UHGV virus genome: UHGV-0084588 | Length of the DNA stretch: 64,000 nucleotides | Direction: 5' to 3' (one strand) | From: a virus | Shown here: piece after piece, positions 1 to 64,000 of the stretch | Numbering within the stretch: the first letter of the stretch is position 1 | How the letters are laid out: every line of letters starts with the position of its first letter | The notes under the pieces: model-generated | The model's input: the letters and a program-made list of their open reading frames with translations, nothing else | What the model was told of the DNA's origin: nothing | The model's database searches: none | Program-made: the position numbers and the translations under genes

Positions 1-32
1 GCGGCTATTCTAATGATTAGGAGAATATAGAG

Positions 33-428
33 ATGACCGCAATATTAGGTATAATGTCAAGAAAAGCTGATGCCATTACGACATTTATTGACCAATATAA
101 CAACTCACCGTATACACGTCTTAGATTGCGTAAACCCCAGAATAGTACAGAATGGGTTCGCTGGTTTAATATTTGGGATAAAACAATAAGTAAAATCAAT
201 CCGTTATTCAGAATTAGGGTTGAGCCTGCTTATTGGATTGTAATGGAAATATCGCTATTACGTATTATCGAAAAACGTCCTATAGACGTAAAGACGATGT
301 TTGGGGTAGATACGTATAAAATGTTGAACAATGGTTTTGTGGGTAATGGGGAACACACGTTGTATCAAGCGATGCTGGAAATGTGTTTGTTCGATTTAGT
401 TACTTACGAATTGGGGATTTCAAAATGA
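33..428 (+). CDS. hypothetical protein
   Basis: 131-aa ORF; AGGAGA Shine-Dalgarno about 7 nt upstream of ATG; stop overlaps next start (ATGA). Confidence 0.6.
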   Translation: MTAILGIMSRKADAITTFIDQYNNSPYTRLRLRKPQNSTEWVRWFNIWDKTISKINPLFRIRVEPAYWIVMEISLLRIIEKRPIDVKTMFGVDTYKMLNNGFVGNGEHTLYQAMLEMCLFDLVTYELGISK

Positions 429-889
429 ATTGCTTCGAATCTAAAGAAATTGTTGAGTTGTTTAAGCAGCGTGAGAAAACCGCTTTCCGTGACCTGTACG
501 ATTCTGATTATCGTCCACTGTTTGCGGTATTAATGCGACTGGATAAAGAACCCGAAGTCGCGTTAGCAGAGGTACAGCACCACCACGTCAGTTTCGTATT
601 AACCGAAAACATGAGCCGGTGGGTAGATGCTATGCTGATCCGTATTGGGCTCTTGGAAACACCACACCGTTGGGAAGTGGTTATTCAGAAATCATTATTC
701 CCACGGGAAGACATTTTCAACAACTATCGTCCGAAACAGTATTACAACCACGACGGGTCGCCGAAACGTGCTTTTCTGGCACCGCAACACTTCGTAACCT
801 ACGTAACGTTGCGTTACAAAGACACCGTGGTGCCGTTTGACACCTACCTGGAAATGCGTGAGATAATTTTAGGGAAGAATCCGTCATGA
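425..889 (+). CDS. hypothetical protein
   Basis: Start moved from 383 to the in-frame ATG at 425, which overlaps the upstream stop (ATGA); translationally coupled chain of small genes. Confidence 0.55.
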   Translation: MNCFESKEIVELFKQREKTAFRDLYDSDYRPLFAVLMRLDKEPEVALAEVQHHHVSFVLTENMSRWVDAMLIRIGLLETPHRWEVVIQKSLFPREDIFNNYRPKQYYNHDGSPKRAFLAPQHFVTYVTLRYKDTVVPFDTYLEMREIILGKNPS

Positions 890-1368
890 TTCAATTTTCC
901 GTTGATGCAGAAAGATTGGCGTCATTTAAAGAGCGTGCTCAGCTTGCAATCAAAAACGGCTATATTGAAAAAGGAGTTCGTGACACCTGTAAGCTAATCA
1001 ACGACCATCCACATTTGGCGACAATGTGGAGTTGTGAAGGCCACGGTATGTATTCTAAGTCACCTGGAAATCTGCATATCGTTTTTGCAACAGACGCTAT
1101 TGGAAGTCAGATTCCAATGCAGATTATGTCTATACTTGCAAAATCGGATTTACCGAATTTCTGGAATCTTAGTTTGTGTCGTCTTTATATACCAGATGCG
1201 TACACGGATTTGGTATATCTTGAACCTGACTACGGATTAAATACCGACGACACTTCTTACTGGTCTTGGAAAATCGGATACATGTGCTTGATTAATCGCC
1301 CTGCGTTAGTTGAGACACGTCAAGCTCTTTATAAAGCATTTCACACAGTATTAGTTGAGAATAAATAA
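886..1368 (+). CDS. hypothetical protein
   Basis: 160-aa ORF; ATGA overlap with upstream gene; TAATG overlap with downstream gene. Confidence 0.6.
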   Translation: MIQFSVDAERLASFKERAQLAIKNGYIEKGVRDTCKLINDHPHLATMWSCEGHGMYSKSPGNLHIVFATDAIGSQIPMQIMSILAKSDLPNFWNLSLCRLYIPDAYTDLVYLEPDYGLNTDDTSYWSWKIGYMCLINRPALVETRQALYKAFHTVLVENK

Positions 1369-2060
1369 TGGCTACCAAACAAAAGAAACCTCGTAACAAA
1401 AAGTATAACCCGAAAGCAGCTGCTAACCGTACCGCGCACACCATCGCTGAAAATGCGTTAAACCGCATTACTTTCGTCGGTAGCTCTATTCGTCCTATCG
1501 GTCCGTACGCAGGTCGTGGTTTCCAGTTTACAACGTCACCGCGTATGCGCATGGCAGCGACTGATATGTTAATCGGTGGTCTGTTTGACGAACCGCGTAA
1601 CTGGAAACTTTGGGTTGCGCATCTCTACGAAACAGATAATGGTGTACAGGCAGAAACCATCGTTGCAACGCTTGACGACTACACGTTAAGTGATTTCTGT
1701 CAGCACGGTGACAAAATCATTAAATCGCTACGTGAGACAGAAGAAAACTACTTCGGTTACGCTTTCGTTGCTGCACCTAACGAACGTTATGATTTTGACC
1801 AGGGAGAAGAACGCTTACTGGAAAACTTCATGCATTCTGGACTGTTAGACAAATCCCTACACTTACCTGAAGAAGAACTGATGGTTACGCGTAAGGATAT
1901 GGTAACGTTGCTGTTAGCCGATCGTGGTCGTTTTGATGTTACCGAATCCCATGTACGTAAAGTACAGAAGCTCGTGGATAAGGTCGACGAAACTGACCTG
2001 GACACTAGTGAAGTCGCAACGCGTATCCAATCGGTAGTCAATCAGGAAGAGGATTACTAA
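1368..2060 (+). CDS. hypothetical protein with basic N-terminus
   Basis: 230-aa ORF; Lys/Arg-rich N-terminus (MATKQKKPRNKKYNPK); start overlaps upstream stop (TAATG). Confidence 0.6.
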   Translation: MATKQKKPRNKKYNPKAAANRTAHTIAENALNRITFVGSSIRPIGPYAGRGFQFTTSPRMRMAATDMLIGGLFDEPRNWKLWVAHLYETDNGVQAETIVATLDDYTLSDFCQHGDKIIKSLRETEENYFGYAFVAAPNERYDFDQGEERLLENFMHSGLLDKSLHLPEEELMVTRKDMVTLLLADRGRFDVTESHVRKVQKLVDKVDETDLDTSEVATRIQSVVNQEEDY

Positions 2061-2062
2061 AC

Positions 2063-2593
2063 GTGATAGCGCGACTTGCGAGTCGGTTTAAGCAACGTCG
2101 GGCAAAGGCGGTCGAATGGCCGCCTATTACGCATGACGAGAAAGTAGTTTCTTTTTTGGAATATAACAAAGACCTGAAAAGATTAGGTGAGTTAATGCAC
2201 TTAACGGAACGTCAGGTTTTTGCTAAGATTTCAAGTAGTGTTTTACGTAAACAGGTAATTCCACACCTATCCTTTTCAGGGCAGGTTTTTGCAATAGCGA
2301 CAGAGGAATTTTTATCGATAGCGGGGAATGAAACCCCACGTATACGGTACTCAGTTACAGGTTCATCAGATGCGGTTGGTACAGTTGATTTCGGACGGTT
2401 GTATCAGAGCATTAAAAGTACGGGCCATATACATGTTAAACGGGTATCAGAAACTTCTGTAGTGATTTATCACCGTACTGAGAATGATTTGTTCGGGCGT
2501 GTTATAAGGCTAACAAACTTACGCAGTTTTTACGTTGATTTGCTTACAGAGTTTTATCCAGAACCATGGTGCTTTATAGATGAAAATAAATGA
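2063..2593 (+). CDS. hypothetical protein
   Basis: 176-aa ORF with GTG start 2 nt after upstream stop; no strong RBS, so the start is uncertain. Confidence 0.45.
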   Translation: MIARLASRFKQRRAKAVEWPPITHDEKVVSFLEYNKDLKRLGELMHLTERQVFAKISSSVLRKQVIPHLSFSGQVFAIATEEFLSIAGNETPRIRYSVTGSSDAVGTVDFGRLYQSIKSTGHIHVKRVSETSVVIYHRTENDLFGRVIRLTNLRSFYVDLLTEFYPEPWCFIDENK

Positions 2594-2792
2594 CGGATAT
2601 ATCATCACGGCAATTGTTTCAACTGCGCTGATTGTAACAATGTTGATGTTCTACGTTAAGACTTCCGACGAATCACGTAAAGAATCTCTTTATCGTGAAT
2701 GTATGGCAGGTACTACGGTAGATAATCCACGCTACGCTGAATTGGTAATGGCGTGTACGGATTACGCTAAACGAATGGGAGGTGGAGGATGA
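2580..2792 (+). CDS. small membrane protein
   Basis: 70-aa ORF with one hydrophobic helix (YIITAIVSTALIVTMLMFYV); conserved Cys pair shared with the next gene. Confidence 0.5.
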   Translation: MKINDGYIITAIVSTALIVTMLMFYVKTSDESRKESLYRECMAGTTVDNPRYAELVMACTDYAKRMGGGG

Positions 2793-2986
2793 AAATTTGG
2801 TTACCGATTCTAGTTTTTATCCTTATCGCAGGAGCACTAGCAAGTGCTGAGTACGATAATCGTGTTCTAGAAACAAAGCGCGAACTGTATCAGGACTGTA
2901 TAAAGGATTACACACCGGGTACAGAGCTTCATGCACAGGCTGTAAAAAGTTGTGCACTGATGGCCGAATCGCAGACTCGTTCCTAA
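2789..2986 (+). CDS. small membrane/secreted protein
   Basis: 65-aa ORF; N-terminal hydrophobic segment (IWLPILVFILIAGALASA); similar layout to 2580..2792, likely a paralog. Confidence 0.5.
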   Translation: MKIWLPILVFILIAGALASAEYDNRVLETKRELYQDCIKDYTPGTELHAQAVKSCALMAESQTRS

Positions 2987-3360
2987 TGCGAATCTGGACG
3001 CTACAACTCGCTAAGTGGCGATTAGCTAAGCAGAAAGGATTTCGCGCAGTGGATATCACTGTGAAGTCAGGGCGAAAGGAACTCGCCCCAGACTGGGATT
3101 TCCTAATGGCGTATAAAAACTCTGCCCAAGACGCCGCCGCTGAGCGTGAATACACGATAAAGTATTTGTACAAACTCGAACGACTGTTAGATACCGATGC
3201 CGAAACGTTGGTCTCGTTGCTTAGACACGAAGATTTGGTTTTGATGTGCTATTGTCCCGCAGGTAAGTTTTGTCATCGTCACCTACTGGCGAACAAACTT
3301 CAAGAAGTGGGAATGACGTTCGGTATCGATGTTGAGTTATGTGGAGAACTAACGGTCTGA
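2986..3360 (+). CDS. hypothetical protein with Cys/His cluster
   Basis: Start set to the ATG at 2986 overlapping the upstream stop (TAATG); C-terminal CYCPAGKFCHRH motif suggests metal binding; followed by a strong terminator. Confidence 0.5.
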   Translation: MRIWTLQLAKWRLAKQKGFRAVDITVKSGRKELAPDWDFLMAYKNSAQDAAAEREYTIKYLYKLERLLDTDAETLVSLLRHEDLVLMCYCPAGKFCHRHLLANKLQEVGMTFGIDVELCGELTV

Positions 3361-3383
3361 TTTGATATTTAGCTGCAAAATGA

Positions 3384-3431
3384 CCGCCTACCGCCCGATT
3401 CTATGGGCGGTAGGTGTTTTTATTTTTTTTT
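3384..3431 (+). terminator. rho-independent terminator
   Basis: GC-rich inverted repeat CCGCCTACCGCCC...GGGCGGTAGGTG followed by a T-tract of about 14 nt. Confidence 0.75.
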
Positions 3432-3447
3432 GATCTGGGAGGTTTTA

Positions 3448-4008
3448 GTGACTGCTTACGTACCTGATTTAAGTTTGTCCTCAGCCGAACTAGTGGTCGC
3501 TTTAATCAACCACGATAACGGTTCACGGTTGTCTCTAAGCGAAATCCGTATTAGCAACACTACGGCAAACCCATCCCCGACCACTTCGCGTCGTAACACA
3601 CTGACAGAGATTACAAAAATCAGGAAACCTGATGGTGCTTCTGTAGTTGTTTATTACGACCGTTTGGATGCGGACGAAGTGTTAGCGTCTGAACCTATTT
3701 TGATTTCGTTAGATGGTACTGAAGACAACCTTCGTGACATTTTAGGTGTTGTAAATGAATTCTGCGGAACGAACTTACAACCCGAGGATTTACGTGCTTC
3801 AGATATCACCTTAGGTAAAGAACCCATTGCTGTCAACGTTGCTGACGATTCCCCTGCGTGGATGAATGCGTTTATGGTGACGTTATTTGATACAACCGAA
3901 CGGGCATTGGCAAACGAAGAAGATGCAATCTTCTGTATTGATGATGAGGCCGTTCTTACCTTTGAGGTTCCAGATGACGGTACGGCTGAAGAAAATCCGG
4001 CTATATGA
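3448..4008 (+). CDS. fibre-associated paralog-family protein (family A, copy 1)
   Basis: GTG start with GGGAGG RBS 5 nt upstream (the ATG at 3403 lies inside the terminator hairpin); paralogous to 10163..10678 (VPDLSL, LINHDNG, CG.NLQP.DL motifs) and more distantly to 18506, 19368, 22511 and 23107. Confidence 0.6.
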   Translation: MTAYVPDLSLSSAELVVALINHDNGSRLSLSEIRISNTTANPSPTTSRRNTLTEITKIRKPDGASVVVYYDRLDADEVLASEPILISLDGTEDNLRDILGVVNEFCGTNLQPEDLRASDITLGKEPIAVNVADDSPAWMNAFMVTLFDTTERALANEEDAIFCIDDEAVLTFEVPDDGTAEENPAI

Positions 4009-4078
4009 GCTTGACGCTTTTACTGGTAATGGAGGCCAAAGTAAACTTTTATCAAGACTTAGTAAACCCAGATCATGA
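3974..4078 (+). pseudogene. truncated remnant of a tail-fibre N-terminal anchor domain
   Basis: 34-codon ORF MTVRLKKIRLYELDAFTGNGGQSKLL... closely resembles the N-termini of the fibre at 4213 (MAKAVKKIRLHDLRPYTGDIGEGVLLF) and of 10678 (MAELVGKVRIHELETLSEDITGVVVLA); overlaps the end of 3448..4008 in another frame, as the intact pair does at 10678. Confidence 0.4.
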
Positions 4079-4157
4079 GAACGCGGAATTGGACATCACT
4101 TTCACGTTAGAAGTTGATGGATTAAAACCAGTATAATAATCCGCTTATAAAAATGTT

Positions 4158-4190
4158 GGGGAGGTGCTTTACCTCCCCAGATCTTTTAGC
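4158..4190 (+). promoter_or_regulatory. stem-loop upstream of the tail-fibre start
   Basis: Perfect 8-bp inverted repeat GGGGAGGT-gcttt-ACCTCCCC followed by a short T-rich stretch, after a TATAAAAA box; terminator or 5' UTR structure. Confidence 0.4.
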
Positions 4191-4212
4191 TCCAGATAGA
4201 GAATTAAATATC

Positions 4213-7200
4213 ATGGCTAAAGCGGTAAAGAAAATACGTTTACACGATTTGCGTCCATACACCGGGGATATCGGTGAAGGCGTTTTACTTTTTTCGAAAG
4301 ACGAAAAAGATTATAAGTTACCCGTCCGCGAAATCGTTGCGGATATTGACACCGTCAGAAACGCGGTTGCTGATGCACAAACAGCTGCAGCCAAATCGCA
4401 GCAGTCTGCAACAGAAGCTACGCAAGCAAAAAATTTAGCGGAAACCGCGAAGCAACAAACTGACACGTTAGCTTCCACAGTCAGTGAGCAAGCGGGAACC
4501 GTTGCCACTAAAACTGCTGAAGTTAACAAAAAACACGCTGAAGTTTTAGCAGCGAAAACTGCCGTAGATACTGTTTCACAATCAGTAAATGAGAAGGCTC
4601 AAGCTGTCGCCACATCCGAACAATCTGTGACGGCTACGGCGGCTGATGTAACTAAGAAAGCAGAAACGGTTACGCAACAGGCCGGACAAGTTCAACAGAC
4701 GGCTACCAGCGTTGAAAATACCGCAGCTTCAGTCGAGGCCAGTAAAGGTGCAGTGGAGAAAATCGCTGCACAGGTCGCGAAAGATAAAGAAAGCTCAGAA
4801 GGGGCAGCTACGCGTTCGGAGTCAGCTGCCCTACGTGCGGAGAAAATCGCTGCCCAAGGATTAGTTGACGCTACTACAACCGGTAAAGGTATTGTTAAAC
4901 TTAACGATACCCTGACAAGCGATTCCGTGACTGAGGCTGCTACACCGTCCACGGTTAAACAGCTGAACGACGATTTACAGTTAAAAGCCAATAAACATTC
5001 GCCGAATTTTACGGGTAACCCGACATCCCCAAAACCGCCGAAGGACTCGAATGACACGAGTATCTCCACAACGTCCTGGGTGCGTGACGCGATTGCGGAA
5101 TTGGTTGGTTCTTCACCCGAGACGCTAAATACCTTAGCGGAATTAGCTGAGGCGTTAGGTAATGACCCTAACTTCGCAACAACGATCACTGAGGAACTTG
5201 CGCAGAAACAACCTCTCAGCCCGTTACTCACCGCTATTGCCGCAGTCACCACAGCGGCAAACAAACTCATGTATTTCACCGGCAGTAATAAAGTCGGATT
5301 AACAGATTTTACAGAAACGGCCAGATCCTTGTTAGCGAAAGGGTCAACTGCGGATATCATTAACTTCCTGGGTTTGAAACCCACCGTTGATAAAGCAAAC
5401 GGCGCATTACAGAAAAACTCTAACGGTGCTGATATCCCAAATAAAGAAACTTTTGCTCGCAACATCGGCCTATCTCCTGATACCTATCTGCGTTTCCGTG
5501 GCGAAATGCCTGTAGATGCTGATATTAACACATTTGCTCCAGATGCTAATTACACAGGAACATGGTCCAAGTCGACATCAACCAATGCGTCGATGGCAAA
5601 ACACTTCCCAGAAGACGGTGCAGTCGGTTATCTGGAAGTGTATAAAGCGGGCAACTACAGTGGAGCGCAACGTTTTACCTGCCGTAATGGTAACGTGTAC
5701 AACCGTATGTTGTCAGGTGCGTGGAACGGAACTAATGGCCCGTGGTCACCGTGGAGAATGGTAACTACCGGTGTACGTCCGTTATCTACATCGATCGATC
5801 TGAACTCCTTAGGCGGCGCTGAGCACATGGGTAACTGGCGTAACTCGTCCAGTTCGTTAGCGGTGTTCGACAGACATTATCCTGAAGAGGGCGGTAATGC
5901 GCAAGGCGTATTAGAAGTCATGGAAGGCGGTCTTTATGGACGGTTGCAACGATACACCACACGACATGGTACGATGTATGTCCGTGGTTTGACTGCGACT
6001 TGGGATTCTTCTAATCCGCAGTGGGAAGATTGGATTCAGGTTGGGTATCAGGTAGACGGTGCCTACTATAAGGGTAGCTTTAACGACTTAACTAAACCGG
6101 GCCGCTTTAGTGTTACCGGTGAGGCTACAGACAGTCCGTTAACAGACTCTGCTGGCGCAACCTTGCTAGGTGTTTGCGAAGTTACCTTACGCTTAGACGG
6201 TTCAGGCGTTGAACAAAATTATACCACATACGGTACAGGCGCAACTTCGAAAGGTCGCAAGTTCCAACGAATTCGTACAGGAAACGCCTGGAGCGAATGG
6301 CGAGAGATTTTCACATCCTATTCACTCCCGTTGACTTTAGGGATCGGTGGGGTTGCTGCTAAGGTCGATCCGTTAGACTGGCAAACATTCGACTTCGTTC
6401 CTGGCCAGATGATAAGTACACCGTTGAATACCATGAAAAATATTCCTGCGGGAATGGATTGGGGTGTTATCGACGGTAACTTGGTCACTATTCTTGTAGG
6501 GGCGTCGGAGGACACCGGTACTGGCCGGAGTATGTTGGTCTGGCGTGGTACAGTGTCTACTGCTAACTATCGCTTCTTTGCTGTTCGCGTCGCTGGTGAA
6601 AAGGGTAAACGTACTATTACTAGCCGCCAGATGCCCGTATTGAATGCAGCGCATACGTGGGCAGAAAAACAGACCTTTGCAAAAGGGTTATCGGGCGAAT
6701 TGACAGGTAATGCGTCAACGGCAACAAAACTGAAAACAGCCCGTTTAATCGGCGGTGTAAGTTTCGACGGTAGCGGCGACATTAGCCTCCCTGGTGTGAA
6801 CCAACAGGGTAATCAAAACACCTCTGGGAACGCGGGAACCGCAACCAAATTACAAACGGCTCGAAACATCAACGGTGTGAAATTTGATGGGTCTAGAGAC
6901 ATCAATATCAACACGTTGGTAGGACGTGGACGTGTTACTGCACTGTCTGGTTCAAACAAAGGTACACCCGGTATTCAGATGTACGAAGTTTACAATAACG
7001 GTTATCCAACCGCTTATGGTAACTTACTGCATTTGGGTGGCGCTACTGCGCTAGGTGAAGGCGAGCTGTTAATCGGATGGCCGGGGACGAGCGGTGCGCA
7101 CGCGCCTGTTTATATTCGTAGTCGACGTGATACGGCTGATGCACCGTGGTCAGATTGGGCACAAGTTTACACTGCCCGTGACAGCATTCCTGGCGTAAAT

Positions 7201-8655
7201 GCCACCGGTAATCAAGATACTACCGGCAACGCCGCTACCGCGACGAAACTGAAAACCGCTCGCAGGATCGGAGGCGTTACCTTTGACGGTACAGGTGATA
7301 TCAATTTACCGGGCGTTAACCAGCAAGGCAACCAGAATACGACAGGTAATGCAGCGACCGCTACTAAGTTACAAACCGCACGTAAGATCGGCGGTGTGCT
7401 TTTCGATGGGACAAAAGACGTTAATCTTCCTGGCGTAAACCAAACCGGTAACCAATCGACTACGGGGAATGCGGCGACAGCGACTAAGCTCCAGACTGCG
7501 CGAAATATAGGTGGTGTAGCTTTTGATGGTACTAAAGACATCAGTTTACCTGGAGTAAACCAAACAGGTAATCAGGCGACTACCGGAAACGCAGCCACGG
7601 CAACAAAGTTGCAAACCGCAAGAACCATTAACGGTATCGCATTTGACGGCACTAGAAATATATCGTTAGGACCTGCCGATATAGGTTGTCCGGCATCGCC
7701 TAGTGGTTGGTTAGAAACTGGCAAAGATGGCGGCGCAATAACTACAGCACAGCTAGTGACGTTATTGAAAAATAACGGCGCATTTACCACAAGATCGTGG
7801 GTTGCTCGCTGTGCATGGGCTTATGCCGCTAGTGCGTCCATACCACACAGCGAGACGGGTTGTGGTGTTATTCCGTTAGCTGGGGCCGTTATAGAAGTGA
7901 TTAGTAACGGTAATAGCACAAACAACTACACGATCCGTATAACGACTGCCACAACGGCGAGCGTCGGTGGCGCACTCACTAATGCGGAGTTTATCTACGT
8001 ATTTAACGGCGATACATACTCACCAGGCTGGCGTCGTGCTTACAATACGAGAAACAAGCCAACTGCTGCAGAAGTGGGTGCACTACCTTCGGGGGGCGGT
8101 ACTATAGGCGGCGATTTAACCGTTAACGGTAAATTGGCCACTAAATACCCTGATTTTCGAATCGCTTACGGTACCTACGGTTTTATTTTACGTAACGACG
8201 GTGCCAATACCTATTTCTTAGTAACCGACGCCGGACAAGCCGCAACGGGTTCCTGGAACGGATTACGCCCGTTGTCTTTTAATAATTCTAACGGCCAAGT
8301 AAACTTTGGACATAACGTTACTGGCAACGGTAACGGTTCGTTTAACGACGTACAGATTCGTTCTGACCGTCGTAACAAACGTAATCTGGTGAAGCTGGAT
8401 AAAGCTTTGGATCGGTTAGAGTTACTAACCGGTTATTTGTACGAAATTCAGCATCCGGATGACGGCTGGCAGACTTCTGTAGGTCTAATTGCTCAGGACG
8501 CATTAGAAGCGTTACCTGAACTTGTGTCTGAGGATGATGATGCCATTTCAGGCGAAAAACGTTTACGTCTAAACTACAATGGCGTTATTGCGCTGTTAGT
8601 AGAGGGTATGAAAGCGTTGCGTCAAGAGGTTAACGAAATTAAAGGAAGATCCTAA
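4213..8655 (+). CDS. long tail fibre protein with C-terminal intramolecular chaperone (S74-like)
   Basis: 1480 aa from the ATG at 4213. N-terminal Ala/Gln/Thr-rich segment; four copies of a W-containing ~70-aa knob-like domain; six 40-aa repeats (GNQNTTGNAATATKLQTAR.IGGV.FDGT.D..LPGVNQ) of the phage tail-fibre repeat type; C-terminal ~97 aa (SDRRNKRNLVKLDKALDRLELLTGYLYE...) resembles the self-cleaving chaperone of T5 pb1 / K1F endosialidase. Confidence 0.85.
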   Translation: MAKAVKKIRLHDLRPYTGDIGEGVLLFSKDEKDYKLPVREIVADIDTVRNAVADAQTAAAKSQQSATEATQAKNLAETAKQQTDTLASTVSEQAGTVATKTAEVNKKHAEVLAAKTAVDTVSQSVNEKAQAVATSEQSVTATAADVTKKAETVTQQAGQVQQTATSVENTAASVEASKGAVEKIAAQVAKDKESSEGAATRSESAALRAEKIAAQGLVDATTTGKGIVKLNDTLTSDSVTEAATPSTVKQLNDDLQLKANKHSPNFTGNPTSPKPPKDSNDTSISTTSWVRDAIAELVGSSPETLNTLAELAEALGNDPNFATTITEELAQKQPLSPLLTAIAAVTTAANKLMYFTGSNKVGLTDFTETARSLLAKGSTADIINFLGLKPTVDKANGALQKNSNGADIPNKETFARNIGLSPDTYLRFRGEMPVDADINTFAPDANYTGTWSKSTSTNASMAKHFPEDGAVGYLEVYKAGNYSGAQRFTCRNGNVYNRMLSGAWNGTNGPWSPWRMVTTGVRPLSTSIDLNSLGGAEHMGNWRNSSSSLAVFDRHYPEEGGNAQGVLEVMEGGLYGRLQRYTTRHGTMYVRGLTATWDSSNPQWEDWIQVGYQVDGAYYKGSFNDLTKPGRFSVTGEATDSPLTDSAGATLLGVCEVTLRLDGSGVEQNYTTYGTGATSKGRKFQRIRTGNAWSEWREIFTSYSLPLTLGIGGVAAKVDPLDWQTFDFVPGQMISTPLNTMKNIPAGMDWGVIDGNLVTILVGASEDTGTGRSMLVWRGTVSTANYRFFAVRVAGEKGKRTITSRQMPVLNAAHTWAEKQTFAKGLSGELTGNASTATKLKTARLIGGVSFDGSGDISLPGVNQQGNQNTSGNAGTATKLQTARNINGVKFDGSRDININTLVGRGRVTALSGSNKGTPGIQMYEVYNNGYPTAYGNLLHLGGATALGEGELLIGWPGTSGAHAPVYIRSRRDTADAPWSDWAQVYTARDSIPGVNATGNQDTTGNAATATKLKTARRIGGVTFDGTGDINLPGVNQQGNQNTTGNAATATKLQTARKIGGVLFDGTKDVNLPGVNQTGNQSTTGNAATATKLQTARNIGGVAFDGTKDISLPGVNQTGNQATTGNAATATKLQTARTINGIAFDGTRNISLGPADIGCPASPSGWLETGKDGGAITTAQLVTLLKNNGAFTTRSWVARCAWAYAASASIPHSETGCGVIPLAGAVIEVISNGNSTNNYTIRITTATTASVGGALTNAEFIYVFNGDTYSPGWRRAYNTRNKPTAAEVGALPSGGGTIGGDLTVNGKLATKYPDFRIAYGTYGFILRNDGANTYFLVTDAGQAATGSWNGLRPLSFNNSNGQVNFGHNVTGNGNGSFNDVQIRSDRRNKRNLVKLDKALDRLELLTGYLYEIQHPDDGWQTSVGLIAQDALEALPELVSEDDDAISGEKRLRLNYNGVIALLVEGMKALRQEVNEIKGRS
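6689..6909 (+). repeat. tandem 120-nt coding repeats (block 1, about 2 units)
   Basis: Repeated nucleotide units encoding ...TGNASTATKLKTAR.IGGV.FDGS.DI.LPGVNQ...; the minus-strand ORF 6567..6782 is a shadow of these. Confidence 0.7.
7189..7669 (+). repeat. tandem 120-nt coding repeats (block 2, 4 units)
   Basis: Units begin at about 7189, 7309, 7429 and 7549 (CCTGGCGTAAAC / CCGGGCGTTAAC ... GGTAA.CA...AC.AC.GG.AA.GC.GC.AC.GC.AC.AA); the minus-strand ORF 7212..7541 is a shadow. Confidence 0.8.
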
Positions 8656-9437
8656 TGGCAGTTGTCGGCGTAGGTGGTTGGATTGGTTCTTCAGCAAAAG
8701 CTGAAGCTGGTAACGAATGGATGTCTGGCGCGATGCGCACACTTGGTGTGCCGGTTCCAGGCTGGATGTCGCAATTGGCGGGAAAATCAAAAGAGGTCCA
8801 TTATTCTATTGGTGCTAACCATAGCTATAATAAGGATACTCTTATTAACTATTTACGTTCTTTAGGCTCTACTGCTGTCGTTGTGACTATTACGGGGGAT
8901 TTAGTGTCCCATAGTAGCACGGTTCCTTGTTTAGAATTCCCTAGCAATCTTCCAAATTCGTATATTACCCTCATCATCAATCCTGGGGTTACAGTATACG
9001 GCAGAGGAGGCAACGGCGGTTCTAACTCACCAGGCGGTGCAGGTGGAACCGCAATACAGAACGGAATAGGAAACAGACTGCGTATAACCAACCGTGGCGC
9101 TATTGCCGGAGGCGGTGGCGGCGGTGGCGGCGGTAACAGGGGTAGACTAACATTTGGTGGTGGCGGTGGTCGCCCATTCGGTGCTGGTGGGTCTTCCTCT
9201 CATATGAGTTCCGGTGCGGCTGCTGGTACTATTTCCGCTCCTGGTAGAGGATCTGTTGGTGAGGGGTCTCTTAGTGCATATACAGGCGGTTCGGGTGGTA
9301 ATGTCGGTGCTGCTGGAGGAAGATGTAATACTCATGGTAACGGTACAGAATATAACGGCGGAGCAGCTGGTAAAGCTGTTACTGGTAATGCGCCAAGATG
9401 GGACGCAGTAGGTGCAATATATGGTTCACGTGTTTAA
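8655..9437 (+). CDS. gp38-like tail-fibre adhesin with glycine-rich motifs
   Basis: N-terminus MAVVGVGGWIGSSAKAEAGNEWMS and the YGRGGNGGSNSPGGAGG / GGGGGGGGG / GGGGGRPFGAGGS segments match, from memory, the T2/T6-type gp38 adhesin; start overlaps the fibre stop (TAATG). Confidence 0.75.
   Translation: MAVVGVGGWIGSSAKAEAGNEWMSGAMRTLGVPVPGWMSQLAGKSKEVHYSIGANHSYNKDTLINYLRSLGSTAVVVTITGDLVSHSSTVPCLEFPSNLPNSYITLIINPGVTVYGRGGNGGSNSPGGAGGTAIQNGIGNRLRITNRGAIAGGGGGGGGGNRGRLTFGGGGGRPFGAGGSSSHMSSGAAAGTISAPGRGSVGEGSLSAYTGGSGGNVGAAGGRCNTHGNGTEYNGGAAGKAVTGNAPRWDAVGAIYGSRV
9108..9170 (+). repeat. GGC/GGT codon run encoding poly-glycine
   Basis: ggaggcggtggcggcggtggcggcggt... low-complexity triplet repeat inside the gp38-like gene. 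Confidence 0.6.
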
Positions 9438-9497
9438 TTTGAAAAAGTATGGGGGTACTCACTCCCCTCCTCGCATCTTTCAAAAGGTGGGGGTAAA

Positions 9498-10010
9498 ATG
9501 GCGGTAGCATCAGGATGGGTCGGATCTTCAGCTAAGAATGAAACTGGCGAACAATGGATGAGCGCTGCGGGTAGTAAATTAGGATTGGGTAGACCATTTA
9601 TGATGAGTCAAATGGTGGGCCGATCTACGGGTTGTAAAATTGCGACCGCTTACTACAAAGGGAATCCTCCTGATAAAGTTGAAAACTGGGGGGCCGTAGG
9701 TTCAGATTGGCCATTGGCTGAAAAGAACAAAGGCACAATTACTGGTGCTTCGAGCTGTGGTTTAGGTCGTTTAGTGGGGATCGTACTTACGCAAGCTCAC
9801 TACATTTCTGGTGTTCCACCCACTGCGGCTTTATACATCGCAGGAGGAAGGGCAAGTAATATTACAGTAACAGTTGGTGGGGTCTCACAAGTTTTCACCT
9901 ATAATAGTGTTATTAACGGTTTTCACTATTACTGGCAAGGAACACCTAGTTCGGCCTTTATAGCAGCAATGAAGAGAACGGGTGTTACACAAGATTTGAA
10001 AATTAGTTAA
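9498..10010 (+). CDS. gp38-like adhesin paralog (no glycine-rich region)
   Basis: N-terminus MAVASGWVGSSAKNETGEQWMSAAG parallels 8655..9437, with a different C-terminal domain; GGGGGTAAAATG RBS. Confidence 0.6.
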   Translation: MAVASGWVGSSAKNETGEQWMSAAGSKLGLGRPFMMSQMVGRSTGCKIATAYYKGNPPDKVENWGAVGSDWPLAEKNKGTITGASSCGLGRLVGIVLTQAHYISGVPPTAALYIAGGRASNITVTVGGVSQVFTYNSVINGFHYYWQGTPSSAFIAAMKRTGVTQDLKIS

Positions 10011-10162
10011 CTAATTGGGGTAAAACGACAACTAATGCTAGTAAAATAAGAGTTAGTGAATTCGTAATTCAATAATTTTTTATAGAAAGGCTGATTTATT
10101 AGAATCGGAGGGGGTAAGATGTTGCTAGAAACATTTCACCCCCTACCATAGGGAGTAAGCTT

Positions 10163-10678
10163 ATGGGGCAATTCGTGCCGGATTTGTCGTTAACTTCACT
10201 TAACATGGTTATTTCACTGGTTAACCATGACCTCCAGCTCGACTTGCAAGAGAACGAGGTTGAAGTCAGCGACGTAAAGACCAGTAACGAAATGGATCGT
10301 GACACCACTGCTGTTGTAAAGATAAAACGTCCGGACAACAGAACGTTGCAGATATATTACAACCGTTTAACCGCAGAGCGGTGGTTAAACCAGCAACCTA
10401 TCCTAGTAAAGGTTTCCGGTAATGGCTTTACCGCACACGATCTAATCGACGGAATTAACGCGGCTTGTGGTTGTAATTTACAACCCGACGATCTTACCGA
10501 CGAATCATTTACCGTAGGGAAAGACGCTGTAACGTTACAGGTTTCACCCAACTCGTTAGGTTATAAAGGCCAATTCTCCGTTCTGGTTTTCGGTAACGAT
10601 GAAGAAGCTGCTGTAGTAAAAGACAACGATTTAATCGTTACCGCAGATAACCGTGTCTTAACATTCGGAGGCCGCTAA
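10163..10678 (+). CDS. fibre-associated paralog-family protein (family A, copy 2)
   Basis: Paralog of 3448..4008; AGGGAG RBS; stop overlaps the next start (TAATG). Confidence 0.6.
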   Translation: MGQFVPDLSLTSLNMVISLVNHDLQLDLQENEVEVSDVKTSNEMDRDTTAVVKIKRPDNRTLQIYYNRLTAERWLNQQPILVKVSGNGFTAHDLIDGINAACGCNLQPDDLTDESFTVGKDAVTLQVSPNSLGYKGQFSVLVFGNDEEAAVVKDNDLIVTADNRVLTFGGR

Positions 10679-11298
10679 TGGCTGAACTGGTAGGAAAGGT
10701 GCGCATTCATGAACTGGAGACACTTTCAGAAGACATCACGGGTGTAGTAGTCTTAGCGTCTAAGGAACAAACTGAATACCAACTCCCGATTGAGAAATTA
10801 GGGGGTACCGAGGTTACAGTGAGTCCGTCAGCGAATAACATCCTTAAGTCTAACAACGATGGGTTGTTTGTTGACGGCACTCATCCGATTATACCAAAAA
10901 TGGATGCAAAAACCTTATCGGGAAATATGGTGGTAGAAAAAACGTTGACAGGTGGTGCGGTAATCTGCAAAACAACAGTTGACGTTAATAATAGACTGGG
11001 GGTTTCGCAATTATCTGGAGTGTCAATTTATAGCCAGTGTCTGTTGGAAAATAAATTGGTTTATCTGGGAGAAGACGGCAGTATTATTGATGCGTACTTC
11101 TACATTAGTAATACAAAGACCACAGCCAGTACAATAACCCACACCATTCGTGTTGTTTTAGCGAAGATACCCTCTAAAGTTATCGATATCACCGATTTGT
11201 CTGAAACCGAAGTACAATACGAGAATAGTAATTTACCTGTTAAGATCGTTATTAAACATCTTGCAGGGACAACACTTTCCCAGAACGGAATGAAATAA
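10678..11298 (+). CDS. short fibre-like protein sharing the N-terminal anchor of the long tail fibre
   Basis: N-terminus MAELVGKVRIHELETLSEDITGVVVLASKEQTEYQLP aligns with the first ~40 aa of 4213..8655; followed by a strong terminator. Confidence 0.6.
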   Translation: MAELVGKVRIHELETLSEDITGVVVLASKEQTEYQLPIEKLGGTEVTVSPSANNILKSNNDGLFVDGTHPIIPKMDAKTLSGNMVVEKTLTGGAVICKTTVDVNNRLGVSQLSGVSIYSQCLLENKLVYLGEDGSIIDAYFYISNTKTTASTITHTIRVVLAKIPSKVIDITDLSETEVQYENSNLPVKIVIKHLAGTTLSQNGMK

Positions 11299-11303
11299 AT
11301 TTT

Positions 11304-11350
11304 AGGTAGTAGGGGCTTAAGCCCCTACTACCTTTTCTTTTTTTTATTTT
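11304..11350 (+). terminator. rho-independent terminator
   Basis: AGGTAGTAGGGGC-ttaa-GCCCCTACTACCT hairpin followed by a T-run. Confidence 0.8.
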
Positions 11351-11353
11351 TTC

Positions 11354-11379
11354 TCAGATATATATTACCTAGGGGAGAG
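11354..11379 (+). promoter_or_regulatory. conserved 26-bp promoter-like motif (copy 1) with downstream hairpin
   Basis: TCAGATATATATTACCTAGGGGAGAG, one of four near-identical copies; followed by a hairpin and about 70 nt upstream of the ATG at 11426. Confidence 0.5.
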
Positions 11380-11425
11380 TGAAATTTACATTCACTCCAT
11401 TAGTTATAGCCGAAAGGAGGATTAG

Positions 11426-12277
11426 ATGTATCACCCGTATTATCTCCCGCGTATTCTAGCAAATAGGGACCCTGGTTATTACTACGAACAAACAAAGGGG
11501 TCTTTTAATCGACTTTACATTCGTGAATTTAATACCGACGAAATGACCGATGACCAGTATCTGGAGTATCTAAAAGACCTTTACAGTTTTTCAAAATCGA
11601 ATAAAGATGGCTTTGGACGTTCCGCAGTCATTAGAGATGGTGAATATCGCCATTTGGCTAAGCCTGTTACGTACCCTATTGTTACGCGAGCTTATACGTC
11701 GGATAGGCAATATATTGCTGAACTAAAATTTCCTTTACGGATAGACGGGCCTCAAATTAGCGCTATAGAAGTAGAAATTCAACCAATTGCTGAAAACTAT
11801 ATTGAGGACTACTTCAAGAAAGCTAAAGACGTACTCGACGAGGGTTTAAGTTACTCTGAAGAAGGCACGATTTGTCTTCTCTCGTTACTCACGAAGACTT
11901 ACGTCACGGCAAATTTCCGTGTCTCTGATTCCAGTAACTACAATACACTTACTCCCTCTAAGACAAAATCGGTTTATTGGGACGATCGGTTAGTCGACAG
12001 ACAACGCTGGCTTACTATCTTAGATAGAGTAAAATTCGAACCCCCTAAACACACCGAAGACAATTTTATTTTATTGCACAACTTCGAACCAATTTATATT
12101 CCAACGCATTTTGATCAAGCCTTACGTCATCGGTTGAAGTATGTGTTGGAATTACGGTACGGAAAGATAAACGGACTAACCTGTTCCGGTGAATTGGGTG
12201 AAGAAGAACGCGAGAAGATAAAAATCGTGTTTGATAAGTTGGTTGAAGATTACATTAAGAAGGAAGGGCAATTATGA
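11426..12277 (+). CDS. hypothetical protein
   Basis: 283-aa ORF; AAAGGAGG RBS. Confidence 0.65.
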   Translation: MYHPYYLPRILANRDPGYYYEQTKGSFNRLYIREFNTDEMTDDQYLEYLKDLYSFSKSNKDGFGRSAVIRDGEYRHLAKPVTYPIVTRAYTSDRQYIAELKFPLRIDGPQISAIEVEIQPIAENYIEDYFKKAKDVLDEGLSYSEEGTICLLSLLTKTYVTANFRVSDSSNYNTLTPSKTKSVYWDDRLVDRQRWLTILDRVKFEPPKHTEDNFILLHNFEPIYIPTHFDQALRHRLKYVLELRYGKINGLTCSGELGEEEREKIKIVFDKLVEDYIKKEGQL

Positions 12278-12717
12278 AACCAAATACTACTAACGGCATT
12301 ATGCTACTTTGTGATTCTGAAACGTTAGCAAATCGCATTCGTGGTTTGATGCAAGTACGTTGGCGGCAGAAAGTTCTCGTGGATTACGATGCACCGTTTG
12401 TTCACATTACCTGGCTGCCAGAAGCTAGTGATTTCAAAGAACGTATAACCACGAGAAGAATTAAAGAATGGTTATCGGCAATCATTAATAAACAGATTAC
12501 CGTTATCAATTTCCAACTTTTCGGTACCGCTGAAGAACATGAAATCTTGAAGCAGTGTTTAAGAGACTTGGGTCTTTCCTCTTCTGTTCGTGGTAGCTGC
12601 TACACGGCTTACTTTATCGGTTCACTTGAACTGTTTAAGAATACACTAATGCTTCAACTAAAAGACGACTACAAACTTTTAGATAAAATCGATTTCGAAT
12701 TCCCAGGCATGATTTAA
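12274..12717 (+). CDS. hypothetical protein
   Basis: 147-aa ORF; ATGA overlap with the upstream gene. Confidence 0.6.
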   Translation: MKPNTTNGIMLLCDSETLANRIRGLMQVRWRQKVLVDYDAPFVHITWLPEASDFKERITTRRIKEWLSAIINKQITVINFQLFGTAEEHEILKQCLRDLGLSSSVRGSCYTAYFIGSLELFKNTLMLQLKDDYKLLDKIDFEFPGMI

Positions 12718-12763
12718 GGAATCATAGCTTAATCACCCCACCATTTACCTAAAGGAGCATTAA

Positions 12764-13279
12764 ATGTCAGTAAATATTAACATGAATCTTTATACTAAAC
12801 GTGAACGTCAGATTCTGGCGAATCAACCTGGTGTTACGACTATCGACGGTAAACCTATTGACCGTTTAAAAGTTATCGTTGCGCGAAATTGTCATGAACA
12901 CGATTGGGACATTACCTACTTCCGTTGTTGTTCGGTCGCAAATGCGCTTACTCAACTCTCTAACTACCACTCAGGACCGCTATTAAAAGACTGGGTTTGG
13001 TTAGTGCCAAGAACACCCACAGCAATTGAGTATCCCGCTGGACTAGTTTATATTCGACCTGTCGCTTATCCAGAGCGTCTGAAAGAATATCTTGAAGTTA
13101 TCTGGAACCGTCCTCGTAAAGAGCTGGTGACGATTATTAATTTACTGCAGCAGATCGAAATCCCCGGCGTTTCGAATTTGAAACTCACGTCTCGCGATAT
13201 TAACCAGGCTTACTGGGAACTGGAGTGGACAGAACCGAAATTCGAAAACACTAACCGTATTTTCTTGCACCGGGGGTAA
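12764..13279 (+). CDS. hypothetical protein
   Basis: 171-aa ORF preceded by the conserved TTTACCTAAAGGAGCATTAAATG initiation context. Confidence 0.65.
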   Translation: MSVNINMNLYTKRERQILANQPGVTTIDGKPIDRLKVIVARNCHEHDWDITYFRCCSVANALTQLSNYHSGPLLKDWVWLVPRTPTAIEYPAGLVYIRPVAYPERLKEYLEVIWNRPRKELVTIINLLQQIEIPGVSNLKLTSRDINQAYWELEWTEPKFENTNRIFLHRG

Positions 13280-13281
13280 AA

Positions 13282-13563
13282 ATGTTAGATTGGTTGTTGG
13301 GTTTAATTAACACACGTCAACAGGAGCTTTATAAAGAAAACACGCGATTACGGCAGGAGCTTAGTAACAATCGTCAGACCAAACGACAATTAATTCGGAT
13401 GGTAAAACAACAGGCGCGTTGTATACGTGATATCGATTATCAGTATCACCGTCTGAATACCTTAGACCCAACAACAAAAGCCCTCGGTGGGACAATCGGA
13501 CACGCACGTAAAGTCAGTCACGATGCGTTAGTTCGATTAGATACAATAGAAGAGAAACTGTGA
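13282..13563 (+). CDS. hypothetical coiled-coil protein
   Basis: 93-aa ORF; GGGGGTAAAA RBS; predicted helical (NTRQQELYKENTRLRQELSNNRQTKRQLIRMVKQQ). Confidence 0.55.
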   Translation: MLDWLLGLINTRQQELYKENTRLRQELSNNRQTKRQLIRMVKQQARCIRDIDYQYHRLNTLDPTTKALGGTIGHARKVSHDALVRLDTIEEKL

Positions 13564-13605
13564 TATAACCCCTCTCAGGAAATCCTGAGAGGGGGGAGTA
13601 ACGAT

Positions 13606-13980
13606 ATGTCATTACTGTTATACAAATTCAGATGTTGGCTAGACACTTCGTTTAAAACCTGGGCTTGCGGCAAGAATGTCACAACGGTAGTTAAATCGGG
13701 TGACTGGTATACGGAAATTATTACATTAGCAAATGGAGGATTGCAAAACGTACAAGTTCGTAACGTAGTTGTTAGAATAGGACGTGAAGGAGGTGCAATC
13801 TTCAACTCTGAATACTATCAAGTTTCTGCCCTGGAGTTAAAAAACGGTCCGATTTTATTTATCGGTACAGCACAACACCTTTACGATACAGTTGTTAAGT
13901 TTGCTGAAAGGGTAAAACGTTTAAATGATTCGCTTAGTAAGTTTATTAAAGAAACTGAACGAACTACGGTGGAGATTTAA
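13606..13980 (+). CDS. hypothetical protein (tandem paralog 1)
   Basis: 124 aa; shares WACGKNVTTVVKSGDWYTE...NG.L.NV.VR.V.V..GR.GG..F.SE and LF..TAQ..YD with 13984..14370. Confidence 0.6.
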   Translation: MSLLLYKFRCWLDTSFKTWACGKNVTTVVKSGDWYTEIITLANGGLQNVQVRNVVVRIGREGGAIFNSEYYQVSALELKNGPILFIGTAQHLYDTVVKFAERVKRLNDSLSKFIKETERTTVEI

Positions 13981-13983
13981 AAG

Positions 13984-14370
13984 ATGCGTTTATTTTACTT
14001 AAAAAGGCGTTTGTCATTAAAAGCCCAACTGTTTGTTAACGAGAAAGTTAAAAACTGGCTGTGCGGTAAAAGGGTACAATATGTCGTTAAAGAAGGAGAC
14101 TGGTATACGGAGGTTGTGACTTCCCCTAACGGTGAACTTATAAACGTTACTATTCGTGACGTTATGGTTAAGGTTGGTAGGGGTGGCGGTCGGTTGTTTG
14201 AATCGGAAACTATAAGAGTCGCTGCTAAACAATTGAAAGATGGTCGAGTTTTATTCAATGTTACCGCCCAGAAATACTACGACAATTTATTCGAGTGTCA
14301 ACGAGCAATGGACAGAATGACCCGTGAGATGCGAAGAATGCACATTACGGAGATCACAATAGGAGTTTAA
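13984..14370 (+). CDS. hypothetical protein (tandem paralog 2)
   Basis: 128 aa; paralog of 13606..13980. Confidence 0.6.
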   Translation: MRLFYLKRRLSLKAQLFVNEKVKNWLCGKRVQYVVKEGDWYTEVVTSPNGELINVTIRDVMVKVGRGGGRLFESETIRVAAKQLKDGRVLFNVTAQKYYDNLFECQRAMDRMTREMRRMHITEITIGV

Positions 14371-14681
14371 TGATGGAAAATAAAATCGCGAACACATCGG
14401 CACCTGAGAACATTGTCAATTATATTCTCAGAGGCGGGTTATTAGAAGACAACAAAGAAACGTGCGATAAACTCGTTTCTCAACTACTGCCTATTCGTTC
14501 AGAATACTGCGAAATCGTTATCTTAGGTTCCGAGTATTGTGTACGCTCTTACTGCCGACGTTTCGAAGCCCTACGTGTACCTCGTACGTTAGGTGGTGTG
14601 ATCTTACTGATCTCATCTTTTCAAGACGCCCATGTGCGTGTGGCGACCTGGATTGCCAGAGGAGGTAACAGTGGTTTTTAA
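14370..14681 (+). CDS. hypothetical protein
   Basis: 103-aa ORF; start overlaps the upstream stop (TAATG). Confidence 0.55.
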   Translation: MMENKIANTSAPENIVNYILRGGLLEDNKETCDKLVSQLLPIRSEYCEIVILGSEYCVRSYCRRFEALRVPRTLGGVILLISSFQDAHVRVATWIARGGNSGF

Positions 14682-14979
14682 ATTGCTAGGTTTCGGAAAA
14701 TGCAAAGAGTGCGCAAAGCACGAAGAATTTATCAAGCTATTAGAAGAAACAGTTGAAACACAACAAGAACTCATTTCTGAATACCGTGCGAAAACTGGTT
14801 CAGTAGAATATCTGACCATCCTTGTTTGTGCTATTGCTGAGTTGGGTTGTGAGGGGGAATTGCCTAAAGAGGAGATATTAAAACTATTAAAAGAAAAAAC
14901 GTCGTTTTACCGTAAAGATATTGAAGCGTGTAAACGTGAGGTTAAAAGAGCTAACTGGGAGGTTATCAATGAAGCGTGA
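14671..14979 (+). CDS. hypothetical protein
   Basis: GTG start with GGAGG RBS 5 nt upstream; the ATG at 14632 has no RBS; Lys/Glu-rich with a CKEC motif. Confidence 0.45.
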   Translation: MVFKLLGFGKCKECAKHEEFIKLLEETVETQQELISEYRAKTGSVEYLTILVCAIAELGCEGELPKEEILKLLKEKTSFYRKDIEACKREVKRANWEVINEA

Positions 14980-15250
14980 AACTATTGTATTTTGTCAAAA
15001 CGGTGATGTAAAACAATACCGGGGCAAGAAGTTAATTCGTACGTTAGATTATCGCGAAGCAAAACGTTTCGTTGAAGAGTGTGCGTGGTTAATGCATTAC
15101 GAAGGGAACTATCGCGCCATCTTAGAAGCACCGCGTTTAGAACGTGCAGTTGCGCAGATGGCAATAGGTAATCCTAAGAACTGTTACCTGGCCCGTAAGC
15201 CCAAATACCTACAGCGTGTCTCGCTAGGCAGTTTTATTGCGGGTTTTTAA
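14969..15250 (+). CDS. hypothetical protein
   Basis: Internal ATG at 14969 with GGGAGG RBS, overlapping the upstream stop, preferred over 14921. Confidence 0.5.
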   Translation: MKRETIVFCQNGDVKQYRGKKLIRTLDYREAKRFVEECAWLMHYEGNYRAILEAPRLERAVAQMAIGNPKNCYLARKPKYLQRVSLGSFIAGF

Positions 15251-15261
15251 TAAAAATATTT

Positions 15262-15287
15262 TCAGATATATATTACCTAGGTGAGAG
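15262..15287 (+). promoter_or_regulatory. conserved 26-bp promoter-like motif (copy 2) with downstream hairpin
   Basis: TCAGATATATATTACCTAGGTGAGAG followed by the perfect hairpin GTGAGAGT-tcagtt-ACTCTCAC; 70 nt upstream of the ATG at 15332. Confidence 0.5.
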
Positions 15288-15331
15288 TTCAGTTACTCTC
15301 ACTTAACGAAACCATTTTAGGAGAATATACC

Positions 15332-15826
15332 ATGAACTTCACTAGACTTGATTACACTAACGAATTAGTCGACAAAGAAAAATACAAATTCACGATTGAC
15401 TTGGGTTACGGGCTGTGGGACGTAGAAAAAGATATTCTACACAAAGAATTCCGTGAGCAATTCGGTGCATTATTCTGCGCAGGATTCCGTAGAAATTCTA
15501 TTGATATCGGTTATGGTGCAACACCGTATAGCGACGAAGAAATGTTTACGCTGATAACACAGATTATCGGAACTCGTGTGGCTAAACGTTTTAATTATTC
15601 TAACGAACTTGTTTCGAAAGAACATTACAAGTTCACTGTTAGACTACCTGTTCCTCTCTTTAAAGAAGATAAGAATAGACTCTATAAAGCCCTACAAACC
15701 GAATTCGGTAAAACGCTCAAAATAGGGTTCCGCAGTCGTAGTATCGATATCGGAATTAGCGTAGACGTGTGCAGTGACGATGACCTTTACGAATTAGTTT
15801 CGGAAGTTATCGGAAAACACCTCTAA
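15332..15826 (+). CDS. hypothetical protein with internal tandem duplication
   Basis: Start at the ATG at 15332 (TAGGAGAATATACC RBS). Two ~85-aa halves repeat (YTNELVDKEKYKFTIDLGYGLW vs YSNELVSKEHYKFTVRLPVPLF; GFRRNSIDIGYG vs GFRSRSIDIGIS). Confidence 0.6.
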   Translation: MNFTRLDYTNELVDKEKYKFTIDLGYGLWDVEKDILHKEFREQFGALFCAGFRRNSIDIGYGATPYSDEEMFTLITQIIGTRVAKRFNYSNELVSKEHYKFTVRLPVPLFKEDKNRLYKALQTEFGKTLKIGFRSRSIDIGISVDVCSDDDLYELVSEVIGKHL

Positions 15827-15870
15827 GCGTAAATTAACGCTTCAGCTTGTAAAACCAAAAGGAAAATAAA

Positions 15871-16647
15871 ATGAAAACTATCGAGTTTAAGAATAGTAGT
15901 CTTTGGGCATACACGCACATCATTACGAGTTTCCTGAGAAACGTTACTCCACATCTTGCTTATCAGATTTATGGGAATGAGCTCACTATCGGTGGTTTTA
16001 ACGAGGATGAATTAAAACGAGCAAAAGAGTTCATTGACGATGTTCTTCGTGGTGAAGCAACGTGTTTAGTTGCAAGTTACGTTGCTAAAGACAAAGGAAG
16101 ATTAAACGTCATGGCAATTTTCAGATCGTTCTCCGAAAAAGTATACGAAGTTGAGAAGATTAGTCATACCGTTTATATTGTTTACTTTAAACGTTCGGCG
16201 GAGAAAAACGCTGATAAAATTCTGGAGTATTTCGACTGTAACCCGGGGGAAGGTATGGATGTCTATACGCTCGGTTACGATGGGGTACCTCACCGGAATA
16301 ACCTTATTCGCATTGACGAACCTTTTTCAGTCAATGACGATTCCTCGCCTATAGAGATGGTTCTGGTACACAAAGATCGTTTCGCGCATTACGACTCTGA
16401 TACTATTCAACGTGTCCTGAACAACGTTAATATACAGTTTTCACAAACCGAGCACTTAGTACGTGCATGTCTTAGGTCTAATGGCACAACATCATTTTTC
16501 TTCGAACGTCAAACCGTTTGGCAAACTTATCTGGCTCTGATGGAAGAACTTGATAGGATCGAGCCAGTTCAGGTTGGTGCAAATTGCTTATATTGGATAA
16601 AAACAAAAGGGTTCATGAATGAAAACGCTCAATTCAGATTTGCGTGA
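15871..16647 (+). CDS. hypothetical protein
   Basis: 258-aa ORF; AAAAGGAAAATAAA-ATG context. Confidence 0.6.
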   Translation: MKTIEFKNSSLWAYTHIITSFLRNVTPHLAYQIYGNELTIGGFNEDELKRAKEFIDDVLRGEATCLVASYVAKDKGRLNVMAIFRSFSEKVYEVEKISHTVYIVYFKRSAEKNADKILEYFDCNPGEGMDVYTLGYDGVPHRNNLIRIDEPFSVNDDSSPIEMVLVHKDRFAHYDSDTIQRVLNNVNIQFSQTEHLVRACLRSNGTTSFFFERQTVWQTYLALMEELDRIEPVQVGANCLYWIKTKGFMNENAQFRFA

Positions 16648-17047
16648 TTACATCCGTCAGTACCCAGCCAGTATTCCTGTACTGGCTTCACTTACGCTTT
16701 CAGGTACTGACGTTAACATCTTAACGGTGGAACAGTTCCACGAGATAATAAAAACCGCCTATAACTCCATTACCGCAACGTCAGTACGTAAACGTTGCGA
16801 TTATCCCGACGGGGATTTCGGCACCGAGATGTTTACCGATTACGCAGTTGCGTTTCTGTTAGGACGACACTGCCTCGATAAACTTAACACTGCAGTAGAA
16901 GGGGAAACAGTGACGGAAATAGTCAACGCTTGGCAGCAACGTATTCTGAGCGACCCTTACTGCCGCCAGGCGTTAAAACGAATGTCCACAACGGCGATTA
17001 CAAACGACCAGCGTGCTTTAGAGTTCTTTAAGCACAACTACAGCTAA
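16619..17047 (+). CDS. hypothetical protein (paralog of 17908..18339)
   Basis: 142 aa; N-terminal LNSDLRDYIRQYP.SIPVLA parallels LNDEIRNYIRNNPIALGVLA of 17908. Confidence 0.55.
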   Translation: MKTLNSDLRDYIRQYPASIPVLASLTLSGTDVNILTVEQFHEIIKTAYNSITATSVRKRCDYPDGDFGTEMFTDYAVAFLLGRHCLDKLNTAVEGETVTEIVNAWQQRILSDPYCRQALKRMSTTAITNDQRALEFFKHNYS

Positions 17048-17069
17048 TTTACCAAAAGGAAAAAATGAC

Positions 17070-17831
17070 ATGTTTAATATCGAAATTACCCCGCTCGTTA
17101 AAACTGAAATCCGTCCGGTTCCTGAAGCACAGTTACTCGATCAACTTTATCGCATATTCCTGGATAAAGGTGTACATTTCCGTGTAGAGCAGGTCAACGA
17201 TGAAAGCATCGTATTCTACTGGACTCACTGCAACGATTATCTTTGCGACACTATTGCGAAAGAAATCGGTGAGTTACTCAACTCAGCAGAAGGTACCACG
17301 AACACTCGGGTGGAAACGACCGAGACTGAACAACCGAAAGTAGAAGAACAGCAGAAAGACGAACCACACGTCCTCTGGTACGAAGGTAAGAAGATTAAGG
17401 AAATTAAAGAAGCGTTAGAGACCCTCTATCCCGACGATTTAGGTATTTATTCGGATAACGATAAGATCGTCGTTCGATTGAAGAAAGACGATCGTAATCT
17501 CATGGAAGAAATTAGTTCCATCGCTGAGCTGATCGATAACGATGCCGTTCGACTTATTTCGATTCATGGTATCGGAAAAGATACCGCTGATGAACTCATG
17601 CGTGTGGCTGTGCACGAACACAAGGAGAAAATTCATCAATCCGTTTACAAAGGTGAAACACTCACCGTTTTGATCGACAACGATGTTGAGGTTTTCAAAT
17701 CATTAACGAACTTTTTGCGAATTGTTTCAACGGATTCTTATATCGAAAAAGCACGTGCCTTGGTTCTCGAAAAGCTTTTTAATATTTACAACAAAGATTG
17801 CGATTGTCCTAATTGTCAAAAACGTCGTTAA
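17070..17831 (+). CDS. hypothetical protein with helix-hairpin-helix-like motif and C-terminal Cys cluster
   Basis: 253 aa; LISIHGIGKDTADELM resembles an HhH DNA-binding motif; C-terminal CDCPNCQKRR. Confidence 0.5.
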   Translation: MFNIEITPLVKTEIRPVPEAQLLDQLYRIFLDKGVHFRVEQVNDESIVFYWTHCNDYLCDTIAKEIGELLNSAEGTTNTRVETTETEQPKVEEQQKDEPHVLWYEGKKIKEIKEALETLYPDDLGIYSDNDKIVVRLKKDDRNLMEEISSIAELIDNDAVRLISIHGIGKDTADELMRVAVHEHKEKIHQSVYKGETLTVLIDNDVEVFKSLTNFLRIVSTDSYIEKARALVLEKLFNIYNKDCDCPNCQKRR

Positions 17832-17854
17832 TTAACGACATTCTAAATTCAACC

Positions 17855-17885
17855 AAGGGGTGGTTTACCGCCCCTCTATTATTGT
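17855..17885 (+). terminator. rho-independent terminator
   Basis: AGGGGTGG-ttta-CCGCCCCT hairpin followed by a T-rich tract. Confidence 0.6.
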
Positions 17886-17907
17886 ATTTACCTAAAGGAG
17901 TATTAAA

Positions 17908-18339
17908 ATGTTTTTCGTATTAAATGATGAAATCCGTAACTACATTCGTAACAATCCGATTGCTCTGGGCGTTTTAGCAGGTTTCTGTCGCCCAAATACT
18001 GACTTCGATTTAGTTAAGTTAGAAGAATATCAGGAAATTGTGAATACTAACTACATGCACATCTGTAGCTGGGGTAAACGTCCTCGTGAAGAGTACCCTG
18101 TAGGTGAGTTAGGTGACACTATGCATCGTGACCAGAATCTGATGCACGAATTCGTTGAATACACACTGGAAAATCTTAACTATCCGCTTCTGGTCGACAC
18201 TGTACCAGAAATGGTTGACGAATGGTTAAGTCGTGTTTACAATGACCCTACTACCAACAAGTTACTGAGTCAGATGTCGCAAACTTCTCGTGATATCGAC
18301 ACTCGCACCCTAATGTACTTAGCACACAACGTTCGCTAA
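17908..18339 (+). CDS. hypothetical protein (paralog of 16619..17047)
   Basis: 143 aa; preceded by the conserved TTTACCTAAAGGAGTATTAAAATG context. Confidence 0.6.
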   Translation: MFFVLNDEIRNYIRNNPIALGVLAGFCRPNTDFDLVKLEEYQEIVNTNYMHICSWGKRPREEYPVGELGDTMHRDQNLMHEFVEYTLENLNYPLLVDTVPEMVDEWLSRVYNDPTTNKLLSQMSQTSRDIDTRTLMYLAHNVR

Positions 18340-18346
18340 CCTCACT

Positions 18347-18400
18347 CCGCTATAGACCGAAGTCTATAGCGGAATTAATTTTCTTTCCCTTTTCTTTTTT
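18347..18400 (+). terminator. rho-independent terminator
   Basis: CCGCTATAGAC-cgaa-GTCTATAGCGG hairpin followed by a long T-rich tract. Confidence 0.75.
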
Positions 18401-18505
18401 GTTATTTTGACGCTACGTTACTTACCTTCTACTCGGCTATTCCTATGCTGGCTGAGGGATGTAAAACGACCTCTTAAACCTTTTTACTTATTGTGAGTTA
18501 ACGCG

Positions 18506-19354
18506 ATGTCTCTTACGTCAAAACAGAAACTGCTAAAACTCATCAACACTGAAAACAATATTGTTCCGCCATTGACCTTCAGTGATGTTGATATCGGCGA
18601 ACCTACTGGTACTGGGGTTGATACCCAGGTGGTTCTGACTTCTAAACTCAAAGGCGATGAGTCTACTACTTTAACGGTGACTTACCATCGTCGTAATTTG
18701 CCAGAATACCTAACAGGCGAGTTGGTATTCGGTAACGACGGTGTTGTAACTGCTGCAGATTTGCTTAATGCAATCAACGCAAAATACGATTTAAATATTC
18801 TGCCGTCAGATATCGTTGATGCGAAAGTTGAAGGTAAAACCCACCAACTTGCCGCTAACGAGAAATCCTACGAGTGGTGTGGCGAAGTGACACTTACGCT
18901 ACGCGATCCTATTGATCTGGCTAAACTGCTACCTGTTACTCAATTAGAAAACCTGGTAGAGTATCCGTCCACCAAGAAAGGTAACGCTGCGGTTTATTCT
19001 TATCCGATTGACTTCACCGCAGAAAAAGATTACCTTGATCCGATTACCATTAACGACACCGTAGACTTAGTAGAGTTAGCTACTAAACTGACTAACGTTG
19101 TTGACGAGAAATGGGTAAGCGTACCTAAGAACGCTGCTAATAACTTGTTCGGTGCTAAGGTTATCTACGATGGCCCTACCGCAGGTTTCGAAGGCGCAAA
19201 TGCGAAGTACACGCGTGTGCTGGTACTCGCCCTAAGCGGTATGTGTTCTAACCTGACCGGTAAACTGTTAATTCACTTTAACGGAACCGATCGTCCGAAG
19301 TCGAAGATTGAATTAGCCAAGACTAATTCGGTCTTACCGGGATTCTTAGATTAA
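18506..19354 (+). CDS. paralog-family protein (family A-related)
   Basis: 282 aa; N-terminus LINTENN...FSDVDIGEPTG...TLTVTYHRRNL...DLLNAINAKYDLNILPSDI aligns with 3448, 10163, 19368, 22511 and 23107. Confidence 0.6.
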   Translation: MSLTSKQKLLKLINTENNIVPPLTFSDVDIGEPTGTGVDTQVVLTSKLKGDESTTLTVTYHRRNLPEYLTGELVFGNDGVVTAADLLNAINAKYDLNILPSDIVDAKVEGKTHQLAANEKSYEWCGEVTLTLRDPIDLAKLLPVTQLENLVEYPSTKKGNAAVYSYPIDFTAEKDYLDPITINDTVDLVELATKLTNVVDEKWVSVPKNAANNLFGAKVIYDGPTAGFEGANAKYTRVLVLALSGMCSNLTGKLLIHFNGTDRPKSKIELAKTNSVLPGFLD

Positions 19355-19367
19355 GAGGATTACAGTA

Positions 19368-19844
19368 ATGACCAGTCAAGAAACTATCTTCGACCTTATT
19401 AAAAAGGCTAACCCAGACGCCGAGCTCGACACCGCCAAAGTCACATTGGGTGAGCCCGTCGTAAGTACCGGTACGTACAACACCGAAATTACGGTTGCGC
19501 CGGTGAAGAATCTCGGTTATGTTAATAAGCAAACGTTCCAGTATAACCGCATTGATGCAGGTTTGTATTTCCTCAACGTATTGCCGAAACTGTTAGTTGA
19601 AACAGCCACCACGACTGCGGACTTGCTGCCTGTAATTAACGAGCAGTATGGCTTAACCCTTACCGAAGACGATGTGTGGGTAGAGCAGGTTGGTGCGTTA
19701 CCGCTAGACGGCAGTGCAATCGAGCACGGTATTTTCTTCCGCCCAGAGTGTCTAACCTGGGTCGGTGGTTTTACAGTGCGTGTTGCGCGTAAACCGTCTG
19801 TCGAGACACCGCCAGCTAAGCCATCGCGCGCTAAGAAGAAATAA
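19368..19844 (+). CDS. paralog-family protein (family A-related)
   Basis: 158 aa; same motif series (DLIKKANPD...VTLGEP...QYNRID...ADLLPVINEQYGLTLTEDDV). Confidence 0.6.
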   Translation: MTSQETIFDLIKKANPDAELDTAKVTLGEPVVSTGTYNTEITVAPVKNLGYVNKQTFQYNRIDAGLYFLNVLPKLLVETATTTADLLPVINEQYGLTLTEDDVWVEQVGALPLDGSAIEHGIFFRPECLTWVGGFTVRVARKPSVETPPAKPSRAKKK

Positions 19845-19848
19845 CTAC

Positions 19849-19882
19849 AGGGTGGGGTAATCCCACCCTCTTTTCTTTTTTT
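19849..19882 (+). terminator. rho-independent terminator
   Basis: AGGGTGGGG-taat-CCCACCCT hairpin followed by a T-run. Confidence 0.8.
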
Positions 19883-19906
19883 GTGTAAAAAGAGGAGTTA
19901 AACAAA

Positions 19907-20497
19907 ATGGCCGAACGTTGGACTAAAGAAGGTATTATTGAATCAAAAACAGATTTAGAGGGTGGGTACGTGAACGACCCTGACGATAAAGGTGGGGAAA
20001 CCTGTCACGGGGTAACACTGACAACTGCACGCGAATACGGGTACAAAGGAAGAATGAAAGATCTGACCCGTGCGCAAGCGTTTGATATTTACGATCGTGG
20101 TTGGTGGAAGAAACTTAAACTCGATGAGATTTTCGCTATCTCGCCGATACTCGCAGACCGGATGTTTGATTTTGGTATTAACTCTGGCCGTGTTAACTGT
20201 GTGAAATCATTACAACGTATTCTCAACGTTTTAAATAACGAAGGGAAACTTTACGCAGATATTGACACCGACGGTGGCATGGGCCCTAAAACGCTAGGTG
20301 CCCTGAATGCTTATCTGAATTACCGTAAAGGCGAGGGATTAGGCATCTTAATCTTTGCGTTAATCTCACACCAGGTAACCTACTACACGGAAATCTCCGA
20401 AAAGCGTAAGAAGAATGAAAAATTCGCTTACGGCTGGTACGGACGCGTGTACAGGGAAATGCCGGATTATGTAGTGAAGGCGGGGTTAGTAAAATGA
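19907..20497 (+). CDS. GH108-type lysozyme with peptidoglycan-binding domain (putative endolysin)
   Basis: N-terminal EGGYVNDPDDKGGETCHGVT matches the GH108 signature; C-terminal part resembles PG_binding_3; AGAGGAG RBS. Confidence 0.7.
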   Translation: MAERWTKEGIIESKTDLEGGYVNDPDDKGGETCHGVTLTTAREYGYKGRMKDLTRAQAFDIYDRGWWKKLKLDEIFAISPILADRMFDFGINSGRVNCVKSLQRILNVLNNEGKLYADIDTDGGMGPKTLGALNAYLNYRKGEGLGILIFALISHQVTYYTEISEKRKKNEKFAYGWYGRVYREMPDYVVKAGLVK

Positions 20498-20598
20498 ATT
20501 GGTTTGCTAAACTCTTAGCACTATTGTGGAAAGCGTTAACGTCTGGACGGAAACGTAAAGACGAAAAGCGTGGGTACGAATTTTTCTGGTTTCTATAA
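20494..20598 (+). CDS. small amphipathic peptide (34 aa), possible lysis accessory
   Basis: ATG overlaps the lysozyme stop (ATGA); MNWFAKLLALLWKALTSGRKRKDEKRGYEFFWFL; absent from the ORF track because it is under 60 aa. Confidence 0.3.
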   Translation: MNWFAKLLALLWKALTSGRKRKDEKRGYEFFWFL

Positions 20599-20613
20599 GG
20601 GAAGGTGTGGGTA

Positions 20614-21279
20614 ATGGAGAAGCTTCAATATAAACGTTTAGACAATAAGTGGTTTGTATTAACGGAGGATTACCATTATCCGTTTACGTTACGCGAGATT
20701 TATCACGACCACGTACACTTAGACCGTGCGGTTTATTTAACGGGTGTATTGCCTGACACGCAACTGTGGTTAACAGCACCGAAAGGGTTCGTTACCGATT
20801 TAGCGTCAATTCCTGATCACCTCCAGGGAATTTTCCATCCTGACGGACCGTGGGCACCTGCGGCCTGTATTCACGACTTACTCTATCAAAAATGCAACAC
20901 AGAGCGTAGCTATCCCATGACACCGGGTGGTAACGTTTCGCGTTTTATCGATAAAGAGTTCTCTGACTTAACTTTCCTGCGTATTATGCAGTCGTTGGAA
21001 ATCTCGCCTTATATCTGCCAAACATTTTATAAGGCTGTTGTTGAATTCGGCTGGGATGCCTACGTAGATCCTAATGCAAAGCCATCCTACAACACTAACG
21101 CGTTTCGTACGTTAGATTACAATCGAAACTATTTATTCGTTCGCGAGTTTAAGGAACCTGCAATCCCTGACCACGAACGTATTGATATCACCACAGATTG
21201 TCCCGTTAATGTCAAATACCTGAACATCAAACGGGCATTTCTGTCTGGGAGGGAAGATGTTTCATCCAAATCCGAGTAA
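20614..21279 (+). CDS. DUF1353-like protein
   Basis: Start at the ATG at 20614 (AGGGAAGG RBS); GFVTDLASIPDHLQGIF...AACIHDLLYQ resembles the DUF1353 motif as recalled. Confidence 0.45.
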   Translation: MEKLQYKRLDNKWFVLTEDYHYPFTLREIYHDHVHLDRAVYLTGVLPDTQLWLTAPKGFVTDLASIPDHLQGIFHPDGPWAPAACIHDLLYQKCNTERSYPMTPGGNVSRFIDKEFSDLTFLRIMQSLEISPYICQTFYKAVVEFGWDAYVDPNAKPSYNTNAFRTLDYNRNYLFVREFKEPAIPDHERIDITTDCPVNVKYLNIKRAFLSGREDVSSKSE

Positions 21280-21772
21280 CTTTAAACTCAGAGAGTTAGT
21301 ACCACAGTCCTATATTGCCAAATACGGTGATTCCGCAATTCGGTTTATGAATCCGTTGTTAATGATTTCCCTACAACAGATTCGTAACCGTTTCGGTAGA
21401 ATGGTGATTAACTCAACTGCCGCACAACAGCGCGGACTAAGAACCTTAGATTTCTTTATTAATCAAGAAAAGCCTAAGGGTGGTAGTTATAAACAACGTG
21501 CGTTGCAGCTTTACGCCGATTCAGGAAGTCAACACAAATTCGGTAACGCTATTGATGCAACGTTGTTGGATAGCACCGTAAAACAGGTTCACGACTATAT
21601 CGCTGCTAACCCTGACGAGTTTCCGTTCATTCACTTTATTGAATGTGATATCAGTTGGTTACACATCGACGTTCGTAACCAACCTAACATTACTTTCTGG
21701 TCACCAAACCGTGGCACTGTGAAGGTTGTTAAGCAAAAGCCAATCGATTGGAGCGCCTTAGTCGAGATTTAA
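21257..21772 (+). CDS. peptidase M15 family (LAS superfamily) peptidoglycan hydrolase
   Basis: GSQHKFGNAIDA fits the S-x-H-x-x-G-x-A-x-D zinc-binding signature, with a downstream WLHIDVR histidine. Confidence 0.6.
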   Translation: MFHPNPSNFKLRELVPQSYIAKYGDSAIRFMNPLLMISLQQIRNRFGRMVINSTAAQQRGLRTLDFFINQEKPKGGSYKQRALQLYADSGSQHKFGNAIDATLLDSTVKQVHDYIAANPDEFPFIHFIECDISWLHIDVRNQPNITFWSPNRGTVKVVKQKPIDWSALVEI

Positions 21773-21855
21773 CTATTTCTAAGGTGTTTATACCTTATTT
21801 TGTATAAAGACGCTTAGAATGCGTTTTACGCACGATTTGGCGGTTAAAATGAATA

Positions 21856-21890
21856 TACCCTACTCCCGTTAAGGAGTAGGGTACTTTTTA
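21856..21890. terminator. bidirectional terminator between convergent genes
   Basis: TACCCTACTCC-cgttaa-GGAGTAGGGTA hairpin flanked by A/T-rich runs, between the plus gene ending at 21772 and the minus gene ending at 21888. Confidence 0.7.
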
Positions 21891-22370
21891 TTGTTCCGCA
21901 GGATGGAGCATTGTTCCAGTGTCAGGCGCTACACCTTCTATACAGCGGAAGAAAGTAATGCCTTTACCATCGCCCGTTTTATATTCTAAAGTAGAATACG
22001 CAAATGTTGGTGTTTTTGAAAGCAAACCATTTACACGGTAGTAACGTTGTCCCGTGATAGGATCAATATTCCCATTAACTTTACCTAATAAATCTTTATA
22101 AAGTTGGGGCGACTCAATCTTACCATTTGGCCAAGTGGCTACCCAATTAGCACCAGTATCGACTACGGTTACTGAGCCTAACATTAGATTAGTCGAGCTG
22201 ACGACAGGTTTGTAATTTGCAAAATCTTGCTCTACACCCATGCAGGTGTAAATAACCATGTCGTGTGGCTCCACCGGCACAGTCGAGAATTGGCCGTTAC
22301 CATTTGGTTGTAAGGCACATCCTGCTAATGAAAAAACACCAAGCATAACGATAAGAAAACGCTTTATCAT
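21888..22370 (-). CDS. lipoprotein
   Basis: Start taken at the ATG at 22370 (AAGGTG RBS); MIKRFLIVMLGVFSLAGC carries a lipobox before the Cys; convergent with the lysis-like block. Confidence 0.6.
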   Translation of the reverse strand: MIKRFLIVMLGVFSLAGCALQPNGNGQFSTVPVEPHDMVIYTCMGVEQDFANYKPVVSSTNLMLGSVTVVDTGANWVATWPNGKIESPQLYKDLLGKVNGNIDPITGQRYYRVNGLLSKTPTFAYSTLEYKTGDGKGITFFRCIEGVAPDTGTMLHPAEQ

Positions 22371-22433
22371 ACTTTTCACCTTTTTTATAAAAAGTTAAAA
22401 AAAATATTTTTACAGACAACCCTTACTGCCGAC

Positions 22434-22463
22434 TGTCATAACAATTAACACCACTTCTATAAT
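22434..22463 (+). promoter_or_regulatory. possible sigma70-type promoter (perfect -10)
   Basis: TATAAT at 22458..22463 about 47 nt upstream of the ATG at 22511; the -35 region matches poorly. Confidence 0.3.
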
Positions 22464-22510
22464 CCGAACAATACTATGCAATCCACCCTGCCAACCACGA
22501 GGTAAATACG

Positions 22511-23041
22511 ATGGCTAAAACCTTCCAACAGCAACTTATTGACGCTGTTAATACCAAAAACAGTACCCTGGACCCCGCACTCACCGTAGCTGATGTTGAC
22601 TTTGGTGCTGTTGCTGAGTTCACCGGAGAAGCTGGCCGCAACACTAAAATTACCCTGACCGCCAAGGAAGAAAGCCAGCACTTCAAGGGCGAGAAAGAAT
22701 TCCACTATACTCGTCTTTCATGCGACATCGTTGGTGAAGTTGAAGTAACTGCACCTGCTACCGATTTCGATTCAGCAGCGAAAATCCTGGCGAAAGTTAA
22801 CGCAGCCATGGCTGAGAAAGGGTACACCGATGACGAGTTCGGTGAAAACGACCTGCAAAGTATTTCTCGTGAAGAAGAAGGCAAAACCATTTACGTAGTA
22901 ACTGTTGTGGCCGGACACCTGAAGTTCCTGCCAGGCACTGTTGCAACGTATAAAGTTACTCCTCCGGCTCCTGAGAAAGTAGCACTGGACGGTCTGGAAG
23001 GTGAACTGGATAGCTTCACTGCACCGCTTCCTAAAGAGTAA
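22511..23041 (+). CDS. paralog-family protein (family A-related)
   Basis: 176 aa; paralog of 23107..23637 and of the 18506/19368/3448/10163 family. Confidence 0.6.
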   Translation: MAKTFQQQLIDAVNTKNSTLDPALTVADVDFGAVAEFTGEAGRNTKITLTAKEESQHFKGEKEFHYTRLSCDIVGEVEVTAPATDFDSAAKILAKVNAAMAEKGYTDDEFGENDLQSISREEEGKTIYVVTVVAGHLKFLPGTVATYKVTPPAPEKVALDGLEGELDSFTAPLPKE

Positions 23042-23046
23042 TTGAA

Positions 23047-23080
23047 CCGGGGGGGGGGTAACCTCCCCCGATATTTCTTT
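23047..23080 (+). terminator. hairpin terminator containing a G10 homopolymer
   Basis: CCGGGGGGGGGG-taa-CCTCCCCCG followed by a T-rich stretch. Confidence 0.5.
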
Positions 23081-23106
23081 AACCCGCATTTTAAGGATTT
23101 AAGATA

Positions 23107-23637
23107 ATGGCCGCTACTAACCAGATGATGTTGGTCGCGCTTTATAATGCTGCTAACACTGAGCTACCACATCAGATTACTGATAAAGAAGTGTCCTTTG
23201 GTCTCCCTACTGCGCTGGAAGGCAAAAGTAAGAATACCAAAGTTACCATGACTGCACTACCGGGTTCTGAGAATTTCAAAGGCGCAATCGAGCTGCATTA
23301 CGATCGTCTGGAGCCGGGTGTTGTAGGACGTATTGAACTAACTGACGATTTGTCTCGTTGGGAAGATCAAAACGAATTGCGCGCATGGTTACAATATTAC
23401 ATCAACAAAGTAAAACCTGACGACGCTATCGCACCTGGTGACGTTGTGTACAGCACCGAAGACCAGAAAGACGAACATGATAACGTCACACTGCGTACGG
23501 TAACGTGCACCGTTACTGAAAAGAACCTCCGTTATAAACCGGGTGTAATGGCAACTTTCGTAATTACGCCGAAAGTTGTTGACAATCGTATTGACCTGGC
23601 CACTACCAACGGCGAGCTGGACGGCTTTACGTCCTAA
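23107..23637 (+). CDS. paralog-family protein (family A-related)
   Basis: 176 aa; TAAGGATTTAAGATAATG context. Confidence 0.6.
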   Translation: MAATNQMMLVALYNAANTELPHQITDKEVSFGLPTALEGKSKNTKVTMTALPGSENFKGAIELHYDRLEPGVVGRIELTDDLSRWEDQNELRAWLQYYINKVKPDDAIAPGDVVYSTEDQKDEHDNVTLRTVTCTVTEKNLRYKPGVMATFVITPKVVDNRIDLATTNGELDGFTS

Positions 23638-23639
23638 GA

Positions 23640-23692
23640 AAAATAAAAAAATACCTACCTCCCGTAATAGGAGGTAGGTATATCTTTTTTTC
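23640..23692. terminator. bidirectional terminator
   Basis: A-run, then ATACCTACCTCC-cgtaata-GGAGGTAGGTAT, then T-run, between convergent genes. Confidence 0.8.
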
Positions 23693-23700
23693 ACTGTCGA

Positions 23701-24372
23701 TTACAGCCCTTGCTCTAACGCAAACGCTTTTATCGAATCGTAATCACGCGCCTCAGCCCAAGCCCTGACTTCTTTTTTCTGCTCAGACATTGCGTGGTGT
23801 AGTCTTTGATCACGCGCAACGATTGCTGCCATCAGCGCTTTGCACTGCTCTAACGAAAAAGGTTCGATGCGGGTGTTAGCCGTGTCCAACCAATAACTCG
23901 GTGCTGTTTCAGACTGGATATACTGGCCCAACATTTGACGAGACGTTTCGTCCGCTTGGAAGTAGCGACCATCGACTTCAATATATCCGTGGCGCTGATC
24001 TTCATAACGGTGTTCCATCTCCAACATGATTTTCTGGATATCGAGATAGATGTAACGCGCCGTCGAACGCATATTCGTTCGAATCTCTTCCAGGTTAATC
24101 TCCAGAACGTCAGTAATGAATTCTTTTGCTTTGTTCAGTGTAAACTTCGACTCGATAGGAGACATTTCGTAAGTTTTCATCTGGGCTAAAGCTTCTTCAT
24201 CACTCATCCCTTCAATCAACTTGTAGTGCAGTAATGCACAGAACCCCGTACGTCCACGGTCTTCGTTACCTACACGTTCCATGTAGTTACCATGGCGGTC
24301 AATTGGTAGATCGTGCGCGAAATAACGTGCGCGAATCTCTTCTTTCGTTAAGCTTTTGTTAGAAGCAGACAT
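23701..24372 (-). CDS. hypothetical protein (last gene of the radical SAM block)
   Basis: 223-aa ORF overlapping the upstream gene by about 25 nt. Confidence 0.55.
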   Translation of the reverse strand: MSASNKSLTKEEIRARYFAHDLPIDRHGNYMERVGNEDRGRTGFCALLHYKLIEGMSDEEALAQMKTYEMSPIESKFTLNKAKEFITDVLEINLEEIRTNMRSTARYIYLDIQKIMLEMEHRYEDQRHGYIEVDGRYFQADETSRQMLGQYIQSETAPSYWLDTANTRIEPFSLEQCKALMAAIVARDQRLHHAMSEQKKEVRAWAEARDYDSIKAFALEQGL

Positions 24373-24914
24373 TCTTCTTCTCCAACCATACCTAATTCTT
24401 GCAGCAAGCCAAAATCAATCAACTGGAAGGTTTCAGAGAGATCGTTTGACCACACCACGTTTGCAATGTCGCGTTCTTCATCGGATAATTGCGGTAACAC
24501 ATTTTCGTTGAACGTCTGATGCTCTACGTAATAAGCATCGTAGATAGACGTAGAACGCAAGCAACGGATTGGCAGTCTTGGGAAAGACACCGCTAATGCA
24601 GCAATAGATGCGCTGCTCGGATTCTCCGCAGAATAGCGAAGCAATTCGATTTTGTGGCGCGGATAGTCCAGTACGCGTTGCTCGAAACCCGGATTACGTT
24701 TTTCGATTTCAACAACGGACTCATGACCTGTTTCTGTACAGTAAACGGGAATCATCACGTTTAGCCCGTACTTAATTAACAGAGGTTTAATCTCATCTGT
24801 AAAGTCTTCGCCAGGGATAATGGCGTGAACGTTATAGAGTTTATGTTTGCGCAGAAAACGCTCAACCAGATGGAGTTTACGCTTCGTAAAATTGTGGATC
24901 AGAATTGATTTCAT
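24348..24914 (-). CDS. hypothetical protein
   Basis: Start taken at the internal ATG at 24914 (GAGG about 9 nt upstream); overlaps the 3' end of the radical SAM gene. Confidence 0.45.
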   Translation of the reverse strand: MKSILIHNFTKRKLHLVERFLRKHKLYNVHAIIPGEDFTDEIKPLLIKYGLNVMIPVYCTETGHESVVEIEKRNPGFEQRVLDYPRHKIELLRYSAENPSSASIAALAVSFPRLPIRCLRSTSIYDAYYVEHQTFNENVLPQLSDEERDIANVVWSNDLSETFQLIDFGLLQELGMVGEEECLLLTKA

Positions 24915-26211
24915 TATTTGCCTCAGTAGGTTGTGCATTTAAAGCACGTTTAGCTTGCTCACGCTCACGCGTACATTTCGGACAGTAACAAACAGACGAA
25001 TCGTGCAGTGACGATGCGTGGACGGTACCCGTACGTTGACGCCAGTATTCTGCTGCCATCAGTTTTGCGGTCGTCCAGCCACATTGACGACGTTCAGCGT
25101 GGTACGCCTTACGGTCTTCCAGTGTCCCTTCACCGTTTTCGTAGGAAGCAGCTGCACAGCTGCCACAACCGTGTTTCATCGGACAGCCTAAGCACGTTTC
25201 AGGGTAGTTAGTATATTGCGTCTGAATCTCTTCCAGCAGCTTCCCGTCATCTAAACTAACGAACTCGCGACCAACTAATTCAAACACCGCAGAACGTGAC
25301 GTTACCGTTGACATAAAACGGTTACAACCGTATACCTTGCGGTCAAAACCTAAACAGGTCATGAACGTTAACGTACCACAGAACGGACGTAGGCGATCTG
25401 GGTTATAACGATGCGTGTCGTCATACAGCAGCTTATCGCGCCAATCTGGGTCCCAAATCTGACGGAAATCCAGACCTTCGGGAATGATATGTGACAACAC
25501 GTTACGTGGATTGGTGTGCAACCCTTTCTCAATCCAATAATCCATCACGTCGATCATCTGCAACGCAATATCCGTTGCCATGCTCCGTGGAAGAATATCT
25601 TCGTACGTAACGTTACCTGAAATCGTACCGCCACCGGCAACATCGATTAGCGATTTCATACTCGCTGCATAATGCGGTAACGTTTCGGTCGTAAAGGTTG
25701 CCTTGATACCCAGTTCAGCAATACCGACTTCTTTTAAGTAGTTATAGCCACGAACAGCGGCTTCGTAAGAACCTTGACGCGTCGTGGTAAAGATACGATA
25801 GCGGTCATGGACTTCTGGTAAACCGTCGATAGAAACACCGATGGAGAGTTTGTCTTTCCAACGCTCAACAATCTCACGGTTTAACGGGCGATCTAACAAC
25901 GTACCGTTAGTTGAGATACTGAACATATACGGGCGATTGTGCTCCTTACACAACTGTTCTGCGGTTTCGAACGCCGCTAACAGCAGTTTCGGTTGCATAA
26001 AAGGCTCACCGCCGATGATATCAATAATGACGTCGATGTTCGGAATATCTTTATCGCGCTCAAAACACGCGTGTAAGAAATCCACGATATCCGCCGCTTT
26101 GTTATTACGCGGATACTTACGTTCGTAACAATACTCACAGTCTAAGTTACAAGACAGATTCGTTACCACCTGGTAAGTACGTTGAGAACGTGGTGCTTCA
26201 TTATTGCTCAT
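24877..26211 (-). CDS. radical SAM enzyme with C-terminal SPASM-like Cys cluster
   Basis: CNLDCEYC (CxxxCxxC) at residues 21-28, GGEPF SAM-binding motif, and C-terminal CLGCPMKHGCGSC plus additional Cys, as in SPASM maturases. Confidence 0.75.
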   Translation of the reverse strand: MSNNEAPRSQRTYQVVTNLSCNLDCEYCYERKYPRNNKAADIVDFLHACFERDKDIPNIDVIIDIIGGEPFMQPKLLLAAFETAEQLCKEHNRPYMFSISTNGTLLDRPLNREIVERWKDKLSIGVSIDGLPEVHDRYRIFTTTRQGSYEAAVRGYNYLKEVGIAELGIKATFTTETLPHYAASMKSLIDVAGGGTISGNVTYEDILPRSMATDIALQMIDVMDYWIEKGLHTNPRNVLSHIIPEGLDFRQIWDPDWRDKLLYDDTHRYNPDRLRPFCGTLTFMTCLGFDRKVYGCNRFMSTVTSRSAVFELVGREFVSLDDGKLLEEIQTQYTNYPETCLGCPMKHGCGSCAAASYENGEGTLEDRKAYHAERRQCGWTTAKLMAAEYWRQRTGTVHASSLHDSSVCYCPKCTREREQAKRALNAQPTEANNEINSDPQFYEA

Positions 26212-27118
26212 CTTTGCTTATCCTTTTACGCTCTGCATAAATCACGCGTTTAATGTACTCGTAAGCACCTACTCCAATAGAGCAAGCGAGCTGATTGCAG
26301 CCACCGTTTAAGATAGCTGGGGCATTCTGAAGCTGATGTTCTGTTCCATCTGCGTTCAAATACAACTCTTCGCTACAAACATTACACTCGTTTTCGAAAA
26401 TCTTGCTGACAGACACGCCGCACGATTCTCCAGTTTGGACGTTCAACCGTTCCATATTCTCCTGAATTTTTAAATAGCCATAAACGAAGTTCATGACGTG
26501 ATCAGGAGACAATGGTTTTGGCATCTGCGCATCAAACATTAGAGAAAACGCACGGGGACGATAGTGGTACATCGCACGATGCAAATCCACAATATCTTCA
26601 TACCAGCGCTTATCCGCTAACTGGTCACGCGTAATCACAGCCCAGGTTTGGAAATTATCGAGTTCGTATAACGCTTCCAATGCTTCGTGGCTATCCTCTT
26701 CAATAAAGCGCATAAAAGGGCGCTCAGAACGCTTGTAGCCATCAATTGATACAAACACATGCTCAAAGTCTTTTAGCAGCGTAAGATGCGATTTACGCAG
26801 TTTTAAGCCGTTGGTATACAAGTGATGCTCAAGGTGCGGATGAGACACTTTCAATTCGTTAACGAAATCCTCAATCTTACGTTGGACGAGTAGCGGCTCG
26901 CCACCGGTCCAATGTATTTCCTTAATAGCCGGATTCTCTTGTAGTAATTCCAGGATACGTTCGCGTTGAAAAGCACGAGACGAATCTTCACGATTCATGT
27001 AGTAGGCTCCACCGCAGAAACTACAATCTAGGTTACACTTAGACGTCGTAACTACGGACAATATAGTGGGTTTATCGTACAACTTCGTCGAGATCCTGGA
27101 TTCCACATTGTCTATCAT
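26201..27118 (-). CDS. radical SAM enzyme (second, shorter)
   Basis: CNLDCSFC (CxxxCxxC) near the N-terminus, GGEPLL motif, and a C-terminal Cys cluster (CNVCSEE...GGCNQLACS); overlaps the downstream gene by 11 nt. Confidence 0.7.
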   Translation of the reverse strand: MIDNVESRISTKLYDKPTILSVVTTSKCNLDCSFCGGAYYMNREDSSRAFQRERILELLQENPAIKEIHWTGGEPLLVQRKIEDFVNELKVSHPHLEHHLYTNGLKLRKSHLTLLKDFEHVFVSIDGYKRSERPFMRFIEEDSHEALEALYELDNFQTWAVITRDQLADKRWYEDIVDLHRAMYHYRPRAFSLMFDAQMPKPLSPDHVMNFVYGYLKIQENMERLNVQTGESCGVSVSKIFENECNVCSEELYLNADGTEHQLQNAPAILNGGCNQLACSIGVGAYEYIKRVIYAERKRISKDEQ

Positions 27119-27138
27119 TGCAGGTTGCTCCAGTATTT

Positions 27139-28026
27139 TTAAATATAATCGATGGCGAATAAAGGATCTTCGTCGAAGTTAACACCTGGTTTTAAAATCA
27201 GTGGTGAATTATACGCTTCCAGTAAACGGTTAAGTTCGTTGTAGCGGCTATTCATCCGTTTGAGGTCTTCTAAGGTTACAACACGGTCCAGCATCGGTTT
27301 AACCGCTGCGGCTTCCTCGTCAGTCAATTTAACTTTCGACAACAGGAAACTGACGAGTTTAGAAATGTCCGCTTCGGTGGCTGGACTCTGACCGAAACGT
27401 ACCTGAACCATGTGCTGCATCCACGGTTTACGAATGCGTTTCGTAATCACGTGTTCGTCAGTAATGGCTTTCCAAACCGAACGCTCACGAATCCATTCAA
27501 ACTTATAGCTGTACGCCATTAAGTCAGCCAGATGCGTAATTCCGAGTTCTTGATAACCTTCAATATCGATATACGGTTCCGTATCAAAATACTCTTTGGT
27601 ATCCTTTTCAACCAAAGCGTAGTAGTTAGGGAACGCACCCAGGTAGTCTGGGCTCCACCAACGACGGGCCATCGGTTTAGCATCGAGTTCTTCAAACGGC
27701 GTGAACATAAGTTCTAAGTCAACTGTATTATTTAACACACCGTCGCTAAAGAAATATTTGCCGTCGATAAGTTTACCGCGTTGTGAGTTATCACCGGTAA
27801 AGACAACAATGCTTTCGCCAACCATATCACGAATTTTAAACGTGTTCTCAACCGTAAAGTTGTCACGATTAGCGATATGACGGCCGCGCACTTTCGGCCA
27901 TTCCCCAGGAATCATGGCAATTAAACGTACGTCGTCGGCAAGATGGTGACGTACCGAATCAGGGGAAGAGATGTGAAGTGGATGATTGAACGTTGTCGTA
28001 TATGCAAGATGTAGATCGTTCTTCAT
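27139..28026 (-). CDS. hypothetical protein
   Basis: 295-aa ORF between the Cys-rich genes and the radical SAM genes. Confidence 0.55.
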   Translation of the reverse strand: MKNDLHLAYTTTFNHPLHISSPDSVRHHLADDVRLIAMIPGEWPKVRGRHIANRDNFTVENTFKIRDMVGESIVVFTGDNSQRGKLIDGKYFFSDGVLNNTVDLELMFTPFEELDAKPMARRWWSPDYLGAFPNYYALVEKDTKEYFDTEPYIDIEGYQELGITHLADLMAYSYKFEWIRERSVWKAITDEHVITKRIRKPWMQHMVQVRFGQSPATEADISKLVSFLLSKVKLTDEEAAAVKPMLDRVVTLEDLKRMNSRYNELNRLLEAYNSPLILKPGVNFDEDPLFAIDYI

Positions 28027-28094
28027 TGATTACTCCAATTATTTCACGGTCAAACGGTCATTCAGGCTATAGAGTCTACCACTGGAGGGTTTAC

Positions 28095-28301
28095 TTACCT
28101 TCCCCCCGCACCTTTACTACAGCTACCACTGCACGCCCAGCTACAACTGCCGTTACAGTTATAGTGGGTTAATGGTAATCCTGCCAAGTTATTCGTCGTG
28201 GACACCGTACCTTGGTTAGCGATGTAGTTATTCGCGTCTGAGGTTTTGATGTAGCCTTCAACCTGACCGATTCTGTCTCGAATATTTTTGAGGGAAATCA
28301 C
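28095..28301 (-). CDS. Cys-rich leader/core small protein 3 (short core)
   Basis: GTG start with AGGAGGTGA RBS; leader MISLKNIRDRIGQVEGYIK..., then HYNCNGSCSWACSGSCSKGAGGR. Confidence 0.6.
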   Translation of the reverse strand: MISLKNIRDRIGQVEGYIKTSDANNYIANQGTVSTTNNLAGLPLTHYNCNGSCSWACSGSCSKGAGGR

Positions 28302-28311
28302 TTCTCACCTC

Positions 28312-28707
28312 CTATCGTCCTGTACACGCTGAGCAACCGCCAGTACAGCTACTGGAACACGATGCTGTGCACCCGCCAGAACAAGTGCCTGAGCACAGGT
28401 TAGCACACCCACCTGAACAACTCCCCGAGCACCCTGAACACGAAGTGGAACACCCTGACGTACAGTTTGCAGAACATGAGGAACCACAACCGCCGGACGC
28501 GTTCCCAGTACACCCACCAGAACAACTCGAACAGGTAAACGAACACGTACCCGCACAGTCGTAATGCGCACGATTCTGACCGCCGAACAGGTCTGCGTTA
28601 TTCGTACCTTTATTGCGGATATAGTTCTGTACACCCGTGGTATTTTTCAGTGCGATACTATCGACGTTATTAAGACGTCTTACTAATTCAGATAAACCGA
28701 CTGCCAT
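28312..28707 (-). CDS. Cys-rich leader/core small protein 2
   Basis: Leader MAVGLSELVRRLNNVDS... then an ~80-aa core of C-[ST]-x-x-C repeats (HYDCAGTCSFTCSSCSGGCTGN...); GGGGGAAG RBS. Confidence 0.65.
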   Translation of the reverse strand: MAVGLSELVRRLNNVDSIALKNTTGVQNYIRNKGTNNADLFGGQNRAHYDCAGTCSFTCSSCSGGCTGNASGGCGSSCSANCTSGCSTSCSGCSGSCSGGCANLCSGTCSGGCTASCSSSCTGGCSACTGR

Positions 28708-28716
28708 TTCTTCCCC

Positions 28717-29109
28717 CTATCGTCCAGAGCATCCGCCGGAGCAAGCACCCGAACAGTTATGCGAACAACGTCCAGTACAACTTCCGGTACAGGTACTTGT
28801 ACAACTGCTAGAACAACCGCCAGAACAGCCAGAGCATCCTGAACAGTTACCCCCACAGGACGAAGAACAGCTACCCACACAAGCGGCTGAACAGTTACCT
28901 GAACAGCTAGAGCAACCGTGACTACATCCGTTAGAACATGTCCACGAACACGTTCCTCCGCAGTCTAAACGTGAAGGTGTCCAACCAGAAAACGAATCTG
29001 CCGCGTTATGCGCTTTCGATGCGACCTGCGCATCGACACGAGGGCCGGTAGCGACTGTATTTTCTACTACGGTTAACCGATCGCGCATTTGTTTAACACT
29101 AATCGCCAT
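28717..29109 (-). CDS. Cys-rich leader/core small protein 1
   Basis: Leader MAISVKQMRDRLTVVEN... then SRLDCGGTCSWTCSNGCSHGCSSCSGNCS... ending GCSGR; AAGGAAG RBS. Confidence 0.65.
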   Translation of the reverse strand: MAISVKQMRDRLTVVENTVATGPRVDAQVASKAHNAADSFSGWTPSRLDCGGTCSWTCSNGCSHGCSSCSGNCSAACVGSCSSSCGGNCSGCSGCSGGCSSSCTSTCTGSCTGRCSHNCSGACSGGCSGR

Positions 29110-29113
29110 TACG

Positions 29114-29164
29114 CTTCCTTAAAATTAAAATAGAGGAGGAACCAGCCATAAGCATAGTTCCTCC
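29114..29164 (-). terminator. hairpin/terminator between the fibre genes and the Cys-rich cluster
   Basis: 8-bp stem GGAGGAAC/GTTCCTCC with a 14-nt loop; on the minus strand it is followed by TCTATTTTAATTTT. Confidence 0.5.
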
Positions 29165-29174
29165 TGTAATAAAA

Positions 29175-30374
29175 TTATCTCGTACCTGCTTCTGCCTGAA
29201 CGTCATCACGGGACGTCAAGTTAGCGTTAACGTGCACTGAAGCCTGAACCACACCGCCGTATTTCTTGTGCAGGTAACCTGTGTGTGGGTTATCCGCCGC
29301 AATATGGTTTTGTAGGTTCTGATTCGCCTGACTGATTGCGTTCGTGTTATTCGCAACCTGTTGTTTAAGCGCATCCAAGTTTTGTTGCAGATTATCAATT
29401 TTCTGATCGGTCTCATTACCCCGCTGTTCTAACGCAGCAATGCGCTGAATCGCTTGGTTGAGCTTGGTGTTCAGATCGTTGATATTTTTCTGTAACTGTA
29501 ACACTAACGAGTTTAGGTTCGCCAGTGCCAGTGCCATTTTCTGGTAGTTTTGTGCAACGACGTTAAGTTGGTCGTTCCACGCTTCCAGAGATTTGACAAC
29601 AGCATCAATACGTTTTCCTAACGCTTCGTCCGCTTTCTTCAATGCGTTGATTTCAGTAATCGTTGCATCAATGGCAGACTGCACGTCGCGGATAAGCGCA
29701 CGGATTTCCGTTTCCGTTAACCCGTTAACCTGATGAATATCCAGATGGTGGACATTACCAGTGGAGTTAATGTGCGCGTTCAGCGCGTCCAGGAAATCGT
29801 TTTTCAGGCTATCGAGAATCGCTTTGATGTTCTCAAGCTGTACAGCATCGCCCGCAGTTATCGCATCTTTAATACCGGCGAGCACTGTAATGATGTATTC
29901 GAAGCCGTAGATATCGCCGACGTCTTTATACGTTGGTGCCGAAGGAAACGTGTCCGGCACATTTCGCAAGTCTTTAAAGCCAACAGTTCGATTATCGAGA
30001 TTCAACTCGGCAATCGCTTGCTCAATCGCGGTCACAACTGCAGACTGTGGACCACCAACTACTTGCGCCGATACCGTGATATCGGTCGGAATCGCGGTGT
30101 TCGTTACAACAACCGCCATTACTACTTCCCGGTTCTTCGTCAATTTCTCGTAAGCCGGGTGTGCAAAAATCAGCTCATAGTCCGTTCCACGCTCATACGT
30201 CGCTCCAGGTCGATTGGCAACCCGCAAGCGGAACGTATCGGCATAAAACGGGCCATCAGGGAAAGCAAACGCACGGTTAACTTTACCTGTACCTAACGTA
30301 ATCTGACGCTCCACGGCGTTAGAGGTTAGGGTTCCCGTTAAATCTAAAGGGTATTGGTATACAATGGAGGCCAT
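29175..30374 (-). CDS. fibre-like protein with N-terminal anchor motif and coiled-coil shaft
   Basis: Start at the ATG at 30374 (AAGGAGAG RBS); N-terminal FAFPDGPFYADTFRLRV...GTDYELIF shared with the three giant tailspikes; long heptad-like region. Confidence 0.6.
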   Translation of the reverse strand: MASIVYQYPLDLTGTLTSNAVERQITLGTGKVNRAFAFPDGPFYADTFRLRVANRPGATYERGTDYELIFAHPAYEKLTKNREVVMAVVVTNTAIPTDITVSAQVVGGPQSAVVTAIEQAIAELNLDNRTVGFKDLRNVPDTFPSAPTYKDVGDIYGFEYIITVLAGIKDAITAGDAVQLENIKAILDSLKNDFLDALNAHINSTGNVHHLDIHQVNGLTETEIRALIRDVQSAIDATITEINALKKADEALGKRIDAVVKSLEAWNDQLNVVAQNYQKMALALANLNSLVLQLQKNINDLNTKLNQAIQRIAALEQRGNETDQKIDNLQQNLDALKQQVANNTNAISQANQNLQNHIAADNPHTGYLHKKYGGVVQASVHVNANLTSRDDVQAEAGTR

Positions 30375-30414
30375 GGCCACTCTCCTTAATCCGAGACGTC
30401 CTTGTCTCGTGGCG

Positions 30415-33400
30415 TTAAGATGTAAACATAAGATTGAACTGGAGCTTATCGATATCGCGAGTTTGTGCTGGGTTAACCGCATCGTACGTGGTTGCCACGT
30501 AGACCGTTAACGTGCCGTCAGAAAACGCGGTTTTCACCGGTGGTGTAGTCCCTGTCTGTCCATCAGTTACAATGACGACAGGTTGAGCCGGGAGTTGACG
30601 AAACTGACTCTTAACCGCTTTATACACCAAACCAGATTGTGCCGCTTGCTCTGTGGCGGTGTACACGATAAACGGTGTGTCGATATCTGTCTGTTTAATG
30701 ACAGTGTTCGTCTCAACGTCAATCAGCTGAACAGCACCAAATTTGGTCCGGTAACTATCGTATTCATTTTTTGGAATGACAAACGTAGCATGAAGGCGGA
30801 CTTCGGCGGCTGGCTTAAATCCCGCGTGTTCTTTTTCCAGGTAACTGTTAGCAGTTAGCGTTACTGTCTGTTCAGTCATCGTACCGCCAGACTGATTTAG
30901 CCCGTAACGAACTTGAGTTATACCTGTCGGGGCCGCAAGCCTGATTTTCAGTCGACGATTAGTAGTACCAGGATCGCCAGGTACTTTAACACGCAGACTC
31001 AATGCCAGATATGCATACTCGCCGGTAGTCGGTTTCGTATACGCACCCAACCACTTCATGTTCGCGGTTGCTGCTTGTTTGTTCTCAGAAGCAGTAGCCG
31101 CTGCAACGTTCGCAGCAACCGCTTTCTGCCAGAACTGGTCAGCGCAGTTCTCATACGCCACCCTGCTGATACTTTTATAACCTGAATAGGTTTCCTGTAC
31201 CGGCAACCTGGGCCGCGTTGCAATCCCGGACAACGTATTCCATTTCTGGCCATCGACATACCCAGCACCCTTGCTCGCAGATGCTGTAATGGCTTTAACG
31301 GGTTTATTAACCACTGTTAATAGTGGACCAGTTTTCCTGTCGAACGCCTGCGCCACATCGTGCTGATCAACAACCGAGGCATGATTTTCCAGCTCTTTTA
31401 CACGACCTAACCGTTTTACTTTATCGATACTGATATCCGTAATACGGTTCGAATCAGTGGTTACTGTCCCAACAAACAGTCTCGACGAGGTATCAGCTAA
31501 CTGCTCTAAACCGATGCGGTATTGGGCAGTAGAACCGACCACTTCAGCATAAACGTAGAATGTCTGGTTAGCGTGATTAGTCGGGAATTCATCGCTTAAA
31601 TCAACGGACCATCTTGGAACGGTATATCTTTTATTTCCAAAACTTAACTCGGTTTCCTCCGTCAGATAGAAATTCCAACCGCTCTGTGTTTGTACGCCGC
31701 CAATAATAATCTTATCGATAACAGTATATTTTTTGTTAAACAAATCAGAGATTCTATACTGTTCGCCACCGAGATACAACTCGTTTAAATCTTCCGAGTT
31801 ACAAGTCAATAGCGCGATGCCCGAGAGATCGGGTATATAGACTTCAGATGTATTATTCAGCGTATACGTATAGCCCCACGCCCGATGAATTTCGCCGGTA
31901 AACCATTCTCCTTTTTTAGTCAAGTTTATCCCAAAAGCAAAAGAAATCTCTGATCCTACAAGATTCCCGCCAACCAGGTTATGTATTGAGAATCTGAACT
32001 TTTGTCCGTCTTGCGAATAAAGGAAAACTTGACCGGAGCGTTGTTTAAGTTCACCATTAAAAGCTGTGGGTGAGAGATTAATGGCGTTACTGGCCACTTT
32101 TTCCCTGAACGTCATCATTCTCGCTTCCGAACTAACGAACCTTATGACCCCGTTGGTTATAGTCGGTTTTACCTGAAAGAAGTAAAAAGCAAACTTATTT
32201 ACCCCGTCAGTGTCTTTATAGATAAGACTCACTATCGCGATACAAAGCGGACCACCAGACATCGTTTGACCAAGCACCCAAAAGGACAAACTGTAGTTGT
32301 TCTTTTTGGTCTTAGCTACGCTAATCCGCTCATAGGCGTTGCCGTTAGAAGCCCCAGAGAACTGGCTGGACTGAACAATATTAGTCAACTTCGCCCATTC
32401 TGCCGCATCGATAGACAACCGATCACTAGCCACCGTAGTGGTACCGTAAACAACTTTACATGGTTTACTTTCAGCACCGATAAAGTAAGCCCCATCTAGT
32501 AGACCTTTCGGTATGTCTGGCGTAACAACCAGCGGTATATTTGTCAATACGCCGTATTCGTTCGCTTTTTTTTCAACACGGCGGGATGTTGGTCCAAACC
32601 CGCCGTATCCAGGATAACCATAAGTCGTATCTTTATCATATTCGGCTTCAATGAAATAAGCCGTTTTTTGATGTTTAAGCCATACTTTGTTTGTTCCTGG
32701 GAAGAACAATGGGAAGGTCATAGACGGTTTCCACACCGAACCCACCACAGGGTTTATCCGATTTTCAAACGTAGATTGCCCCTCATACCCCGCACTCAAC
32801 TTAACATAGTCCAGATAACTAACTCCTTCTGGGAGTTTCTGGTAATGGAGAGATGGTGCAAGTTGTTTTTCTGTCGAACAGCAGCAAGAATAAACCATAT
32901 CACCGACACAGATTCTATTGTCGGCCATATAGCCAGAACTTCGAGTAGCCCATTTCCATTTCAGCTCTATTTTTGTTCCGTCTTTTAAGTAGCAACCTGT
33001 AGTATCGATTTTGATTGGGAAGATGTTAGTTGTCTCTAACCCAACCTCCCCGGTTAATAGGTCGAGACGATAAGCACCATTCCATGGCCCGAATGTGGTA
33101 CCTTTCGTTGAAGAAAAACCAAGACAAACGCCAGACACGCCGACGGTTAACAAGTGACCGTCCTTAACAACGGGCGTTATCCATCTTGACACCCCTCTAG
33201 TTAATTGTAAATTCACTGTCCACAACGCTTTGCCTTCCGCAGTGAAGTAGGCAAGACGCTTCGTATTCGGATTATCTACATCGAACGCGCCAGGTTCAAC
33301 CAAATCGGCACACTTACCGATTTTTCGTGTAGAGCTTAAATCAACCTGTTCAAACCGATCGGTTTTATTAAGCCGCAATAACCCAACACGGAACATAGGT

Positions 33401-35601
33401 TGCGGAGTATCCTTAATGTAGTCCACCAGACTATTGTTTTTCAGATCGGCCATTAGCATCGTACGCAAAACATAAACGCCATTATCGGCTATGACCACAC
33501 GATCCATGAACATATTCGGCACAAATTCCCATGTTGTTTCTGAAACAAATTCTGAGAAAGTTACCAACCTGACATCGGTATGTTTGGTGTAATCCATTGA
33601 ACCGTTCAGTTTAACTAAATAATAATTATCGTCGCTGCCCTTCGCTATAAATGCTTCGGTACCAGTAACGGTAATTTCTTTTAGTTCCACCCCCGGATAA
33701 TTCGTCTCTAACCCTTTCGGCTTATAACGGAAAGTTGTTTTGTAAATTTCACCGAGACTTTTGTCGTTTTTTAACCCAGCAACAGCGTAATAAATACCCT
33801 CAGTTCCCGGAAGGGCAGATTTAGAACTAATTAAAGCATAAAGCTTACCTTGTTGTACCCCTATAACCATCTGGAGCGCATCCATGTTTTTACCATAACC
33901 TTCGTAATTACCCATCGACAAGATCGGCAATATCGAATTGTTGGTATATTTGCTCCCGGCCGTTGTCCATGCGGGCAAGAGGGTATTCAGTTTATCAGAG
34001 ACCTTCTTAATCTCTTTTGCGAACAACCACCCTTGGCGTGATGTGACGGCTTTATCATTCGTGGTATCAATCGCATCCCACAGCTGTAAGATACCGTCCA
34101 CTGTTGCGCTACCGATCGGGACATTATCCAAATCAGCGGTAGTGTGCGTGTGTACCTTCAAACTTTTATTTTTCAGCACGTTCGCTAATGCTTTTGTTAC
34201 CGGTTTAGCGATGGGTGTGGTGTTATTCATCTTATCGATACCGAAATCGGCCTTCGTTAAGGTTAACACCATGTTGTCGCCTGTCTTAACAAACCCTTTA
34301 CCGTTAACCGTGTAGTCGTCGTCAACGTACAAGTCCAACCGGTCTTTTAATTCGGTCACAGCCTTTTGGGAAATAGCAGTGCCTAGCGCTACAGAGGTTG
34401 CGATATTCGTAATCGAAAACACCCCATAAACCGACTCGGTTGCTGTGGGAATATTCGCATTCAACGTTAGTGGGTTAGACTGCTTCGCTGTACCGTACGG
34501 TTTTACGGTGTCAGACGATTTGAAATAGGCGTTCGCTTCAAGTAACGTTACAGACGTCAGGTACATGTTCACCATTTCTGGTGTAACCAAATACACAGAG
34601 TTATAGACCGGTGCTAATACATCCTGTTCTGACCCAGAATGTACCCAAAGCGTATTCAGCCCCGCACTAAACTCAACCGCCAAACCGGATTCGTTGTTGT
34701 CTTGGTCTGCTTTAATCACTAACGGTTGTGGTGAAGTAATTAACCACTTATCACCACGGATGCTGATGATGTGTCCACCCGGTGTTTTAAACGTTAGTTC
34801 ATTACCGTTCGTGGTACCCCAACGACCGTAAACGGTACCGAGGGCTTCGCCCATTAACTGTTCAACGTCTGATTGCTCAATGCCCGCCGAACCCATCAGC
34901 GTAGCCAGTTGGTCAATTGTCAACCCAAACGCTTTTGTAGCGTCAACAGCACGTCCTAAAACCGGAAGGGCCCCAACGTCATTGGTCGTATACTGGTGAG
35001 CGTTAGGATTAAGGTGGTGTTGGTATAGTTCTTCATCGAAAATCTTTTTACCGTTCTCGTAAATCAGGTTAGTGACTTCGGTGAAGGCCGCATCTAACTC
35101 TGTTGAACGCTGAATGATTTTCTTGCGGATATCGTTCAACGCTTTAACGACCTCGTCCCTCAGAATCGCTTCTTCTAAGTTAGCAGGGGGGTCGATTGGT
35201 TGAATAACCGGCGCGTACGCCATTAACTCCGACCAGTCCACGTTACGTGGGTCTTTCAGGTCAGTACGAACTAAGAACTTCCCGATTTCAGATTGCGGTA
35301 CACGGTATTGACGTGCTACCCCTAAAATCTCATATTCGATTTCTGTTGCAGTAAGCAACATAAACCCGCCATAAATCTGATCTTGTTCAGCTTCTGCGAG
35401 TTCTTTAAAGTAATAGCCTAAATAGTAGTCCAACCCCTCAATCAGAGTACGACGTCCGTTAGGCGCGGTATCGTCGGCTACTGTGAGTTTTAATCCGATA
35501 CGATAAAAAGGTCCTTCAGGCGGAATGACCACGTTAAATCGGTTAGGGTACGTCGTTGTGCTTAGCGTACCGTTAAACTGCGCCGCGTCTTCTCTCGGCA
35601 T
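30415..35601 (-). CDS. giant tailspike/tail-fibre protein (1728 aa)
   Basis: N-terminal VIPPEGPFYRIGLKLTV...LIEGLDYYL anchor motif (T7 gp17 / T4 gp10-like as recalled); a tail-fibre-type segment with KVHTHTTADL; AGGAG RBS. Confidence 0.75.
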   Translation of the reverse strand: MPREDAAQFNGTLSTTTYPNRFNVVIPPEGPFYRIGLKLTVADDTAPNGRRTLIEGLDYYLGYYFKELAEAEQDQIYGGFMLLTATEIEYEILGVARQYRVPQSEIGKFLVRTDLKDPRNVDWSELMAYAPVIQPIDPPANLEEAILRDEVVKALNDIRKKIIQRSTELDAAFTEVTNLIYENGKKIFDEELYQHHLNPNAHQYTTNDVGALPVLGRAVDATKAFGLTIDQLATLMGSAGIEQSDVEQLMGEALGTVYGRWGTTNGNELTFKTPGGHIISIRGDKWLITSPQPLVIKADQDNNESGLAVEFSAGLNTLWVHSGSEQDVLAPVYNSVYLVTPEMVNMYLTSVTLLEANAYFKSSDTVKPYGTAKQSNPLTLNANIPTATESVYGVFSITNIATSVALGTAISQKAVTELKDRLDLYVDDDYTVNGKGFVKTGDNMVLTLTKADFGIDKMNNTTPIAKPVTKALANVLKNKSLKVHTHTTADLDNVPIGSATVDGILQLWDAIDTTNDKAVTSRQGWLFAKEIKKVSDKLNTLLPAWTTAGSKYTNNSILPILSMGNYEGYGKNMDALQMVIGVQQGKLYALISSKSALPGTEGIYYAVAGLKNDKSLGEIYKTTFRYKPKGLETNYPGVELKEITVTGTEAFIAKGSDDNYYLVKLNGSMDYTKHTDVRLVTFSEFVSETTWEFVPNMFMDRVVIADNGVYVLRTMLMADLKNNSLVDYIKDTPQPMFRVGLLRLNKTDRFEQVDLSSTRKIGKCADLVEPGAFDVDNPNTKRLAYFTAEGKALWTVNLQLTRGVSRWITPVVKDGHLLTVGVSGVCLGFSSTKGTTFGPWNGAYRLDLLTGEVGLETTNIFPIKIDTTGCYLKDGTKIELKWKWATRSSGYMADNRICVGDMVYSCCCSTEKQLAPSLHYQKLPEGVSYLDYVKLSAGYEGQSTFENRINPVVGSVWKPSMTFPLFFPGTNKVWLKHQKTAYFIEAEYDKDTTYGYPGYGGFGPTSRRVEKKANEYGVLTNIPLVVTPDIPKGLLDGAYFIGAESKPCKVVYGTTTVASDRLSIDAAEWAKLTNIVQSSQFSGASNGNAYERISVAKTKKNNYSLSFWVLGQTMSGGPLCIAIVSLIYKDTDGVNKFAFYFFQVKPTITNGVIRFVSSEARMMTFREKVASNAINLSPTAFNGELKQRSGQVFLYSQDGQKFRFSIHNLVGGNLVGSEISFAFGINLTKKGEWFTGEIHRAWGYTYTLNNTSEVYIPDLSGIALLTCNSEDLNELYLGGEQYRISDLFNKKYTVIDKIIIGGVQTQSGWNFYLTEETELSFGNKRYTVPRWSVDLSDEFPTNHANQTFYVYAEVVGSTAQYRIGLEQLADTSSRLFVGTVTTDSNRITDISIDKVKRLGRVKELENHASVVDQHDVAQAFDRKTGPLLTVVNKPVKAITASASKGAGYVDGQKWNTLSGIATRPRLPVQETYSGYKSISRVAYENCADQFWQKAVAANVAAATASENKQAATANMKWLGAYTKPTTGEYAYLALSLRVKVPGDPGTTNRRLKIRLAAPTGITQVRYGLNQSGGTMTEQTVTLTANSYLEKEHAGFKPAAEVRLHATFVIPKNEYDSYRTKFGAVQLIDVETNTVIKQTDIDTPFIVYTATEQAAQSGLVYKAVKSQFRQLPAQPVVIVTDGQTGTTPPVKTAFSDGTLTVYVATTYDAVNPAQTRDIDKLQFNLMFTS

Positions 35602-35619
35602 CGTAAAGACTCCTACTTT

Positions 35620-35658
35620 TAAATAAAATGGATACCCCTCCCCATTACAGGGAGGGGT
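35620..35658 (-). terminator. hairpin between tailspike genes
   Basis: ACCCCTCC-ccattacag-GGAGGGGT, followed on the minus strand by a U-rich stretch and the RBS of the next gene. Confidence 0.5.
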
Positions 35659-35695
35659 TACCTACGGACACACAACTGCCCGCAGGCAGTCTGTC

Positions 35696-38600
35696 CTAAG
35701 TACGATCCCCTAACTGCTTCCCGTTAAGTTCTCGTTTCAGTACAGCCAGAATCCACTTCCACGCTTTACTCGTGATGTGGTACGGGTTGCGTTTCTCCAT
35801 TAAGAACTGACTTTCGCCGCTACGGAGTTCGAAACTCTGTGCATTGAGTTGATCTTGACGGACGCTTTTCTCGTCAGTGACATCTAACGAACAAGCGAAG
35901 TTAAGTTCATAACCTTCTGGATTATTGCCGGGTGGTTCTAAGACAATATAAATGTCCTGACCTACACGTAAGTCCTTTGGCGTAAGAGTAATCGCTTTAC
36001 CTGTATCAGAGGCGGTCGAAAGCGCAAAAGATACGCTATCAATAGCCGATACATACGGGTCCTTCCCGGCATCACCGATAATCACTTTACCCGGCCAGTT
36101 AGACTTCACCGTCCCGGCCACTTTTGCAACGCGATACTGCTGTTTATCAGCACCTTGTGCAAAGCGTAAAATGAGTTTATGGCGATAACGACTCGCAGCA
36201 GCTTTAGTCGTGCTCCACTCATTATTCCAGGAAGCGTTGAGTTCACCTTTCTTGGCCATCAAGGCACCACGAGACAGCTTACGGTCAAAGAACTGCGCAG
36301 GCAACTGACCGTCATGGGAAACAGCAACACTTCCCTGTCCGGTTGGCAGCGCGATGCTTTCTGTAACGCGGTATTTTTGACTAACCTCATAAGTCGCAGG
36401 GTCAATCACAGACTGACTAAAATCAACGTCTTTGGTATCAGCCAAATACCCAACGGACGAATCCAGATACGATTCGAACAACGAACGTAAGTAATGGTAC
36501 TTATCAATGTCGACGTTACTCGTAGCCGGATCAATCAGCGCGTGACTAATCGTTACACGGCATTTCGCAGACAGTTCTTTAAACGACAATCCCACACCGT
36601 CGCCAGTGAAATAATCCACTAAATCGAACGGGAATTGAATCTCCAGCTGTCGATGTTTAACTGTTGTCGTTCCGAACTGTGAGAACGTCAGTGCTAAACG
36701 TAATACCCGACTGTTTACGTTGTAACGATAGCGAATCATGCCACGAGGTGCATGGTTTGCAGAAATTTTATCTCGACCGGCACCCCAACCTATCAAGTCG
36801 AGCGTCGCCGCGTTGGTTTCCTCACCGTTGAACAACACATCCTTAAACGTTGCGGCCACTGCCGTTTCCCCAGACTCCTCCATCACTAACGGAATATCCG
36901 TAACAGCAGAATCTGAACGGGAACCAATCCCCAACTTACAGGTTTTGGTAGTTAGGTCAATGCGCAGATAGCGACGTTTAACGCTGCTACCTTGCGTTGA
37001 CGTGCATAGAACCAAATCCGGCGCAGCAGCAAGGGCTTGCGTTCCACCAACATCGTCAACATCGAACGCAAACGAGCCTTCGAATGTCGGTGCGTTGTTT
37101 TCTTTCGGGTTAAATGGTGTAAACCAACAATACGGCGTAGCACCTTCAGGTATCACAACGTATTGAAGACTCGACTTCACGTTTTGGTTGTGTGCGTAGG
37201 TATAAAGGCCGCGACTGACAAGATGGAAAACATCCCCTGTAGCGGTTGCTAACGGTTTCCTAAAGATACACGCTCTTGGTTCAGCAATAGCACGGTTTAA
37301 TAACGGCAGCCGTGGGTTATCCGTTAACGCCCAGTCAACAGCGCTGAGTCCGTGTGCCTTACGAGTGCTGATGTGCTCGCTAACTTCCGCACTTTTCCCG
37401 AAATCAAACGTGGTTTCAAACCCCACAGTTTTATTCGCGTAAGACTGACCAGGAACGATATCAACATATCCGATATAACCGCGCTCTGGGTCAACGGCAA
37501 TACTCTGAATCGGTTCAGCACGCGAATACAGAGAGCCTGTGAGCATGTTAACGTATAAATAGTGACGAACCCCTACGTGCGTTGTAACAAACTCCTGGAG
37601 AAGCTCTACGCGCGTTTCAGGACCACTGAAATAAACGGGGTAATCACCATCGTAAACTTCGAACTGTACCGCTGCGGATTTAGTCGTGTCGCTACACTCG
37701 GCTTTAACCGCCACTGTGTAATTTTCAACGTCTGCTGACGTTTCATACACCGCGACGAGTGGAGACTCGCCTGAAGCGGCCTGGATACCGTTAATGTAAA
37801 CCGTAACCTGACCACCCCCAGCAGCATAAACCCAGAGCTTCGGTTGGTATGCTTTTACACGCGTTTTTGCCAATACAGTAATAACTGACTGGTCACCCAT
37901 CTGTGTAGCAGTCTTACCTACCGGGACAGACTGGAACCCCATCAATGGCGGTTCTTCAATACCCGTCCAGTTGATCCCCGTACCGTTACTCACCTTACCC
38001 GTAGCCCAAGTCAGCTCAAGTTGGTTATTCGGTGAGAACCAGTTAAACATCGGGGTGGTTTGCAGGTCAATCGCACCGGTAACGGTACTGTCACCTTTCG
38101 TGCCGTCCAGCAAATAGAAATATTTCAAATCCTGAACGGAGATTGCCGTACCCTGGCTATTAAATCGCCAGTCTGCGCCTTTTACAGCAGCGAAATCCGT
38201 GACTGTTCCTTCTTTCGCATTTGCAATTGCCGCAGCGACCACACTTAAACGTGCCGAAAGCTCTTTTAAGATGTTCGGTACCACTGCACGGTTTTCAACC
38301 AAACCGTTCTGGTTAGTTGCATAACGACCAATACCGTAAACAGATTGAGAAGCTTTATAAATGCCTAACTCCGACCAATCGTGATGATGGCCTACATCTG
38401 CTAGACCGCTAACCGCCTTAGTTAACTCGGTTGACAACGGTTTGTCAAGGTCTGCGGTGTTATCCGCTTGCCCTAACCCCAGGTCAGCTTTCGTGATTGT
38501 CCTGGAGCCGTCATTCATTGGCTTACCGTTAATCATGGTCGTTTTAGCCACATACCCTGATAGGTCGGTCGAATAAGGTGTTAATGACGCTGGCGTTGCT

Positions 38601-39880
38601 GCAACCCCAACCGTTTCTGTACCTTTACCAGTTTTAAGCTTAACAACACCTTTTTCAGCGGTTGTCGCTTTCGTCGGGTCGATAGTACCCACGATAGGAT
38701 CGGTCCGAGAGCCTTTACCGGTGAAGCTAATCCCATTACGGCCTTCGATGTACACCTTCGAGTCATCAGGGTCACCGCCGCCGCTCCCGCCAGCATCAGG
38801 ATCTTGTTGGTATTCCATCAACGCCGTGGTAGTCAGTAACGGGTTACCATTCAGGGTGAGTTTGTTCATCCCTAAAGCATCGCCGGTTGACTCGATACGT
38901 AAGGTGTTTTTACCAGCACGCCAGTTAATGTAACGTCCTGCACCCGTTCCCTCCAGATGCCCTACCGCCAACACCACAGAACCGTTGGATTTTAACGTAA
39001 AGCCATCATTCGCAAAAATGATTTCTGACTCACCGTTTTTTGAGCGGAATTGTGCACGGTTTCCTGACACCGTACAGTTAAACACACCCCGTACTTCTGA
39101 AGAAATCCAGTGGGAGATATACGTGTCAATAACTGACTGTGGTAAACGAAACGCTTTCAGTTCATCCGTCAGTGCTTTCAACTTTAACCCGTACGCCATA
39201 AAGGTGTCGGGTGTTTTCAAGTTAACAGGATGTGCGCTAATCTGTGCAGAAGTAGTTTGGTGCGGGTTGGTTTCCGCGATGTGTGCCGGGTAGTTAAATG
39301 CTTCGATTTCTTTACCCAGAGCGGTGACTAACGCTTTAACTTCGGCTAATTTATCTTTAATTAGTTGGTTAGCGTCGTCGGTTTTCAATTCAACATCGTG
39401 GACCGCTGACGCTAAATATTTTTTGTTCAGCAAATCCGCCCAGGACGTTGCCGCAGGCGTAGCCGGGTATAACGACGGTCTGCCTTCTAATAACAGCCAA
39501 TCAGCGCTGACTGGGTTATTCAAATATTTCACCAGCTCATCGAGAATGTCAACAAACGGGTCGTAGAACGTACCACCGAGCATTTGTCCTTCAAAGGTTA
39601 CGATGCCCTTGATGGATGGGTTGATAAGGTGTACCCCACAATACACGTTGGCTGCTACCGAGTCATCCAGTTCTGTCAGTTGGTATTGCAGTTCGTAGTC
39701 CACCCCACGACTCAGTGGGGTGGTTGAACCTGGTTGTCTGACGACTAAATCTTCAAAGAACGGGCGATGGTCTAAAATCACCACCCGATCGTTGTTGTTT
39801 TCTGACCCGATGATACGCTCCTCTAAGAAGTGATTCTCGGTTTTCGTCCCCCGAGGATCGTAAGGATACGCTTTCATCAA
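35696..39880 (-). CDS. giant tailspike/tail-fibre protein (1394 aa)
   Basis: N-terminal RVVILDHRPFFEDLVVRQPG...GVDYELQY anchor motif; internal tail-fibre-repeat-like segment (ATTAEKGVVKLKT...TKADLGLGQADNTADLDKPLS) with VGHHHDW. Confidence 0.75.
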   Translation of the reverse strand: MMKAYPYDPRGTKTENHFLEERIIGSENNNDRVVILDHRPFFEDLVVRQPGSTTPLSRGVDYELQYQLTELDDSVAANVYCGVHLINPSIKGIVTFEGQMLGGTFYDPFVDILDELVKYLNNPVSADWLLLEGRPSLYPATPAATSWADLLNKKYLASAVHDVELKTDDANQLIKDKLAEVKALVTALGKEIEAFNYPAHIAETNPHQTTSAQISAHPVNLKTPDTFMAYGLKLKALTDELKAFRLPQSVIDTYISHWISSEVRGVFNCTVSGNRAQFRSKNGESEIIFANDGFTLKSNGSVVLAVGHLEGTGAGRYINWRAGKNTLRIESTGDALGMNKLTLNGNPLLTTTALMEYQQDPDAGGSGGGDPDDSKVYIEGRNGISFTGKGSRTDPIVGTIDPTKATTAEKGVVKLKTGKGTETVGVAATPASLTPYSTDLSGYVAKTTMINGKPMNDGSRTITKADLGLGQADNTADLDKPLSTELTKAVSGLADVGHHHDWSELGIYKASQSVYGIGRYATNQNGLVENRAVVPNILKELSARLSVVAAAIANAKEGTVTDFAAVKGADWRFNSQGTAISVQDLKYFYLLDGTKGDSTVTGAIDLQTTPMFNWFSPNNQLELTWATGKVSNGTGINWTGIEEPPLMGFQSVPVGKTATQMGDQSVITVLAKTRVKAYQPKLWVYAAGGGQVTVYINGIQAASGESPLVAVYETSADVENYTVAVKAECSDTTKSAAVQFEVYDGDYPVYFSGPETRVELLQEFVTTHVGVRHYLYVNMLTGSLYSRAEPIQSIAVDPERGYIGYVDIVPGQSYANKTVGFETTFDFGKSAEVSEHISTRKAHGLSAVDWALTDNPRLPLLNRAIAEPRACIFRKPLATATGDVFHLVSRGLYTYAHNQNVKSSLQYVVIPEGATPYCWFTPFNPKENNAPTFEGSFAFDVDDVGGTQALAAAPDLVLCTSTQGSSVKRRYLRIDLTTKTCKLGIGSRSDSAVTDIPLVMEESGETAVAATFKDVLFNGEETNAATLDLIGWGAGRDKISANHAPRGMIRYRYNVNSRVLRLALTFSQFGTTTVKHRQLEIQFPFDLVDYFTGDGVGLSFKELSAKCRVTISHALIDPATSNVDIDKYHYLRSLFESYLDSSVGYLADTKDVDFSQSVIDPATYEVSQKYRVTESIALPTGQGSVAVSHDGQLPAQFFDRKLSRGALMAKKGELNASWNNEWSTTKAAASRYRHKLILRFAQGADKQQYRVAKVAGTVKSNWPGKVIIGDAGKDPYVSAIDSVSFALSTASDTGKAITLTPKDLRVGQDIYIVLEPPGNNPEGYELNFACSLDVTDEKSVRQDQLNAQSFELRSGESQFLMEKRNPYHITSKAWKWILAVLKRELNGKQLGDRT

Positions 39881-39890
39881 AAAATTCTCC

Positions 39891-42800
39891 TTAATCGCGA
39901 ATGATTACCGCCTGCACTTTATTGTTGGTGTCGATAAACGACATTACGCGCTCCTTGTTAAGATAAGGAGGTATCGGTAACGCAGCGTAATCCGCCAGGC
40001 TGTTATTAAATTCAGTTGCCACTAACGCATTAAGCGTTTCGGGGTCTGAGCTGACACCGGCCAATTCCATGACGCGTACTCGATTTAATGAGGAATAGTT
40101 GCTAATATAGTCCAACAACGTACCGTAGACTTTATTCGCAGTTGCGCTGTCTGCTGTAGAGCGGATGTTGGCACGAACCTCATCCTCATAAAGTCCCCCT
40201 AAACCGTAGTAAATAGGGGTATACGGATCATTAACAATAGGTTCGATATTGAACCCGGTTAAACGGTCGACTAATGGGATTTTCTGCGTAGTTCCCCCTG
40301 CTGCCGTACAGCTTACGTATTTATCTGTCGTGGATAAAAACACCACGATAGTATACACAGTGCCAGCTAAAGTCAGCGATGCATTAAACGTTATTGCGTT
40401 GTTTGCACCACGGGTGTGGGTAAACGTTACGTCAGGTTGTAATGAACTCCACGGTGCAGCTGTAACACGCTTCGTTGGTGTGAAACCTACCACTACCGAT
40501 TTCCCGCTACCGAAGTTCAAACCGAACCCTGCGTAACAATATTCACCGTTACTGTCAGTTAAACGATAACCGCGAGTGATGAGTAATGACAACCGCATAA
40601 ACTCGCCGTCGGTGTTCTTCCAACAACCTAAAACAGTTTCTAACACTGTTCCGGTTTTTGCGTTGCTTTCTGTTTCCCAACTTACCCGCATTCCTGCGTT
40701 TTTGAAAGTCGGGAATAAGTTGTGAATAAAACCATGAAGGTTATCACTTACCCCTTTCGCATCGAAAACCCACTTTGATGCGAGCTGGTCGTATTTCACC
40801 CCGTCTAAGGCTCTATACTGTCCACCGACGACATAACGCCAATCTGCTTCACCACGTACTACTGCCTGGAGTCCCGAAGCCCAGCAGGGCGCACCTACCG
40901 TTAAGTTAGCTAACCCAAGCACTGCACGTGTCGTGGAGCGGTGAATATGCGCGTTATCGTCAGCAGCGTGATCTTTCAGTTCACGGAAATCGTCCAGCCG
41001 TGTGACGTTACGCATCTCTGTAACGAACACTTCAGAAAGGTCATTGACGCCGATTAATCCCACACGCGTCATGGTATCCGTTTCAGCCTGACTGTAGCTG
41101 TCGTGAATAATGTACTTCGCTTTGTTGTCAACAATATCAACAAAAATCCCCGCGTAGATTTCTGTATTCAACTTCGGAAAACGTTCACTGACGTTAATCG
41201 TCGTCAACGGCACGGTGTATGTTTCGCCACCGATAAAATACGTTGATGCTGGAAGTGTAACCAGTATTTTGTCTTTGACCGTAACATCAATTAAGTCGTT
41301 ACCAGACTTACCAAAACGTATAATGTCGAGACGTGCCTCCGAGTCAACACCCCCGACAGCACTTTCCAATTTTTCAATCTGGGTAGTCTGCGCCATTACC
41401 ACACTGCCATCGAGTGCTAAAGTCGCGTCGTCCACATCCAGACCAAATTTAATCAAGCCACGTTTCGCGGTGGTTGCGTTCCCGGTACCAAATGCGGTAA
41501 ATGGGTGGTGGTGTACTTTAGGCGAATATTTATCTAACTCCGCCTGCTGTGCTGTGGAGATCGGCAAATCGACATCGGGTGTATTCGCAACGTTACCCAA
41601 ACCAAAGGTAATTTTGTCGATAGTAACTGAGCTGGTAAGTTGCATGTCGTTAATGTACGATTTAGCTGCAACTAGTTTACCGGTAAACTCAGCGTCCAGT
41701 TTTTCAATCAATGCGGGGGTTGCTGCGAGATTTTCAGCCGTACCGAATTCGTCCGTTAACTGCCAACACGCTAACGTAGTAACGTCTTCGGCAACCGGAA
41801 GAATAAACGTTGCTACGAATGGCGATGCTTTAATCCCACTACCGGTAAGTTCCACCGTAGCTGTAGATGCACCGTAGAATAATCCCGTACCACCTGCAGT
41901 ATTGCCCGGCAAATACGGCGCTACCGTGGTGGGGTCTAAGAGCTTCTTACCACGCCACAGTAATCCTCGGTCATCGGGATATAGCACAAGCTGGTTGTCG
42001 CCCGCTTGCAACGTTACCGGGTTGTTACCCACGTTAACATCAGTAGAACCTTGGCCGATGAACTTAATGGATTTCGGGTCAACGACAAACTGGGCACCTA
42101 AACGGGTCCCGTCAACGACATCGGGCGCTTTCTTAATGGTAACCGTGTTACCTTTATTCCCCGAGCTAATAGTGACGTTGTCAGCAACATTACCGATCAA
42201 TGATTTAAAGTGGTGGCTATTCTCCAATGCTTCTAGTGCAGCGTCCATGTTAGTGAAGTTAACACGTGCACTATATGTCTTGCCGTTTATGGTAATAACG
42301 ACATCAAACACGTTCCCTGTGCGTTTCAGTTGAAAACGCAGCGTAAAATCCCCATCCGGTATTGCTGGATTAGGAGCTTGGGAAAGATACTGAACTTCCG
42401 GTGTGGGATTCGAAAAACCGTTCAGTTCCAACTTAACGCCGACTTTACCCGCAGAAATTTCACCTGTAAGCTGGATAAATTTTCCAGAGTTAGTACCAGG
42501 TTTCTGATAGAAACGTAGGCTAACCGTACCGACGGCTTCATTACCAGACGCTGTTTTACGTCCGGTAACAATAAAGTCAATATCTTGCAGGTTAGCAGGT
42601 ACCGCATTAAAAGAAGTGGTGAATCCACTCTTCGTTCCTGTGTAACGAAGCGCACCGTGATACCTGTGACCATTACTAACGTAGCTTTCGCTAAAACGAG
42701 GACTCACGTATTTCGACATTGACACCGGGTCAACTTCCGTCGTGAACGAAGTAAAACCGGGCAGCGTTCCAATAGTTCCGTTAGCCGTTTTCGTAGCTGA

Positions 42801-44213
42801 CGTGCGTAATAGTTTCTTTTGTGCTGTCAACGTCGCTTGTGTTGGATACTTAGCATTAACATAGTCCGTTAACTGCGGCTTCGTTTTTCCGTAAGCTAAT
42901 GCTGCATCCGACGCAATGCCGTTCAACTCTAACGCACGGATCGGACCCCACGTATCTGTGTGTGGGTTGTCCTTACGTGTAACGTGTTCGTGCGCAGGCG
43001 CATTACGATACAGCTGCTCAACTAACTGATGATACTTAACTATTAACTGGTAAACATCGTTATCGACGTCGGGCTCCGGCGCACCGGGTAAAGAACGAAT
43101 TTGAACATAATCGTTTTCAGCCGCATACCAGTTCAGGTTAATGTTCGTTTTAGACTTCAACCATTTGGCTACATTCGTTTTCGAATACCCTGCCGAGAAC
43201 TCATCAGGCGGCGTATCGACGTTGAATGTATAATCCATGGTCTGTTTATTTGTTTTTACTACGATTACGTAAACGCCGTTTCCGGGCTGACGGGTTACAC
43301 TAAAATCGATATCGTTTTTTAACTCATCGTCAGTTAAACCGTTGATTAAAGTATAATCGTAGTTTGTTGAACCACTGCCAATAGCGACAGTTAAGACCAG
43401 TGAGATTTTGCGCTGTTTTAGCTGTAACCGTAGAATGCTTGCACCGCCGTTGGCATAACAGAGCATCCAATCGATCTGCTCGTTCGGATTCAACTTTGTC
43501 ATGTCTGGCAGAATAGCAGGAATTCTGTGTTTCACCGACAGGGAATAGTCGTTAAAGGTTGTCGCGTTATAACTCAGGCTATAACGGTGGCGAGCTGTGT
43601 TGTAGGTGAAACCGCCTTTATTATCGTACGCGGCATACTGCTCGGAAGTGATAACCTTGCTATTAGCACGATATTCCAAATCCAGTGTGTTGCGTGCGAT
43701 TGGGTTAAGCCGACTCACGACTTCCCCTAACGAATCGCCTACCCCAGCAATGGCCTGCATTAGCTCCAGTTCACCTTTCCAATTCTCCCAATCGAACTGG
43801 ATATCGACCGGTGGAAAGTAAACGTCTCCGATAACGGTGTCCCACTGACACGCGGAAGGGTATTTACCTTTATTAAGCTCGCGCTCTGCGGTAATCTGCT
43901 CTTGGGTTGCTTCACCGCAACCAACGGCATGGTAATCTACAGTAAAGTTCGATTTGTATTTGTCATTAACAATCCAAATCATCCCGTGAATGAGATAGGC
44001 TGTGCGCAACATACCAGTCTCGTACGGGTGTGTAATAACGTAATCGTCGCCTAAGGTCAGTATTTTGCCGCCGCTCTTGACCACCAGGGATGTGGTGAAA
44101 AAAGGGGCGTGGGCAGGTACCAACATTCGGTATTTCGTACCAATGACGGCGACCGCTTCACCGGTTATTTTATTCCCCGGTTTTTTGAAGTGTGGGTCTA
44201 AGACGACAGCCAT
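39891..44213 (-). CDS. giant tailspike/tail-fibre protein (1440 aa)
   Basis: N-terminal YRMLVPAHAPFFTTSLVVKSGGKILTLGDDYVITHPY anchor motif; FGLGNVANTPDVDLPIS and KVHHHPF segments. Confidence 0.75.
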   Translation of the reverse strand: MAVVLDPHFKKPGNKITGEAVAVIGTKYRMLVPAHAPFFTTSLVVKSGGKILTLGDDYVITHPYETGMLRTAYLIHGMIWIVNDKYKSNFTVDYHAVGCGEATQEQITAERELNKGKYPSACQWDTVIGDVYFPPVDIQFDWENWKGELELMQAIAGVGDSLGEVVSRLNPIARNTLDLEYRANSKVITSEQYAAYDNKGGFTYNTARHRYSLSYNATTFNDYSLSVKHRIPAILPDMTKLNPNEQIDWMLCYANGGASILRLQLKQRKISLVLTVAIGSGSTNYDYTLINGLTDDELKNDIDFSVTRQPGNGVYVIVVKTNKQTMDYTFNVDTPPDEFSAGYSKTNVAKWLKSKTNINLNWYAAENDYVQIRSLPGAPEPDVDNDVYQLIVKYHQLVEQLYRNAPAHEHVTRKDNPHTDTWGPIRALELNGIASDAALAYGKTKPQLTDYVNAKYPTQATLTAQKKLLRTSATKTANGTIGTLPGFTSFTTEVDPVSMSKYVSPRFSESYVSNGHRYHGALRYTGTKSGFTTSFNAVPANLQDIDFIVTGRKTASGNEAVGTVSLRFYQKPGTNSGKFIQLTGEISAGKVGVKLELNGFSNPTPEVQYLSQAPNPAIPDGDFTLRFQLKRTGNVFDVVITINGKTYSARVNFTNMDAALEALENSHHFKSLIGNVADNVTISSGNKGNTVTIKKAPDVVDGTRLGAQFVVDPKSIKFIGQGSTDVNVGNNPVTLQAGDNQLVLYPDDRGLLWRGKKLLDPTTVAPYLPGNTAGGTGLFYGASTATVELTGSGIKASPFVATFILPVAEDVTTLACWQLTDEFGTAENLAATPALIEKLDAEFTGKLVAAKSYINDMQLTSSVTIDKITFGLGNVANTPDVDLPISTAQQAELDKYSPKVHHHPFTAFGTGNATTAKRGLIKFGLDVDDATLALDGSVVMAQTTQIEKLESAVGGVDSEARLDIIRFGKSGNDLIDVTVKDKILVTLPASTYFIGGETYTVPLTTINVSERFPKLNTEIYAGIFVDIVDNKAKYIIHDSYSQAETDTMTRVGLIGVNDLSEVFVTEMRNVTRLDDFRELKDHAADDNAHIHRSTTRAVLGLANLTVGAPCWASGLQAVVRGEADWRYVVGGQYRALDGVKYDQLASKWVFDAKGVSDNLHGFIHNLFPTFKNAGMRVSWETESNAKTGTVLETVLGCWKNTDGEFMRLSLLITRGYRLTDSNGEYCYAGFGLNFGSGKSVVVGFTPTKRVTAAPWSSLQPDVTFTHTRGANNAITFNASLTLAGTVYTIVVFLSTTDKYVSCTAAGGTTQKIPLVDRLTGFNIEPIVNDPYTPIYYGLGGLYEDEVRANIRSTADSATANKVYGTLLDYISNYSSLNRVRVMELAGVSSDPETLNALVATEFNNSLADYAALPIPPYLNKERVMSFIDTNNKVQAVIIRD

Positions 44214-44282
44214 TATCTACTCCTATAGTCCGTGGGCGTCGAAGTTCATACTATGACTTGAATCTATAGAGGAAAAAGAGCT

Positions 44283-45545
44283 GTGACTACTGCTTATCAA
44301 GTGCGGCCCGACAGCGCTTTTGGCTTCTCTCGAGAGTCCCGTACCTGGGGAGCCATCGATGTCACGCAACCCTTAACTACGTTGTGTTCAGACTACCACA
44401 CCTTTGAGATCGGTTTAAGTGCACTTGGTAAAGACTATACGTTAATCAGTCAATACCATCTTGCTGAACTACAAAACCGAACAGACACTTTACAAGATTG
44501 GTTAAATGAAAAGGCCGGAAACGTCATTCCCACTCTAAAAGCCGGATTGCCGAAACTGGAATTCAGTTGGGCACATTACCAATCAATTAATGCCGATGTA
44601 CCTGTCGAAACATATCTGTGTCCACCAGGGTACCACCACAGTCAAGATTTCAGCCTAGACGATGCTGATGACGTTGTCGTCGTTTGTGAGGACAAGTGGA
44701 AAGACAAATACCGTAATAGTGTGCTGTACAACATTAACGGTCAATGGGTACCGCACCAGACGGATACCGTAGGTGTGCGATTGCCTGGGGCCGGTAAAAT
44801 CGTACGGAGAGCATGTACGCCAGATATTGGCTGTATGGTTTTTGGTCAGCTAGGGAATGTTAAAACCTATCCAATCGCCAACCTTACGCTAAACAAGCTC
44901 GACACTACACGCGACTATTACTCCACGTTAATGATATCGCTGCCTGAGTCTATTACGGGGAAAACCGTGGGTTTCGTCATAGGCGGATTGTTACGTTGGT
45001 TGCCCCCGGACGGTTATTTCTCTGACCGTGCGATCATGATTTCTTTACCGAATTTTGATCTTGCACGGACCGTTCTGGAAACCCGCCGTTATTACGACTG
45101 GGATAGCATCGGTGTAGGGGATTTATCATCGCCTACCAACGTTCAACGTATTCGTAACCCTGAAACACTGAAGGCGCTTTTACTCCACGAATCCTCTTTT
45201 ATCTTTACGGTAGATAATCCGTATTTAGAAGAAGAAGTTGTGGGTGTTTCGCATAACGCCGTTTGGGGACGCTGTTACCTCAAGGACCCCAACGATCCTG
45301 ATTCTGAAAAACCATTAGGGTACTTAAATAATCGATTTGGTAAGACGGTAGGTTATTGGCCTACGTGGGAGGAAGGTGAGTGGGTATTTAACACTACCGA
45401 ATTCGACAGTCAAAACTACGTCTTTCGTGAAGCCCGGTGGTATAATCAGAAGAAGATTAACGATGCTCAAGCAATCGTTGGTCCATTCGGTCCCTGGGAA
45501 AAAGTGTATTTAGAAATGCATCGCTTTAAAGCACGAAAAAAATAA
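44283..45545 (+). CDS. hypothetical protein
   Basis: 420-aa ORF with GTG start (GAGGAAAAAGAG upstream); divergent from the tailspike block; followed by a strong terminator. Confidence 0.5.
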   Translation: MTTAYQVRPDSAFGFSRESRTWGAIDVTQPLTTLCSDYHTFEIGLSALGKDYTLISQYHLAELQNRTDTLQDWLNEKAGNVIPTLKAGLPKLEFSWAHYQSINADVPVETYLCPPGYHHSQDFSLDDADDVVVVCEDKWKDKYRNSVLYNINGQWVPHQTDTVGVRLPGAGKIVRRACTPDIGCMVFGQLGNVKTYPIANLTLNKLDTTRDYYSTLMISLPESITGKTVGFVIGGLLRWLPPDGYFSDRAIMISLPNFDLARTVLETRRYYDWDSIGVGDLSSPTNVQRIRNPETLKALLLHESSFIFTVDNPYLEEEVVGVSHNAVWGRCYLKDPNDPDSEKPLGYLNNRFGKTVGYWPTWEEGEWVFNTTEFDSQNYVFREARWYNQKKINDAQAIVGPFGPWEKVYLEMHRFKARKK

Positions 45546-45550
45546 AGTAA

Positions 45551-45593
45551 CCTCCTACCCTCTAAGAGGGTAGGAGTAGCACGTTTTTTTTTT
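45551..45593 (+). terminator. rho-independent terminator
   Basis: CTCCTACCCTC-taag-AGGGTAGGAG hairpin followed by a T-run of about 11 nt. Confidence 0.8.
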
Positions 45594-45597
45594 TCGC

Positions 45598-45807
45598 TTA
45601 GTCTTTTTTGTAGACAATCGCGTTACCGTGCAGTTTGTTGTTGCCGGAAATACCGATAACTTTGAATGCGTCGCCGCCAATTTTTTCGGCTTCAGCAGCC
45701 AGTTTACCAGTTACATGATCAACGGTATCGCCGAAAGCGCTGACGTTACCGATTTTCTTAAACTCTTCTGGAATATGCTCAGCAGAAGAGAACTCTTTAA
45801 TAGACAT
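45598..45807 (-). CDS. DUF1471 (BhsA/McbA/YdgH-like) domain protein lacking a signal peptide
   Basis: Start at the ATG at 45807 (GGAGAG RBS); C-terminal ...GDAFKVIGISGNNKLHGNAIVYKKD parallels the BhsA C-terminus (...SFRITSVTGPNTLHGTAVIYK) as recalled. Confidence 0.55.
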   Translation of the reverse strand: MSIKEFSSAEHIPEEFKKIGNVSAFGDTVDHVTGKLAAEAEKIGGDAFKVIGISGNNKLHGNAIVYKKD

Positions 45808-46013
45808 AACAGCTCTCCATTTCAAAAGGTTAGTGGTCTAAGACCGACGTGTGTTACAACCGAAGCATAAGATAGCTCCTCCCCGTAGGGAGGAGTAGAG
45901 TGCGCGAAAAAAGTGGCCTGCTTAACTAAACGATGGGTTTAAGAAAAGTGTTGATAAAAAGTTTTACCAACGTCAGGTCACAATATATAAAAACAACGTA
46001 AGAAAAAGGGGAA

Positions 46014-46979
46014 TTATTGCGGAGGTGATGTCGGGCCATGTTTACCTTGGTGAATGTGAACGCTAAAGGTAATACCAGAAATAACGGCATCTTTAACCGT
46101 AAAGACACCGACGCCTTTGCCAGTACCGCCGTATTTGAAGTTCTTAGCGATTTCCAGATTACCGGTGAACATCGCTTCATTCCCTTCTTGTTTAAAGTTC
46201 GGCGTTTTAAATGTTGTCGAACTCCCTGCTTCCGTTAACCAGGTTTGTGTTTTAAACGTAACGGATTTCGCTGCTTCCGTATTGCGAACTTCGCATTTTT
46301 CATTAATTGTTTTCGTTTCCAGGTTAATAGAACGCTTTGAATAAATGAACGCATCTTCTTTGTTGATGTTCACTTTTGAAAGCATCGCATTCTCAAAACC
46401 TAAATCGTCTTCCACCGAGTTAATGTAATACTTATTCCCTTTGTGGTCAACACACTGCCACGTGCCATTTGCATTATCAAACTGAAATAACCACGCCGCT
46501 TTCTCGCCGTTCACCATACTTGTTCTTAGCGTGATATGTTTGTCAATCGTCGAGATATTCAACACATACGCATTGGACAGGTCATCCGCCATCTGGTTTT
46601 CAGGGTCAGCAGACCACGCGTAAACCGCATCCTCTAATCGCTTAACGTTAGCGAAGTTCAGATCAATCCAAAAATAAATATCGGTTTTCCCCAAACGTAA
46701 CAAGATAACGTAATCTTCTCGTTTAACGTCAGGGGAATTAATTCGGTTGGAGTTAAACTTCCACCACTTTGCTGTTATCGTGTTACCCGTCTTAATGGTT
46801 AGGTTATCTGTTGCACCAGACGTTTCATGCGTCTTTTCAGTTGCTGAAGAAACAGATTGCACCACGGTAGGGTTAGCAAAGTTGGTTTCAATTGGTATCA
46901 CTTTTACCCGATCTGTACCACGGGGTTTGTCTTCCGCGACGATACCAATTGAGAAAAAATCAACACTGGATTTCTCCAT
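46014..46979 (-). CDS. possible baseplate central spike protein (gpV/gp138-like)
   Basis: 321 aa; N-terminal GIVAEDKPRGTDRVKVIPIE resembles the OB-fold start of spike proteins; C-terminal SVHIHQGKHG His cluster as at spike tips. Confidence 0.4.
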   Translation of the reverse strand: MEKSSVDFFSIGIVAEDKPRGTDRVKVIPIETNFANPTVVQSVSSATEKTHETSGATDNLTIKTGNTITAKWWKFNSNRINSPDVKREDYVILLRLGKTDIYFWIDLNFANVKRLEDAVYAWSADPENQMADDLSNAYVLNISTIDKHITLRTSMVNGEKAAWLFQFDNANGTWQCVDHKGNKYYINSVEDDLGFENAMLSKVNINKEDAFIYSKRSINLETKTINEKCEVRNTEAAKSVTFKTQTWLTEAGSSTTFKTPNFKQEGNEAMFTGNLEIAKNFKYGGTGKGVGVFTVKDAVISGITFSVHIHQGKHGPTSPPQ

Positions 46980-47007
46980 CGGGACGTTCCTTAGATCGGA
47001 ATTGAAT

Positions 47008-47033
47008 TCAGATATATATTACTTAAGTGAATA
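47008..47033 (+). promoter_or_regulatory. conserved 26-bp promoter-like motif (copy 3) with downstream hairpin
   Basis: TCAGATATATATTACTTAAGTGAATA followed by an 11-bp stem (TAGGGACTGAA/TTCAGTCCCTA); unlike the other copies it lies about 390 nt upstream of the next ATG. Confidence 0.45.
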
Positions 47034-47398
47034 GGGACTGAAGTACCAGTTCAGTCCCTACGGACACGTTTCATTCGAAACGGATTGATTAAACCATTTG
47101 GGGAGACAGATCATGTCTACTAAAAAAAGAAAGTCTCAATGAGCTGCTCAAACGTCTTAAAGACTACACTCCATTTAGTACCTTCCGATAACAGGTACTA
47201 AAATTTTACAGTCTGCCCCTTTATTCTGCTACTCGGGATACCGGTAGGGGGTAGGGGGCATTATGTATACGGATATAAATAGCGGAGGTATACGTAGTAT
47301 ACCGACATACTCTTCCCAGAGGAACGTAGTGACTTCCTTATTCCTCTTCTGCAATCCATAATAATAGACTCCCCTTTATTGAGATTAGCGAGTAAATC

Positions 47399-48136
47399 AT
47401 GAGAGAATTATTAGACGATATCTTTACTAACACCAGTTTAGAACTTTCTTCTACCGTTGTTAACGAACTATTAAAACAATCGCAACCTGCTAAGTTAATC
47501 GATGCTGGAACAATTAAACCTGAAGATTATCCAGACAGTGACGTTATCGACTGTATGATTGACGAATACGTGATAGGCAGTTACGCCAACCGCGTCTTCT
47601 TCGTTATTAATACCGAAACCAGTGTCATGTTAATCTATAAGTTGATCAGTGATGCCGAACTTGAAGTTGTGGCTGACCACATTCGTCTTCTTGCGAACAC
47701 GCCTACTAGTATCGATGATGTGCTTATTGGGAACGGTTGGGCTTTACCACCACTATTCTCTTACTTCCCTCTGTTTAGAAATGGGATAGGGTTACTCCGA
47801 AATGCAGAAAAGCTTCCCGATAACGTCGAGTTATCACTGCTTGGACCCGGCATCGATCTTTGTCCATTAGAAGACGAGGGCACGCTATATGGTTTGCGCA
47901 TCTATGTTTCTGTGTTAAAGGGTTACCGCGTTATTGAACTGATTGCATCCGACTTAGCAAAACAGATCCCAGATGTGGAAACGATTTCTAAAGCCACCCA
48001 CCTGGTTGAGATTAACTCAGACGATCCCTTATTGAAATATCACGAGAAAATTGATCTTCGTAAAATCGCCACGATGAGAGGGTGGAGTTGTGCTGAGATT
48101 ACGAAGGACTATCTGCTGTTAATTAAAACCGCGTAA
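47399..48136 (+). CDS. hypothetical protein (paralog array member 1)
   Basis: 245 aa; C-terminal ...RGWSCAEITKDYLLLIKTA is related to the GW...QLLF.AD ends of the next three genes. Confidence 0.55.
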   Translation: MRELLDDIFTNTSLELSSTVVNELLKQSQPAKLIDAGTIKPEDYPDSDVIDCMIDEYVIGSYANRVFFVINTETSVMLIYKLISDAELEVVADHIRLLANTPTSIDDVLIGNGWALPPLFSYFPLFRNGIGLLRNAEKLPDNVELSLLGPGIDLCPLEDEGTLYGLRIYVSVLKGYRVIELIASDLAKQIPDVETISKATHLVEINSDDPLLKYHEKIDLRKIATMRGWSCAEITKDYLLLIKTA

Positions 48137-48166
48137 TTAAGAAAACCGAAAAAAGGAGAATATACC

Positions 48167-48721
48167 ATGTTTCAAACTGAACTGAAAAATGAAATTATCC
48201 AAACCCTTGAAAAAGGCGTAGGCGAACATTTCTTTGTCCGTCCTTATACCGTACTGACCAATACCATTATCCAGCCAGGTGCGATGATAGTAGGGGTAAG
48301 TGTACAAGCTGTAGAGGAAGCCCCGCTGCGTCGTAACATCACACGTAAAAACCATATTCCATTTAGAACGGGTTTTACAAATTACTTTCAGAGCTTACTG
48401 AAAGATAGCGTTTGGAAAACAGGCAGCTTCTTCCACGAAGGGAAGACTTCCACGCTGGTTTATAAAGAGAACACCAAGTATCTGGTTGATTTTCTCTTAG
48501 CGCGTCAATACGATTTCTTTCCTTCACCCACCGGTCTCACCCCAGACAATCCGAGTAAGCTGTTAAACCAAGACGAAGCTGAAGCACTGCGTGCACAACT
48601 GAGAAAAGAAGGTTGTGATGTCGATGACCATGAAACCTTAATCGGGGTTGCTAAAGCACACGGTTGGTATACCGTGCGTGTATTTGGGCGTCAGATGTTG
48701 TTCTTAGCTTATAACGTTTAA
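48167..48721 (+). CDS. hypothetical protein (paralog array member 2)
   Basis: 184 aa; AAAAGGAGAATATACC-ATG; C-terminal AHGWYTVRVFGRQMLFLAYNV. Confidence 0.6.
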   Translation: MFQTELKNEIIQTLEKGVGEHFFVRPYTVLTNTIIQPGAMIVGVSVQAVEEAPLRRNITRKNHIPFRTGFTNYFQSLLKDSVWKTGSFFHEGKTSTLVYKENTKYLVDFLLARQYDFFPSPTGLTPDNPSKLLNQDEAEALRAQLRKEGCDVDDHETLIGVAKAHGWYTVRVFGRQMLFLAYNV

Positions 48722-48732
48722 AGGATGGTATC

Positions 48733-49860
48733 ATGCATATCTGTCATAACGCACCGTCGCACAAACTTTATCTTGAATTGCTTTTCGAGGACTACAAGAA
48801 AGGGGTGCCGAAAATATTACTTAGCATCCCGCCTGATACGCAAACTGAATTGTTCGGTCGCGTTTTTGGTTGTACCGTTAACGCTTTGCCAGAACCAATC
48901 TGTGCGCCTGTGGATAATTGTGTTTTCGACGAACGAATTGAGGATTTTCAATTCACCTTTTACGTAAACGATTCTTTACTGTACGATAAACTCTATGTTC
49001 GTGAGTTGAAATCAAATCAGCGGTTAATGTACCGCGTCTATCCGCCCCACAGAGGGTCGATACTAGAGTATAAAATCAGACGGCTACCTTACGAGGGTGT
49101 GAATTTACTCGACCAGCAGGATATGGCTTTTCTGGAAGAACTCTGTGGATTTGAAATTGAGAAGATTCACGTAACCCAGGAAATATCCCGAAACGTACCT
49201 AGTCGTCATACCCCTTACGGTGGGTTTCCGTACGAGTTCACCGACACAGGACTAAGGCTCGTAACCGAATTTAACGACGTAATGTATTACGCAGTGTGTA
49301 TTGAACGTAAAGTAGTGGAGAAAGAAATGACAAGTACATTGAAAGAAGAATTAGCCCAATTCATTCGTGATGTTGAAGAGAAAAGCAAGAGCGATCACAT
49401 TTTCTCACAACGTTATCCTGAACTTATTGACGAAACCACCGATAGTGTCGTCGATGGTATACGCATTTTCCCAAGTGGTCTTGCAATTTACCGACTGCCT
49501 AGTGTTAATCAGCTTAAAGTCATGGAAATGCTAAAAGACGTTTTAGCAGAAGCAGGTTGGGAATATCGTTTCGATTGCAATTTCGAAGGGATGGCGTTAT
49601 TCGTTACAAAGAAAAATTATACGTTGTCAATCGATCTGCCCAAAAGTCAATATTACAGTTTCTTCCCGAAAGCGGATGACCGCACTGAAAAAGAACCTGC
49701 GATGTTACTTGATGCGGCAGAGTCCAATACGCTAATGATACATCTGCGGACGATTGATAAAGAGTTAACTACCAGTCATTTAACGACGATCGGTAAAGAT
49801 TACGGTTGGAAATCTGTCGAACCGTATGGCAGTCAGCTACTGTTTGTTGCTGACCTCTAA
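48733..49860 (+). CDS. hypothetical protein (paralog array member 3)
   Basis: 375 aa; C-terminal DYGWKSVEPYGSQLLFVADL. Confidence 0.6.
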   Translation: MHICHNAPSHKLYLELLFEDYKKGVPKILLSIPPDTQTELFGRVFGCTVNALPEPICAPVDNCVFDERIEDFQFTFYVNDSLLYDKLYVRELKSNQRLMYRVYPPHRGSILEYKIRRLPYEGVNLLDQQDMAFLEELCGFEIEKIHVTQEISRNVPSRHTPYGGFPYEFTDTGLRLVTEFNDVMYYAVCIERKVVEKEMTSTLKEELAQFIRDVEEKSKSDHIFSQRYPELIDETTDSVVDGIRIFPSGLAIYRLPSVNQLKVMEMLKDVLAEAGWEYRFDCNFEGMALFVTKKNYTLSIDLPKSQYYSFFPKADDRTEKEPAMLLDAAESNTLMIHLRTIDKELTTSHLTTIGKDYGWKSVEPYGSQLLFVADL

Positions 49861-49886
49861 TAAGTGAAACTACACTTTCTCTAACT

Positions 49887-49910
49887 GCCGCGCTTTAGTC
49901 GCGGCTTTTG
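49887..49910 (+). terminator. weak hairpin terminator
   Basis: GCCGCG-cttta-gtCGCGGC followed by TTTTGTT. Confidence 0.4.
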
Positions 49911-49928
49911 TTAAGAAGGAAAAAAGAA

Positions 49929-50708
49929 ATGAAAATCCATTTAGACGACCTCTTTAAAACTGAACCGTACATGGTTAAAGGTTCGCTGGCTTCATTGTTG
50001 CTAGACGATAGATACCATCGAACGCTACAATTACAATCGGTAGAAACCGCGCCAACGGGAATTGAAGACGTGGGTCTTTACCAACGTATCACTCACACAC
50101 GTGGAGAATATCGTCGATATAAACCCGATACACTGACCGTTAAGCTTTGGCAAGTGGGCACAGGCAAGGTATTAAGTTATCGCGCCGTTGGTCTGTACCA
50201 CGTTGAACGTGCTTACACATGGTTAGAAGAAGTTAAAGAAATGGATTACGACCAGCTAAGCAAAAGACTTCGTGACCATAACGCCAGTTTACCGTTACGT
50301 AATTATTTCTCCACAGTTGAAAATAGTCGTTGTTTCGTTTCTCGCGAATCCATGATATTACCTGGAACTGACGTTCAGACGACGCTAAAAGACGTGGTTG
50401 TAAAGAAAGTCTTTCATGAGTCTGAACACGTTGGGTTTCGTATCTATTTAACCCACAAGAGACCATTTACCGTGATTCATGTTGTTACCGTACCCGAAGG
50501 ATCAGCAGTCTCTCGGGAACTTCCTGATGCTCGCGACCGTTGCCCTAATGAGCCGCTCTACTTAATGTCAGGAACAAAATCAACCGCGTTGATGTCTCGT
50601 TACAGCATGATAGATGTTGTTGACGCTGCTATGAAGCTAGGTTGGAAAGAAGTGCAGCAACACGGTAAACAGTTGCTGTTTATTGCCGATGTAAAACTTA
50701 ATTATTAG
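49929..50708 (+). CDS. hypothetical protein (paralog array member 4)
   Basis: Start at the ATG at 49929 (AAGGA RBS); C-terminal KLGWKEVQQHGKQLLFIADV. Confidence 0.55.
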   Translation: MKIHLDDLFKTEPYMVKGSLASLLLDDRYHRTLQLQSVETAPTGIEDVGLYQRITHTRGEYRRYKPDTLTVKLWQVGTGKVLSYRAVGLYHVERAYTWLEEVKEMDYDQLSKRLRDHNASLPLRNYFSTVENSRCFVSRESMILPGTDVQTTLKDVVVKKVFHESEHVGFRIYLTHKRPFTVIHVVTVPEGSAVSRELPDARDRCPNEPLYLMSGTKSTALMSRYSMIDVVDAAMKLGWKEVQQHGKQLLFIADVKLNY

Positions 50709-50720
50709 TGAGGTGGAACC

Positions 50721-51299
50721 GTGTACCGATTAATAGAAATGCGAAAAGACGTTTGGTTGGAAAATCTCGTCGATGGGGAGCTTGAGGGAGTTGGGCTTTC
50801 CTTACCAGAAAGGGCGGACACGGTATTAGCCTTTCTGATAAAGCGGGCAGCGAATGAACCTGTGGGGATTTTCGACGTGGATTACAAAGAACCGCGCGGA
50901 ATTCGTTTACGTAACATCTGTTGTGGTTTAGAGAACTTGACGGCAAGTCCTTTCGTAAACTACGCAAAACGTAAACTCCAGCCAGGGCAACATCTCTGGG
51001 TAGTTCTAGCGCCAGATATTCGCATTATGCGAGACGACCTGACTGCGTTTGTGCAAGCAACGAAAGTCAGTTTGTACAATCCTAATGCGGAACGTACCGA
51101 TATGCCGTTTACAATCACCTTAGAAGACGATGGAACGCAAGAGGGCATTGAGGCGATTACGGAATTAGTAAACTCTTATCCGGTTGCATCTATCGAGTTA
51201 GAAAACCCAAACCGATTACCGTTGGGGGATTTACTCGAATGGATTGAGCTGAATACTGAGTTCCTCATTAACTCCCGACAATATCGGTTCGATGTATAA
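50721..51299 (+). CDS. hypothetical protein
   Basis: 192-aa ORF with GTG start (GAGGTGG RBS). Confidence 0.5.
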   Translation: MYRLIEMRKDVWLENLVDGELEGVGLSLPERADTVLAFLIKRAANEPVGIFDVDYKEPRGIRLRNICCGLENLTASPFVNYAKRKLQPGQHLWVVLAPDIRIMRDDLTAFVQATKVSLYNPNAERTDMPFTITLEDDGTQEGIEAITELVNSYPVASIELENPNRLPLGDLLEWIELNTEFLINSRQYRFDV

Positions 51300-51303
51300 C
51301 GTC

Positions 51304-51336
51304 GGTGGGGGTAAACCCCCACCTTTTATTTTTTGT
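51304..51336 (+). terminator. rho-independent terminator
   Basis: GGTGGGGG-taaa-CCCCCACC followed by TTTTATTTTTTG. Confidence 0.8.
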
Positions 51337-51357
51337 TCGTCAACATTAAAAATAATT

Positions 51358-51383
51358 TCAGATATATATTACTTAGGTGAGAG
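51358..51383 (+). promoter_or_regulatory. conserved 26-bp promoter-like motif (copy 4) with downstream hairpin
   Basis: TCAGATATATATTACTTAGGTGAGAG followed by GAGTTA-tgat-TAACTC; 72 nt upstream of the ATG at 51430. Confidence 0.5.
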
Positions 51384-51429
51384 TTATGATTAACTCATTT
51401 ATACATTAACGCCTTAAAGGAGCAAAACA

Positions 51430-51891
51430 ATGAAATTTTTTACTTCCTTTTTAACCATCCTCTTAACGCTGGGTCTCAATACTGCACACGCAGCAATCAA
51501 TAGCTGGGAACAAATCCAGTCTCCAGACCAAGCCATCTACGAAATCGAAGACACTGAAGGCAACAGCCTCTCTATCAATTGCAGTACAGAAACCGCCAAT
51601 CGTAAATTTTACGGGCACAATGTTTGGTATTACGGAGAACCTGCAGGGGCAACAAACGCTGAGGATAACGCGCTCGATATTGTCGTAAATGGTAAAAAAT
51701 ACCGTATCCCTACCATCGACGGTAGCGACCGTTCAGAACAAGCCTGGGCGGATTTCATTAAAGCGGTCGGTGGGGCAAACCATTTTAGCTTGCTTATTAA
51801 CGATAACGTGGCAGCAGGGTTTACCGTAGAAGGCGAACGCCTTAACGAAACGTTTTTCCAGAACTGTGGACACAGCCGTCCTAACAAATAA
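51430..51891 (+). CDS. secreted protein (signal peptide)
   Basis: MKFFTSFLTILLTLGLNTAHA-AINSW is a typical Sec signal peptide with an AHA cleavage site; AAAGGAG RBS. Confidence 0.65.
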   Translation: MKFFTSFLTILLTLGLNTAHAAINSWEQIQSPDQAIYEIEDTEGNSLSINCSTETANRKFYGHNVWYYGEPAGATNAEDNALDIVVNGKKYRIPTIDGSDRSEQAWADFIKAVGGANHFSLLINDNVAAGFTVEGERLNETFFQNCGHSRPNK

Positions 51892-51919
51892 ATATTAATC
51901 TTTTTTAGAGTGCGTGAAA

Positions 51920-52306
51920 ATGAATATCAGAACTATACTTTATACTATCATTATTTTCTGTGCGGTCGGAATTACTGGCACTTATGCTTTCGGTGATTCG
52001 GATGTCCGCTATTACGAACCGGCTCCTGACTCACCCATTATCAACCCGGATGAGTCCCCTACGTTAATGCGCAGTTTCGGTAAACTGCAAGTTTATCGTT
52101 TAGTGCGTGGTGAAACGTGTACGGGATTACTCATTGCTGACACCCGTGCACAAGTCTACCAACGTCTAACCGATATTGCTTGCGAACAACCGAAAGTAAT
52201 GTCAGTTAGTATCCATCCGCTATCAGTTGGTAACTATACCGCTGTGGACTTCTTTCATAACGCCGAATTAATTGGCCGTGTTACTTTAAATCGTCCTGCT
52301 GAATAA
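51920..52306 (+). CDS. secreted/membrane-anchored small protein
   Basis: MNIRTILYTIIIFCAVGITGTYAFG N-terminal hydrophobic segment; an alternative GTG start exists at 51914. Confidence 0.5.
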   Translation: MNIRTILYTIIIFCAVGITGTYAFGDSDVRYYEPAPDSPIINPDESPTLMRSFGKLQVYRLVRGETCTGLLIADTRAQVYQRLTDIACEQPKVMSVSIHPLSVGNYTAVDFFHNAELIGRVTLNRPAE

Positions 52307-52324
52307 TCTAAAGGAGTAGTTGCA

Positions 52325-52810
52325 ATGAAACGTTTACATACGCTGATGTTCTTTCTGGTTTTCTTGTTTATCGGTGCCACACCAACTGTAGATGCGGCCT
52401 CCGTAGACGAATTACTTACCTGTGATGGAAACGCTTGGGAAGGTCAGCCAAATGCGTGCCCGAACATCAACGACTTGTACGATACCGATAAGTCATTTAA
52501 AGCTGTTGTTGATAAAACACTAGACCCGGTGGGACTGGATGGTATGTTCGGCTCTAAAGGTTACATGGATGGTCCTGGCGGTAACATGTATCCGGTAAAC
52601 ATCAACAACAAAATCTGGATTGAAAGTGGTGGTTGTAAAGCTAATGCTTGTGGCTGGGAATACATCGTAACGCTATACAACCCACACACCAAGAAACTCG
52701 TCGGTTATTACTACAACATCGACCCCGGTTATCTGATTTGGTTCGGTGATATCGGTGTTGCTGAATTCGCTTACCTGGTTAAGAAATACGCGGAACAATC
52801 TAAATACTAA
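52325..52810 (+). CDS. secreted protein (signal peptide)
   Basis: MKRLHTLMFFLVFLFIGATPTVDA-ASV; AAGGAG RBS; several Cys in the mature part. Confidence 0.65.
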   Translation: MKRLHTLMFFLVFLFIGATPTVDAASVDELLTCDGNAWEGQPNACPNINDLYDTDKSFKAVVDKTLDPVGLDGMFGSKGYMDGPGGNMYPVNINNKIWIESGGCKANACGWEYIVTLYNPHTKKLVGYYYNIDPGYLIWFGDIGVAEFAYLVKKYAEQSKY

Positions 52811-52821
52811 GGACTTTTATC

Positions 52822-53232
52822 ATGAAAACTATCATCAACACTCTTCTCATTGCAATTGCTATTCTGTTCTCTGTTAACGTATCAGCAAAAACAATACAGT
52901 TGCCAGACGGTATTAAGTACGTCAATAGCACCGACGATTTCTACTGTACGGAAATTGACGGTCTGTACTGCCAGGCGAAGAACCTGTTTAAATACAAAGG
53001 TAGCAGATACGTGTTCATCGTTGAGCAAGGTGGTGCCTGGTGCTACGACAGCCCAATGTCTGTACTCAACCTCGAAACGTGGAAGGCACAACGTCTTGAA
53101 TACAACGACAAACATTTGTGCTCAGGCAACAACAAACCATTCTTCAAAGTCGTAGATGGTGTACCGATGGTAGGGATATTAGACACTTCGGAAAAACCTA
53201 TCGTTGTAGCTATGGATAAACTTAAAATTTAA
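52822..53232 (+). CDS. secreted protein (signal peptide)
   Basis: MKTIINTLLIAIAILFSVNVSA-KTIQ; Cys-containing mature part. Confidence 0.65.
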   Translation: MKTIINTLLIAIAILFSVNVSAKTIQLPDGIKYVNSTDDFYCTEIDGLYCQAKNLFKYKGSRYVFIVEQGGAWCYDSPMSVLNLETWKAQRLEYNDKHLCSGNNKPFFKVVDGVPMVGILDTSEKPIVVAMDKLKI

Positions 53233-53242
53233 GGAGTAACTC

Positions 53243-53632
53243 ATGCGTCTCATCTGCGCTTTAGCATTCTTCTTCTCCCTGGGTGTAGCGGCATCTACTC
53301 AAGTTAACGATTTACTGCTAACCCCAAACAACAATACCGATTACCAGTACAATCCTCCGGGGTTTGAAGTTTGTGAAGTCGGTGAAACAATCTGCCAAGA
53401 AGTCGGCGCAGACGGGCGCTATATTCTGGTAAAAGCTGATGGTGGCACAATGTGTCCCGCAGGTTATTACTTTCTTCTCGATTCCGTTGCAAGAGAGGTT
53501 CTTCCTATCACCACGAAAACGTGCGACCCTACTGTTGTCTTAACTCTCGCTAAAAGCAAATCTCGCGACCGTTATCTGATCGTTATCGAAGAACGGGGCA
53601 AGATGGCTGGCGCTATCGAATTAGATCATTGA
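53243..53632 (+). CDS. secreted protein (signal peptide)
   Basis: MRLICALAFFFSLGVAAS-TQV; AAGGAG RBS; followed by a terminator. Confidence 0.65.
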   Translation: MRLICALAFFFSLGVAASTQVNDLLLTPNNNTDYQYNPPGFEVCEVGETICQEVGADGRYILVKADGGTMCPAGYYFLLDSVAREVLPITTKTCDPTVVLTLAKSKSRDRYLIVIEERGKMAGAIELDH

Positions 53633-53642
53633 GTGTAGTCTT

Positions 53643-53670
53643 GGCCCCGGAATGTCCGGGGTCCTTTTTT
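53643..53670 (+). terminator. rho-independent terminator
   Basis: GCCCCGG-aatgt-CCGGGGT followed by CCTTTTTT. Confidence 0.75.
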
Positions 53671-53700
53671 ACGACATGTTTTACCTAAAGGAGTATTAAA

Positions 53701-54177
53701 ATGCAATTATCTAACGTCTATCAAGCTGCGCAATTTCATCATGACCTGTCGGCTAAACCTGAACAAATTCGCCACAACTTAACGGTGGCCTGGAAACTGC
53801 TGCGCATCGCAGAAGCCGCACGCCTTAACGATCAGTCAACGATTATCGACACTGTGCGCACATTACATCCAGTTGACCTGGAAACAATCTGGACATTTGA
53901 TTTAACCCGAATTTATCATCGCCGTTTTAATGCGGCGGTTGACGCAATCCGGCCTTACTTTCACCACCTGCGGACAACACGCGAAAATGACACCGCGCTC
54001 GAATGGGTATTGGTACAAAGCGTATGGAGCGACTACATTTATCTCCTTTCTTTAGAGACGGGTGAATGTATCGTTGCTAACGAAGTTTTTTCAAGTAACG
54101 CAGAAATGTATCGTTCCTTCGCGACGATTAAAGGTGAAACACAGCCTATTTTATCACTCACGCACTTAGGGCTATAA
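53701..54177 (+). CDS. hypothetical protein
   Basis: 158-aa ORF preceded by the conserved TTTTACCTAAAGGAGTATTAAAATG context. Confidence 0.6.
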   Translation: MQLSNVYQAAQFHHDLSAKPEQIRHNLTVAWKLLRIAEAARLNDQSTIIDTVRTLHPVDLETIWTFDLTRIYHRRFNAAVDAIRPYFHHLRTTRENDTALEWVLVQSVWSDYIYLLSLETGECIVANEVFSSNAEMYRSFATIKGETQPILSLTHLGL

Positions 54178-54180
54178 TTA

Positions 54181-54213
54181 GCCCGGCCCCGTTTATTCGG
54201 GGCTTCTTTTTTT
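54181..54213 (+). terminator. rho-independent terminator
   Basis: GCCCCG-tttattc-GGGGC followed by a T-run. Confidence 0.75.
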
Positions 54214-54233
54214 GATCTAAAAGGAAAGACCAG

Positions 54234-54842
54234 ATGAACGAAATTACCTTAGTTCGTTTTCTTGAAGCGATGCAAAATGCAGAGCGTTTTTCGCATACGC
54301 CTTTATTCATCGACTTAATGGAAGAGGAAGTAGAGGGCTTCCTGGCGTATCCACGCTTACGGGAGTATTTTAAACGTAAAACGCCGAATGCTTACGAAAA
54401 ATTGGTTTACGCACTTGAGAACAGTTCAACATTGTTAACGACGCCTTTCAAGGCGTTGGAGGCTTTAGACCCGGCTGGTACCACAAGTATCCCACAACGT
54501 GTTGTGTTCTACTATATCGACCACGATCGAATTAAAGCCGATGTTGTTAACTGGATCTCTGAAAACGCAGTTCCAGAAACACGCACTTTTAATCTCTGTC
54601 CTGTAGAAGAAGGGTGGAAGGTCGGCAATCACTATTCTTATCCATACCAATCCATTAAATCACCGTTTTTATACCCGGTTTATCTGGACGACGTTACGCC
54701 AGGAAATTGCATTCCGGTAACAAACCTGATCTGTGCACTGACAATGGAAGTCTTAGCCACAAAGGCGGGACAGGTTTGGGTAGAAAACGCGAAGAACATC
54801 GATTATTGGACTTCAATGGGTTATCACCCATATACCAAATAA
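54234..54842 (+). CDS. hypothetical protein
   Basis: 202-aa ORF; AAAGGAAAGACCAG-ATG. Confidence 0.6.
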   Translation: MNEITLVRFLEAMQNAERFSHTPLFIDLMEEEVEGFLAYPRLREYFKRKTPNAYEKLVYALENSSTLLTTPFKALEALDPAGTTSIPQRVVFYYIDHDRIKADVVNWISENAVPETRTFNLCPVEEGWKVGNHYSYPYQSIKSPFLYPVYLDDVTPGNCIPVTNLICALTMEVLATKAGQVWVENAKNIDYWTSMGYHPYTK

Positions 54843-54847
54843 CGTTT

Positions 54848-54890
54848 GGGAGAACCTTCGGGTTCTCCCTTCTCTGTTTTTTTTTCTTTT
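54848..54890 (+). terminator. rho-independent terminator
   Basis: GGGAGAACC-ttcg-GGTTCTCCC followed by a long T-tract. Confidence 0.8.
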
Positions 54891-54921
54891 TACACCACAC
54901 TCCGTCTTTATGGAGGTGGGT

Positions 54922-57426
54922 ATGCTAAAAGTTGAACGCATTATACTCAAAGGTTTTACGGGGATGGGATTACATGAAATTGAAACTTTCGATTTCACTA
55001 TCCAGTCTCCAACAACAATTATCCTGGGTGGGAACGGTTGCGGGAAAACCAGTCTACTGTCTGTATTCTTACCCTTAGCACCGGCTAAAACTGAATTCAG
55101 AGACGGCGGTTCTTACACGAACTACTGTTTAGTTGGTGATCAACGGTATCGATTCAAAGTTGCCCGTAAAGGTAACTCTTTGGTTTGCGATATTGAAAAT
55201 CTGACCACGGGAGCAAAGATCGTCGAGCAAGGTAATGCGAAGGTCTACAACTCCCGTGTTGAAGAAATCACGGGTATTACGAAAGAAATTAAAGAACTAT
55301 TAAATGGTGATGTTTTGTTAACCGATGCGGGAACCGAATTACGCCGTAAATGGTTTTACCGTTTAAGTACCTCTGATCTCACATACGCGTTAGGGTTTTA
55401 TCAACGTTTGCGTAAAAACCTTACCGCCTTAAATGGGGGTATTGAAATCACCAGTCGCAAGATTGCCGAATTACGGACGCGTGTTATTGAGAACGAGGAA
55501 GAACGACAACAATTAGCAACGAGATTAAAAGGTCTGGAATCGGATTTACGTGAACTGAACCGAGAAATCGAACAGTTGCCAGGATTAAATCGTGCTGTCA
55601 CGATCGAAACAATCCAAGCGTTATTAAACGGTTTGGGTCCAACCATCGACGCAATATTACAACATCGTGGTGGGTTGCCTACTGATGAACAGATACTGGT
55701 CGCCCGACAAAATGAAGCGACAGCCCGCGAAGCCGTCGTTTCTACCGAAACAGAGGTATCGATGTTGAATAAAGATTTATCGCTATTGATGGATGAGTCA
55801 ACACGACAAGACTACCTGATGCGGAATCACGAAGGTCTCAAGAATACACTGGCACGTTTACGTGAGTTACTTACCAAGTGGGACACCGAACATCTCTTTC
55901 CAGGTTTATTTAACGATAACGTTAATTTAGACCAACTTCGTGCGGCTACCGATGCGCGTGTTTGGGGACAACGGTTGGGGACAACACTGGACGCTATTCA
56001 TTCAACCGAGAAACTCAATGTTTTGGAAGAACGTCTTCTGGTGATGGATCAAAAAACCGCAGGATTACGGGATAGACTCCAGCGAGTGGAGAACGTTTTA
56101 CAGAATTTAAATCACGAGCGTAACCACTACTTAGAAACGGCAGAAGTGGATTGTCCGCAGTGTCGGTTTAAGTTTCGGCCAGGTGTTACGCGTTCTTTAC
56201 CTGAACTCGAGTCATCGATTCGTGGACAACAACAGCAGCGGACGGAACTGCAAACGCAGTTAGAGACTTTATTACGCGATCGTGTTGAATTAGAATCTGA
56301 TGTAACTTATATGCGGCAGGTTCGTGAGATTGTACTGACGTATTCAAAAGACCCTGTATTGAGCATGTTCTTTAAGCGTTTGCAAGAACGTAACGTTTTC
56401 ACAGAGTCTCGCGAGCAGTTCGGGAGTCTATGCGCAGCGTTTGACGGTGAGTTGTACTCTGCTATTGAGTACCATGAAACCCGACAACGGTTAGTGAAAG
56501 CGGAAAAAGAATGGCAGGATGCCGTGGCGGCCGTTGGTAACGTCGATGGTGCTTTACAACAAAAGATCGCCTTCCAACAGTCACGGTTAGGTAAAGCCAC
56601 AGAGATGCTCTCAATGCGTCGTAGAGAGCACGAACTGGCTAACACGACACTTACCTATCTAGTGAATGTTAAACGTGCTGTAGATGATTTCAGTGCGTTA
56701 TTCGAACGGTTAGAGAGTGATGTTAAGGTTACTTTGACAAATACGGTCGTCGAGGAGCTCTTACGAGTGCGGGAAGGGAAGCTGGATGCTTTTACAACTG
56801 CACGCGAACGTTATCGTCAGATGGAAAACGAATTGAATCAGCTCAACAGTTTGGAGCGCGAACTTACAGACTTACAAGCCCAACAGTTCAATAACAAACT
56901 GATGATTCAAGCCTTCTCGCCAGAAAAGGGTGTACTTAGAAAGTATTTTTACAACGCTATCGTTAGAATCACAGAGTTAATGACGCGTTATATCGAACAG
57001 GTCTGGACGTACCCCATGCGCGTTATGCCCTGTGATCTCACTGACGGTGATTTGGATTATACTTTTCCTGTCCAGCTAAAAACGCACCCTGAGCCTGTTC
57101 CTGACGTGCGTAAAGGGTCTAAGGCACAGCGTGCTATATTTAATCTGATGTTCAGACTGACTGCGTACAAAGCGTTGAAGTTGCATCAGTTTCCGTTGCT
57201 TTTGGATGAGCCTTCGGAAGGCATGGACGAGGAGCACCGTAATAACCTGGTCGGCTTTATTAAAACGTTAGCAAACTCGGGAGAATTTTCACAGCTGTTG
57301 GTAGTCTCCCACGAAGCCGAGGTTCATTCTAAACTTAATGAAGCATCGTACTGTGTCATCGAACCGGAAGGAGTGACATTGCCTGCGGTGTATAACGAAG
57401 GAGTAAAAATTGTTTATGCAAACTGA
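54922..57426 (+). CDS. SMC/Rad50/RecN-like ABC-type ATPase with long coiled-coil
   Basis: Start at the ATG at 54922 (GGAGGTGGG RBS). N-terminal Walker A ILGGNGCGKTSLLSVF; about 550 aa of Glu/Leu/Arg/Gln-rich coiled-coil with a central CPQC hook-like motif; C-terminal Walker B LLLDEPSEGMD and VVSHEAEV. Confidence 0.65.
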   Translation: MLKVERIILKGFTGMGLHEIETFDFTIQSPTTIILGGNGCGKTSLLSVFLPLAPAKTEFRDGGSYTNYCLVGDQRYRFKVARKGNSLVCDIENLTTGAKIVEQGNAKVYNSRVEEITGITKEIKELLNGDVLLTDAGTELRRKWFYRLSTSDLTYALGFYQRLRKNLTALNGGIEITSRKIAELRTRVIENEEERQQLATRLKGLESDLRELNREIEQLPGLNRAVTIETIQALLNGLGPTIDAILQHRGGLPTDEQILVARQNEATAREAVVSTETEVSMLNKDLSLLMDESTRQDYLMRNHEGLKNTLARLRELLTKWDTEHLFPGLFNDNVNLDQLRAATDARVWGQRLGTTLDAIHSTEKLNVLEERLLVMDQKTAGLRDRLQRVENVLQNLNHERNHYLETAEVDCPQCRFKFRPGVTRSLPELESSIRGQQQQRTELQTQLETLLRDRVELESDVTYMRQVREIVLTYSKDPVLSMFFKRLQERNVFTESREQFGSLCAAFDGELYSAIEYHETRQRLVKAEKEWQDAVAAVGNVDGALQQKIAFQQSRLGKATEMLSMRRREHELANTTLTYLVNVKRAVDDFSALFERLESDVKVTLTNTVVEELLRVREGKLDAFTTARERYRQMENELNQLNSLERELTDLQAQQFNNKLMIQAFSPEKGVLRKYFYNAIVRITELMTRYIEQVWTYPMRVMPCDLTDGDLDYTFPVQLKTHPEPVPDVRKGSKAQRAIFNLMFRLTAYKALKLHQFPLLLDEPSEGMDEEHRNNLVGFIKTLANSGEFSQLLVVSHEAEVHSKLNEASYCVIEPEGVTLPAVYNEGVKIVYAN

Positions 57427-57595
57427 TTGGTTCCGTCGTTTTATGGACGCGGCGGGGTTTGGTTTCATGTCCATTCTAGCGGTTCTTTATGTCATGTTTT
57501 GCGTGGTGATGATTTTATGGGTAGTTTCATCTTATCTGATTAAACTATCGTGGGGTTCAATTTGGCGTCAACGTGAATGCGAATGGCGGAATTAG
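57410..57595 (+). CDS. small membrane protein
   Basis: 61 aa with a hydrophobic core (FGFMSILAVLYVMFCVVMILWVVSSYLI); TTG at 57410 or ATG at 57416 as start; overlaps the end of the ATPase gene. Confidence 0.45.
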   Translation: MFMQTDWFRRFMDAAGFGFMSILAVLYVMFCVVMILWVVSSYLIKLSWGSIWRQRECEWRN

Positions 57596-57606
57596 GAGAA
57601 GGGAAT

Positions 57607-57705
57607 ATGGTTGAAGGGGTTCTGTTAACACTTGGTGCGATGTGGTTAATCGGTAAAGGTTTAAACTTGCTGGTTAAACAACACAGATGGGCGTTTGAAG
57701 ATTAA
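57607..57705 (+). CDS. small membrane peptide (32 aa)
   Basis: AGGAGAAGGG RBS then ATG; MVEGVLLTLGAMWLIGKGLNLLVKQHRWAFED; under 60 aa, so not in the ORF track. Confidence 0.35.
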   Translation: MVEGVLLTLGAMWLIGKGLNLLVKQHRWAFED

Positions 57706-57762
57706 ACGCCCAAATAATCCGGAAAATACCCTCCGGCGTGAGGGTATTACTAGGAGCAGAAA

Positions 57763-57891
57763 ATGACCTCGATAAACACTACGAATGTAGCGATATCCGC
57801 ATTATACGATGCGGAACTTTCATGGGGTGGATTAATAATCACCACGGCCATATTAGCCGCAGCGGCATTCGTCATCGCGCGTTGGTTTTAA
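57763..57891 (+). CDS. small membrane peptide (42 aa)
   Basis: TAGGAGCAG RBS then ATG; MTSINTTNVAISALYDAELSWGGLIITTAILAAAAFVIARWF; preferred over the overlapping 57738..57941 track ORF, which has no RBS. Confidence 0.35.
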   Translation: MTSINTTNVAISALYDAELSWGGLIITTAILAAAAFVIARWF

Positions 57892-57922
57892 TTTTACTTT
57901 TTTGCGTCTCTAAGGTTTGCAA

Positions 57923-58366
57923 ATGGAAATTTATTTGTTGAACGCATCTTCTAAAGTCGGCGAACGACAAGCTGCCGATTTACTCAAACTACACTACCGT
58001 TACTTGGACCACCAGGCTACATTACTAAAAATCAAAACGTCGGTACCGAAATTAAAAGCTCGACAACTGATCGAAGGTAACTGCATAGTTCTGGTGTATC
58101 AGGATGATGTCGCGGTAGGATACTGTAGTTATCGGAATCGTAACGGTTCACTTAAGATACGTTCGGTATACGTGCTCCCAGACTATCGTCAGCGGGGTGT
58201 AATGAAAGAGATTTTCAAAGCAATTGCCGCCGATGAAGTTTTCGGTGAAATTGTTACTGGCATGTATGCGAAATGTAAAGAAGCAAAAGAGTATTTCATC
58301 CGACGCGGTTATCAGGCGGTTTACTCACACGATCGTGAGTGGGTCGATTTTAGCAAAACATTCTAA
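57923..58366 (+). CDS. GNAT-family acetyltransferase-like protein
   Basis: SVYVLPDYRQRGVMKEIFKAI resembles GNAT motif A (acetyl-CoA binding, Q/R-x-x-G-x-G/A); 148 aa from the ATG at 57923. Confidence 0.45.
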   Translation: MEIYLLNASSKVGERQAADLLKLHYRYLDHQATLLKIKTSVPKLKARQLIEGNCIVLVYQDDVAVGYCSYRNRNGSLKIRSVYVLPDYRQRGVMKEIFKAIAADEVFGEIVTGMYAKCKEAKEYFIRRGYQAVYSHDREWVDFSKTF

Positions 58367-58432
58367 AACAATAAAAGCTCTCTTGGCGTACCTCACTATG
58401 AGTGTGAGAAATTTACGTCAGGAGAGCTAATT

Positions 58433-58678
58433 ATGTTAAAATCGTACGGAGTGGGTGGTTTGGATACGAGTATTTGTTGGAAAGAATACGAACGTGCAAA
58501 AGCGTTCTTACAACATCCCAATGTAGGGACAATAGGTAAGGTCTGTTTCGGCAAACCTACGTTGACAGCTTGTATCCAAGGGGCTTTAGGAACGTTGCCA
58601 CCCGAAACACATTTCGAGCCTGAGGAGAATACGAATGTTCACAGAGAACCCATCAATTTACGGCATACCGTTGAATGA
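58433..58678 (+). CDS. hypothetical protein
   Basis: 81-aa ORF; GGAGAG RBS. Confidence 0.5.
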   Translation: MLKSYGVGGLDTSICWKEYERAKAFLQHPNVGTIGKVCFGKPTLTACIQGALGTLPPETHFEPEENTNVHREPINLRHTVE

Positions 58679-59003
58679 AATTGACATTCTACAAATTTGT
58701 TATCAGTGCGACGACTTTGGTAACACGCAGGTAACAGAGCTAGTTAAGCTTTTAGGTTACTTACCTGAAATCGAGCTACCTTTTGTTAAACCCAGCTTGG
58801 TTCGTCGTGCATCGTGTCGCGAAGCTTATTTGTTGTGGAAACACAATATTTCAGTAGAGAAGGTCTGGGACCGCATGAACGATCATCAGTTCCGTGAACA
58901 GGTTGTGCACACGCTCAATTTGGCACTGACTATGCAACGGCTGGGCTTACAACACGAAGGTTTAGAAGCGGCGGTCAAACAATGGATTACAAAAAATCGC
59001 TAA
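58635..59003 (+). CDS. hypothetical protein
   Basis: 122-aa ORF; GAGGAG RBS; overlaps the upstream gene. Confidence 0.55.
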   Translation: MFTENPSIYGIPLNEIDILQICYQCDDFGNTQVTELVKLLGYLPEIELPFVKPSLVRRASCREAYLLWKHNISVEKVWDRMNDHQFREQVVHTLNLALTMQRLGLQHEGLEAAVKQWITKNR

Positions 59004-59090
59004 TGGGTAAAACATATATCGCTATACTTGTCGAGCTATCAATCGGCGGTACACGTTTTAATACTACACATCAACTACGGCCGATTCGTT

Positions 59091-59588
59091 ATGTTAACGG
59101 TACGTAAAGAATCTGAAATTGGTAACGATCTTTTTAATGCGCCCGAAGACTATAAAGTCGTTACCATTAACTGTGTAGGAGCAATGGGTCGCGGTATTGC
59201 GCTGGCGTGCCGTGAACGCTACCCCAACCTTTATCAAGATTACCGTAAGCGGTGTCGCGAAGACGAAATTAAGATTGGAAGTGTTTACGTTTACCCTGAT
59301 GAAAAGTGCATCTTGCTCCCCACGAAAACACATTGGCGTTTAAAGTCCCAGGTTTCTTATGTTACTGCGGGCATTACCGCATTAGCAGATTGTATTGAAG
59401 AACTGGATACCAGCGTTGCTATCCCTCCACTGGGAATGGCAAATGGGTGGTTAGATTCCTGGGAAAGACAAGAAATCTTCTTGTGGCTTTACAAAAAACT
59501 TGAACCGAGGAGGCAACGCTACACGTTATACTTACCCGATAAGCTGTACCGAGAAGCAGAGTCATTAATTCCAAACTCTTTTAAATAG
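59091..59588 (+). CDS. macrodomain protein (TARG1/OARD1-like ADP-ribose hydrolase)
   Basis: From the ATG at 59091: GNDLFNAPEDYKVVTINCVGAMGRGIALACRERY...AIPPLGMANGWLDSWERQ parallels human TARG1 ([34 protein letters not shown]...SMPRIGCGLDRLQWENV) as recalled; no clear RBS, so the start is uncertain. Confidence 0.55.
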   Translation: MLTVRKESEIGNDLFNAPEDYKVVTINCVGAMGRGIALACRERYPNLYQDYRKRCREDEIKIGSVYVYPDEKCILLPTKTHWRLKSQVSYVTAGITALADCIEELDTSVAIPPLGMANGWLDSWERQEIFLWLYKKLEPRRQRYTLYLPDKLYREAESLIPNSFK

Positions 59589-59688
59589 ATATTATCATTA
59601 GGGCACACAACAAAGGAGTATTAGCTGTCCGCGCCGTCATTTCGTCTTACGGAATACGGAAATGTATAAATCCAACTGGAGAAACAAA

Positions 59689-60387
59689 ATGTTTCGTATC
59701 TTCTTTCTTTTACTGGTAACACTTTTCGCGTTTAACGCACAGGCGTCAACGTCAACGCCGCAAACTAAACATCAGCGTGAATTTACACAAATCCAACATC
59801 GGTTCGAAAAGGTCAGTCCGTTAATTGTGGAAATCTCACGAAAGCAAGGCGTTGATCCTAAGCTGATGATTACGCTGATTTATCGCGAATCGCGTTTTGA
59901 TCCCAAGGCTTACAACAAAAGCACACGAGCGCACAGCCTAGTACAGATGCTTCCAAGTACCAAGCGCAATCTGCTAAAGCTTTATGGAAAAGAATTAGGT
60001 CTTAGTCAGAACGCTGATTTGTATAATCCGCGTAACGCTGTTTTGCTGGCTACCGCGTATGTTAAACATCTTGAGAAGGGGTTAACCAAACGACTCAAAC
60101 GCAAGCCCACCATGGCTGAAGTTGCGTTAGCTTACCACTGGGGTGAAAGTGGCGCTCACACGCGAATCAAAAGCAAATCTCGAGCAGCACAACGAGAAAT
60201 GGCAGGCTTTATGAAAGACGCCGCGTTCTATAGCGCGAAAATCGATGTGCCTGTTGTTGTGGGCTCGGCCCCACGTCAGCTTGCGTTTGCGAAGAAAACA
60301 CCACGTCAGATTCAATTGGCGGAAGTTAGTAAAATTTGGGATACGATAAACACGAGTTTTCCAATCAATAGAGGAGTTACCCTTTGA
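59689..60387 (+). CDS. secreted lytic transglycosylase (SLT domain)
   Basis: Start at the ATG at 59689: signal peptide MFRIFFLLLVTLFAFNAQA, then ESRFDPKAYNKSTRAHSLVQMLPST matching the SLT catalytic motif (E-S...GLMQ-x-MP-x-T). Confidence 0.65.
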   Translation: MFRIFFLLLVTLFAFNAQASTSTPQTKHQREFTQIQHRFEKVSPLIVEISRKQGVDPKLMITLIYRESRFDPKAYNKSTRAHSLVQMLPSTKRNLLKLYGKELGLSQNADLYNPRNAVLLATAYVKHLEKGLTKRLKRKPTMAEVALAYHWGESGAHTRIKSKSRAAQREMAGFMKDAAFYSAKIDVPVVVGSAPRQLAFAKKTPRQIQLAEVSKIWDTINTSFPINRGVTL

Positions 60388-60893
60388 GCATCGTTGTAAC
60401 CGATTGGTATAAAGGCATTACAAAAGCCGCACAACTAACCGCGAAAGATATTTACGGTATCGTCCGAAGCAGCATCGAAGACGAGATTAAATCGGATGAA
60501 GAATTCGCAGAGAAACACGAATTTTACGATGCTTTACCTACAGCATTCGGTGATGACGAAGAAGAAGGTTTAGAGTTTGACTGGAATGTCAACCTTGCCT
60601 TGCTGTGGATTTGTGGTTTACGTCCAACGGTAAAAGAAACCGAAGAAGGGAAAGTCTTGCTTTGGAATTTTACCGGACAGTATAACCGTAGCCTAGTCTT
60701 TAAACAGGCGTATATGGACGCTACTGTAGAACTTCAGAAACTGCTACTTGGCGAAAACACATACTGCCAGCGTAGTTTTCTAACGATTCTGGAAAAACTT
60801 GTGTTAACACACAAAGTCTGGCGTAAAGAAGACGCCCCAGAGCACATGTTCATTTTAGAGTACGCTGTCATTCCAAATCAGCCGTTCTTCTAA
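60384..60893 (+). CDS. hypothetical acidic protein
   Basis: 169-aa ORF with TTG start (AGAGGAG upstream); overlaps the upstream stop. Confidence 0.45.
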   Translation: MSIVVTDWYKGITKAAQLTAKDIYGIVRSSIEDEIKSDEEFAEKHEFYDALPTAFGDDEEEGLEFDWNVNLALLWICGLRPTVKETEEGKVLLWNFTGQYNRSLVFKQAYMDATVELQKLLLGENTYCQRSFLTILEKLVLTHKVWRKEDAPEHMFILEYAVIPNQPFF

Positions 60894-60898
60894 TCTCT

Positions 60899-60937
60899 AC
60901 CCCTTACCCTTTACGGAGTAAGGGGTAATTTTATTTT
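60899..60937 (+). terminator. rho-independent terminator
   Basis: CCCCTTAC-cctttacgga-GTAAGGGG followed by TAATTTTATTTT. Confidence 0.7.
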
Positions 60938-60959
60938 CATTCCCTAAAGGAACAGAGAT

Positions 60960-61439
60960 ATGATAAAATTCATTTGGCGTTACCCAACACGTTTTTGGTT
61001 TGTGGTGCTTGAACTGTGTATGGTTCTTGTAGCGGTTACTTTTATCGATGCACCTGCCTCACAGTTGACCATTTTCTGTCTTTTCGTGGCAGTTCCTGTA
61101 TGGGTTATTGCGAAGGCTATTAAGTTCGCCATGGTGAGTTGGGCGAATTATACGTGTCCGTATAAACCTAGACAAATCATGAACTGGTTAATGTTTATTG
61201 AAGAACGTTTACCGGCGCAACGTAAATTACTGGGCTGGTCGTCAATGTTAGATATTGCGCTAGAAACCAATGCAAAGTTCCCCGGCGCGAAAAACCCGTA
61301 TTTGCTGTTGGCGGTAATTGTTGCGCAACAAAAACTGGTAGGCGATCGTTGGTTGCCAGAAGAAGCGAAAGCGTATATCCGTAAACATCCAAAAGCTTTT
61401 TACTCGGTAGGTCAATGGCGTAACTTACCACTATTTTAA
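60960..61439 (+). CDS. membrane protein
   Basis: 159 aa; two N-terminal hydrophobic helices (FWFVVLELCMVLVAVTFI; IFCLFVAVPVWVIAKAI). Confidence 0.6.
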   Translation: MIKFIWRYPTRFWFVVLELCMVLVAVTFIDAPASQLTIFCLFVAVPVWVIAKAIKFAMVSWANYTCPYKPRQIMNWLMFIEERLPAQRKLLGWSSMLDIALETNAKFPGAKNPYLLLAVIVAQQKLVGDRWLPEEAKAYIRKHPKAFYSVGQWRNLPLF

Positions 61440-61492
61440 CTTTTTACATAACCCTTAGTTGATTTGAACAAACCTAAAAGAGGACTATTAAA

Positions 61493-62425
61493 ATGACTTT
61501 TCCATCTGAAGTAATTTACGAACTGGCTAACACTCTACGTCGTCGTTATAGCTACCATATGCTGCAAACCAGCGTAGGTCCAACCGCTGCTTTTCTGCGT
61601 AACCATTTCCTAGGCAGCAATCAGTCTTCAATTACGCAGGAAACGATTTTCTCTATCGATCGTACCACCGATATTCTTCCGATTGACTGTGCAATTGCGG
61701 TTCAAAATGGGGATACGTTCAACTTCGCCATGGGAATGCGCCATACAACCGTTACTGTTGACCCAAGCGTGGGGATCGAACATTCTTTCATGCGTAATCC
61801 GTATCCACTGTCGGATAACTGGTTCGTTGTTGTAGAACAAGGCGTGAATAAGTACGAAGTTGTTGCGGCGCACGACGAATCTTTCTTTGGTTTGGGGGAG
61901 ATTTCACGTCCCCTGGAAATTGCTCTCGAACTTCGACAGGGTAATATCGGATTAAATGGGGGTGTTGTCTACTTCATCCTGAGCAACTGGGCGCATGTGA
62001 GCCACGTCCTGAGAAAAGCTGACGCAACGTTCCATGCAACAAAAGTAAGTTACTTCTCCGCTGAGAATAAAGTTCAAGACGAAGAAGAAACAGTACCTGG
62101 CACAGAAGTCGCCGTTTGTGAAAACTACGACGATCTGAAATCTGTACTCGTTAAGCGTGATGTTTTCGAATCGTTAAACCTGGATTTCCCTGGTGACGAA
62201 AATGAAATATCCGTAGCTGATCTGGTAGAAGCATTGTGTCAGAAAGACCAAGCTAACGAAATTAGCGACGAAGAAGCGGAACTCTTCCAAGTTCAACAAC
62301 TCGTCAGCAAGGTTATCGGTGGCCAGGAAATCGTTGACACCCTTATGGCTTTACCGCCGAAGAAACGTACTCAAAAGTACATTCGTGAACTGGTTCTTGA
62401 CAAGCTGGGCCAAACCAAAAAATAA
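61493..62425 (+). CDS. hypothetical protein (paralog of 62487..63035)
   Basis: 310 aa; N-terminal FPSEVIYELANTLRRR...FLRNHFLG parallels the next gene; acidic C-terminal tail. Confidence 0.6.
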   Translation: MTFPSEVIYELANTLRRRYSYHMLQTSVGPTAAFLRNHFLGSNQSSITQETIFSIDRTTDILPIDCAIAVQNGDTFNFAMGMRHTTVTVDPSVGIEHSFMRNPYPLSDNWFVVVEQGVNKYEVVAAHDESFFGLGEISRPLEIALELRQGNIGLNGGVVYFILSNWAHVSHVLRKADATFHATKVSYFSAENKVQDEEETVPGTEVAVCENYDDLKSVLVKRDVFESLNLDFPGDENEISVADLVEALCQKDQANEISDEEAELFQVQQLVSKVIGGQEIVDTLMALPPKKRTQKYIRELVLDKLGQTKK

Positions 62426-62431
62426 TCTAAG

Positions 62432-62468
62432 ACCCCTACTCCTCCGGGAGTAGGGTTAATTCTTTTTC
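62432..62468 (+). terminator. rho-independent terminator
   Basis: CCCTACTC-ctccgg-GAGTAGGG followed by TTAATTCTTTTT. Confidence 0.8.
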
Positions 62469-62486
62469 CATCTTAGGAGTATTAAA

Positions 62487-63035
62487 ATGTTTCCATCGTC
62501 TGAATATTTAACTCATCTGGCTTACGGTATTCGCCGTGGTTCTGTTTTCCGCACACGTTTAAAGGATATAAATTTCCTGGCTAATTTCTTATATAACCAT
62601 TTTGGTGATGGAACTAACGTTTACAAAAAGATCACCTCAACACAACTTTATTCCCTTATAGCGGCGTCTGAAATCGTACCTACAGATATTTGGCGATTCA
62701 AACGTTATAACGGAGATATTACAATCAGTTTTCTTGATCATTCCCCTATTACCGTTGAAATCGCCGATCGTATTGACATTAATAGTGAAATGTCTGGTTG
62801 GAAGATTCTGTTTGATTGTGGCAATCGTTATGCGGTACTTGGCTCCTCTGATGAACGTGACTTCCCATTCGACAGGCCCTACTATTACCTTAGCGAAGAT
62901 GATTTCCCGGATAAAGAATCCAATATCTATTTAAACGGGGATACCGTTTACTTCATTTTTCGTACTTGGAACGACGTTGCTGCTATGATTGCTCAAGGCG
63001 TCATCGATTACCGTAAGCTAGAAGTCGACATTTAA
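62487..63035 (+). CDS. hypothetical protein (paralog of 61493..62425)
   Basis: 182 aa; TAGGAGTATTAAAATG context. Confidence 0.6.
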   Translation: MFPSSEYLTHLAYGIRRGSVFRTRLKDINFLANFLYNHFGDGTNVYKKITSTQLYSLIAASEIVPTDIWRFKRYNGDITISFLDHSPITVEIADRIDINSEMSGWKILFDCGNRYAVLGSSDERDFPFDRPYYYLSEDDFPDKESNIYLNGDTVYFIFRTWNDVAAMIAQGVIDYRKLEVDI

Positions 63036-63078
63036 AATAAAAGCTACCCTACTCCTTCTGGAGTAGGGTAATCTTTTT
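63036..63078. terminator. bidirectional terminator between convergent genes
   Basis: A-run, then TACCCTACTCC-ttct-GGAGTAGGGTA, then T-run; same stem sequence as the hairpin at 21856. Confidence 0.8.
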
Positions 63079-63700
63079 AGTTAACTAACCCGTTAGCTTT
63101 AAGAATCTCTAACATTTGGTTGTTTAACTCTTTTAATTTTTTGTTTTCTTCTGTCAACGCAGCAACTTTCTCGCCTAACGGAATAGACTCACGAATTTTA
63201 TTTTTTCGTGCCGCTTCCATCTGCAAGTGTTGTTCCTCCGTTACCTTCCCCTCATACTCGAGAGTTGTAATTTCAACTTTCGGTTCAATCCCCAGAGTAT
63301 GCGTGAGAATATCTGAAACGTCTTTTGTTATAGACGACACTTTCACGTAATCCGGTACTAGTGCCAAATCTACCACTAACACATTTCGTTGATACGTGAT
63401 CCCGGATAAACCTGGGTACGATTCCAGGTAGGTGTCAGGTATGTATACAACTTGACCATCACGAGATTTAAATGTCAAAATCGACGCACTAACATTCGCA
63501 TCTGCTAAATATTCTTCACGCCCTAGCCCTGCTGGCTGGTAATACGAATTATAAACGTCGATATTCTGACGTACTAAATCTGGGAAGGTACGCGATGCCT
63601 CTACCGTATAAATGACTGTCTCGGCTAAAGTAAATGGTGTTTTTACTTTAAACAGACCCGTGGTGTTGACTGGTACCTGTAGTGGTAAACGCGTAGCCAT
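63077..63700 (-). CDS. hypothetical protein
   Basis: 207-aa ORF with a C-terminal coiled-coil-like tail (EKVAALTEENKKLKELNNQMLEILK). Confidence 0.6.
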   Translation of the reverse strand: MATRLPLQVPVNTTGLFKVKTPFTLAETVIYTVEASRTFPDLVRQNIDVYNSYYQPAGLGREEYLADANVSASILTFKSRDGQVVYIPDTYLESYPGLSGITYQRNVLVVDLALVPDYVKVSSITKDVSDILTHTLGIEPKVEITTLEYEGKVTEEQHLQMEAARKNKIRESIPLGEKVAALTEENKKLKELNNQMLEILKANGLVN

Positions 63701-63703
63701 TCA

Positions 63704-63916
63704 TTACTCCTCGTCTAACTCGCTGTACCATTTCGCTTTCCGAGACAGGATTCGATATTCCACATTATCGTACTCAAATACCCAGAAATAGTTATCGGGG
63801 TCTGCCTCATCGACCAGTTTTACAATGTCTAAGCTGGTTTGATACGGGTGGTATTCTTCCGCAGCAATAAGTGCCTGGAAGAATAACGCCAACCATTCGG
63901 TCGTTGTTTTCGACAT
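63704..63916 (-). CDS. hypothetical small acidic protein
   Basis: 70-aa ORF immediately upstream of 63077..63700 on the minus strand. Confidence 0.5.
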   Translation of the reverse strand: MSKTTTEWLALFFQALIAAEEYHPYQTSLDIVKLVDEADPDNYFWVFEYDNVEYRILSRKAKWYSELDEE

Positions 63917-64000
63917 ACGTGCAATATCAGGGTTAGTCGTCGCAATTAACGCATAATCCGGGATAGTTTCGTGTAAGGTCGCTTTCCGCGTATCATTTTC

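What the first reader, a model, noticed from the sequence alone, without database searches (positions are those of the whole stretch)
6689..7669. Tandem 120-nt repeats and four knob-like domain copies inside the fibre gene
Two blocks of near-identical 40-aa repeats (about 2 and 4 units) are split by a ~93-aa insertion resembling three upstream ~70-aa W-containing domains (G..YxR...W..W pattern). High nucleotide identity between units makes this a likely site of unequal recombination and fibre-length variation.
Basis: seen in the sequence. Interest (0 to 1): 0.4.

Follow-up and report, generated by a model that had tools for sequence, protein, structure and literature searches.

The report
Old shaft repeats in a phage tail fibre
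This stretch encodes six copies of a very common 40-amino-acid building block of a phage tail-fibre shaft, one of them carrying an inserted globular knob. The copies are ancient and strongly diverged at the DNA level, so this is an ordinary modular fibre and not an active recombination hotspot.

Summary
The repeats are real. Six 40-aa (120-nt) units start at 6706, 6826, 7225, 7345, 7465 and 7585 in a 1480-aa tail-fibre gene (4213-8655, +) of an SPN3US-like jumbo phage. A 91-aa domain (6910-7182) sits inside unit 2, which gives the 2 + 4 appearance.

The claim of high nucleotide identity is wrong. Units are 68-88% identical as protein but only 56-75% as DNA, and the longest shared exact run is 11 nt. 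Where the amino acid is conserved, codon choice is as random as codon usage allows (120 identical codons of 378, 136 expected). Each unit is closest to the same-position unit in relatives (73-95%) and not to its neighbours, so there has been no recent homogenisation.

Unit number does vary over evolutionary time. One relative lacks exactly unit 4, homologous fibres range from u-K-u to uuuu-K-uuu, and other proteins carry up to 15 units.

The three upstream domains are knob-like: the model matches the R1 pyocin fibre at E 5e-6, and NCBI names homologues "pyocin knob". The inserted domain shares their Y-x-R...W-x-x-W motif and strand order, but its homology is only moderately supported.

The unit occurs in about 12,500 protein clusters and has no Pfam model. 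Its only relative in the PDB is the trimerising spike of phage L Dec.

Verdict: ordinary mosaic fibre; low interest.

The parts
4213..8655 (+). Tail-fibre gene (1480 aa). The ATG at 4153 is an unlikely start.
   Evidence: ORF. PHROG tail-fibre families score down to E 1e-286. Pfam finds Phage_fiber_2, Gp34_trimer and Peptidase_S74. A terminator-like hairpin at 4156-4180 overlaps the upstream ATG. The annotated starts in relatives agree with 4213.
5485..5766 (+). Knob-like domain K1 (aa 425-518)
   Evidence: AF2 pLDDT is about 87-92. K1-K2 hhalign probability is 99.8%, E 9e-30. Homologues are named 'pyocin knob domain-containing' by NCBI.
5767..6048 (+). Knob-like domain K2 (aa 519-612), a duplicate of K1
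   Evidence: Smith-Waterman z = 23.6 against K1. hhalign 99.8%.
6049..6318 (+). Knob-like domain K3 (aa 613-702), a remote copy
   Evidence: hhalign K1-K3 91% (64 columns) and K2-K3 83%. The pairwise sequence score alone is not significant.
6319..6672 (+). Further beta-rich globular domain D5 (aa 703-820), not knob-like by sequence
   Evidence: AF2 strands with pLDDT 68-85. No hhalign similarity to K1-K4.
6706..6825 (+). Shaft unit U1 (40 aa)
   Evidence: Unit HMM E 1.9e-28.
6826..6909 (+). Shaft unit U2, first 28 residues (core)
   Evidence: Unit HMM positions 1-28, E 9e-19.
6910..7182 (+). Inserted globular domain K4 (aa 900-990), nested in unit 2
   Evidence: Five predicted strands in the same order as K1. 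Smith-Waterman K2-K4 p = 2e-4 and K3-K4 p = 4e-3. hhalign K3-K4 90% but over 18 columns only. Foldseek matches to R2/R1 pyocin fibres have probability 0.75-0.80 at E about 0.9.
7183..7224 (+). Shaft unit U2, last 14 residues (linker SIPGVNATGNQDTT)
   Evidence: Unit HMM positions 27-40, E 3.9e-5.
7225..7344 (+). Shaft unit U3
   Evidence: Unit HMM E 3e-28. 95% nt identity to the same-position unit of L001 and L002.
7345..7464 (+). Shaft unit U4 (its orthologue is absent from relative L002)
7465..7584 (+). Shaft unit U5
7585..7668 (+). Shaft unit U6 (28-aa core). It is the last unit and the junction to the exchangeable distal part.
   Evidence: L002 and protein P0018 carry different sequence after this unit.
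7696..8127 (+). Mu/P1 S-type distal domain (aa 1162-1305)
   Evidence: phmmer match to PDB 8ju3, stretch E 9e-28.
7978..8277 (+). Gp34_trimer domain (aa 1256-1355)
   Evidence: Pfam PF21446, E 1.3e-19. Matches T4 gp34 and Mu S chains in the PDB.
8362..8526 (+). Peptidase_S74 intramolecular chaperone (aa 1384-1438). The likely self-cleavage site is at S1384.
   Evidence: Pfam PF13884, E 5e-10. PDB 6f45 (long tail fibre distal subunit), E 2.7e-12. The Ser-x4-Lys motif is read from the sequence. Cleavage itself is inferred.
8655..9437 (+). Gp38-type tail-fibre adhesin gene (context only, not part of the repeats)
   Evidence: Pfam GP38, E 2e-70, plus Gp38_N. PHROG 2056.

Best explanation
Region 6689-7669 encodes the distal shaft module of a long, mosaic, trimeric tail fibre of an SPN3US-like jumbo phage.

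It consists of six copies of a 40-residue unit, GNAATATKLQTAR-x-IGGV-x-FDG-xx-DI-x-LPGVNQ-x-GNQ-x-TT. Each unit is predicted to form a short turn plus a beta-hairpin. By analogy with the only studied relative, the C-terminal spike of phage L Dec, a unit probably folds only when three chains intertwine. On this reading each unit adds a fixed increment of rigid shaft (inferred).

A globular domain of about 91 aa is nested in unit 2, between the hairpin core and the linker. It would form a bead on the shaft. It has the same strand order and terminal Y-x-R...W-x-x-W motif as the three pyocin-knob-like domains encoded upstream (5485-6318).

The units are ancient paralogues held by strong purifying selection on the protein. 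Their DNA has drifted to the maximum that codon choice permits, so homologous unequal crossing-over inside this array should be rare.

Unit number still changes over evolutionary time by rare in-register 120-nt events, as with unit 4 against relative L002. The end of the array also serves as a junction at which different distal receptor-binding parts are joined.

Receptor specificity is expected to reside further downstream: in the Mu S-like and Gp34_trimer domains, in the tip that is matured by the S74 chaperone, and in the gp38 adhesin encoded next (inferred from family membership).
For: Anatomy: searches give six units, with the knob nested at unit position 28/29.

Protein conserved while DNA is scrambled: dN is 0.10-0.35 with synonymous differences saturated, and the longest shared run is 11 nt. 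Identical codons number 120 of 378 against 136 +/- 10 expected. The analysis was repeated on relatives.

Unit orthology across genomes: 0.73-0.95 nt identity on the diagonal against 0.56-0.73 off it.

Unit indel and junction: L002 has 2 + 3 units. The register switch falls exactly at the start of a unit, and there is no nucleotide similarity after the last unit.

Variable architectures: uKu up to uuuuKuuu in homologues. Up to 15 units per protein, with 12,571 cluster representatives at E <= 1e-3.

Dec link: the unit HMM matches residues 98-130 of the Dec spike at E 0.0032. That spike holds the Dec trimer together and is unfolded in monomers (PMC6449081, PMC11398494).

Knobs: the K1-K3 model matches 6cl5_A at E 4.9e-6. 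NCBI names homologues 'pyocin knob'. The pyocin knob is described as a mobile fibre pseudo-domain (PMC12143355).

Distal end: S74, Gp34_trimer and gp38.

Against: The Dec match is borderline (E 0.0032) and covers 26 of 40 positions. The Dec spike structure is itself unsettled: a beta-helix model against an AF2 antiparallel barrel.

Homology of K4 to K1-K3 rests on moderate statistics. hhalign K1-K4 is 24% and K2-K4 is 2%.

A spacer role and a lack of receptor contact for the units are inferred, not shown.
Confidence: 0.8

Rival explanations
1. The array is a recently homogenised tandem repeat whose high nucleotide identity drives frequent unequal homologous recombination. This would produce fibre-length variants within phage populations, like a contingency locus.
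For: Unit number differs between relatives: L002 has 3 units after the knob and the window has 4. It also differs among homologous fibres. In other fibres some units are more alike, up to 88% nt identity with a 47-nt shared run in L006.
Against: In this window the units share 56-75% nt identity and at most 11 identical bases in a row. Codon identity is at or below random expectation. Units are orthologous by position across four genomes. The 93%- and 86%-identical relatives keep the same 2 + 4 array. By my own knowledge, RecA-type recombination needs roughly 20-30 identical bases.
Confidence: 0.07
2. The units are not mere spacers but repeated low-affinity glycan-binding sites along the shaft. 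They would mediate the first reversible contact with O-antigen or capsule, and the knob domains would act as lectin-like beads. Unit number would then tune avidity and not length.
For: Variable positions within the unit (4, 10, 14, 16, 19, 23, 24, 27, 34, 38) alternate with invariant ones, as expected for a fixed scaffold with exposed variable residues. The authors of the Dec paper speculate that the Dec C-terminal spike could bind carbohydrate (PMC6449081). Some of the weaker Foldseek matches of the K1-K3/D5 model are lectins (E 6e-4 to 1e-2).
Against: The same unit, at 70-85% amino-acid identity, occurs in thousands of fibres with different distal domains. That argues for a generic structural role. 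A dedicated gp38 adhesin and exchangeable distal domains are present. No binding data exist.
Confidence: 0.1
3. The nucleotide dissimilarity of the units is itself selected. Codon 'scrambling' would protect an essential repeat from deletion by recombination.
For: In the jumbo-phage lineage, identical codons at conserved residues fall slightly below random expectation: 120 against 136, P 0.06, and 99 against 118, P 0.03, in L001.
Against: The four arrays of this lineage are orthologous and not independent. The deficit is marginal. Independent arrays in E. coli elements (L005-L007) show a slight excess of identical codons (P 0.02-0.05). Plain saturation explains the data.
Confidence: 0.03

Closest known systems
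R-type pyocin tail-fibre knob domains (PDB 6CL5/6CL6; 'pyocin knob' domain as named by NCBI)
   Same: K1-K3 are compact beta domains of about 90 aa strung along a trimeric fibre. The AF2 model matches 6cl5_A (E 4.9e-6). Homologues at 60-67% identity are named 'pyocin knob domain-containing'. The knob is a known mobile fibre module (PMC12143355).
   Different: Sequence identity to the pyocin fibre is only about 15%. There are four copies here, one of them (K4) nested inside a shaft repeat. K4's own match to the pyocin knob is not significant (E about 0.9).
C-terminal trimerising spike of the phage L capsid decoration protein Dec (PDB 6E3C)
   Same: It shares the motif NA-x-TA-x-KL-x-TAR-x-I...G...FDG-x-A-x with the 40-aa unit (HMM E 0.0032). 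The spike folds only in the trimer and holds it together.
   Different: Dec has a single copy with a 7-residue insertion, fused to an OB-fold capsid binder. Here there are six tandem copies in a tail fibre. The Dec spike structure has not been determined experimentally.
Phage_fiber_2 repeats (PF03406), the mixed alpha/beta fibrous repeats of T4 gp34 residues 744-877
   Same: Both are tandem repeats of about 40 aa that build a trimeric fibre shaft. One PF03406 copy is present in this same protein at aa 221-260.
   Different: It is a different sequence family. The six units do not match PF03406. T4 gp34 and gp37 contain no copy of the unit.
Mosaic tail fibres of P1/Mu (S protein) and T-even phages (gp34/gp37 with gp38 adhesin, S16/T2 type)
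   Same: The module order and distal parts agree: a Mu S-like domain, Gp34_trimer, an S74 chaperone and a downstream gp38 adhesin. The unit-knob-unit cassette is common in fibre proteins on E. coli contigs of about 90-110 kb, a size compatible with P1-like elements.
   Different: Here everything is fused into one 1480-aa chain in a jumbo phage of about 222-226 kb. There is no invertible segment. No phage record matches at the DNA level.

Membership tests
Pyocin-knob-like fibre domain | Fold similarity to the knob domains of R1/R2 pyocin fibres (6CL5/6CL6) | tested here: met
   This holds for K1-K3 only. Foldseek of the aa 417-830 model (pLDDT 79.5) matches 6cl5_A at E 4.9e-6, probability 1.00. 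The match is to a multi-domain chain, so the domain-by-domain assignment is inferred.
Pyocin-knob-like fibre domain | The same fold similarity, tested for the inserted domain K4 | tested here: inconclusive
Pyocin-knob-like fibre domain | Sequence match to the curated domain model (CDD cd19958) | not testable with these tools
   CDD is not among the libraries. Pfam and NCBIfam give no hit for K1-K4. Indirect support: NCBI names close homologues of K1-K3 'pyocin knob domain-containing'.
   K1-K2 is certain (99.8%). K1-K3 scores 91% and K2-K3 83%. K3-K4 scores 90% but over 18 columns only. K1-K4 scores 24% and K2-K4 2%. Smith-Waterman shuffles give K2-K4 p 2e-4 and K3-K4 p 4e-3. Strand order and the terminal motif are shared.
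Phage_fiber_2 (PF03406) repeat | HMM match of the 40-aa units | tested here: not met
   PF03406 matches only aa 221-260. The unit segments give no Pfam hit at E <= 0.1. Proteins rich in units also give none.
Dec-spike-like trimerisation unit | Sequence similarity to Dec residues 99-134 | tested here: inconclusive
   The unit profile matches Dec 98-130 at E 0.0032 and 20.8 bits. It is the only PDB hit.
Dec-spike-like trimerisation unit | Folds only as an intertwined trimer | not testable with these tools
   Only monomer prediction is available. The monomer model shows isolated hairpins and low-confidence linkers.
Recombinogenic or concertedly evolving tandem repeat | High nucleotide identity between units, with paralogues more alike than orthologues | tested here: not met
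   Units share 56-75% nt identity with a longest run of 11 nt. Orthologous units are 73-95% identical against 56-73% for paralogues. Codon identity is no higher than random.
Recombinogenic or concertedly evolving tandem repeat | Unit-number differences among close relatives | tested here: met
   One of the three relatives examined (L002) lacks unit 4. L001 and L004 are the same as the window.
T2/S16-type distal long tail fibre (gp37 with gp38 adhesin) | C-terminal S74 intramolecular chaperone, tip similarity to S16 gp37, and a gp38 adhesin gene immediately downstream | tested here: met
   PF13884 at E 5e-10. PDB 6f45_A at E 2.7e-12. PF05268 at E 2e-70 for 8655-9437.

The most novel reading that the evidence does not exclude
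The 40-residue unit may be one of the most widespread fibre-shaft building blocks that still lacks a curated family and an experimental structure. It occurs in about 12,500 protein clusters at 50% identity, with up to 15 copies per protein. It would share ancestry with the trimer-only folding spike of the phage L capsid decoration protein. In addition, its DNA copies in this phage lineage may be kept dissimilar by selection against intragenic recombination, and not by drift alone.
Probability: 0.1. Interest if true: 0.4.

Novelty: new member of a known kind. Interest (0 to 1): 0.2.

Why it matters
The finding has little consequence for biology at large. It is another example of the modular, mosaic construction of phage tail fibres.

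It has three practical uses. First, it maps the module boundaries of a jumbo-phage fibre exactly: unit edges, the nested knob, and the junction after unit 6. These are the natural cut points for engineering fibre length or swapping receptor-binding parts. Second, it shows that repeat arrays which look recombinogenic at the protein level can be fully scrambled at the DNA level, so amino-acid repeats alone should not be read as instability. Third, it flags an abundant 40-aa shaft unit that has no Pfam model and whose only studied relative is the Dec spike. That makes it a reasonable target for family curation and structure determination.

Tried and rejected
- A self-BLASTP of the fibre returned nothing usable. 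I replaced it with Smith-Waterman scores against shuffles and hhalign.
- phmmer of the repeat region against the PDB hit only the designed 'Cake' beta-propellers. I reject these as an artefact of a shared 40-residue periodicity and G/D/N-rich composition, with per-stretch E of 2-7.
- I expected the units to be the T4 gp34-type repeats. They are not: T4 gp34, gp35, gp36 and gp37 contain no copy. The gp34 744-877 repeats are of the PF03406 type.
- Pfam, NCBIfam and the PDB gave nothing for the knob segments by sequence. NCBIfam hits on the whole protein are coiled-coil noise from the Ala/Gln/Thr-rich N-terminus.
- A literature search for the motif string found nothing relevant.
- Selection for codon scrambling was tested and is not supported generally.
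- A DNA-level role for the repeats (regulatory or mutagenic target) was considered and dropped. The differences between units sit at synonymous positions, antisense ORFs in the region are short and unsupported, and promoter-like sites are not enriched.
- megablast of the gene against the phage collection found no match.


Full report
**1. What is there**

The finding lies inside a 4443-nt gene (4213-8655, + strand; 1480 aa). It is a tail-fibre gene. PHROG tail-fibre families match with E down to 1e-286. Pfam finds Phage_fiber_2 (aa 221-260), Gp34_trimer (aa 1256-1355) and the Peptidase_S74 intramolecular chaperone (aa 1384-1438). Solved fibres of Mu, T4 gp34 and a long-tail-fibre distal subunit (6f45) match the distal third.

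The in-frame ATG at 4153 is probably not used. The strongest terminator-like hairpin of the region (4156-4180) overlaps it, and relatives are annotated from the position equivalent to 4213.

The window belongs to a jumbo phage. A 1439-aa protein (39891-44210, - strand) is about 52% identical to proteins of SPN3US/SEGD1-like phages of about 240 kb. The nearest DNA relatives of the fibre gene are two circular 222-kb 'plasmids' of Enterobacter ludwigii (L001) and E. coli (L002), and a Logan contig (L004) that is 93% identical over window 981-8645.

**2. The observation**

Six in-register units of 120 nt / 40 aa start at 6706, 6826, 7225, 7345, 7465 and 7585. A profile built from them recovers each one, at E about 1e-28 for full units and about 1e-18 for the two 28-aa cores.

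The apparent split into 2 + 4 has a specific cause. After position 28 of unit 2 comes a 91-aa insert (aa 900-990, nt 6910-7182). The remaining 14 residues of the unit (SIPGVNATGNQDTT) follow the insert and match profile positions 27-40. The array is therefore six units with one domain nested in unit 2.

'Near-identical' is an overstatement. Amino-acid identity between units is 68-88%.

**3. The DNA of the units is scrambled**

- Pairwise nucleotide identity is 56-75%, and no two units share more than 11 consecutive identical bases.
- Non-synonymous distances are 0.10-0.35, while synonymous differences are saturated.
- At aligned positions with the same amino acid, 120 of 378 codon pairs are identical. 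Random codon draws from local codon usage give 136 +/- 10. Codon choice therefore carries no trace of common descent.
- Each window unit is most similar to the unit at the same position in L001 (0.73-0.95) and L002, and not to its neighbours (0.56-0.73). The units were already distinct before these phages diverged, so there is no concerted evolution.

**4. Unit number does vary over evolutionary time**

L001 and L004 have the same 2 + 4 array. L002 has 2 + 3. Its fourth unit is the orthologue of window unit 5 (87%). The alignment register switches by exactly 120 nt at the first codons of a unit, so L002 lacks unit 4.

Units 4 and 5 are 25% diverged from each other, whereas orthologues differ by 5-13%. 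The duplication is therefore older than the split of these phages, and the L002 state is most simply a later in-register deletion or an exchange with another fibre gene (inference).

After the last unit, L002 has no nucleotide similarity to the window until the next gene. Protein P0018 likewise carries a different domain between the last unit and the shared C-terminus. The end of the array thus acts as a junction for exchangeable distal parts.

Among homologues the cassette occurs as uKu, uuKu, uuKuu, uuKuuu, uuuuKuuu and other forms. The knob is always at the same place within a unit.

An exhaustive profile search finds the unit in 12,571 cluster representatives at E <= 1e-3, with up to 15 copies per protein.

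In other arrays the units can be more alike, up to 88% nt identity with a 47-nt shared run in L006. Recent duplication does happen elsewhere, just not in this window.

**5. What the unit is**

No Pfam model matches it, either here or in proteins with 10-15 copies. It is not the PF03406 repeat. T4 gp34 and gp37 contain no copy.

The only PDB sequence that the unit profile finds is the phage L decoration protein Dec, residues 98-130 (E 0.0032). The shared motif is NA-x-TA-x-KL-x-TAR-x-I...G..FDG. That segment is the C-terminal spike of Dec. It provides nearly all the trimer contacts, it is unfolded in monomers, and its structure is still not determined experimentally (PMC6449081, PMC11398494).

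I therefore read the units as trimer-dependent shaft modules. This is an inference. No trimer model could be made here.

**6. The knob-like domains**

The AF2 model of aa 417-830 (pLDDT 79.5) resolves four beta-rich domains separated by dips in confidence.

- K1 (aa 425-518) and K2 (aa 519-612) are clear duplicates: z 23.6 and hhalign 99.8%.
- K3 (aa 613-702) is a remote copy: hhalign 91% to K1 and 83% to K2.
- The model matches the R1 pyocin fibre 6cl5_A at E 4.9e-6.
- NCBI names many homologues at 60-67% identity 'pyocin knob domain-containing'.
- The pyocin knob has been described as a mobile pseudo-domain of fibres (PMC12143355).

The nested domain K4 shares the strand order and the terminal motif (VYIRSR...PWSDWAQV against VYNRML...PWSPWRMV). 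The statistics are moderate:

- Smith-Waterman p is 2e-4 against K2 and 4e-3 against K3.
- hhalign gives 90% to K3 but over 18 columns only, and it is low to K1 and K2.
- The pyocin-fibre matches have probability 0.75-0.80 at E about 0.9.

'Four knob-like copies' is therefore probable but not proven.

A fifth domain (aa 703-820) shows no similarity to the knobs.

**7. How it most likely works**

The fibre has this order, from the N-terminus:

1. an N-terminal attachment region and a coiled-coil-like stretch;
2. a PF03406 repeat;
3. three knobs and another globular domain;
4. the six-unit shaft with its nested knob;
5. a Mu S-like domain and a Gp34_trimer domain;
6. a tip matured by the S74 chaperone.

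The motif S1384-DRRN-K1389 fits the Ser/Lys dyad spacing known from endosialidase-type chaperones. That comparison is my own knowledge, and cleavage is inferred.

The next gene (8655-9437) encodes a gp38-type adhesin (PF05268, E 2e-70). A second protein with the same N-terminal attachment domain follows.

Within this design the repeats set shaft length and geometry, and they provide a conserved junction for swapping distal modules. Receptor specificity is expected in the tip and the adhesins.

**8. Comparison and novelty**

This is a new member of a known kind: a mosaic tail fibre built of repeated shaft units and mobile knob domains.

Two small points go beyond routine. One is how widespread the unit is, combined with the absence of a curated model or a solved structure for it. 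The other is its link to the Dec spike.

A test for selection on codon dissimilarity was marginal in this lineage (P 0.03-0.15, with arrays that are not independent). It went the opposite way in three independent arrays.

**9. Verdict**

Evolutionary variation in unit number is real, but there is no sign of a current recombination hotspot. Interest is low.

Noticed in passing
window 8655-9437 and 9498-10010: Two consecutive genes after the fibre encode proteins with the Gp38_N attachment domain. The first is a full gp38-type adhesin (PF05268, E 2e-70). The second is a 170-aa protein with only the N-terminal domain in common. The 93%-identical relative L004 carries a different 181-aa Gp38_N protein at this place, so the adhesin cassette is exchanged independently of the fibre.
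   Followed up: partly
window 4026-4083, against L001 2567-5928 and L002 2557-5928: The two 222-kb 'plasmid' relatives carry about 3.4 kb more DNA directly upstream of the fibre gene: a 462-nt ORF and a 3009-nt 'phage tail protein'. The window and L004 lack it.
   Followed up: no
window 5747-6289: The part of the fibre gene that encodes the end of K1, all of K2 and most of K3 has no blastn match to L001 or L002, although both flanks align at 72-86%. It is a separate mosaic patch within the same gene.
   Followed up: no
L004 about 5930 (window about 6908): In the closest relative, a 1-nt deletion exactly at the unit 2 / knob junction (ATCAATATCAAC becomes ATCAATACAAC) splits the fibre into ORFs of 902 and 557 aa. 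This could be an assembly error in a short-read Logan contig or a real frameshift.
   Followed up: partly
L001 (NZ_CP134650.1) and L002 (NZ_CP173450.1): Relatives of this SPN3US-like jumbo phage are deposited as circular, non-mobilizable 222-kb 'plasmids' of Enterobacter ludwigii and E. coli isolates. This suggests phage genomes carried along with, or co-assembled with, bacterial isolates.
   Followed up: no
window 30415-44213 (- strand): Three consecutive giant ORFs (1728, 1394 and 1440 aa) have no Pfam match. The one I searched (39891-44210) is conserved at about 52% identity in SPN3US/SEGD1-like and Erwinia jumbo phages, where it is annotated as hypothetical.
   Followed up: partly
window 9107-9134: A short GGC/GGT tandem repeat (period 9, GGCGGTGGC, 2.7 copies) lies inside the gp38-type adhesin gene.
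   Followed up: no
L006 485-1700 (E. coli contig ABZFOZ010000118.1): In another fibre with the same unit, two non-adjacent units are 88% identical in DNA and share a 47-nt exact run. Recent unit duplication or exchange does therefore occur in other members of the family.
   Followed up: partly

What the first reader, a model, noticed from the sequence alone, without database searches (positions are those of the whole stretch)
8362..8652. Predicted autoproteolytic intramolecular chaperone at the C-terminus of the long fibre, next to gp38-like adhesins
The last ~97 residues (from Ser in IRSDRRNK, codon at 8362..8364) look like the S74 C-terminal chaperone that trims itself off after trimerisation in T5 pb1 and endosialidases. 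Such self-chaperoning fibres are usually independent of gp38-type tip proteins, so finding both together is an unusual combination.
Basis: partly seen in the sequence, partly recalled or inferred. Interest (0 to 1): 0.5.

Follow-up and report, generated by a model that had tools for sequence, protein, structure and literature searches.

The report
Self-cleaving fibre chaperone that exposes adhesin dock
The last 97 residues of this giant phage's long tail fibre are a self-cleaving folding chaperone, and its position next to gp38-type adhesins is the normal T2/S16 arrangement rather than an odd combination.

Summary
Window 8362..8652 encodes a Peptidase_S74 intramolecular chaperone (IMC). The catalytic Lys lies five residues later (S-D-R-R-N-K). 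The closest solved relative by sequence is the phage S16 gp37 tip (PDB 6F45, E 1.6e-13). The predicted fold matches the MyRF and endosialidase chaperone domains.

The claim that the combination is unusual is wrong. In T2 and S16 the gp37 IMC cuts itself off, and this exposes the surface on which gp38 docks. I sampled 15 loci where a gp38-type gene sits next to a fibre gene. They cover seven Straboviridae genera, Stx phages, phage-plasmids and this jumbo-phage lineage. In all 15 the upstream fibre ends in an IMC.

The mildly new points are these:
- The host is a jumbo phage that groups with SPN3US and phiEaH2.
- Two adhesins lie in tandem (8655..9437 and 9498..10010). They share the docking domain but carry different receptor-binding parts.
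- This tandem layout is conserved in five relatives, and four could be tested and are under purifying selection.

Verdict: a new member of a known kind, of low to moderate interest.

The parts
4213..8655 (+). Long tail-fibre gene. The probable start is ATG 4213 (1480 aa, 156.3 kDa precursor). The mechanical ORF starts at 4153 (1500 aa).
   Evidence: ORF list and translation. Many PHROG tail-fibre families match. A hairpin at 4156-4180 lies upstream of ATG 4213.
4156..4180 (+). Terminator-like GC hairpin followed by a T-run. It separates the upstream DUF7941 gene from the fibre gene and argues for the 4213 start.
   Evidence: Consensus scan and sequence.
4873..4992 (+). Phage_fiber_2 repeat (PF03406), aa 241-280 in ORF numbering.
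   Evidence: Pfam E 1.7e-9.
7978..8277 (+). Gp34_trimer-like domain (PF21446), aa 1276-1375. It is the last folded shaft domain before the cleavage junction.
   Evidence: Pfam E 1.3e-19. phmmer matches T4 gp34 (4uxe, 5nxf) and Mu tail fibre protein S (5yvq) at about 1e-15.
8359..8364 (+). Predicted scissile bond Arg^Ser (R1403^S1404 in ORF numbering, R1383^S1384 from ATG 4213).
   Evidence: The Ser aligns to Pfam profile position 1 and to the S16 site DLNVS^SDRRIKK (site from PMC7917993). The junction DV(Q/Y)IR^SDxRxK recurs across the sampled loci, with more divergent versions in Merlin and PS49.
8362..8652 (+). Intramolecular chaperone of the Peptidase_S74 family, 97 aa and 10.96 kDa, predicted to be released after trimerisation.
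   Evidence: Against two relatives dN = 0 with dS = 0.11.
8377..8379 (+). Lys (K1409 or K1389), five residues after the Ser. It is the predicted general base of the Ser-Lys dyad.
   Evidence: S45, D46 and K50 of the 141-aa fragment are at least 90% conserved in 20- and 24-sequence alignments. The spacing matches T5 pb1 Ser1264/Lys1269 (PMC4690869).
8655..9437 (+). gp38A, a full T2/S16-type adhesin of 260 aa. Gp38_N docking domain aa 1-42, glycine-rich GP38 domain aa 47-260. Its ATG overlaps the fibre stop codon (TAATG).
   Evidence: Pfam PF05268 E 2.2e-70 and PF21721 E 5.2e-14. S16 gp38 (6f45_D) E 2.7e-50 over the full length. The overlap is visible in the sequence.
9498..10010 (+). gp38B, a second and shorter adhesin of 170 aa. 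It has the same Gp38_N docking domain (aa 1-40) but a different, non-glycine-rich C-terminal domain.
   Evidence: Pfam PF21721 E 8e-21 only; phrog_1121 'tail fiber adhesin' E 3.3e-54. The N-terminal domain is 55% identical to gp38A. It aligns to the S16 gp38 N-terminus. It is 92.9% aa identical to the adhesin of phage-plasmid CMS-2020a.
3403..4008 (+). Upstream flanking virion protein (DUF7941).
   Evidence: Pfam E 1e-18; PHROG 'virion structural protein'.
10163..10678 (+). Downstream flanking virion protein (DUF7941).
   Evidence: Pfam E 6e-17. It holds the same position in relatives L005 and L008.
11304..11333 (+). First strong terminator-like hairpin downstream of the fibre and adhesin genes. 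It is the probable end of the transcription unit.
   Evidence: Consensus scan: 13-bp stem followed by a T-run.

Best explanation
The C-terminal 97 residues of the long fibre are an S74-family intramolecular chaperone. Three precursor chains are proposed to fold from the C-terminus, nucleated by the IMC. Once the trimer is correct, Ser (codon 8362-8364), activated by the Lys five residues later, cuts the Arg-Ser bond in each chain. An 11-kDa peptide then leaves. The new C-terminus (...GNGSFNDVQIR) and the surface it uncovers form the dock for the N-terminal domain of a gp38-type adhesin, encoded immediately downstream and translationally coupled. The adhesin, not the fibre, binds the host receptor. 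This is the T2/S16 pathway, here carried on a single-polypeptide fibre of a jumbo phage that groups with SPN3US and phiEaH2. Shown here: domain identity, conserved dyad, predicted fold, gene order and co-occurrence. Inferred: cleavage, docking and receptor binding.
For: Pfam S74 is above the cut-off and starts at the named Ser. S16 gp37, whose IMC is experimentally autocleaved to expose the gp38 dock, is the closest solved relative by sequence, with the cleavage motifs aligned. Ser, Asp and Lys are at least 90% conserved in homologues. The Ser/Lys +5 spacing matches T5 pb1. In the AlphaFold model the block means from residue 51 onward are pLDDT 82-93. Its best Foldseek PDB matches are the MyRF ICA domain (7dc3, E 5e-5, TM 0.54) and the endosialidase intramolecular chaperone (3gw6). 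gp38A equals S16 gp38 over its full length (E 2.7e-50), and both gp38A and gp38B carry the Gp38_N domain. In 15 of 15 sampled loci the fibre next to a Gp38_N gene ends in an IMC. The layout is conserved in relatives L005, L008, L009 and L022. The IMC shows dN = 0 with dS = 0.11, and the adhesins show dN/dS of 0.08-0.34 against relatives.
Against: No experimental data exist for this phage, so cleavage and docking are inferred from homology. The structure model is a monomer of a domain that works as an intertwined trimer, and overall pLDDT is only 72. The residues just upstream of the junction (a Gp34_trimer-like domain) differ from the S16 tip, so the geometry of the docking surface is not shown. 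The upstream Arg/Asp folding-sensor residues described for T5 and K1F were not located.
Confidence: 0.85

Rival explanations
1. One reading: the fibre is self-sufficient, with the IMC folding a tip that binds the receptor itself. The gp38-like genes are an independent, unusual add-on that serves some other fibre or acts redundantly.
For: T5 pb1 and endosialidases use an IMC without any gp38. A block of about 390 nt upstream of the distal domains (7661-8053) is replaced between the window and its closest relative, so the shaft may carry a binding domain of its own.
Against: The literature states that IMC release exposes the gp38 dock in S16 and T2. In 15 of 15 sampled loci a Gp38_N gene follows an IMC fibre. 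The fibre stop codon overlaps the gp38A start codon. No other IMC-bearing fibre is found in the 64-kb window.
Confidence: 0.04
2. The IMC is retained only as a folding and trimerisation module and no longer cleaves. The adhesins dock elsewhere or not at all.
For: Cleavage is not demonstrated here. Only the first ~57 residues match the short Pfam model.
Against: Ser, Asp and Lys of the SDxRxK motif are intact and at least 90% conserved. There is no non-synonymous change in the 97 codons against two relatives with dS 0.11. The whole 97-aa tail aligns to the S16 IMC.
Confidence: 0.06
3. The gp38-like proteins are T4-type assembly chaperones that are not part of the virion, acting together with the IMC.
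For: Some database records label homologues 'distal long tail fiber assembly catalyst'.
Against: T4 gp38 is unrelated to T2-type gp38 (PMC13030884). gp38A matches the S16 adhesin structure and the GP38 adhesin Pfam family over its full length. Those labels are legacy annotation.
Confidence: 0.03

Closest known systems
Salmonella phage S16 gp37-gp38 long tail fibre tip (PDB 6F45)
   Same: The C-terminal IMC has the motif x^SDRRxK and is homologous over the whole 97-113 aa tail (E 1.6e-13). The adhesin gene follows directly. gp38A is homologous to S16 gp38 over its full length, including the N-terminal Trp-containing docking domain and the glycine-rich domain. The mechanism described for S16 is autocleavage that exposes the gp38 dock.
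   Different: S16 is a T4-like Straboviridae phage with a four-protein fibre (gp34-37). Here one 1480-aa polypeptide sits in a jumbo phage. The residues preceding the cut differ (GNGSFNDVQIR against GGAIYCRDLNVS). The IMC is 97 aa rather than 113 aa. There are two adhesin genes instead of one.
T2-type Tequatrovirus gp37/gp38 (for example Yersinia phage fPS-65)
   Same: gp37 carries Peptidase_S74 at 882-940 of 994 aa and is followed by a 260-aa gp38 with GP38 and Gp38_N. The junction GNGSFSDVYIR^SDSRLK is nearly the same as in the window.
   Different: The virus family and fibre architecture differ, and there is a single adhesin.
Fibre plus short adhesin of SSU5-like phage-plasmid CMS-2020a and Stx phages P8983 and phi315
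   Same: CMS-2020a and P8983 carry the same junction NGNGSFNDVQIR^SDKRNKRNLVKLD. Their IMCs are of the same subtype (96 aa). They are followed by a 170-aa Gp38_N adhesin that is 92.9% (CMS-2020a) or 68% (P8983) identical to gp38B. For phi315 only the C-terminal IMC match and a 25% N-terminal adhesin match are shown.
   Different: These are temperate phages with other tail types and only one adhesin. A sister CMS-2020a record carries the gp38A type instead.
T5 pb1 L-shaped fibre and K1F endosialidase intramolecular chaperones (Peptidase_S74)
   Same: Same Pfam family, same Ser/Lys +5 dyad, same C-terminal position and same release after trimerisation. The fold search finds 3gw6.
   Different: In those proteins the mature C-terminus is itself the receptor-binding or enzymatic domain, and no separate adhesin docks. 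Their IMCs are longer (about 134 aa in T5).
MyRF ICA domain (PDB 7dc3)
   Same: It is the best structural match of the model (E 5e-5, TM 0.54) and is an autoprocessing trimerisation domain of the same fold.
   Different: It belongs to a eukaryotic membrane-bound transcription factor and has no connection with fibres or adhesins.

Membership tests
Peptidase_S74 / intramolecular chaperone of tail fibres and spikes | Profile match above the curated threshold | tested here: met
   PF13884 scores 39.9 bits (44.8 on the fragment) against a cut-off of 22, covering profile positions 1-57 of 58.
Peptidase_S74 / intramolecular chaperone of tail fibres and spikes | Nucleophilic Ser at the start of the domain with a Lys five residues downstream | tested here: met
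   The motif is S-D-R-R-N-K at 8362-8379. Ser and Lys are at least 90% conserved in the alignments. The spacing equals T5 Ser1264/Lys1269.
Peptidase_S74 / intramolecular chaperone of tail fibres and spikes | Position at the extreme C-terminus of a trimeric fibre or spike | tested here: met
   The domain ends at the stop codon of a 1480-aa fibre that carries fibre repeats and a Gp34_trimer domain.
Peptidase_S74 / intramolecular chaperone of tail fibres and spikes | Mixed alpha/beta fold ending in a long helix (trimeric coiled coil) | tested here: met
   The AF2 model has beta-hairpins and a terminal helix at 116-140, with block-mean pLDDT 82-93 from residue 51 onward. Foldseek top hits are the 7dc3 MyRF ICA domain and the 3gw6 intramolecular chaperone. 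The model is a monomer only.
Peptidase_S74 / intramolecular chaperone of tail fibres and spikes | Upstream Arg/Asp folding sensor from a neighbouring chain | not tested
   This is described for T5 and K1F. The equivalent residues were not located here, and a trimer model would be needed.
Peptidase_S74 / intramolecular chaperone of tail fibres and spikes | Autoproteolytic release after trimerisation | not testable with these tools
   This needs protein expression or virion mass spectrometry.
T2/S16-type adhesin-capped long tail fibre | Adhesin with an N-terminal Gp38_N attachment domain encoded directly after an IMC-bearing fibre | tested here: met
   PF21721 is present in both gp38A (E 5e-14) and gp38B (E 8e-21). 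gp38A overlaps the fibre stop codon. The same pairing holds in 15 of 15 sampled loci.
T2/S16-type adhesin-capped long tail fibre | Glycine-rich motif / hypervariable loop receptor-binding domain (PF05268) | tested here: met
   gp38A matches at E 2.2e-70 over the full profile, and matches 6f45_D at E 2.7e-50. gp38B does not meet this feature, having the Gp38_N domain only.
T2/S16-type adhesin-capped long tail fibre | Conserved Trp 'prongs' in the adhesin N-terminus | tested here: met
   gp38A has W9, W22 and W37, which align with the three Trp of S16 gp38 (GPW, QNW, PFW). gp38B keeps the first two and has Met at the third position. The role of the Trp residues is taken from PMC7917993.
T2/S16-type adhesin-capped long tail fibre | Segmented gp34-gp35-gp36-gp37 fibre of a Straboviridae phage | tested here: not met
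   Here there is a single 1480-aa fibre. The neighbours are DUF7941 virion proteins with no gp35 or gp36 matches. The window's few kb of DNA similarity is to SPN3US, phiEaH2 and related jumbo phages, and it encodes giant paralogous virion proteins. It therefore works like a T2-type tip but is not a T-even fibre.
T2/S16-type adhesin-capped long tail fibre | One gp38 monomer bound to the cleaved trimeric tip | not testable with these tools
   PDB 6F45 has three gp37 chains and one gp38 chain. For this phage, multimer modelling or experiment is needed.

The most novel reading that the evidence does not exclude
In this jumbo-phage lineage one fibre species, once its IMC is released, may be capped by either of two adhesins. 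They share the docking domain but have unrelated receptor-binding domains: glycine-rich gp38A and short gp38B. A single virion would then carry a mixed set of tips and could use two receptors. Expression of the second adhesin might also be switched by a short poly-G tract just after its start codon. That tract is 4, 5 or 8 G in relatives, with the 4-G form out of frame, and it is interrupted in the window.
Probability: 0.3. Interest if true: 0.55.

Novelty: new member of a known kind. Interest (0 to 1): 0.25.

Why it matters
The finding corrects a misconception. The self-cleaving chaperone and the gp38 adhesin are two halves of one assembly pathway, so seeing an IMC at the end of a fibre that lacks a binding domain predicts a separately encoded adhesin nearby. 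It also shows that this tip module moves as a unit (junction, IMC and adhesin) between very different phages. Carriers found here include T-even phages, Stx phages, phage-plasmids and now a giant phage that groups with SPN3US. This is useful for predicting receptors and for engineering host range. The conserved pair of adhesins is a testable candidate for dual-receptor use.

Tried and rejected
- **RB49 locus:** its gp38 is about 80% identical in DNA to gp38A, but it was uninformative for gene order. In Krischvirus gp38 lies far from gp37, as one search confirms.
- **Goslar:** its fibre is followed by a Caudo_TAP assembly protein, which suggested a neat tip-module swap at an orthologous site. 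The flanking proteins and the fibre N-terminus show no BLASTP similarity to the window, so I do not claim orthology.
- **tblastn of the fibre's N-terminal 260 aa against phage genomes:** only two marginal hits, so the baseplate-proximal part has no relative in that collection.
- **DNA pattern scan of genome contigs for the gp38B start:** only chance matches in unrelated MAGs. The metagenome scan added two true relatives, L024 and L026.
- **First structure job:** It was rerun with permitted rows.
- **Regex-based junction listing:** it picked a wrong late motif for phi315. For that phage I rely on the HMM alignment.
- **Poly-G phase variation:** support is weak. One of seven genomes is out of frame at the tract, and another has a frameshift further downstream. 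Assembly error is not excluded.
- **Literature searches for gp38 adhesins in SPN3US-like phages or tandem gp38 adhesins:** nothing relevant was found in the held library.
Full report
**What is at the coordinates**

The + strand carries a long ORF, 4153..8655, of 1500 aa. A GC-rich hairpin followed by a T-run lies at 4156-4180, after the upstream gene and before an in-frame ATG at 4213. The real protein probably starts at 4213 and has 1480 aa.

The codon at 8362-8364 is TCT, a Ser (Ser1404 in ORF numbering, Ser1384 from ATG 4213). It sits in the sequence ...GNGSFNDVQIR-SDRRNKRNLVKLD.... From that Ser to the stop codon there are 97 residues, 10.96 kDa. Removing them would take the protein from 156.3 to 145.4 kDa.

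**Is it an S74 intramolecular chaperone?**

- **Profile.** Pfam PF13884 (Peptidase_S74, 'chaperone of endosialidase') matches residues 1404-1458 to profile positions 1-57 of 58. E is 5.1e-10 and 39.9 bits on the whole protein, and 1.6e-11 and 44.8 bits on the last 117 residues, against a curated cut-off of 22 bits.
- **PHROG families.** Tail-fibre families match the same tail with E down to 3e-36.
- **Solved structures, by sequence.** For the last 141 residues the best hit is chain A of 6F45, the distal tip of Salmonella phage S16 gp37 (E 1.6e-13). It aligns over the whole tail, with DVQIR-SDRRNKRN placed against DLNVS-SDRRIKKD.
- **Conservation.** In alignments of 20 and 24 homologues, the Ser, the following Asp and the Lys five residues later are at least 90% conserved.
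- **Catalytic spacing.** The Ser/Lys +5 spacing is that of T5 pb1. There, Ser1264 is the scissile residue, Lys1269 activates it, and Ser-to-Ala blocks cleavage (PMC4690869).
- **Predicted fold.** An AlphaFold model of the last 141 residues has block-mean pLDDT 82-93 from residue 51 onward. It shows beta-hairpins followed by a long terminal helix.
- **Fold search.** The best Foldseek matches in the PDB are the MyRF ICA domain (7dc3, E 5e-5, TM 0.54) and the endosialidase intramolecular chaperone (3gw6).
- **Selection.** Against two close relatives the 97 codons show no non-synonymous change while dS is 0.11.

The observation and the domain assignment are therefore confirmed. Cleavage itself is inferred.

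**The neighbours**

The fibre stop codon overlaps the start of the next gene (TAATG at 8653-8657). That gene, gp38A (8655..9437, 260 aa), matches the GP38 adhesin family over the whole profile (E 2.2e-70). It also matches the Gp38_N attachment domain and S16 gp38 (6f45_D) at E 2.7e-50. Its three N-terminal Trp residues align with the three Trp of S16 gp38.

A second gene, gp38B (9498..10010, 170 aa), has the Gp38_N domain (E 8e-21) but a different C-terminal part. It belongs to phrog_1121, 'tail fiber adhesin'. Its N-terminal domain is 55% identical to that of gp38A and aligns with the S16 gp38 N-terminus.

The module is flanked by two DUF7941 virion proteins. The first strong terminator-like hairpin downstream lies at 11304-11333. 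tblastn finds only one IMC in the 64-kb window.

**Is the combination unusual? No.**

The literature is explicit.
- In S16, after gp37 trimerises, the last 113 residues (the IMC) are autocleaved between the two serines of DLNVS^SDRRIKK. [quoted passage not shown] In T2-like Yersinia phages the equivalent site is DVYIR^SDGRLKI (PMC7917993).
- T2 gp37 is cleaved at its C-terminus and capped by gp38 (PMC13030884).
- A 2026 preprint states the same rule for T2, T6 and S16.

I tested this directly in two ways.
- fPS-65 gp37 has Peptidase_S74 at 882-940 of 994 residues and is followed by a 260-aa gp38.
- I collected loci chosen only because they contain a gp38-like gene, then scanned them with an HMM built from the IMC alignment. 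In all 15 loci where a Gp38_N gene lies next to a fibre gene, the upstream fibre ends in an IMC at its very C-terminus.

The 15 loci cover Tequatrovirus, Dhakavirus, Moonvirus, Karamvirus, Slopekvirus, Pseudotevenvirus, two Sepvirinae Stx phages, two SSU5-like phage-plasmids, and the window with three relatives. RB49 is the known exception, where gp38 has moved away from gp37. The junction DV(Q/Y)IR^SDxRxK recurs across these phages, with more divergent versions in Merlin and PS49.

Wherever gp38-type adhesins occur next to a fibre gene, the IMC is their regular partner.

**Most likely mechanism**

- The IMC nucleates trimer folding from the C-terminus.
- The Ser-Lys dyad cuts the Arg-Ser bond once the trimer is correct.
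- The 11-kDa peptide leaves.
- The exposed tip binds the Gp38_N domain of an adhesin, and the adhesin recognises the host receptor.

Domain identities, conserved catalytic residues, gene order and co-occurrence are shown here. Cleavage, docking and receptor binding are inferred from S16, T2 and T5. I put this at 0.85.

**Context and what is mildly new**

The window belongs to a jumbo phage.
- It has 72-75% DNA identity over a few kb to SPN3US, phiEaH2 and other jumbo phages of about 240 kb.
- It encodes three giant paralogous virion proteins that match the PHROG families phrog_7449, phrog_8078 and phrog_7557 over their full lengths.
- It has a ~90% identical relative on a 221-kb contig in a Shigella flexneri assembly.

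The listed rows of the gp38A-type tblastn search of the phage collection are all 160-180-kb T-even phages, apart from one 9-kb partial record. I found no paper describing this module in such jumbo phages in the held library.

The fibre is a single polypeptide with P1 gpS-like repeats and a Gp34_trimer-like domain rather than a gp34-37 assembly. It therefore works like a T2-type tip without being a T-even fibre.

The module is mosaic. gp38A is about 80% identical in DNA to Krischvirus gp38. gp38B is 90.8% identical in DNA to a phage-plasmid gene.

The order fibre, gp38A, gp38B recurs in relatives L005, L008, L009 and L022. L024 also carries an intact gp38B start. Both adhesins are under purifying selection against relatives, with dN/dS 0.17-0.34 and 0.08-0.23. 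None of the eleven other sampled loci has two Gp38_N genes.

Phage-plasmid relatives carry either the gp38A type or the gp38B type after the same kind of fibre. PDB 6F45 holds three gp37 chains and one gp38 chain. A plausible but untested reading follows: the two adhesins compete for the same tip and give mixed virions.

**Verdict**

The feature is real and correctly identified, but it is the canonical partner of gp38 adhesins, not an odd combination. It is a new member of a known kind, in an unreported host lineage, with a conserved second adhesin as the one point worth following up.

Noticed in passing
window 9498..10010 (with 8655..9437): Two gp38-type adhesin genes lie in tandem behind one IMC fibre. 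They share the Gp38_N docking domain (55% identical) but have unrelated C-terminal parts. The order is conserved in relatives L005, L008, L009 and L022, and L024 has an intact gp38B start. It is absent from the 11 other sampled gp38 loci. Both genes show dN/dS well below 1.
   Followed up: partly
window 9498..9510; L005 11271..11280; L008 19235..19250; L009 19580..19592; L022 1404..1416; L024 about 7070; L026: A G-run directly after the ATG of the second adhesin varies among relatives. It is 4 G in L005 (out of frame, stop at codon 3), 5 G in L009, L022, L024 and L026, and 8 G in L008 (in frame, one extra Gly). In the window it is interrupted by a C. It could be a slipped-strand on/off switch or an assembly error. 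L026 also has a frameshift further downstream.
   Followed up: partly
window 7661..8053: This block of the fibre gene, just upstream of the Gp34_trimer-like domain, does not align with the otherwise ~90% identical relative L005. It appears to be a replaced cassette, possibly a lateral binding or knob domain within the shaft.
   Followed up: no
L009 14099..18724 compared with window 8362..8652: Relative L009 keeps a gp38A that is 93% identical, but its fibre ends in a different IMC subtype (38% aa identity, junction GTWVCGGNGNFNDVYIR^SDARLK). That subtype matches the CMS-2020a record carrying a gp38A-type adhesin. The window's junction subtype (NGNGSFNDVQIR^SDxRNKRNLVKLD) is the one that single-adhesin phages pair with gp38B-type adhesins.
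   Followed up: partly
L008 11016..14021 and L009 11187..14021: Two relatives carry an extra ORF of about 1000 aa, with no Pfam match, plus a 170-aa ORF between the upstream DUF7941 gene and the long fibre. The window and L005 lack them.
   Followed up: no
window 30415..44213 (- strand): Three consecutive giant paralogous virion structural proteins of 1728, 1394 and 1440 aa. They cross-match phrog_7449, phrog_8078 and phrog_7557. A 435-aa protein from the same family group lies just before them.
   Followed up: partly
window 10678..11298 and L022 1995..4549: The 206-aa ORF after the downstream DUF7941 gene matches only the C-terminal 158 residues of an 842-aa PHROG family (phrog_33169). In relative L022 a 644-aa ORF precedes a 206-aa ORF at this position. 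This suggests a further variable virion or fibre protein that is shortened in the window.
   Followed up: no
L019 (RB43) 1..951 and 932..3451: RB43 has two consecutive fibre proteins that each end in an IMC, followed by a single short Gp38_N adhesin.
   Followed up: no
window 24877..26211 (-) and 54910..57426 (+): A radical SAM protein (phrog_1802) and an SbcC-like nuclease subunit (phrog_77) are encoded elsewhere in the window.
   Followed up: no
L005 10001..10471: In the public Shigella flexneri assembly, only the last 156 codons of the fibre were called as a gene ('tail fiber domain-containing protein'). An uninterrupted 1533-aa ORF (5870..10471) is present, so the fibre is under-annotated there.
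   Followed up: partly

What the first reader, a model, noticed from the sequence alone, without database searches (positions are those of the whole stretch)
9108..9170. Poly-glycine triplet run in the gp38-like adhesin as a candidate hypervariable segment
A GGN codon run encodes nine consecutive Gly plus flanking Gly-rich segments. In T2-type adhesins these glycine-rich motifs frame the loops that set receptor specificity, and the repetitive DNA could also promote slippage.
Basis: partly seen in the sequence, partly recalled or inferred. Interest (0 to 1): 0.4.

Follow-up and report, generated by a model that had tools for sequence, protein, structure and literature searches.

The report
Conserved polyglycine scaffold of gp38 adhesin
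The nine-glycine run is real, but it is the conserved structural core of a phage tail-fibre tip protein (gp38), not a variable part; the receptor-reading loop is the seven residues right after it, and the run marks the seam where a whole specificity cassette was swapped in from T4-like phages.

Summary
Observation confirmed: window 9108-9170 (+) encodes G9-NRGRLTF-G5, aa 152-172 of a 260-aa ORF (8655-9437). The ORF is a gp38 adhesin: Pfam GP38 2e-70, S16 gp38 structure 6F45 3e-50, AF2 model TM 0.81-0.84.

Among 104 homologues the G-run is the most conserved stretch (0.32 bits entropy). It aligns with the central polyglycine-II helix of the S16 gp38 sandwich (151-GGGGGGGG-158). The true hypervariable segment is aa 161-167 (9135-9155; 2.51 bits, 47 variants).

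The run is also a mosaic seam. Upstream, the gene is about 98% identical to a 222-kb Enterobacter element. From about 9099 to 9361 it is about 95% identical to the OmpA-dependent 'type 2' gp38 of Straboviridae phages FL18, FL12 and FL20.

Slippage exists but is rare. I found four contraction alleles, three of them exactly -9 nt, and no expansions. All 8 DNA-level relatives keep 27 nt. Larger in-frame deletions (48 and 84 aa) recur between 16-nt GRM-coding repeats.

This is known biology (GRM/HVS architecture, recombination at conserved motifs) in an unusual host: a roughly 224-kb jumbo-phage-like element of Salmonella, E. coli and Enterobacter. Interest is low to moderate.

The parts
8655..9437 (+). 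gp38-type receptor-recognizing adhesin gene (260 aa). Its start codon overlaps the stop of the fibre gene by one base.
   Evidence: ORF list. Pfam GP38 PF05268 2.2e-70 plus Gp38_N 5.2e-14. PHROG 2056 5.9e-94. PDB 6f45_D 2.7e-50. AF2 pLDDT 90.7 with Foldseek TM 0.81/0.84 to 6f45_D.
8655..8780 (+). N-terminal attachment domain (aa 1-42), with Trp9, Trp22 and Trp37 aligned to the three Trp of S16 gp38 that dock on the gp37 tip
   Evidence: Pfam Gp38_N. Alignment to 6f45_D. Role of the Trp residues from PMC6851490.
9108..9134 (+). G9 run (aa 152-160): conserved glycine-rich motif, aligned with S16 helix 3 (151-GGGGGGGG-158), the central PGII helix of the polyglycine sandwich
   Evidence: AF2 block pLDDT 97 with no DSSP helix or strand at 152-159.
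9111..9134 (+). Perfect 9-nt tandem repeat GGCGGTGGC x2.7 inside the G-run. One unit equals 3 Gly.
   Evidence: TRF. Three of the four contraction alleles in homologues lose exactly 3 Gly.
9135..9155 (+). The true hypervariable segment in the flagged interval (aa 161-167, NRGRLTF). It is the loop between two GRMs.
   Evidence: Entropy 2.51 bits. 47 distinct sequences of 7-15 aa among the 87 of 104 homologues that a strict motif pattern could parse; the other 17 add further variants. The window and L001 diverge from here on.
9156..9191 (+). Next conserved glycine-rich block, GGGGGRPFGAGG (aa 168-179)
   Evidence: Entropy 0.41 bits. Near-invariant columns G169-F175.
9077..9116 (+). 5' mosaic junction. 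Similarity switches here from the 222-kb Enterobacter element to Straboviridae gp38.
   Evidence: Sliding identity and mismatch maps.
9099..9361 (+). Specificity cassette, about 95% nt identical to Mosigvirus FL18 and 87-100% per sliding window to FL12 and FL20 (OmpA-dependent 'type 2' gp38)
   Evidence: Receptor data for FL12, FL18 and FL20 from PMC12032242.
9362..9393 (+). 3' mosaic junction in the conserved C-terminal block
   Evidence: Identity to FL18 falls after about 9362, and identity to L001 returns to 93% at 9393.
9031..9046 (+). Copy 1 of a 16-nt GRM-coding direct repeat (CAGGCGGTGCAGGTGG). It is the upstream end-point of the natural 144-nt and 252-nt deletions.
   Evidence: Repeat family D2. 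Junctions in L002 and L023.
9175..9190 (+). Copy 2 of the repeat, the downstream end-point of the 48-aa deletion allele
9283..9298 (+). Copy 3 of the repeat, the downstream end-point of the 84-aa deletion allele
4153..8655 (+). Long tail fibre gene (1500 aa) with a C-terminal intramolecular-chaperone domain. It is the presumed carrier of the adhesin.
   Evidence: Pfam Phage_fiber_2, Gp34_trimer and Peptidase_S74.
9498..10010 (+). Second, glycine-poor adhesin with its own Gp38_N attachment domain (RB43/PEi20/Klebsiella-phage type)
   Evidence: Pfam Gp38_N 8e-21. PHROG 1121 'tail fiber adhesin' 3.3e-54. tblastn hits.

Best explanation
The GGN run encodes one of the conserved glycine-rich motifs (GRMs) of a T2/S16-type gp38 tail-fibre adhesin. 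The nine glycines most likely form the long central polyglycine-II helix of the three-layered 'polyglycine sandwich'. Only glycine fits that packing, which explains why the run is nearly invariant. Receptor specificity lies in the loops between GRMs. The loop in the flagged interval is NRGRLTF (aa 161-167). Because GRM-coding DNA is conserved between otherwise divergent genes, it also serves as the homology patch, or at least the permitted seam, where specificity cassettes are exchanged. In this gene the segment from about 9099 to 9361 was acquired from, or is shared with, Straboviridae 'type 2' OmpA-dependent adhesins. The attachment and beta-helix part belongs to the roughly 224-kb host element. 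The adhesin therefore probably targets OmpA. Slippage of the 9-nt repeat and illegitimate recombination between GRM repeats do occur. They are rare side effects that shorten or probably cripple the protein, not a diversity generator. Shown here: family membership, the conservation pattern, the mosaic junctions, and the contraction and deletion alleles. Inferred: the PGII conformation of the run, OmpA as the receptor, and recombination as the mechanism.
For: gp38 membership: Pfam GP38 2.2e-70 and Gp38_N, 6f45_D 2.7e-50 and 9v85 5e-37, AF2 pLDDT 90.7 with TM 0.81/0.84 to 6f45_D. The run aligns with S16 151-GGGGGGGG-158, described as PGII helix 3, with GRM 3 the central helix of the lattice (PMC6851490). 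Conservation: entropy is 0.32 bits for the run, 2.51 for aa 161-167 and 0.41 for aa 168-179. Run length is 7-9 in 101 of 104 homologues, with 9 both the mode and the maximum. Third codon positions of the run differ among relatives, so selection acts on Gly and not on the DNA. Mosaic structure: window vs L001 has 7 mismatches in 8655-9076 and then diverges. Window vs FL18 has dense mismatches up to 9098, then 13 in 9117-9361. Many megablast hits to T-even gp38 begin at window 9094-9111, at or just before the run. The specificity region is almost identical in protein to FL12, FL18, FL20 and JSE. FL12, FL18 and FL20 need OmpA (PMC12032242). Published precedent: GRMs are strictly conserved, HVSs are variable, and exchanges occur in or near conserved motifs (PMC3157838).
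Against: The PGII geometry was not measured on the model; only the absence of DSSP helix or strand and the high pLDDT were seen. Junction mapping rests on a few comparison genomes, and selection for functional chimeras could place junctions at GRMs without any mechanistic hotspot. The OmpA assignment is by similarity to E. coli phages. The element is found mostly in Salmonella, whose OmpA loops differ, and aa 166 (T) differs from FL12/FL20 (V) and FL18 (I). Rare contraction alleles show that the run length is not absolutely fixed.
Confidence: 0.88

Rival explanations
1. The GGN repeat is a slippage-prone contingency tract whose length changes tune or switch receptor specificity.
For: There is a perfect 9-nt tandem repeat x2.7. 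Four contraction alleles sit next to otherwise identical or nearly identical sisters: P0029/P0027, P0189/P0053 and P0073/P0071 (each -GGG) and P0023/P0018 (-GGGGG). Three of the four lose exactly one 9-nt unit.
Against: All 8 DNA-level relatives have exactly 27 nt. In the clusters of 106, 238 and 298 near-identical proteins, every full-length member listed is 260 aa or differs only in start-codon call or truncation, and the five members printed keep G9. No expansion beyond 9 occurs among 104 representatives. The contraction alleles are singletons or tiny clusters. Published host-range changes map to HVSs (PMC3157838, PMC12032242).
Confidence: 0.07
2. The run is a flexible, disordered glycine linker between domains.
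For: The sequence is low-complexity poly-Gly and has no DSSP secondary structure in the model.
Against: pLDDT is 97 for residues 151-160. The homologous S16 run is an ordered PGII helix in a hydrogen-bonded lattice (PMC6851490). Strict conservation of both length and identity is not expected of a linker.
Confidence: 0.02
3. The mosaic seam at the G-run reflects only selection for foldable chimeras, because it is a module boundary. It does not reflect GRM DNA acting as a recombination substrate. The run is then purely structural.
For: The third positions of the run differ between lineages, so uninterrupted identity is short. The transition zone 9077-9116 also covers the conserved ITNxGAIA block.
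Against: Natural deletions end exactly in 16-nt GRM-coding repeats, so these sequences do engage in recombination. Experimental crosses placed exchanges in or near conserved motifs (Tetart et al. 1996 and 1998, as cited in PMC3157838).
Confidence: 0.3

Closest known systems
Salmonella phage S16 gp38 (PDB 6F45 chain D; Dunne et al. 2018, described in PMC6851490)
   Same: It has the same three-domain plan: an N-terminal attachment domain with three Trp, a beta-helix and a polyglycine-II sandwich. The G-run aligns with S16 helix 3 (151-GGGGGGGG-158). Sequence match is E 2.7e-50, model TM 0.81/0.84 and 45% identity.
   Different: The run here is 9 Gly against 8. The HVS loops differ (NRGRLTF vs FRVGHTEA). 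The host genome is not a T4-like phage.
'Type 2' OmpA-dependent gp38 of Straboviridae phages FL12 (Tequatrovirus), FL18 (Mosigvirus) and FL20 (Krischvirus) (PMC12032242), together with JSE/RB49-type gp38
   Same: The specificity cassette, from the G-run to the C-terminal conserved block, is 87-100% nt identical per sliding window and almost identical in protein, including NRGRL(V/I/T)F.
   Different: The attachment and beta-helix modules are only 30-70% nt identical. The genomic context differs: a jumbo-phage-like element, not Straboviridae. A second adhesin gene follows in place of the holin seen after gp38 in FL12 and FL18.
T2/T6/K3/Ox2/M1 gp38 GRM/HVS architecture and recombinational shuffling (Drexler 1989; Tetart 1996, 1998; Trojet 2011, PMC3157838)
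   Same: Conserved GRMs alternate with hypervariable loops, and exchange junctions lie at conserved motifs.
   Different: Here the exchange partners belong to different phage lineages. Natural GRM-to-GRM deletion alleles exist, whereas engineered GRM or HVS deletions in T6 were not recovered as viable phage.
gp38 homologue of the 222-kb Enterobacter ludwigii 'plasmid' NZ_CP134650.1 (WP_311383425.1), and gp38 of ~108-kb plasmid-like elements of E. coli and Shigella. I take the ~108-kb elements to be SSU5-like from their size and from memory; this was not tested.
   Same: The Enterobacter element shares the same element family and synteny (fibre, gp38, second adhesin, DUF7941). Its gp38 aa 1-160 are nearly identical and it also carries a G9 run. 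The ~108-kb elements carry the same NRGRLVF cassette (P0004).
   Different: The Enterobacter allele carries another HVS set (YWDAGWGGAYLV and onward) from the first residue after the run.

Membership tests
gp38 receptor-recognizing adhesin (Pfam PF05268 + PF21721; T2/S16 type) | Significant match to the GP38 and Gp38_N profiles above their curated cut-offs | tested here: met
   237.4 bits (cut-off 25) and 52.4 bits (cut-off 25). PHROG 2056 5.9e-94.
gp38 receptor-recognizing adhesin (Pfam PF05268 + PF21721; T2/S16 type) | Three-domain fold: helical attachment domain, beta-helix, polyglycine sandwich | tested here: met
   AF2 model pLDDT 90.7. Foldseek to 6f45_D E 3e-21, TM 0.81/0.84; to 9v85 TM 0.76/0.88. 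This is a prediction, not an experiment.
gp38 receptor-recognizing adhesin (Pfam PF05268 + PF21721; T2/S16 type) | Conserved glycine-rich motifs alternating with hypervariable segments | tested here: met
   Entropy profile over 104 homologues: G-run 0.32, following loop 2.51, next GRM 0.41 bits.
gp38 receptor-recognizing adhesin (Pfam PF05268 + PF21721; T2/S16 type) | Three conserved Trp in the attachment domain that dock on the trimeric fibre tip | tested here: met
   W9, W22 and W37 align with the Trp of S16 gp38. W9 and W22 are at least 90% conserved. Their role is from PMC6851490.
gp38 receptor-recognizing adhesin (Pfam PF05268 + PF21721; T2/S16 type) | Gene lies immediately downstream of the distal long-tail-fibre gene | tested here: met
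   The fibre ORF 4153..8655 (Phage_fiber_2, Gp34_trimer, Peptidase_S74) ends where gp38 starts.
gp38 receptor-recognizing adhesin (Pfam PF05268 + PF21721; T2/S16 type) | Monomer bound to the fibre tip that binds an outer-membrane protein receptor | not testable with these tools
   OmpA is inferred only from cassette identity to FL12, FL18 and FL20 (PMC12032242).
Hypervariable segment (HVS) of gp38 | High sequence and length variability among homologues, applied to the G9 run 9108-9134 | tested here: not met
   Entropy 0.32 bits. G152-G156 and G158 are at least 90% conserved and G157 is invariant.
Hypervariable segment (HVS) of gp38 | High sequence and length variability among homologues, applied to aa 161-167 (9135-9155) | tested here: met
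   47 distinct sequences of 7-15 aa among the 87 homologues parsed; 2.51 bits over all 104.
Simple-sequence contingency locus (slippage-driven switching) | Frequent repeat-number polymorphism among close relatives | tested here: not met
   8 of 8 DNA relatives have 27 nt. The large near-identical clusters stay at 260 aa, and the members printed keep G9. Only four rare contraction alleles were found.
Simple-sequence contingency locus (slippage-driven switching) | Repeat-number change alters expression or function | not testable with these tools
   Changes are in frame (unit of 3 or 9 nt). The function of the G6 and G4 alleles is unknown.

The most novel reading that the evidence does not exclude
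The GRM-coding repeats make this adhesin gene a recurrent breakpoint cluster in nature. The same 144-nt and 252-nt in-frame deletions arose repeatedly between 16-nt repeats, and the G-run loses 9-nt units. A 9-nt unit encodes 3 Gly, which is one turn of a PGII helix according to textbook geometry; that link is my inference. The same motifs let a jumbo-phage-like, roughly 224-kb element of Salmonella, E. coli and Enterobacter trade ready-made OmpA-type specificity cassettes with Straboviridae and with ~108-kb plasmid-like elements. Crippled gp38 alleles may persist because a second, unrelated adhesin with the same attachment domain can occupy the same fibre tip.
Probability: 0.3. Interest if true: 0.45.

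Novelty: new member of a known kind. Interest (0 to 1): 0.25.

Why it matters
For the feature as flagged, the result matters little. It is a textbook glycine-rich motif of gp38, and its structural role has been known since the S16 structure.

Three things are of practical use. First, the correct map shows which bases are scaffold and which are the receptor loop. Second, it gives a receptor prediction (OmpA, type 2) for an adhesin carried by a large, poorly annotated phage-like element that is common in Salmonella isolate assemblies. Third, it gives a clear natural example of cassette exchange across phage lineages, with the seam at the polyglycine motif.

That supports using GRMs as safe junction points when engineering host range. 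It also shows that gp38-based receptor prediction can be applied outside Straboviridae.

Tried and rejected
1. DNA secondary structure as a driver of slippage. Folding 9090-9180 as single-stranded DNA gave z = 0.21 against shuffles, so there is no special hairpin. G-quadruplex potential was not tested.

2. Wide DNA pattern scans for run-length alleles. The pattern GCTATTGCN-N{9,39}-AACAGGGGTMRACTA was scanned in viral and metagenome contigs. It found only 8 scan loci, of which 6 are true relatives; 2 more of the 8 true relatives were loci already held (L006, L007). All have 27 nt. L020 and L021 were chance matches. The exact flanks made the scan too narrow to estimate rare alleles.

3. Assembly artefact as the explanation for the deletion alleles. 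I consider this unlikely. The end-point repeats are 16 nt and imperfect, which I understand to be shorter than typical assembly k-mers. The alleles come from several sources (NCBI, JGI/IMG, Logan, ENA) and sit on different sequence backgrounds. It is not formally excluded.

4. A folded 'mini' adhesin for the 212-aa deletion allele. AF2 gave mean pLDDT 71.6, 42-66 across the C-terminal domain, and below 50 at the junction. There is no support for a folded sandwich, though this is weak evidence.

5. Minus-strand ORFs overlapping the interval (8849..9091 and 9147..9335). I discounted these as spurious given the strong + strand protein homology.

6. Literature on gp38 in phage-plasmids, SSU5-like elements or jumbo phages. 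Nothing relevant was found in the searchable library.

7. A diversity-generating retroelement as the source of the hypervariability. I did not look for one. No reverse transcriptase appeared among the few ORFs scanned, and the variation consists of whole-loop replacements, not adenine-specific substitutions.

Full report

Yes. Window 9108-9170 (+) translates to GGGGGGGGG-NRGRLTF-GGGGG. It lies in frame inside ORF 8655..9437 (260 aa), as aa 152-172. Tandem Repeats Finder finds a perfect 9-nt repeat, GGCGGTGGC x2.7, at 9111-9134. The protein is 24.6% glycine. Even so, only 84 of 200,000 shuffles of its residues give a run of nine or more Gly. The run is conserved in homologues (see section 3), so it is not a chance feature.

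**2. What is the gene?**

The gp38 assignment is solid.
- Pfam GP38 (PF05268) scores 2.2e-70 over aa 47-260, and Gp38_N scores 5.2e-14 over aa 1-42.
- PHROG 2056 'tail fiber protein; host specificity' scores 5.9e-94.
- The best solved structure is chain D of 6F45, the S16 gp37-gp38 tip complex (2.7e-50). Next is 9V85, the PP01 gp38 receptor-binding domain (5e-37).
- An AlphaFold2 model built on a 104-sequence alignment has mean pLDDT 90.7. It superposes on 6F45_D with TM 0.81/0.84 and on 9V85 with TM 0.76/0.88. No other PDB fold scores better than E = 2.7.
- The gene starts at the stop codon of a 1500-aa fibre gene (4153..8655) that carries Phage_fiber_2, Gp34_trimer and a C-terminal Peptidase_S74 intramolecular-chaperone domain.
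- W9, W22 and W37 align with the three tryptophans that dock S16 gp38 on the gp37 trimer (PMC6851490).

**3. Is the poly-Gly run hypervariable?**

No, it is the opposite. I aligned the window protein with its 103 full-length homologues (cluster representatives, 48-98% identical). Mean column entropy by region:

| Region | Entropy (bits) |
|---|---|
| G-run, aa 152-160 | 0.32 |
| Next seven residues, aa 161-167 (NRGRLTF) | 2.51 |
| GGGGGRPFGAGG, aa 168-179 | 0.41 |
| Whole protein | 1.08 |

- A strict motif pattern parsed the loop after the run in 87 of the 104 sequences. It found 47 different sequences of 7-15 residues there.
- Run length across the 104 sequences is 9 in 57, 8 in 30, 7 in 14, 6 in 1 and 4 in 2. 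It never exceeds 9.
- The run aligns with S16 residues 151-158. The structure's authors describe these as PGII 'helix 3; 151-GGGGGGGG-158', and GRM 3 as the central helix of a three-layered lattice of ten polyglycine-II helices. Sequence variation in the five distal HVS loops tracks host-range adaptation, and the authors propose that receptor binding occurs there (PMC6851490).
- In my model, residues 151-160 have pLDDT 97 and residues 152-159 carry no DSSP helix or strand. This is consistent with a PGII helix. I could not measure the backbone angles.
- Codon third positions inside the run differ freely between relatives. What is conserved is therefore glycine, not the DNA sequence.

The flagged interval thus contains one scaffold element (9108-9134), one true hypervariable loop (9135-9155) and the start of the next scaffold element (9156-9170).

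**4. Comparison among related phages**

The window is not a T-even phage. Its only long DNA relative is a 222-kb circular 'plasmid' of Enterobacter ludwigii, NZ_CP134650.1 (86% identity over 79% of window 1-24000). It shows the same gene order: fibre, gp38, second adhesin, DUF7941.

The two gp38 proteins are nearly identical through aa 160 and diverge from the first residue after the G-run. At the DNA level:
- Window vs the Enterobacter element: 7 mismatches in 8655-9076, 13 in 9077-9134, then 23-60% identity per sliding window. Identity recovers to 93% at 9393.
- Window vs three Straboviridae phages (FL12 Tequatrovirus, FL20 Krischvirus, FL18 Mosigvirus): the mirror image. Identity is 30-70% before about 9084 and 87-100% from 9099 to about 9360. 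Against FL18 there are 13 mismatches in 9117-9361.
- About twenty megablast hits to T-even gp38 genes begin at window 9094-9111, at or just before the run.

The G-run block is therefore the 5' seam of a swapped specificity cassette. The 3' seam lies in the conserved C-terminal block at about 9362-9393. [quoted passage not shown]

The same cassette also sits in gp38 of ~108-kb plasmid-like elements of E. coli and Shigella sonnei (P0004 cluster). FL12, FL18 and FL20 require OmpA ('type 2' adhesins; PMC12032242), so OmpA is the most likely receptor here. That is an inference.

Both cassette types occur on roughly 222-226-kb contigs from Salmonella enterica: the window type and the Enterobacter type (YWDAGW...).

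**5. Does the repetitive DNA slip?**

Rarely, and only by contraction as far as I could see.
- Eight of eight true DNA relatives have exactly 27 nt in the run, with one synonymous change.
- In the three large clusters of near-identical proteins (106, 238 and 298 members), the listed members are 260 aa. Other lengths are explained by start-codon calls or truncated contigs, and the members whose sequences I printed keep G9.
- Four alleles differ from an identical or nearly identical sister only, or mainly, by lost glycines in this run:

| Allele / sister | Change | Identity to sister |
|---|---|---|
| P0029 / P0027 | -GGG | 100% otherwise |
| P0189 / P0053 | -GGG | 100% otherwise |
| P0073 / P0071 | -GGG | 99.6% |
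| P0023 / P0018 | -GGGGG | 96.8% |

- Three of the four lose 9 nt, which is one repeat unit. Three residues is also one turn of a PGII helix. That link rests on textbook helix geometry and is my inference.

Larger events also occur.
- A 16-nt direct-repeat family (CAGGCGGTGCAGGTGG and variants) sits at 9031, 9175 and 9283, with spacings of 144 and 108 nt.
- Natural alleles of 212 aa and 176 aa are exact 144-nt and 252-nt deletions between these copies. The junctions were read in L002 and L023.
- These alleles occur on different sequence backgrounds and in several databases. The 176-aa class has two different crossover points, GGAGG and GGSGG. This argues for recurrence and against an assembly artefact.
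- A 199-aa allele (P0038) appears to start its deletion inside the G-run itself. I inferred this junction by comparing protein sequences and did not check it at the DNA level.
- The 212-aa allele models poorly (pLDDT 71.6; 42-66 in the C-terminal domain). In T6, engineered GRM or HVS deletions were not recovered as viable phage. These alleles are probably defective.
- The DNA has no unusual hairpin potential (z = 0.21).

**6. Verdict**

The statement that glycine-rich motifs frame the specificity loops is correct. The proposal that the poly-Gly run is itself a candidate hypervariable segment is wrong, and slippage is a minor, mostly damaging side effect.

The feature is a known element (a GRM, or PGII helix) of a known family. 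The gene is a new member in an unusual genome.

The modest additions are:
- a precise cross-lineage cassette seam at the run;
- natural GRM-to-GRM deletion and contraction alleles;
- an OmpA receptor prediction;
- the tandem presence of a second, unrelated adhesin with the same attachment domain (9498-10010).

Noticed in passing
window 9498-10010 (+): A second adhesin gene lies directly after gp38. It is 170 aa, has its own Gp38_N attachment domain (8e-21) and a glycine-poor C-terminal part. It matches PHROG 1121 'tail fiber adhesin' (3.3e-54) and is 34-38% identical to gene 38 of RB43, Edwardsiella phage PEi20 and Klebsiella phages. It is about 91-93% identical to a gene in ~108-kb plasmid-like elements of E. 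coli and Shigella sonnei. Two alternative tips may compete for one fibre.
   Followed up: partly
whole window; L001 (NZ_CP134650.1): The window belongs to a roughly 220-226-kb element. It assembles as a stand-alone contig in many Salmonella enterica serovars and in E. coli, is deposited as a circular 222-kb 'plasmid' of Enterobacter ludwigii, and appears as ~225-kb viral contigs in IMG/VR. Its giant virion proteins are at most 50% identical to those of jumbo phages of Salmonella and Erwinia such as SPAsTU and phiEaH2. From memory, these belong to the SPN3US group. Finding such a jumbo phage resident in isolate assemblies suggests a carrier or plasmid-like state.
   Followed up: partly
window 30415-35601, 35696-39880, 39891-44213 (all - strand): Three adjacent giant ORFs (1728, 1394 and 1440 aa) have no Pfam match. 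They hit one another's PHROG families (7449, 8078, 7557, 2163; 'virion structural protein'), so they form a paralogous family of huge virion proteins.
   Followed up: partly
L002 6001-6639; L023 1176-1706; proteins P0003, P0008, P0025, P0038, P0163, P0167, P0171: Natural in-frame deletion alleles of this gp38 (212, 176 and 199 aa) remove whole GRM/HVS blocks, including the G9 run. Their end-points lie in 16-nt GRM-coding repeats. They occur on different sequence backgrounds in Salmonella assemblies, and the downstream second adhesin is intact in both loci examined.
   Followed up: yes
window 10163-10678 (+), and the homologous gene upstream of the fibre gene in L002 (754-1320): DUF7941 / 'virion structural protein' genes (PHROG 2935) flank the fibre-adhesin module on both sides in the related locus L002. 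This may mark a duplicated or modular fibre cassette.
   Followed up: no
window 24877-26211 (-) and 54910-57426 (+): A radical-SAM protein (Pfam 4.9e-14) and an SMC/RecF-like ATPase (838 aa; below the Pfam cut-off) are encoded in the phage-like element. Their function is unknown.
   Followed up: no
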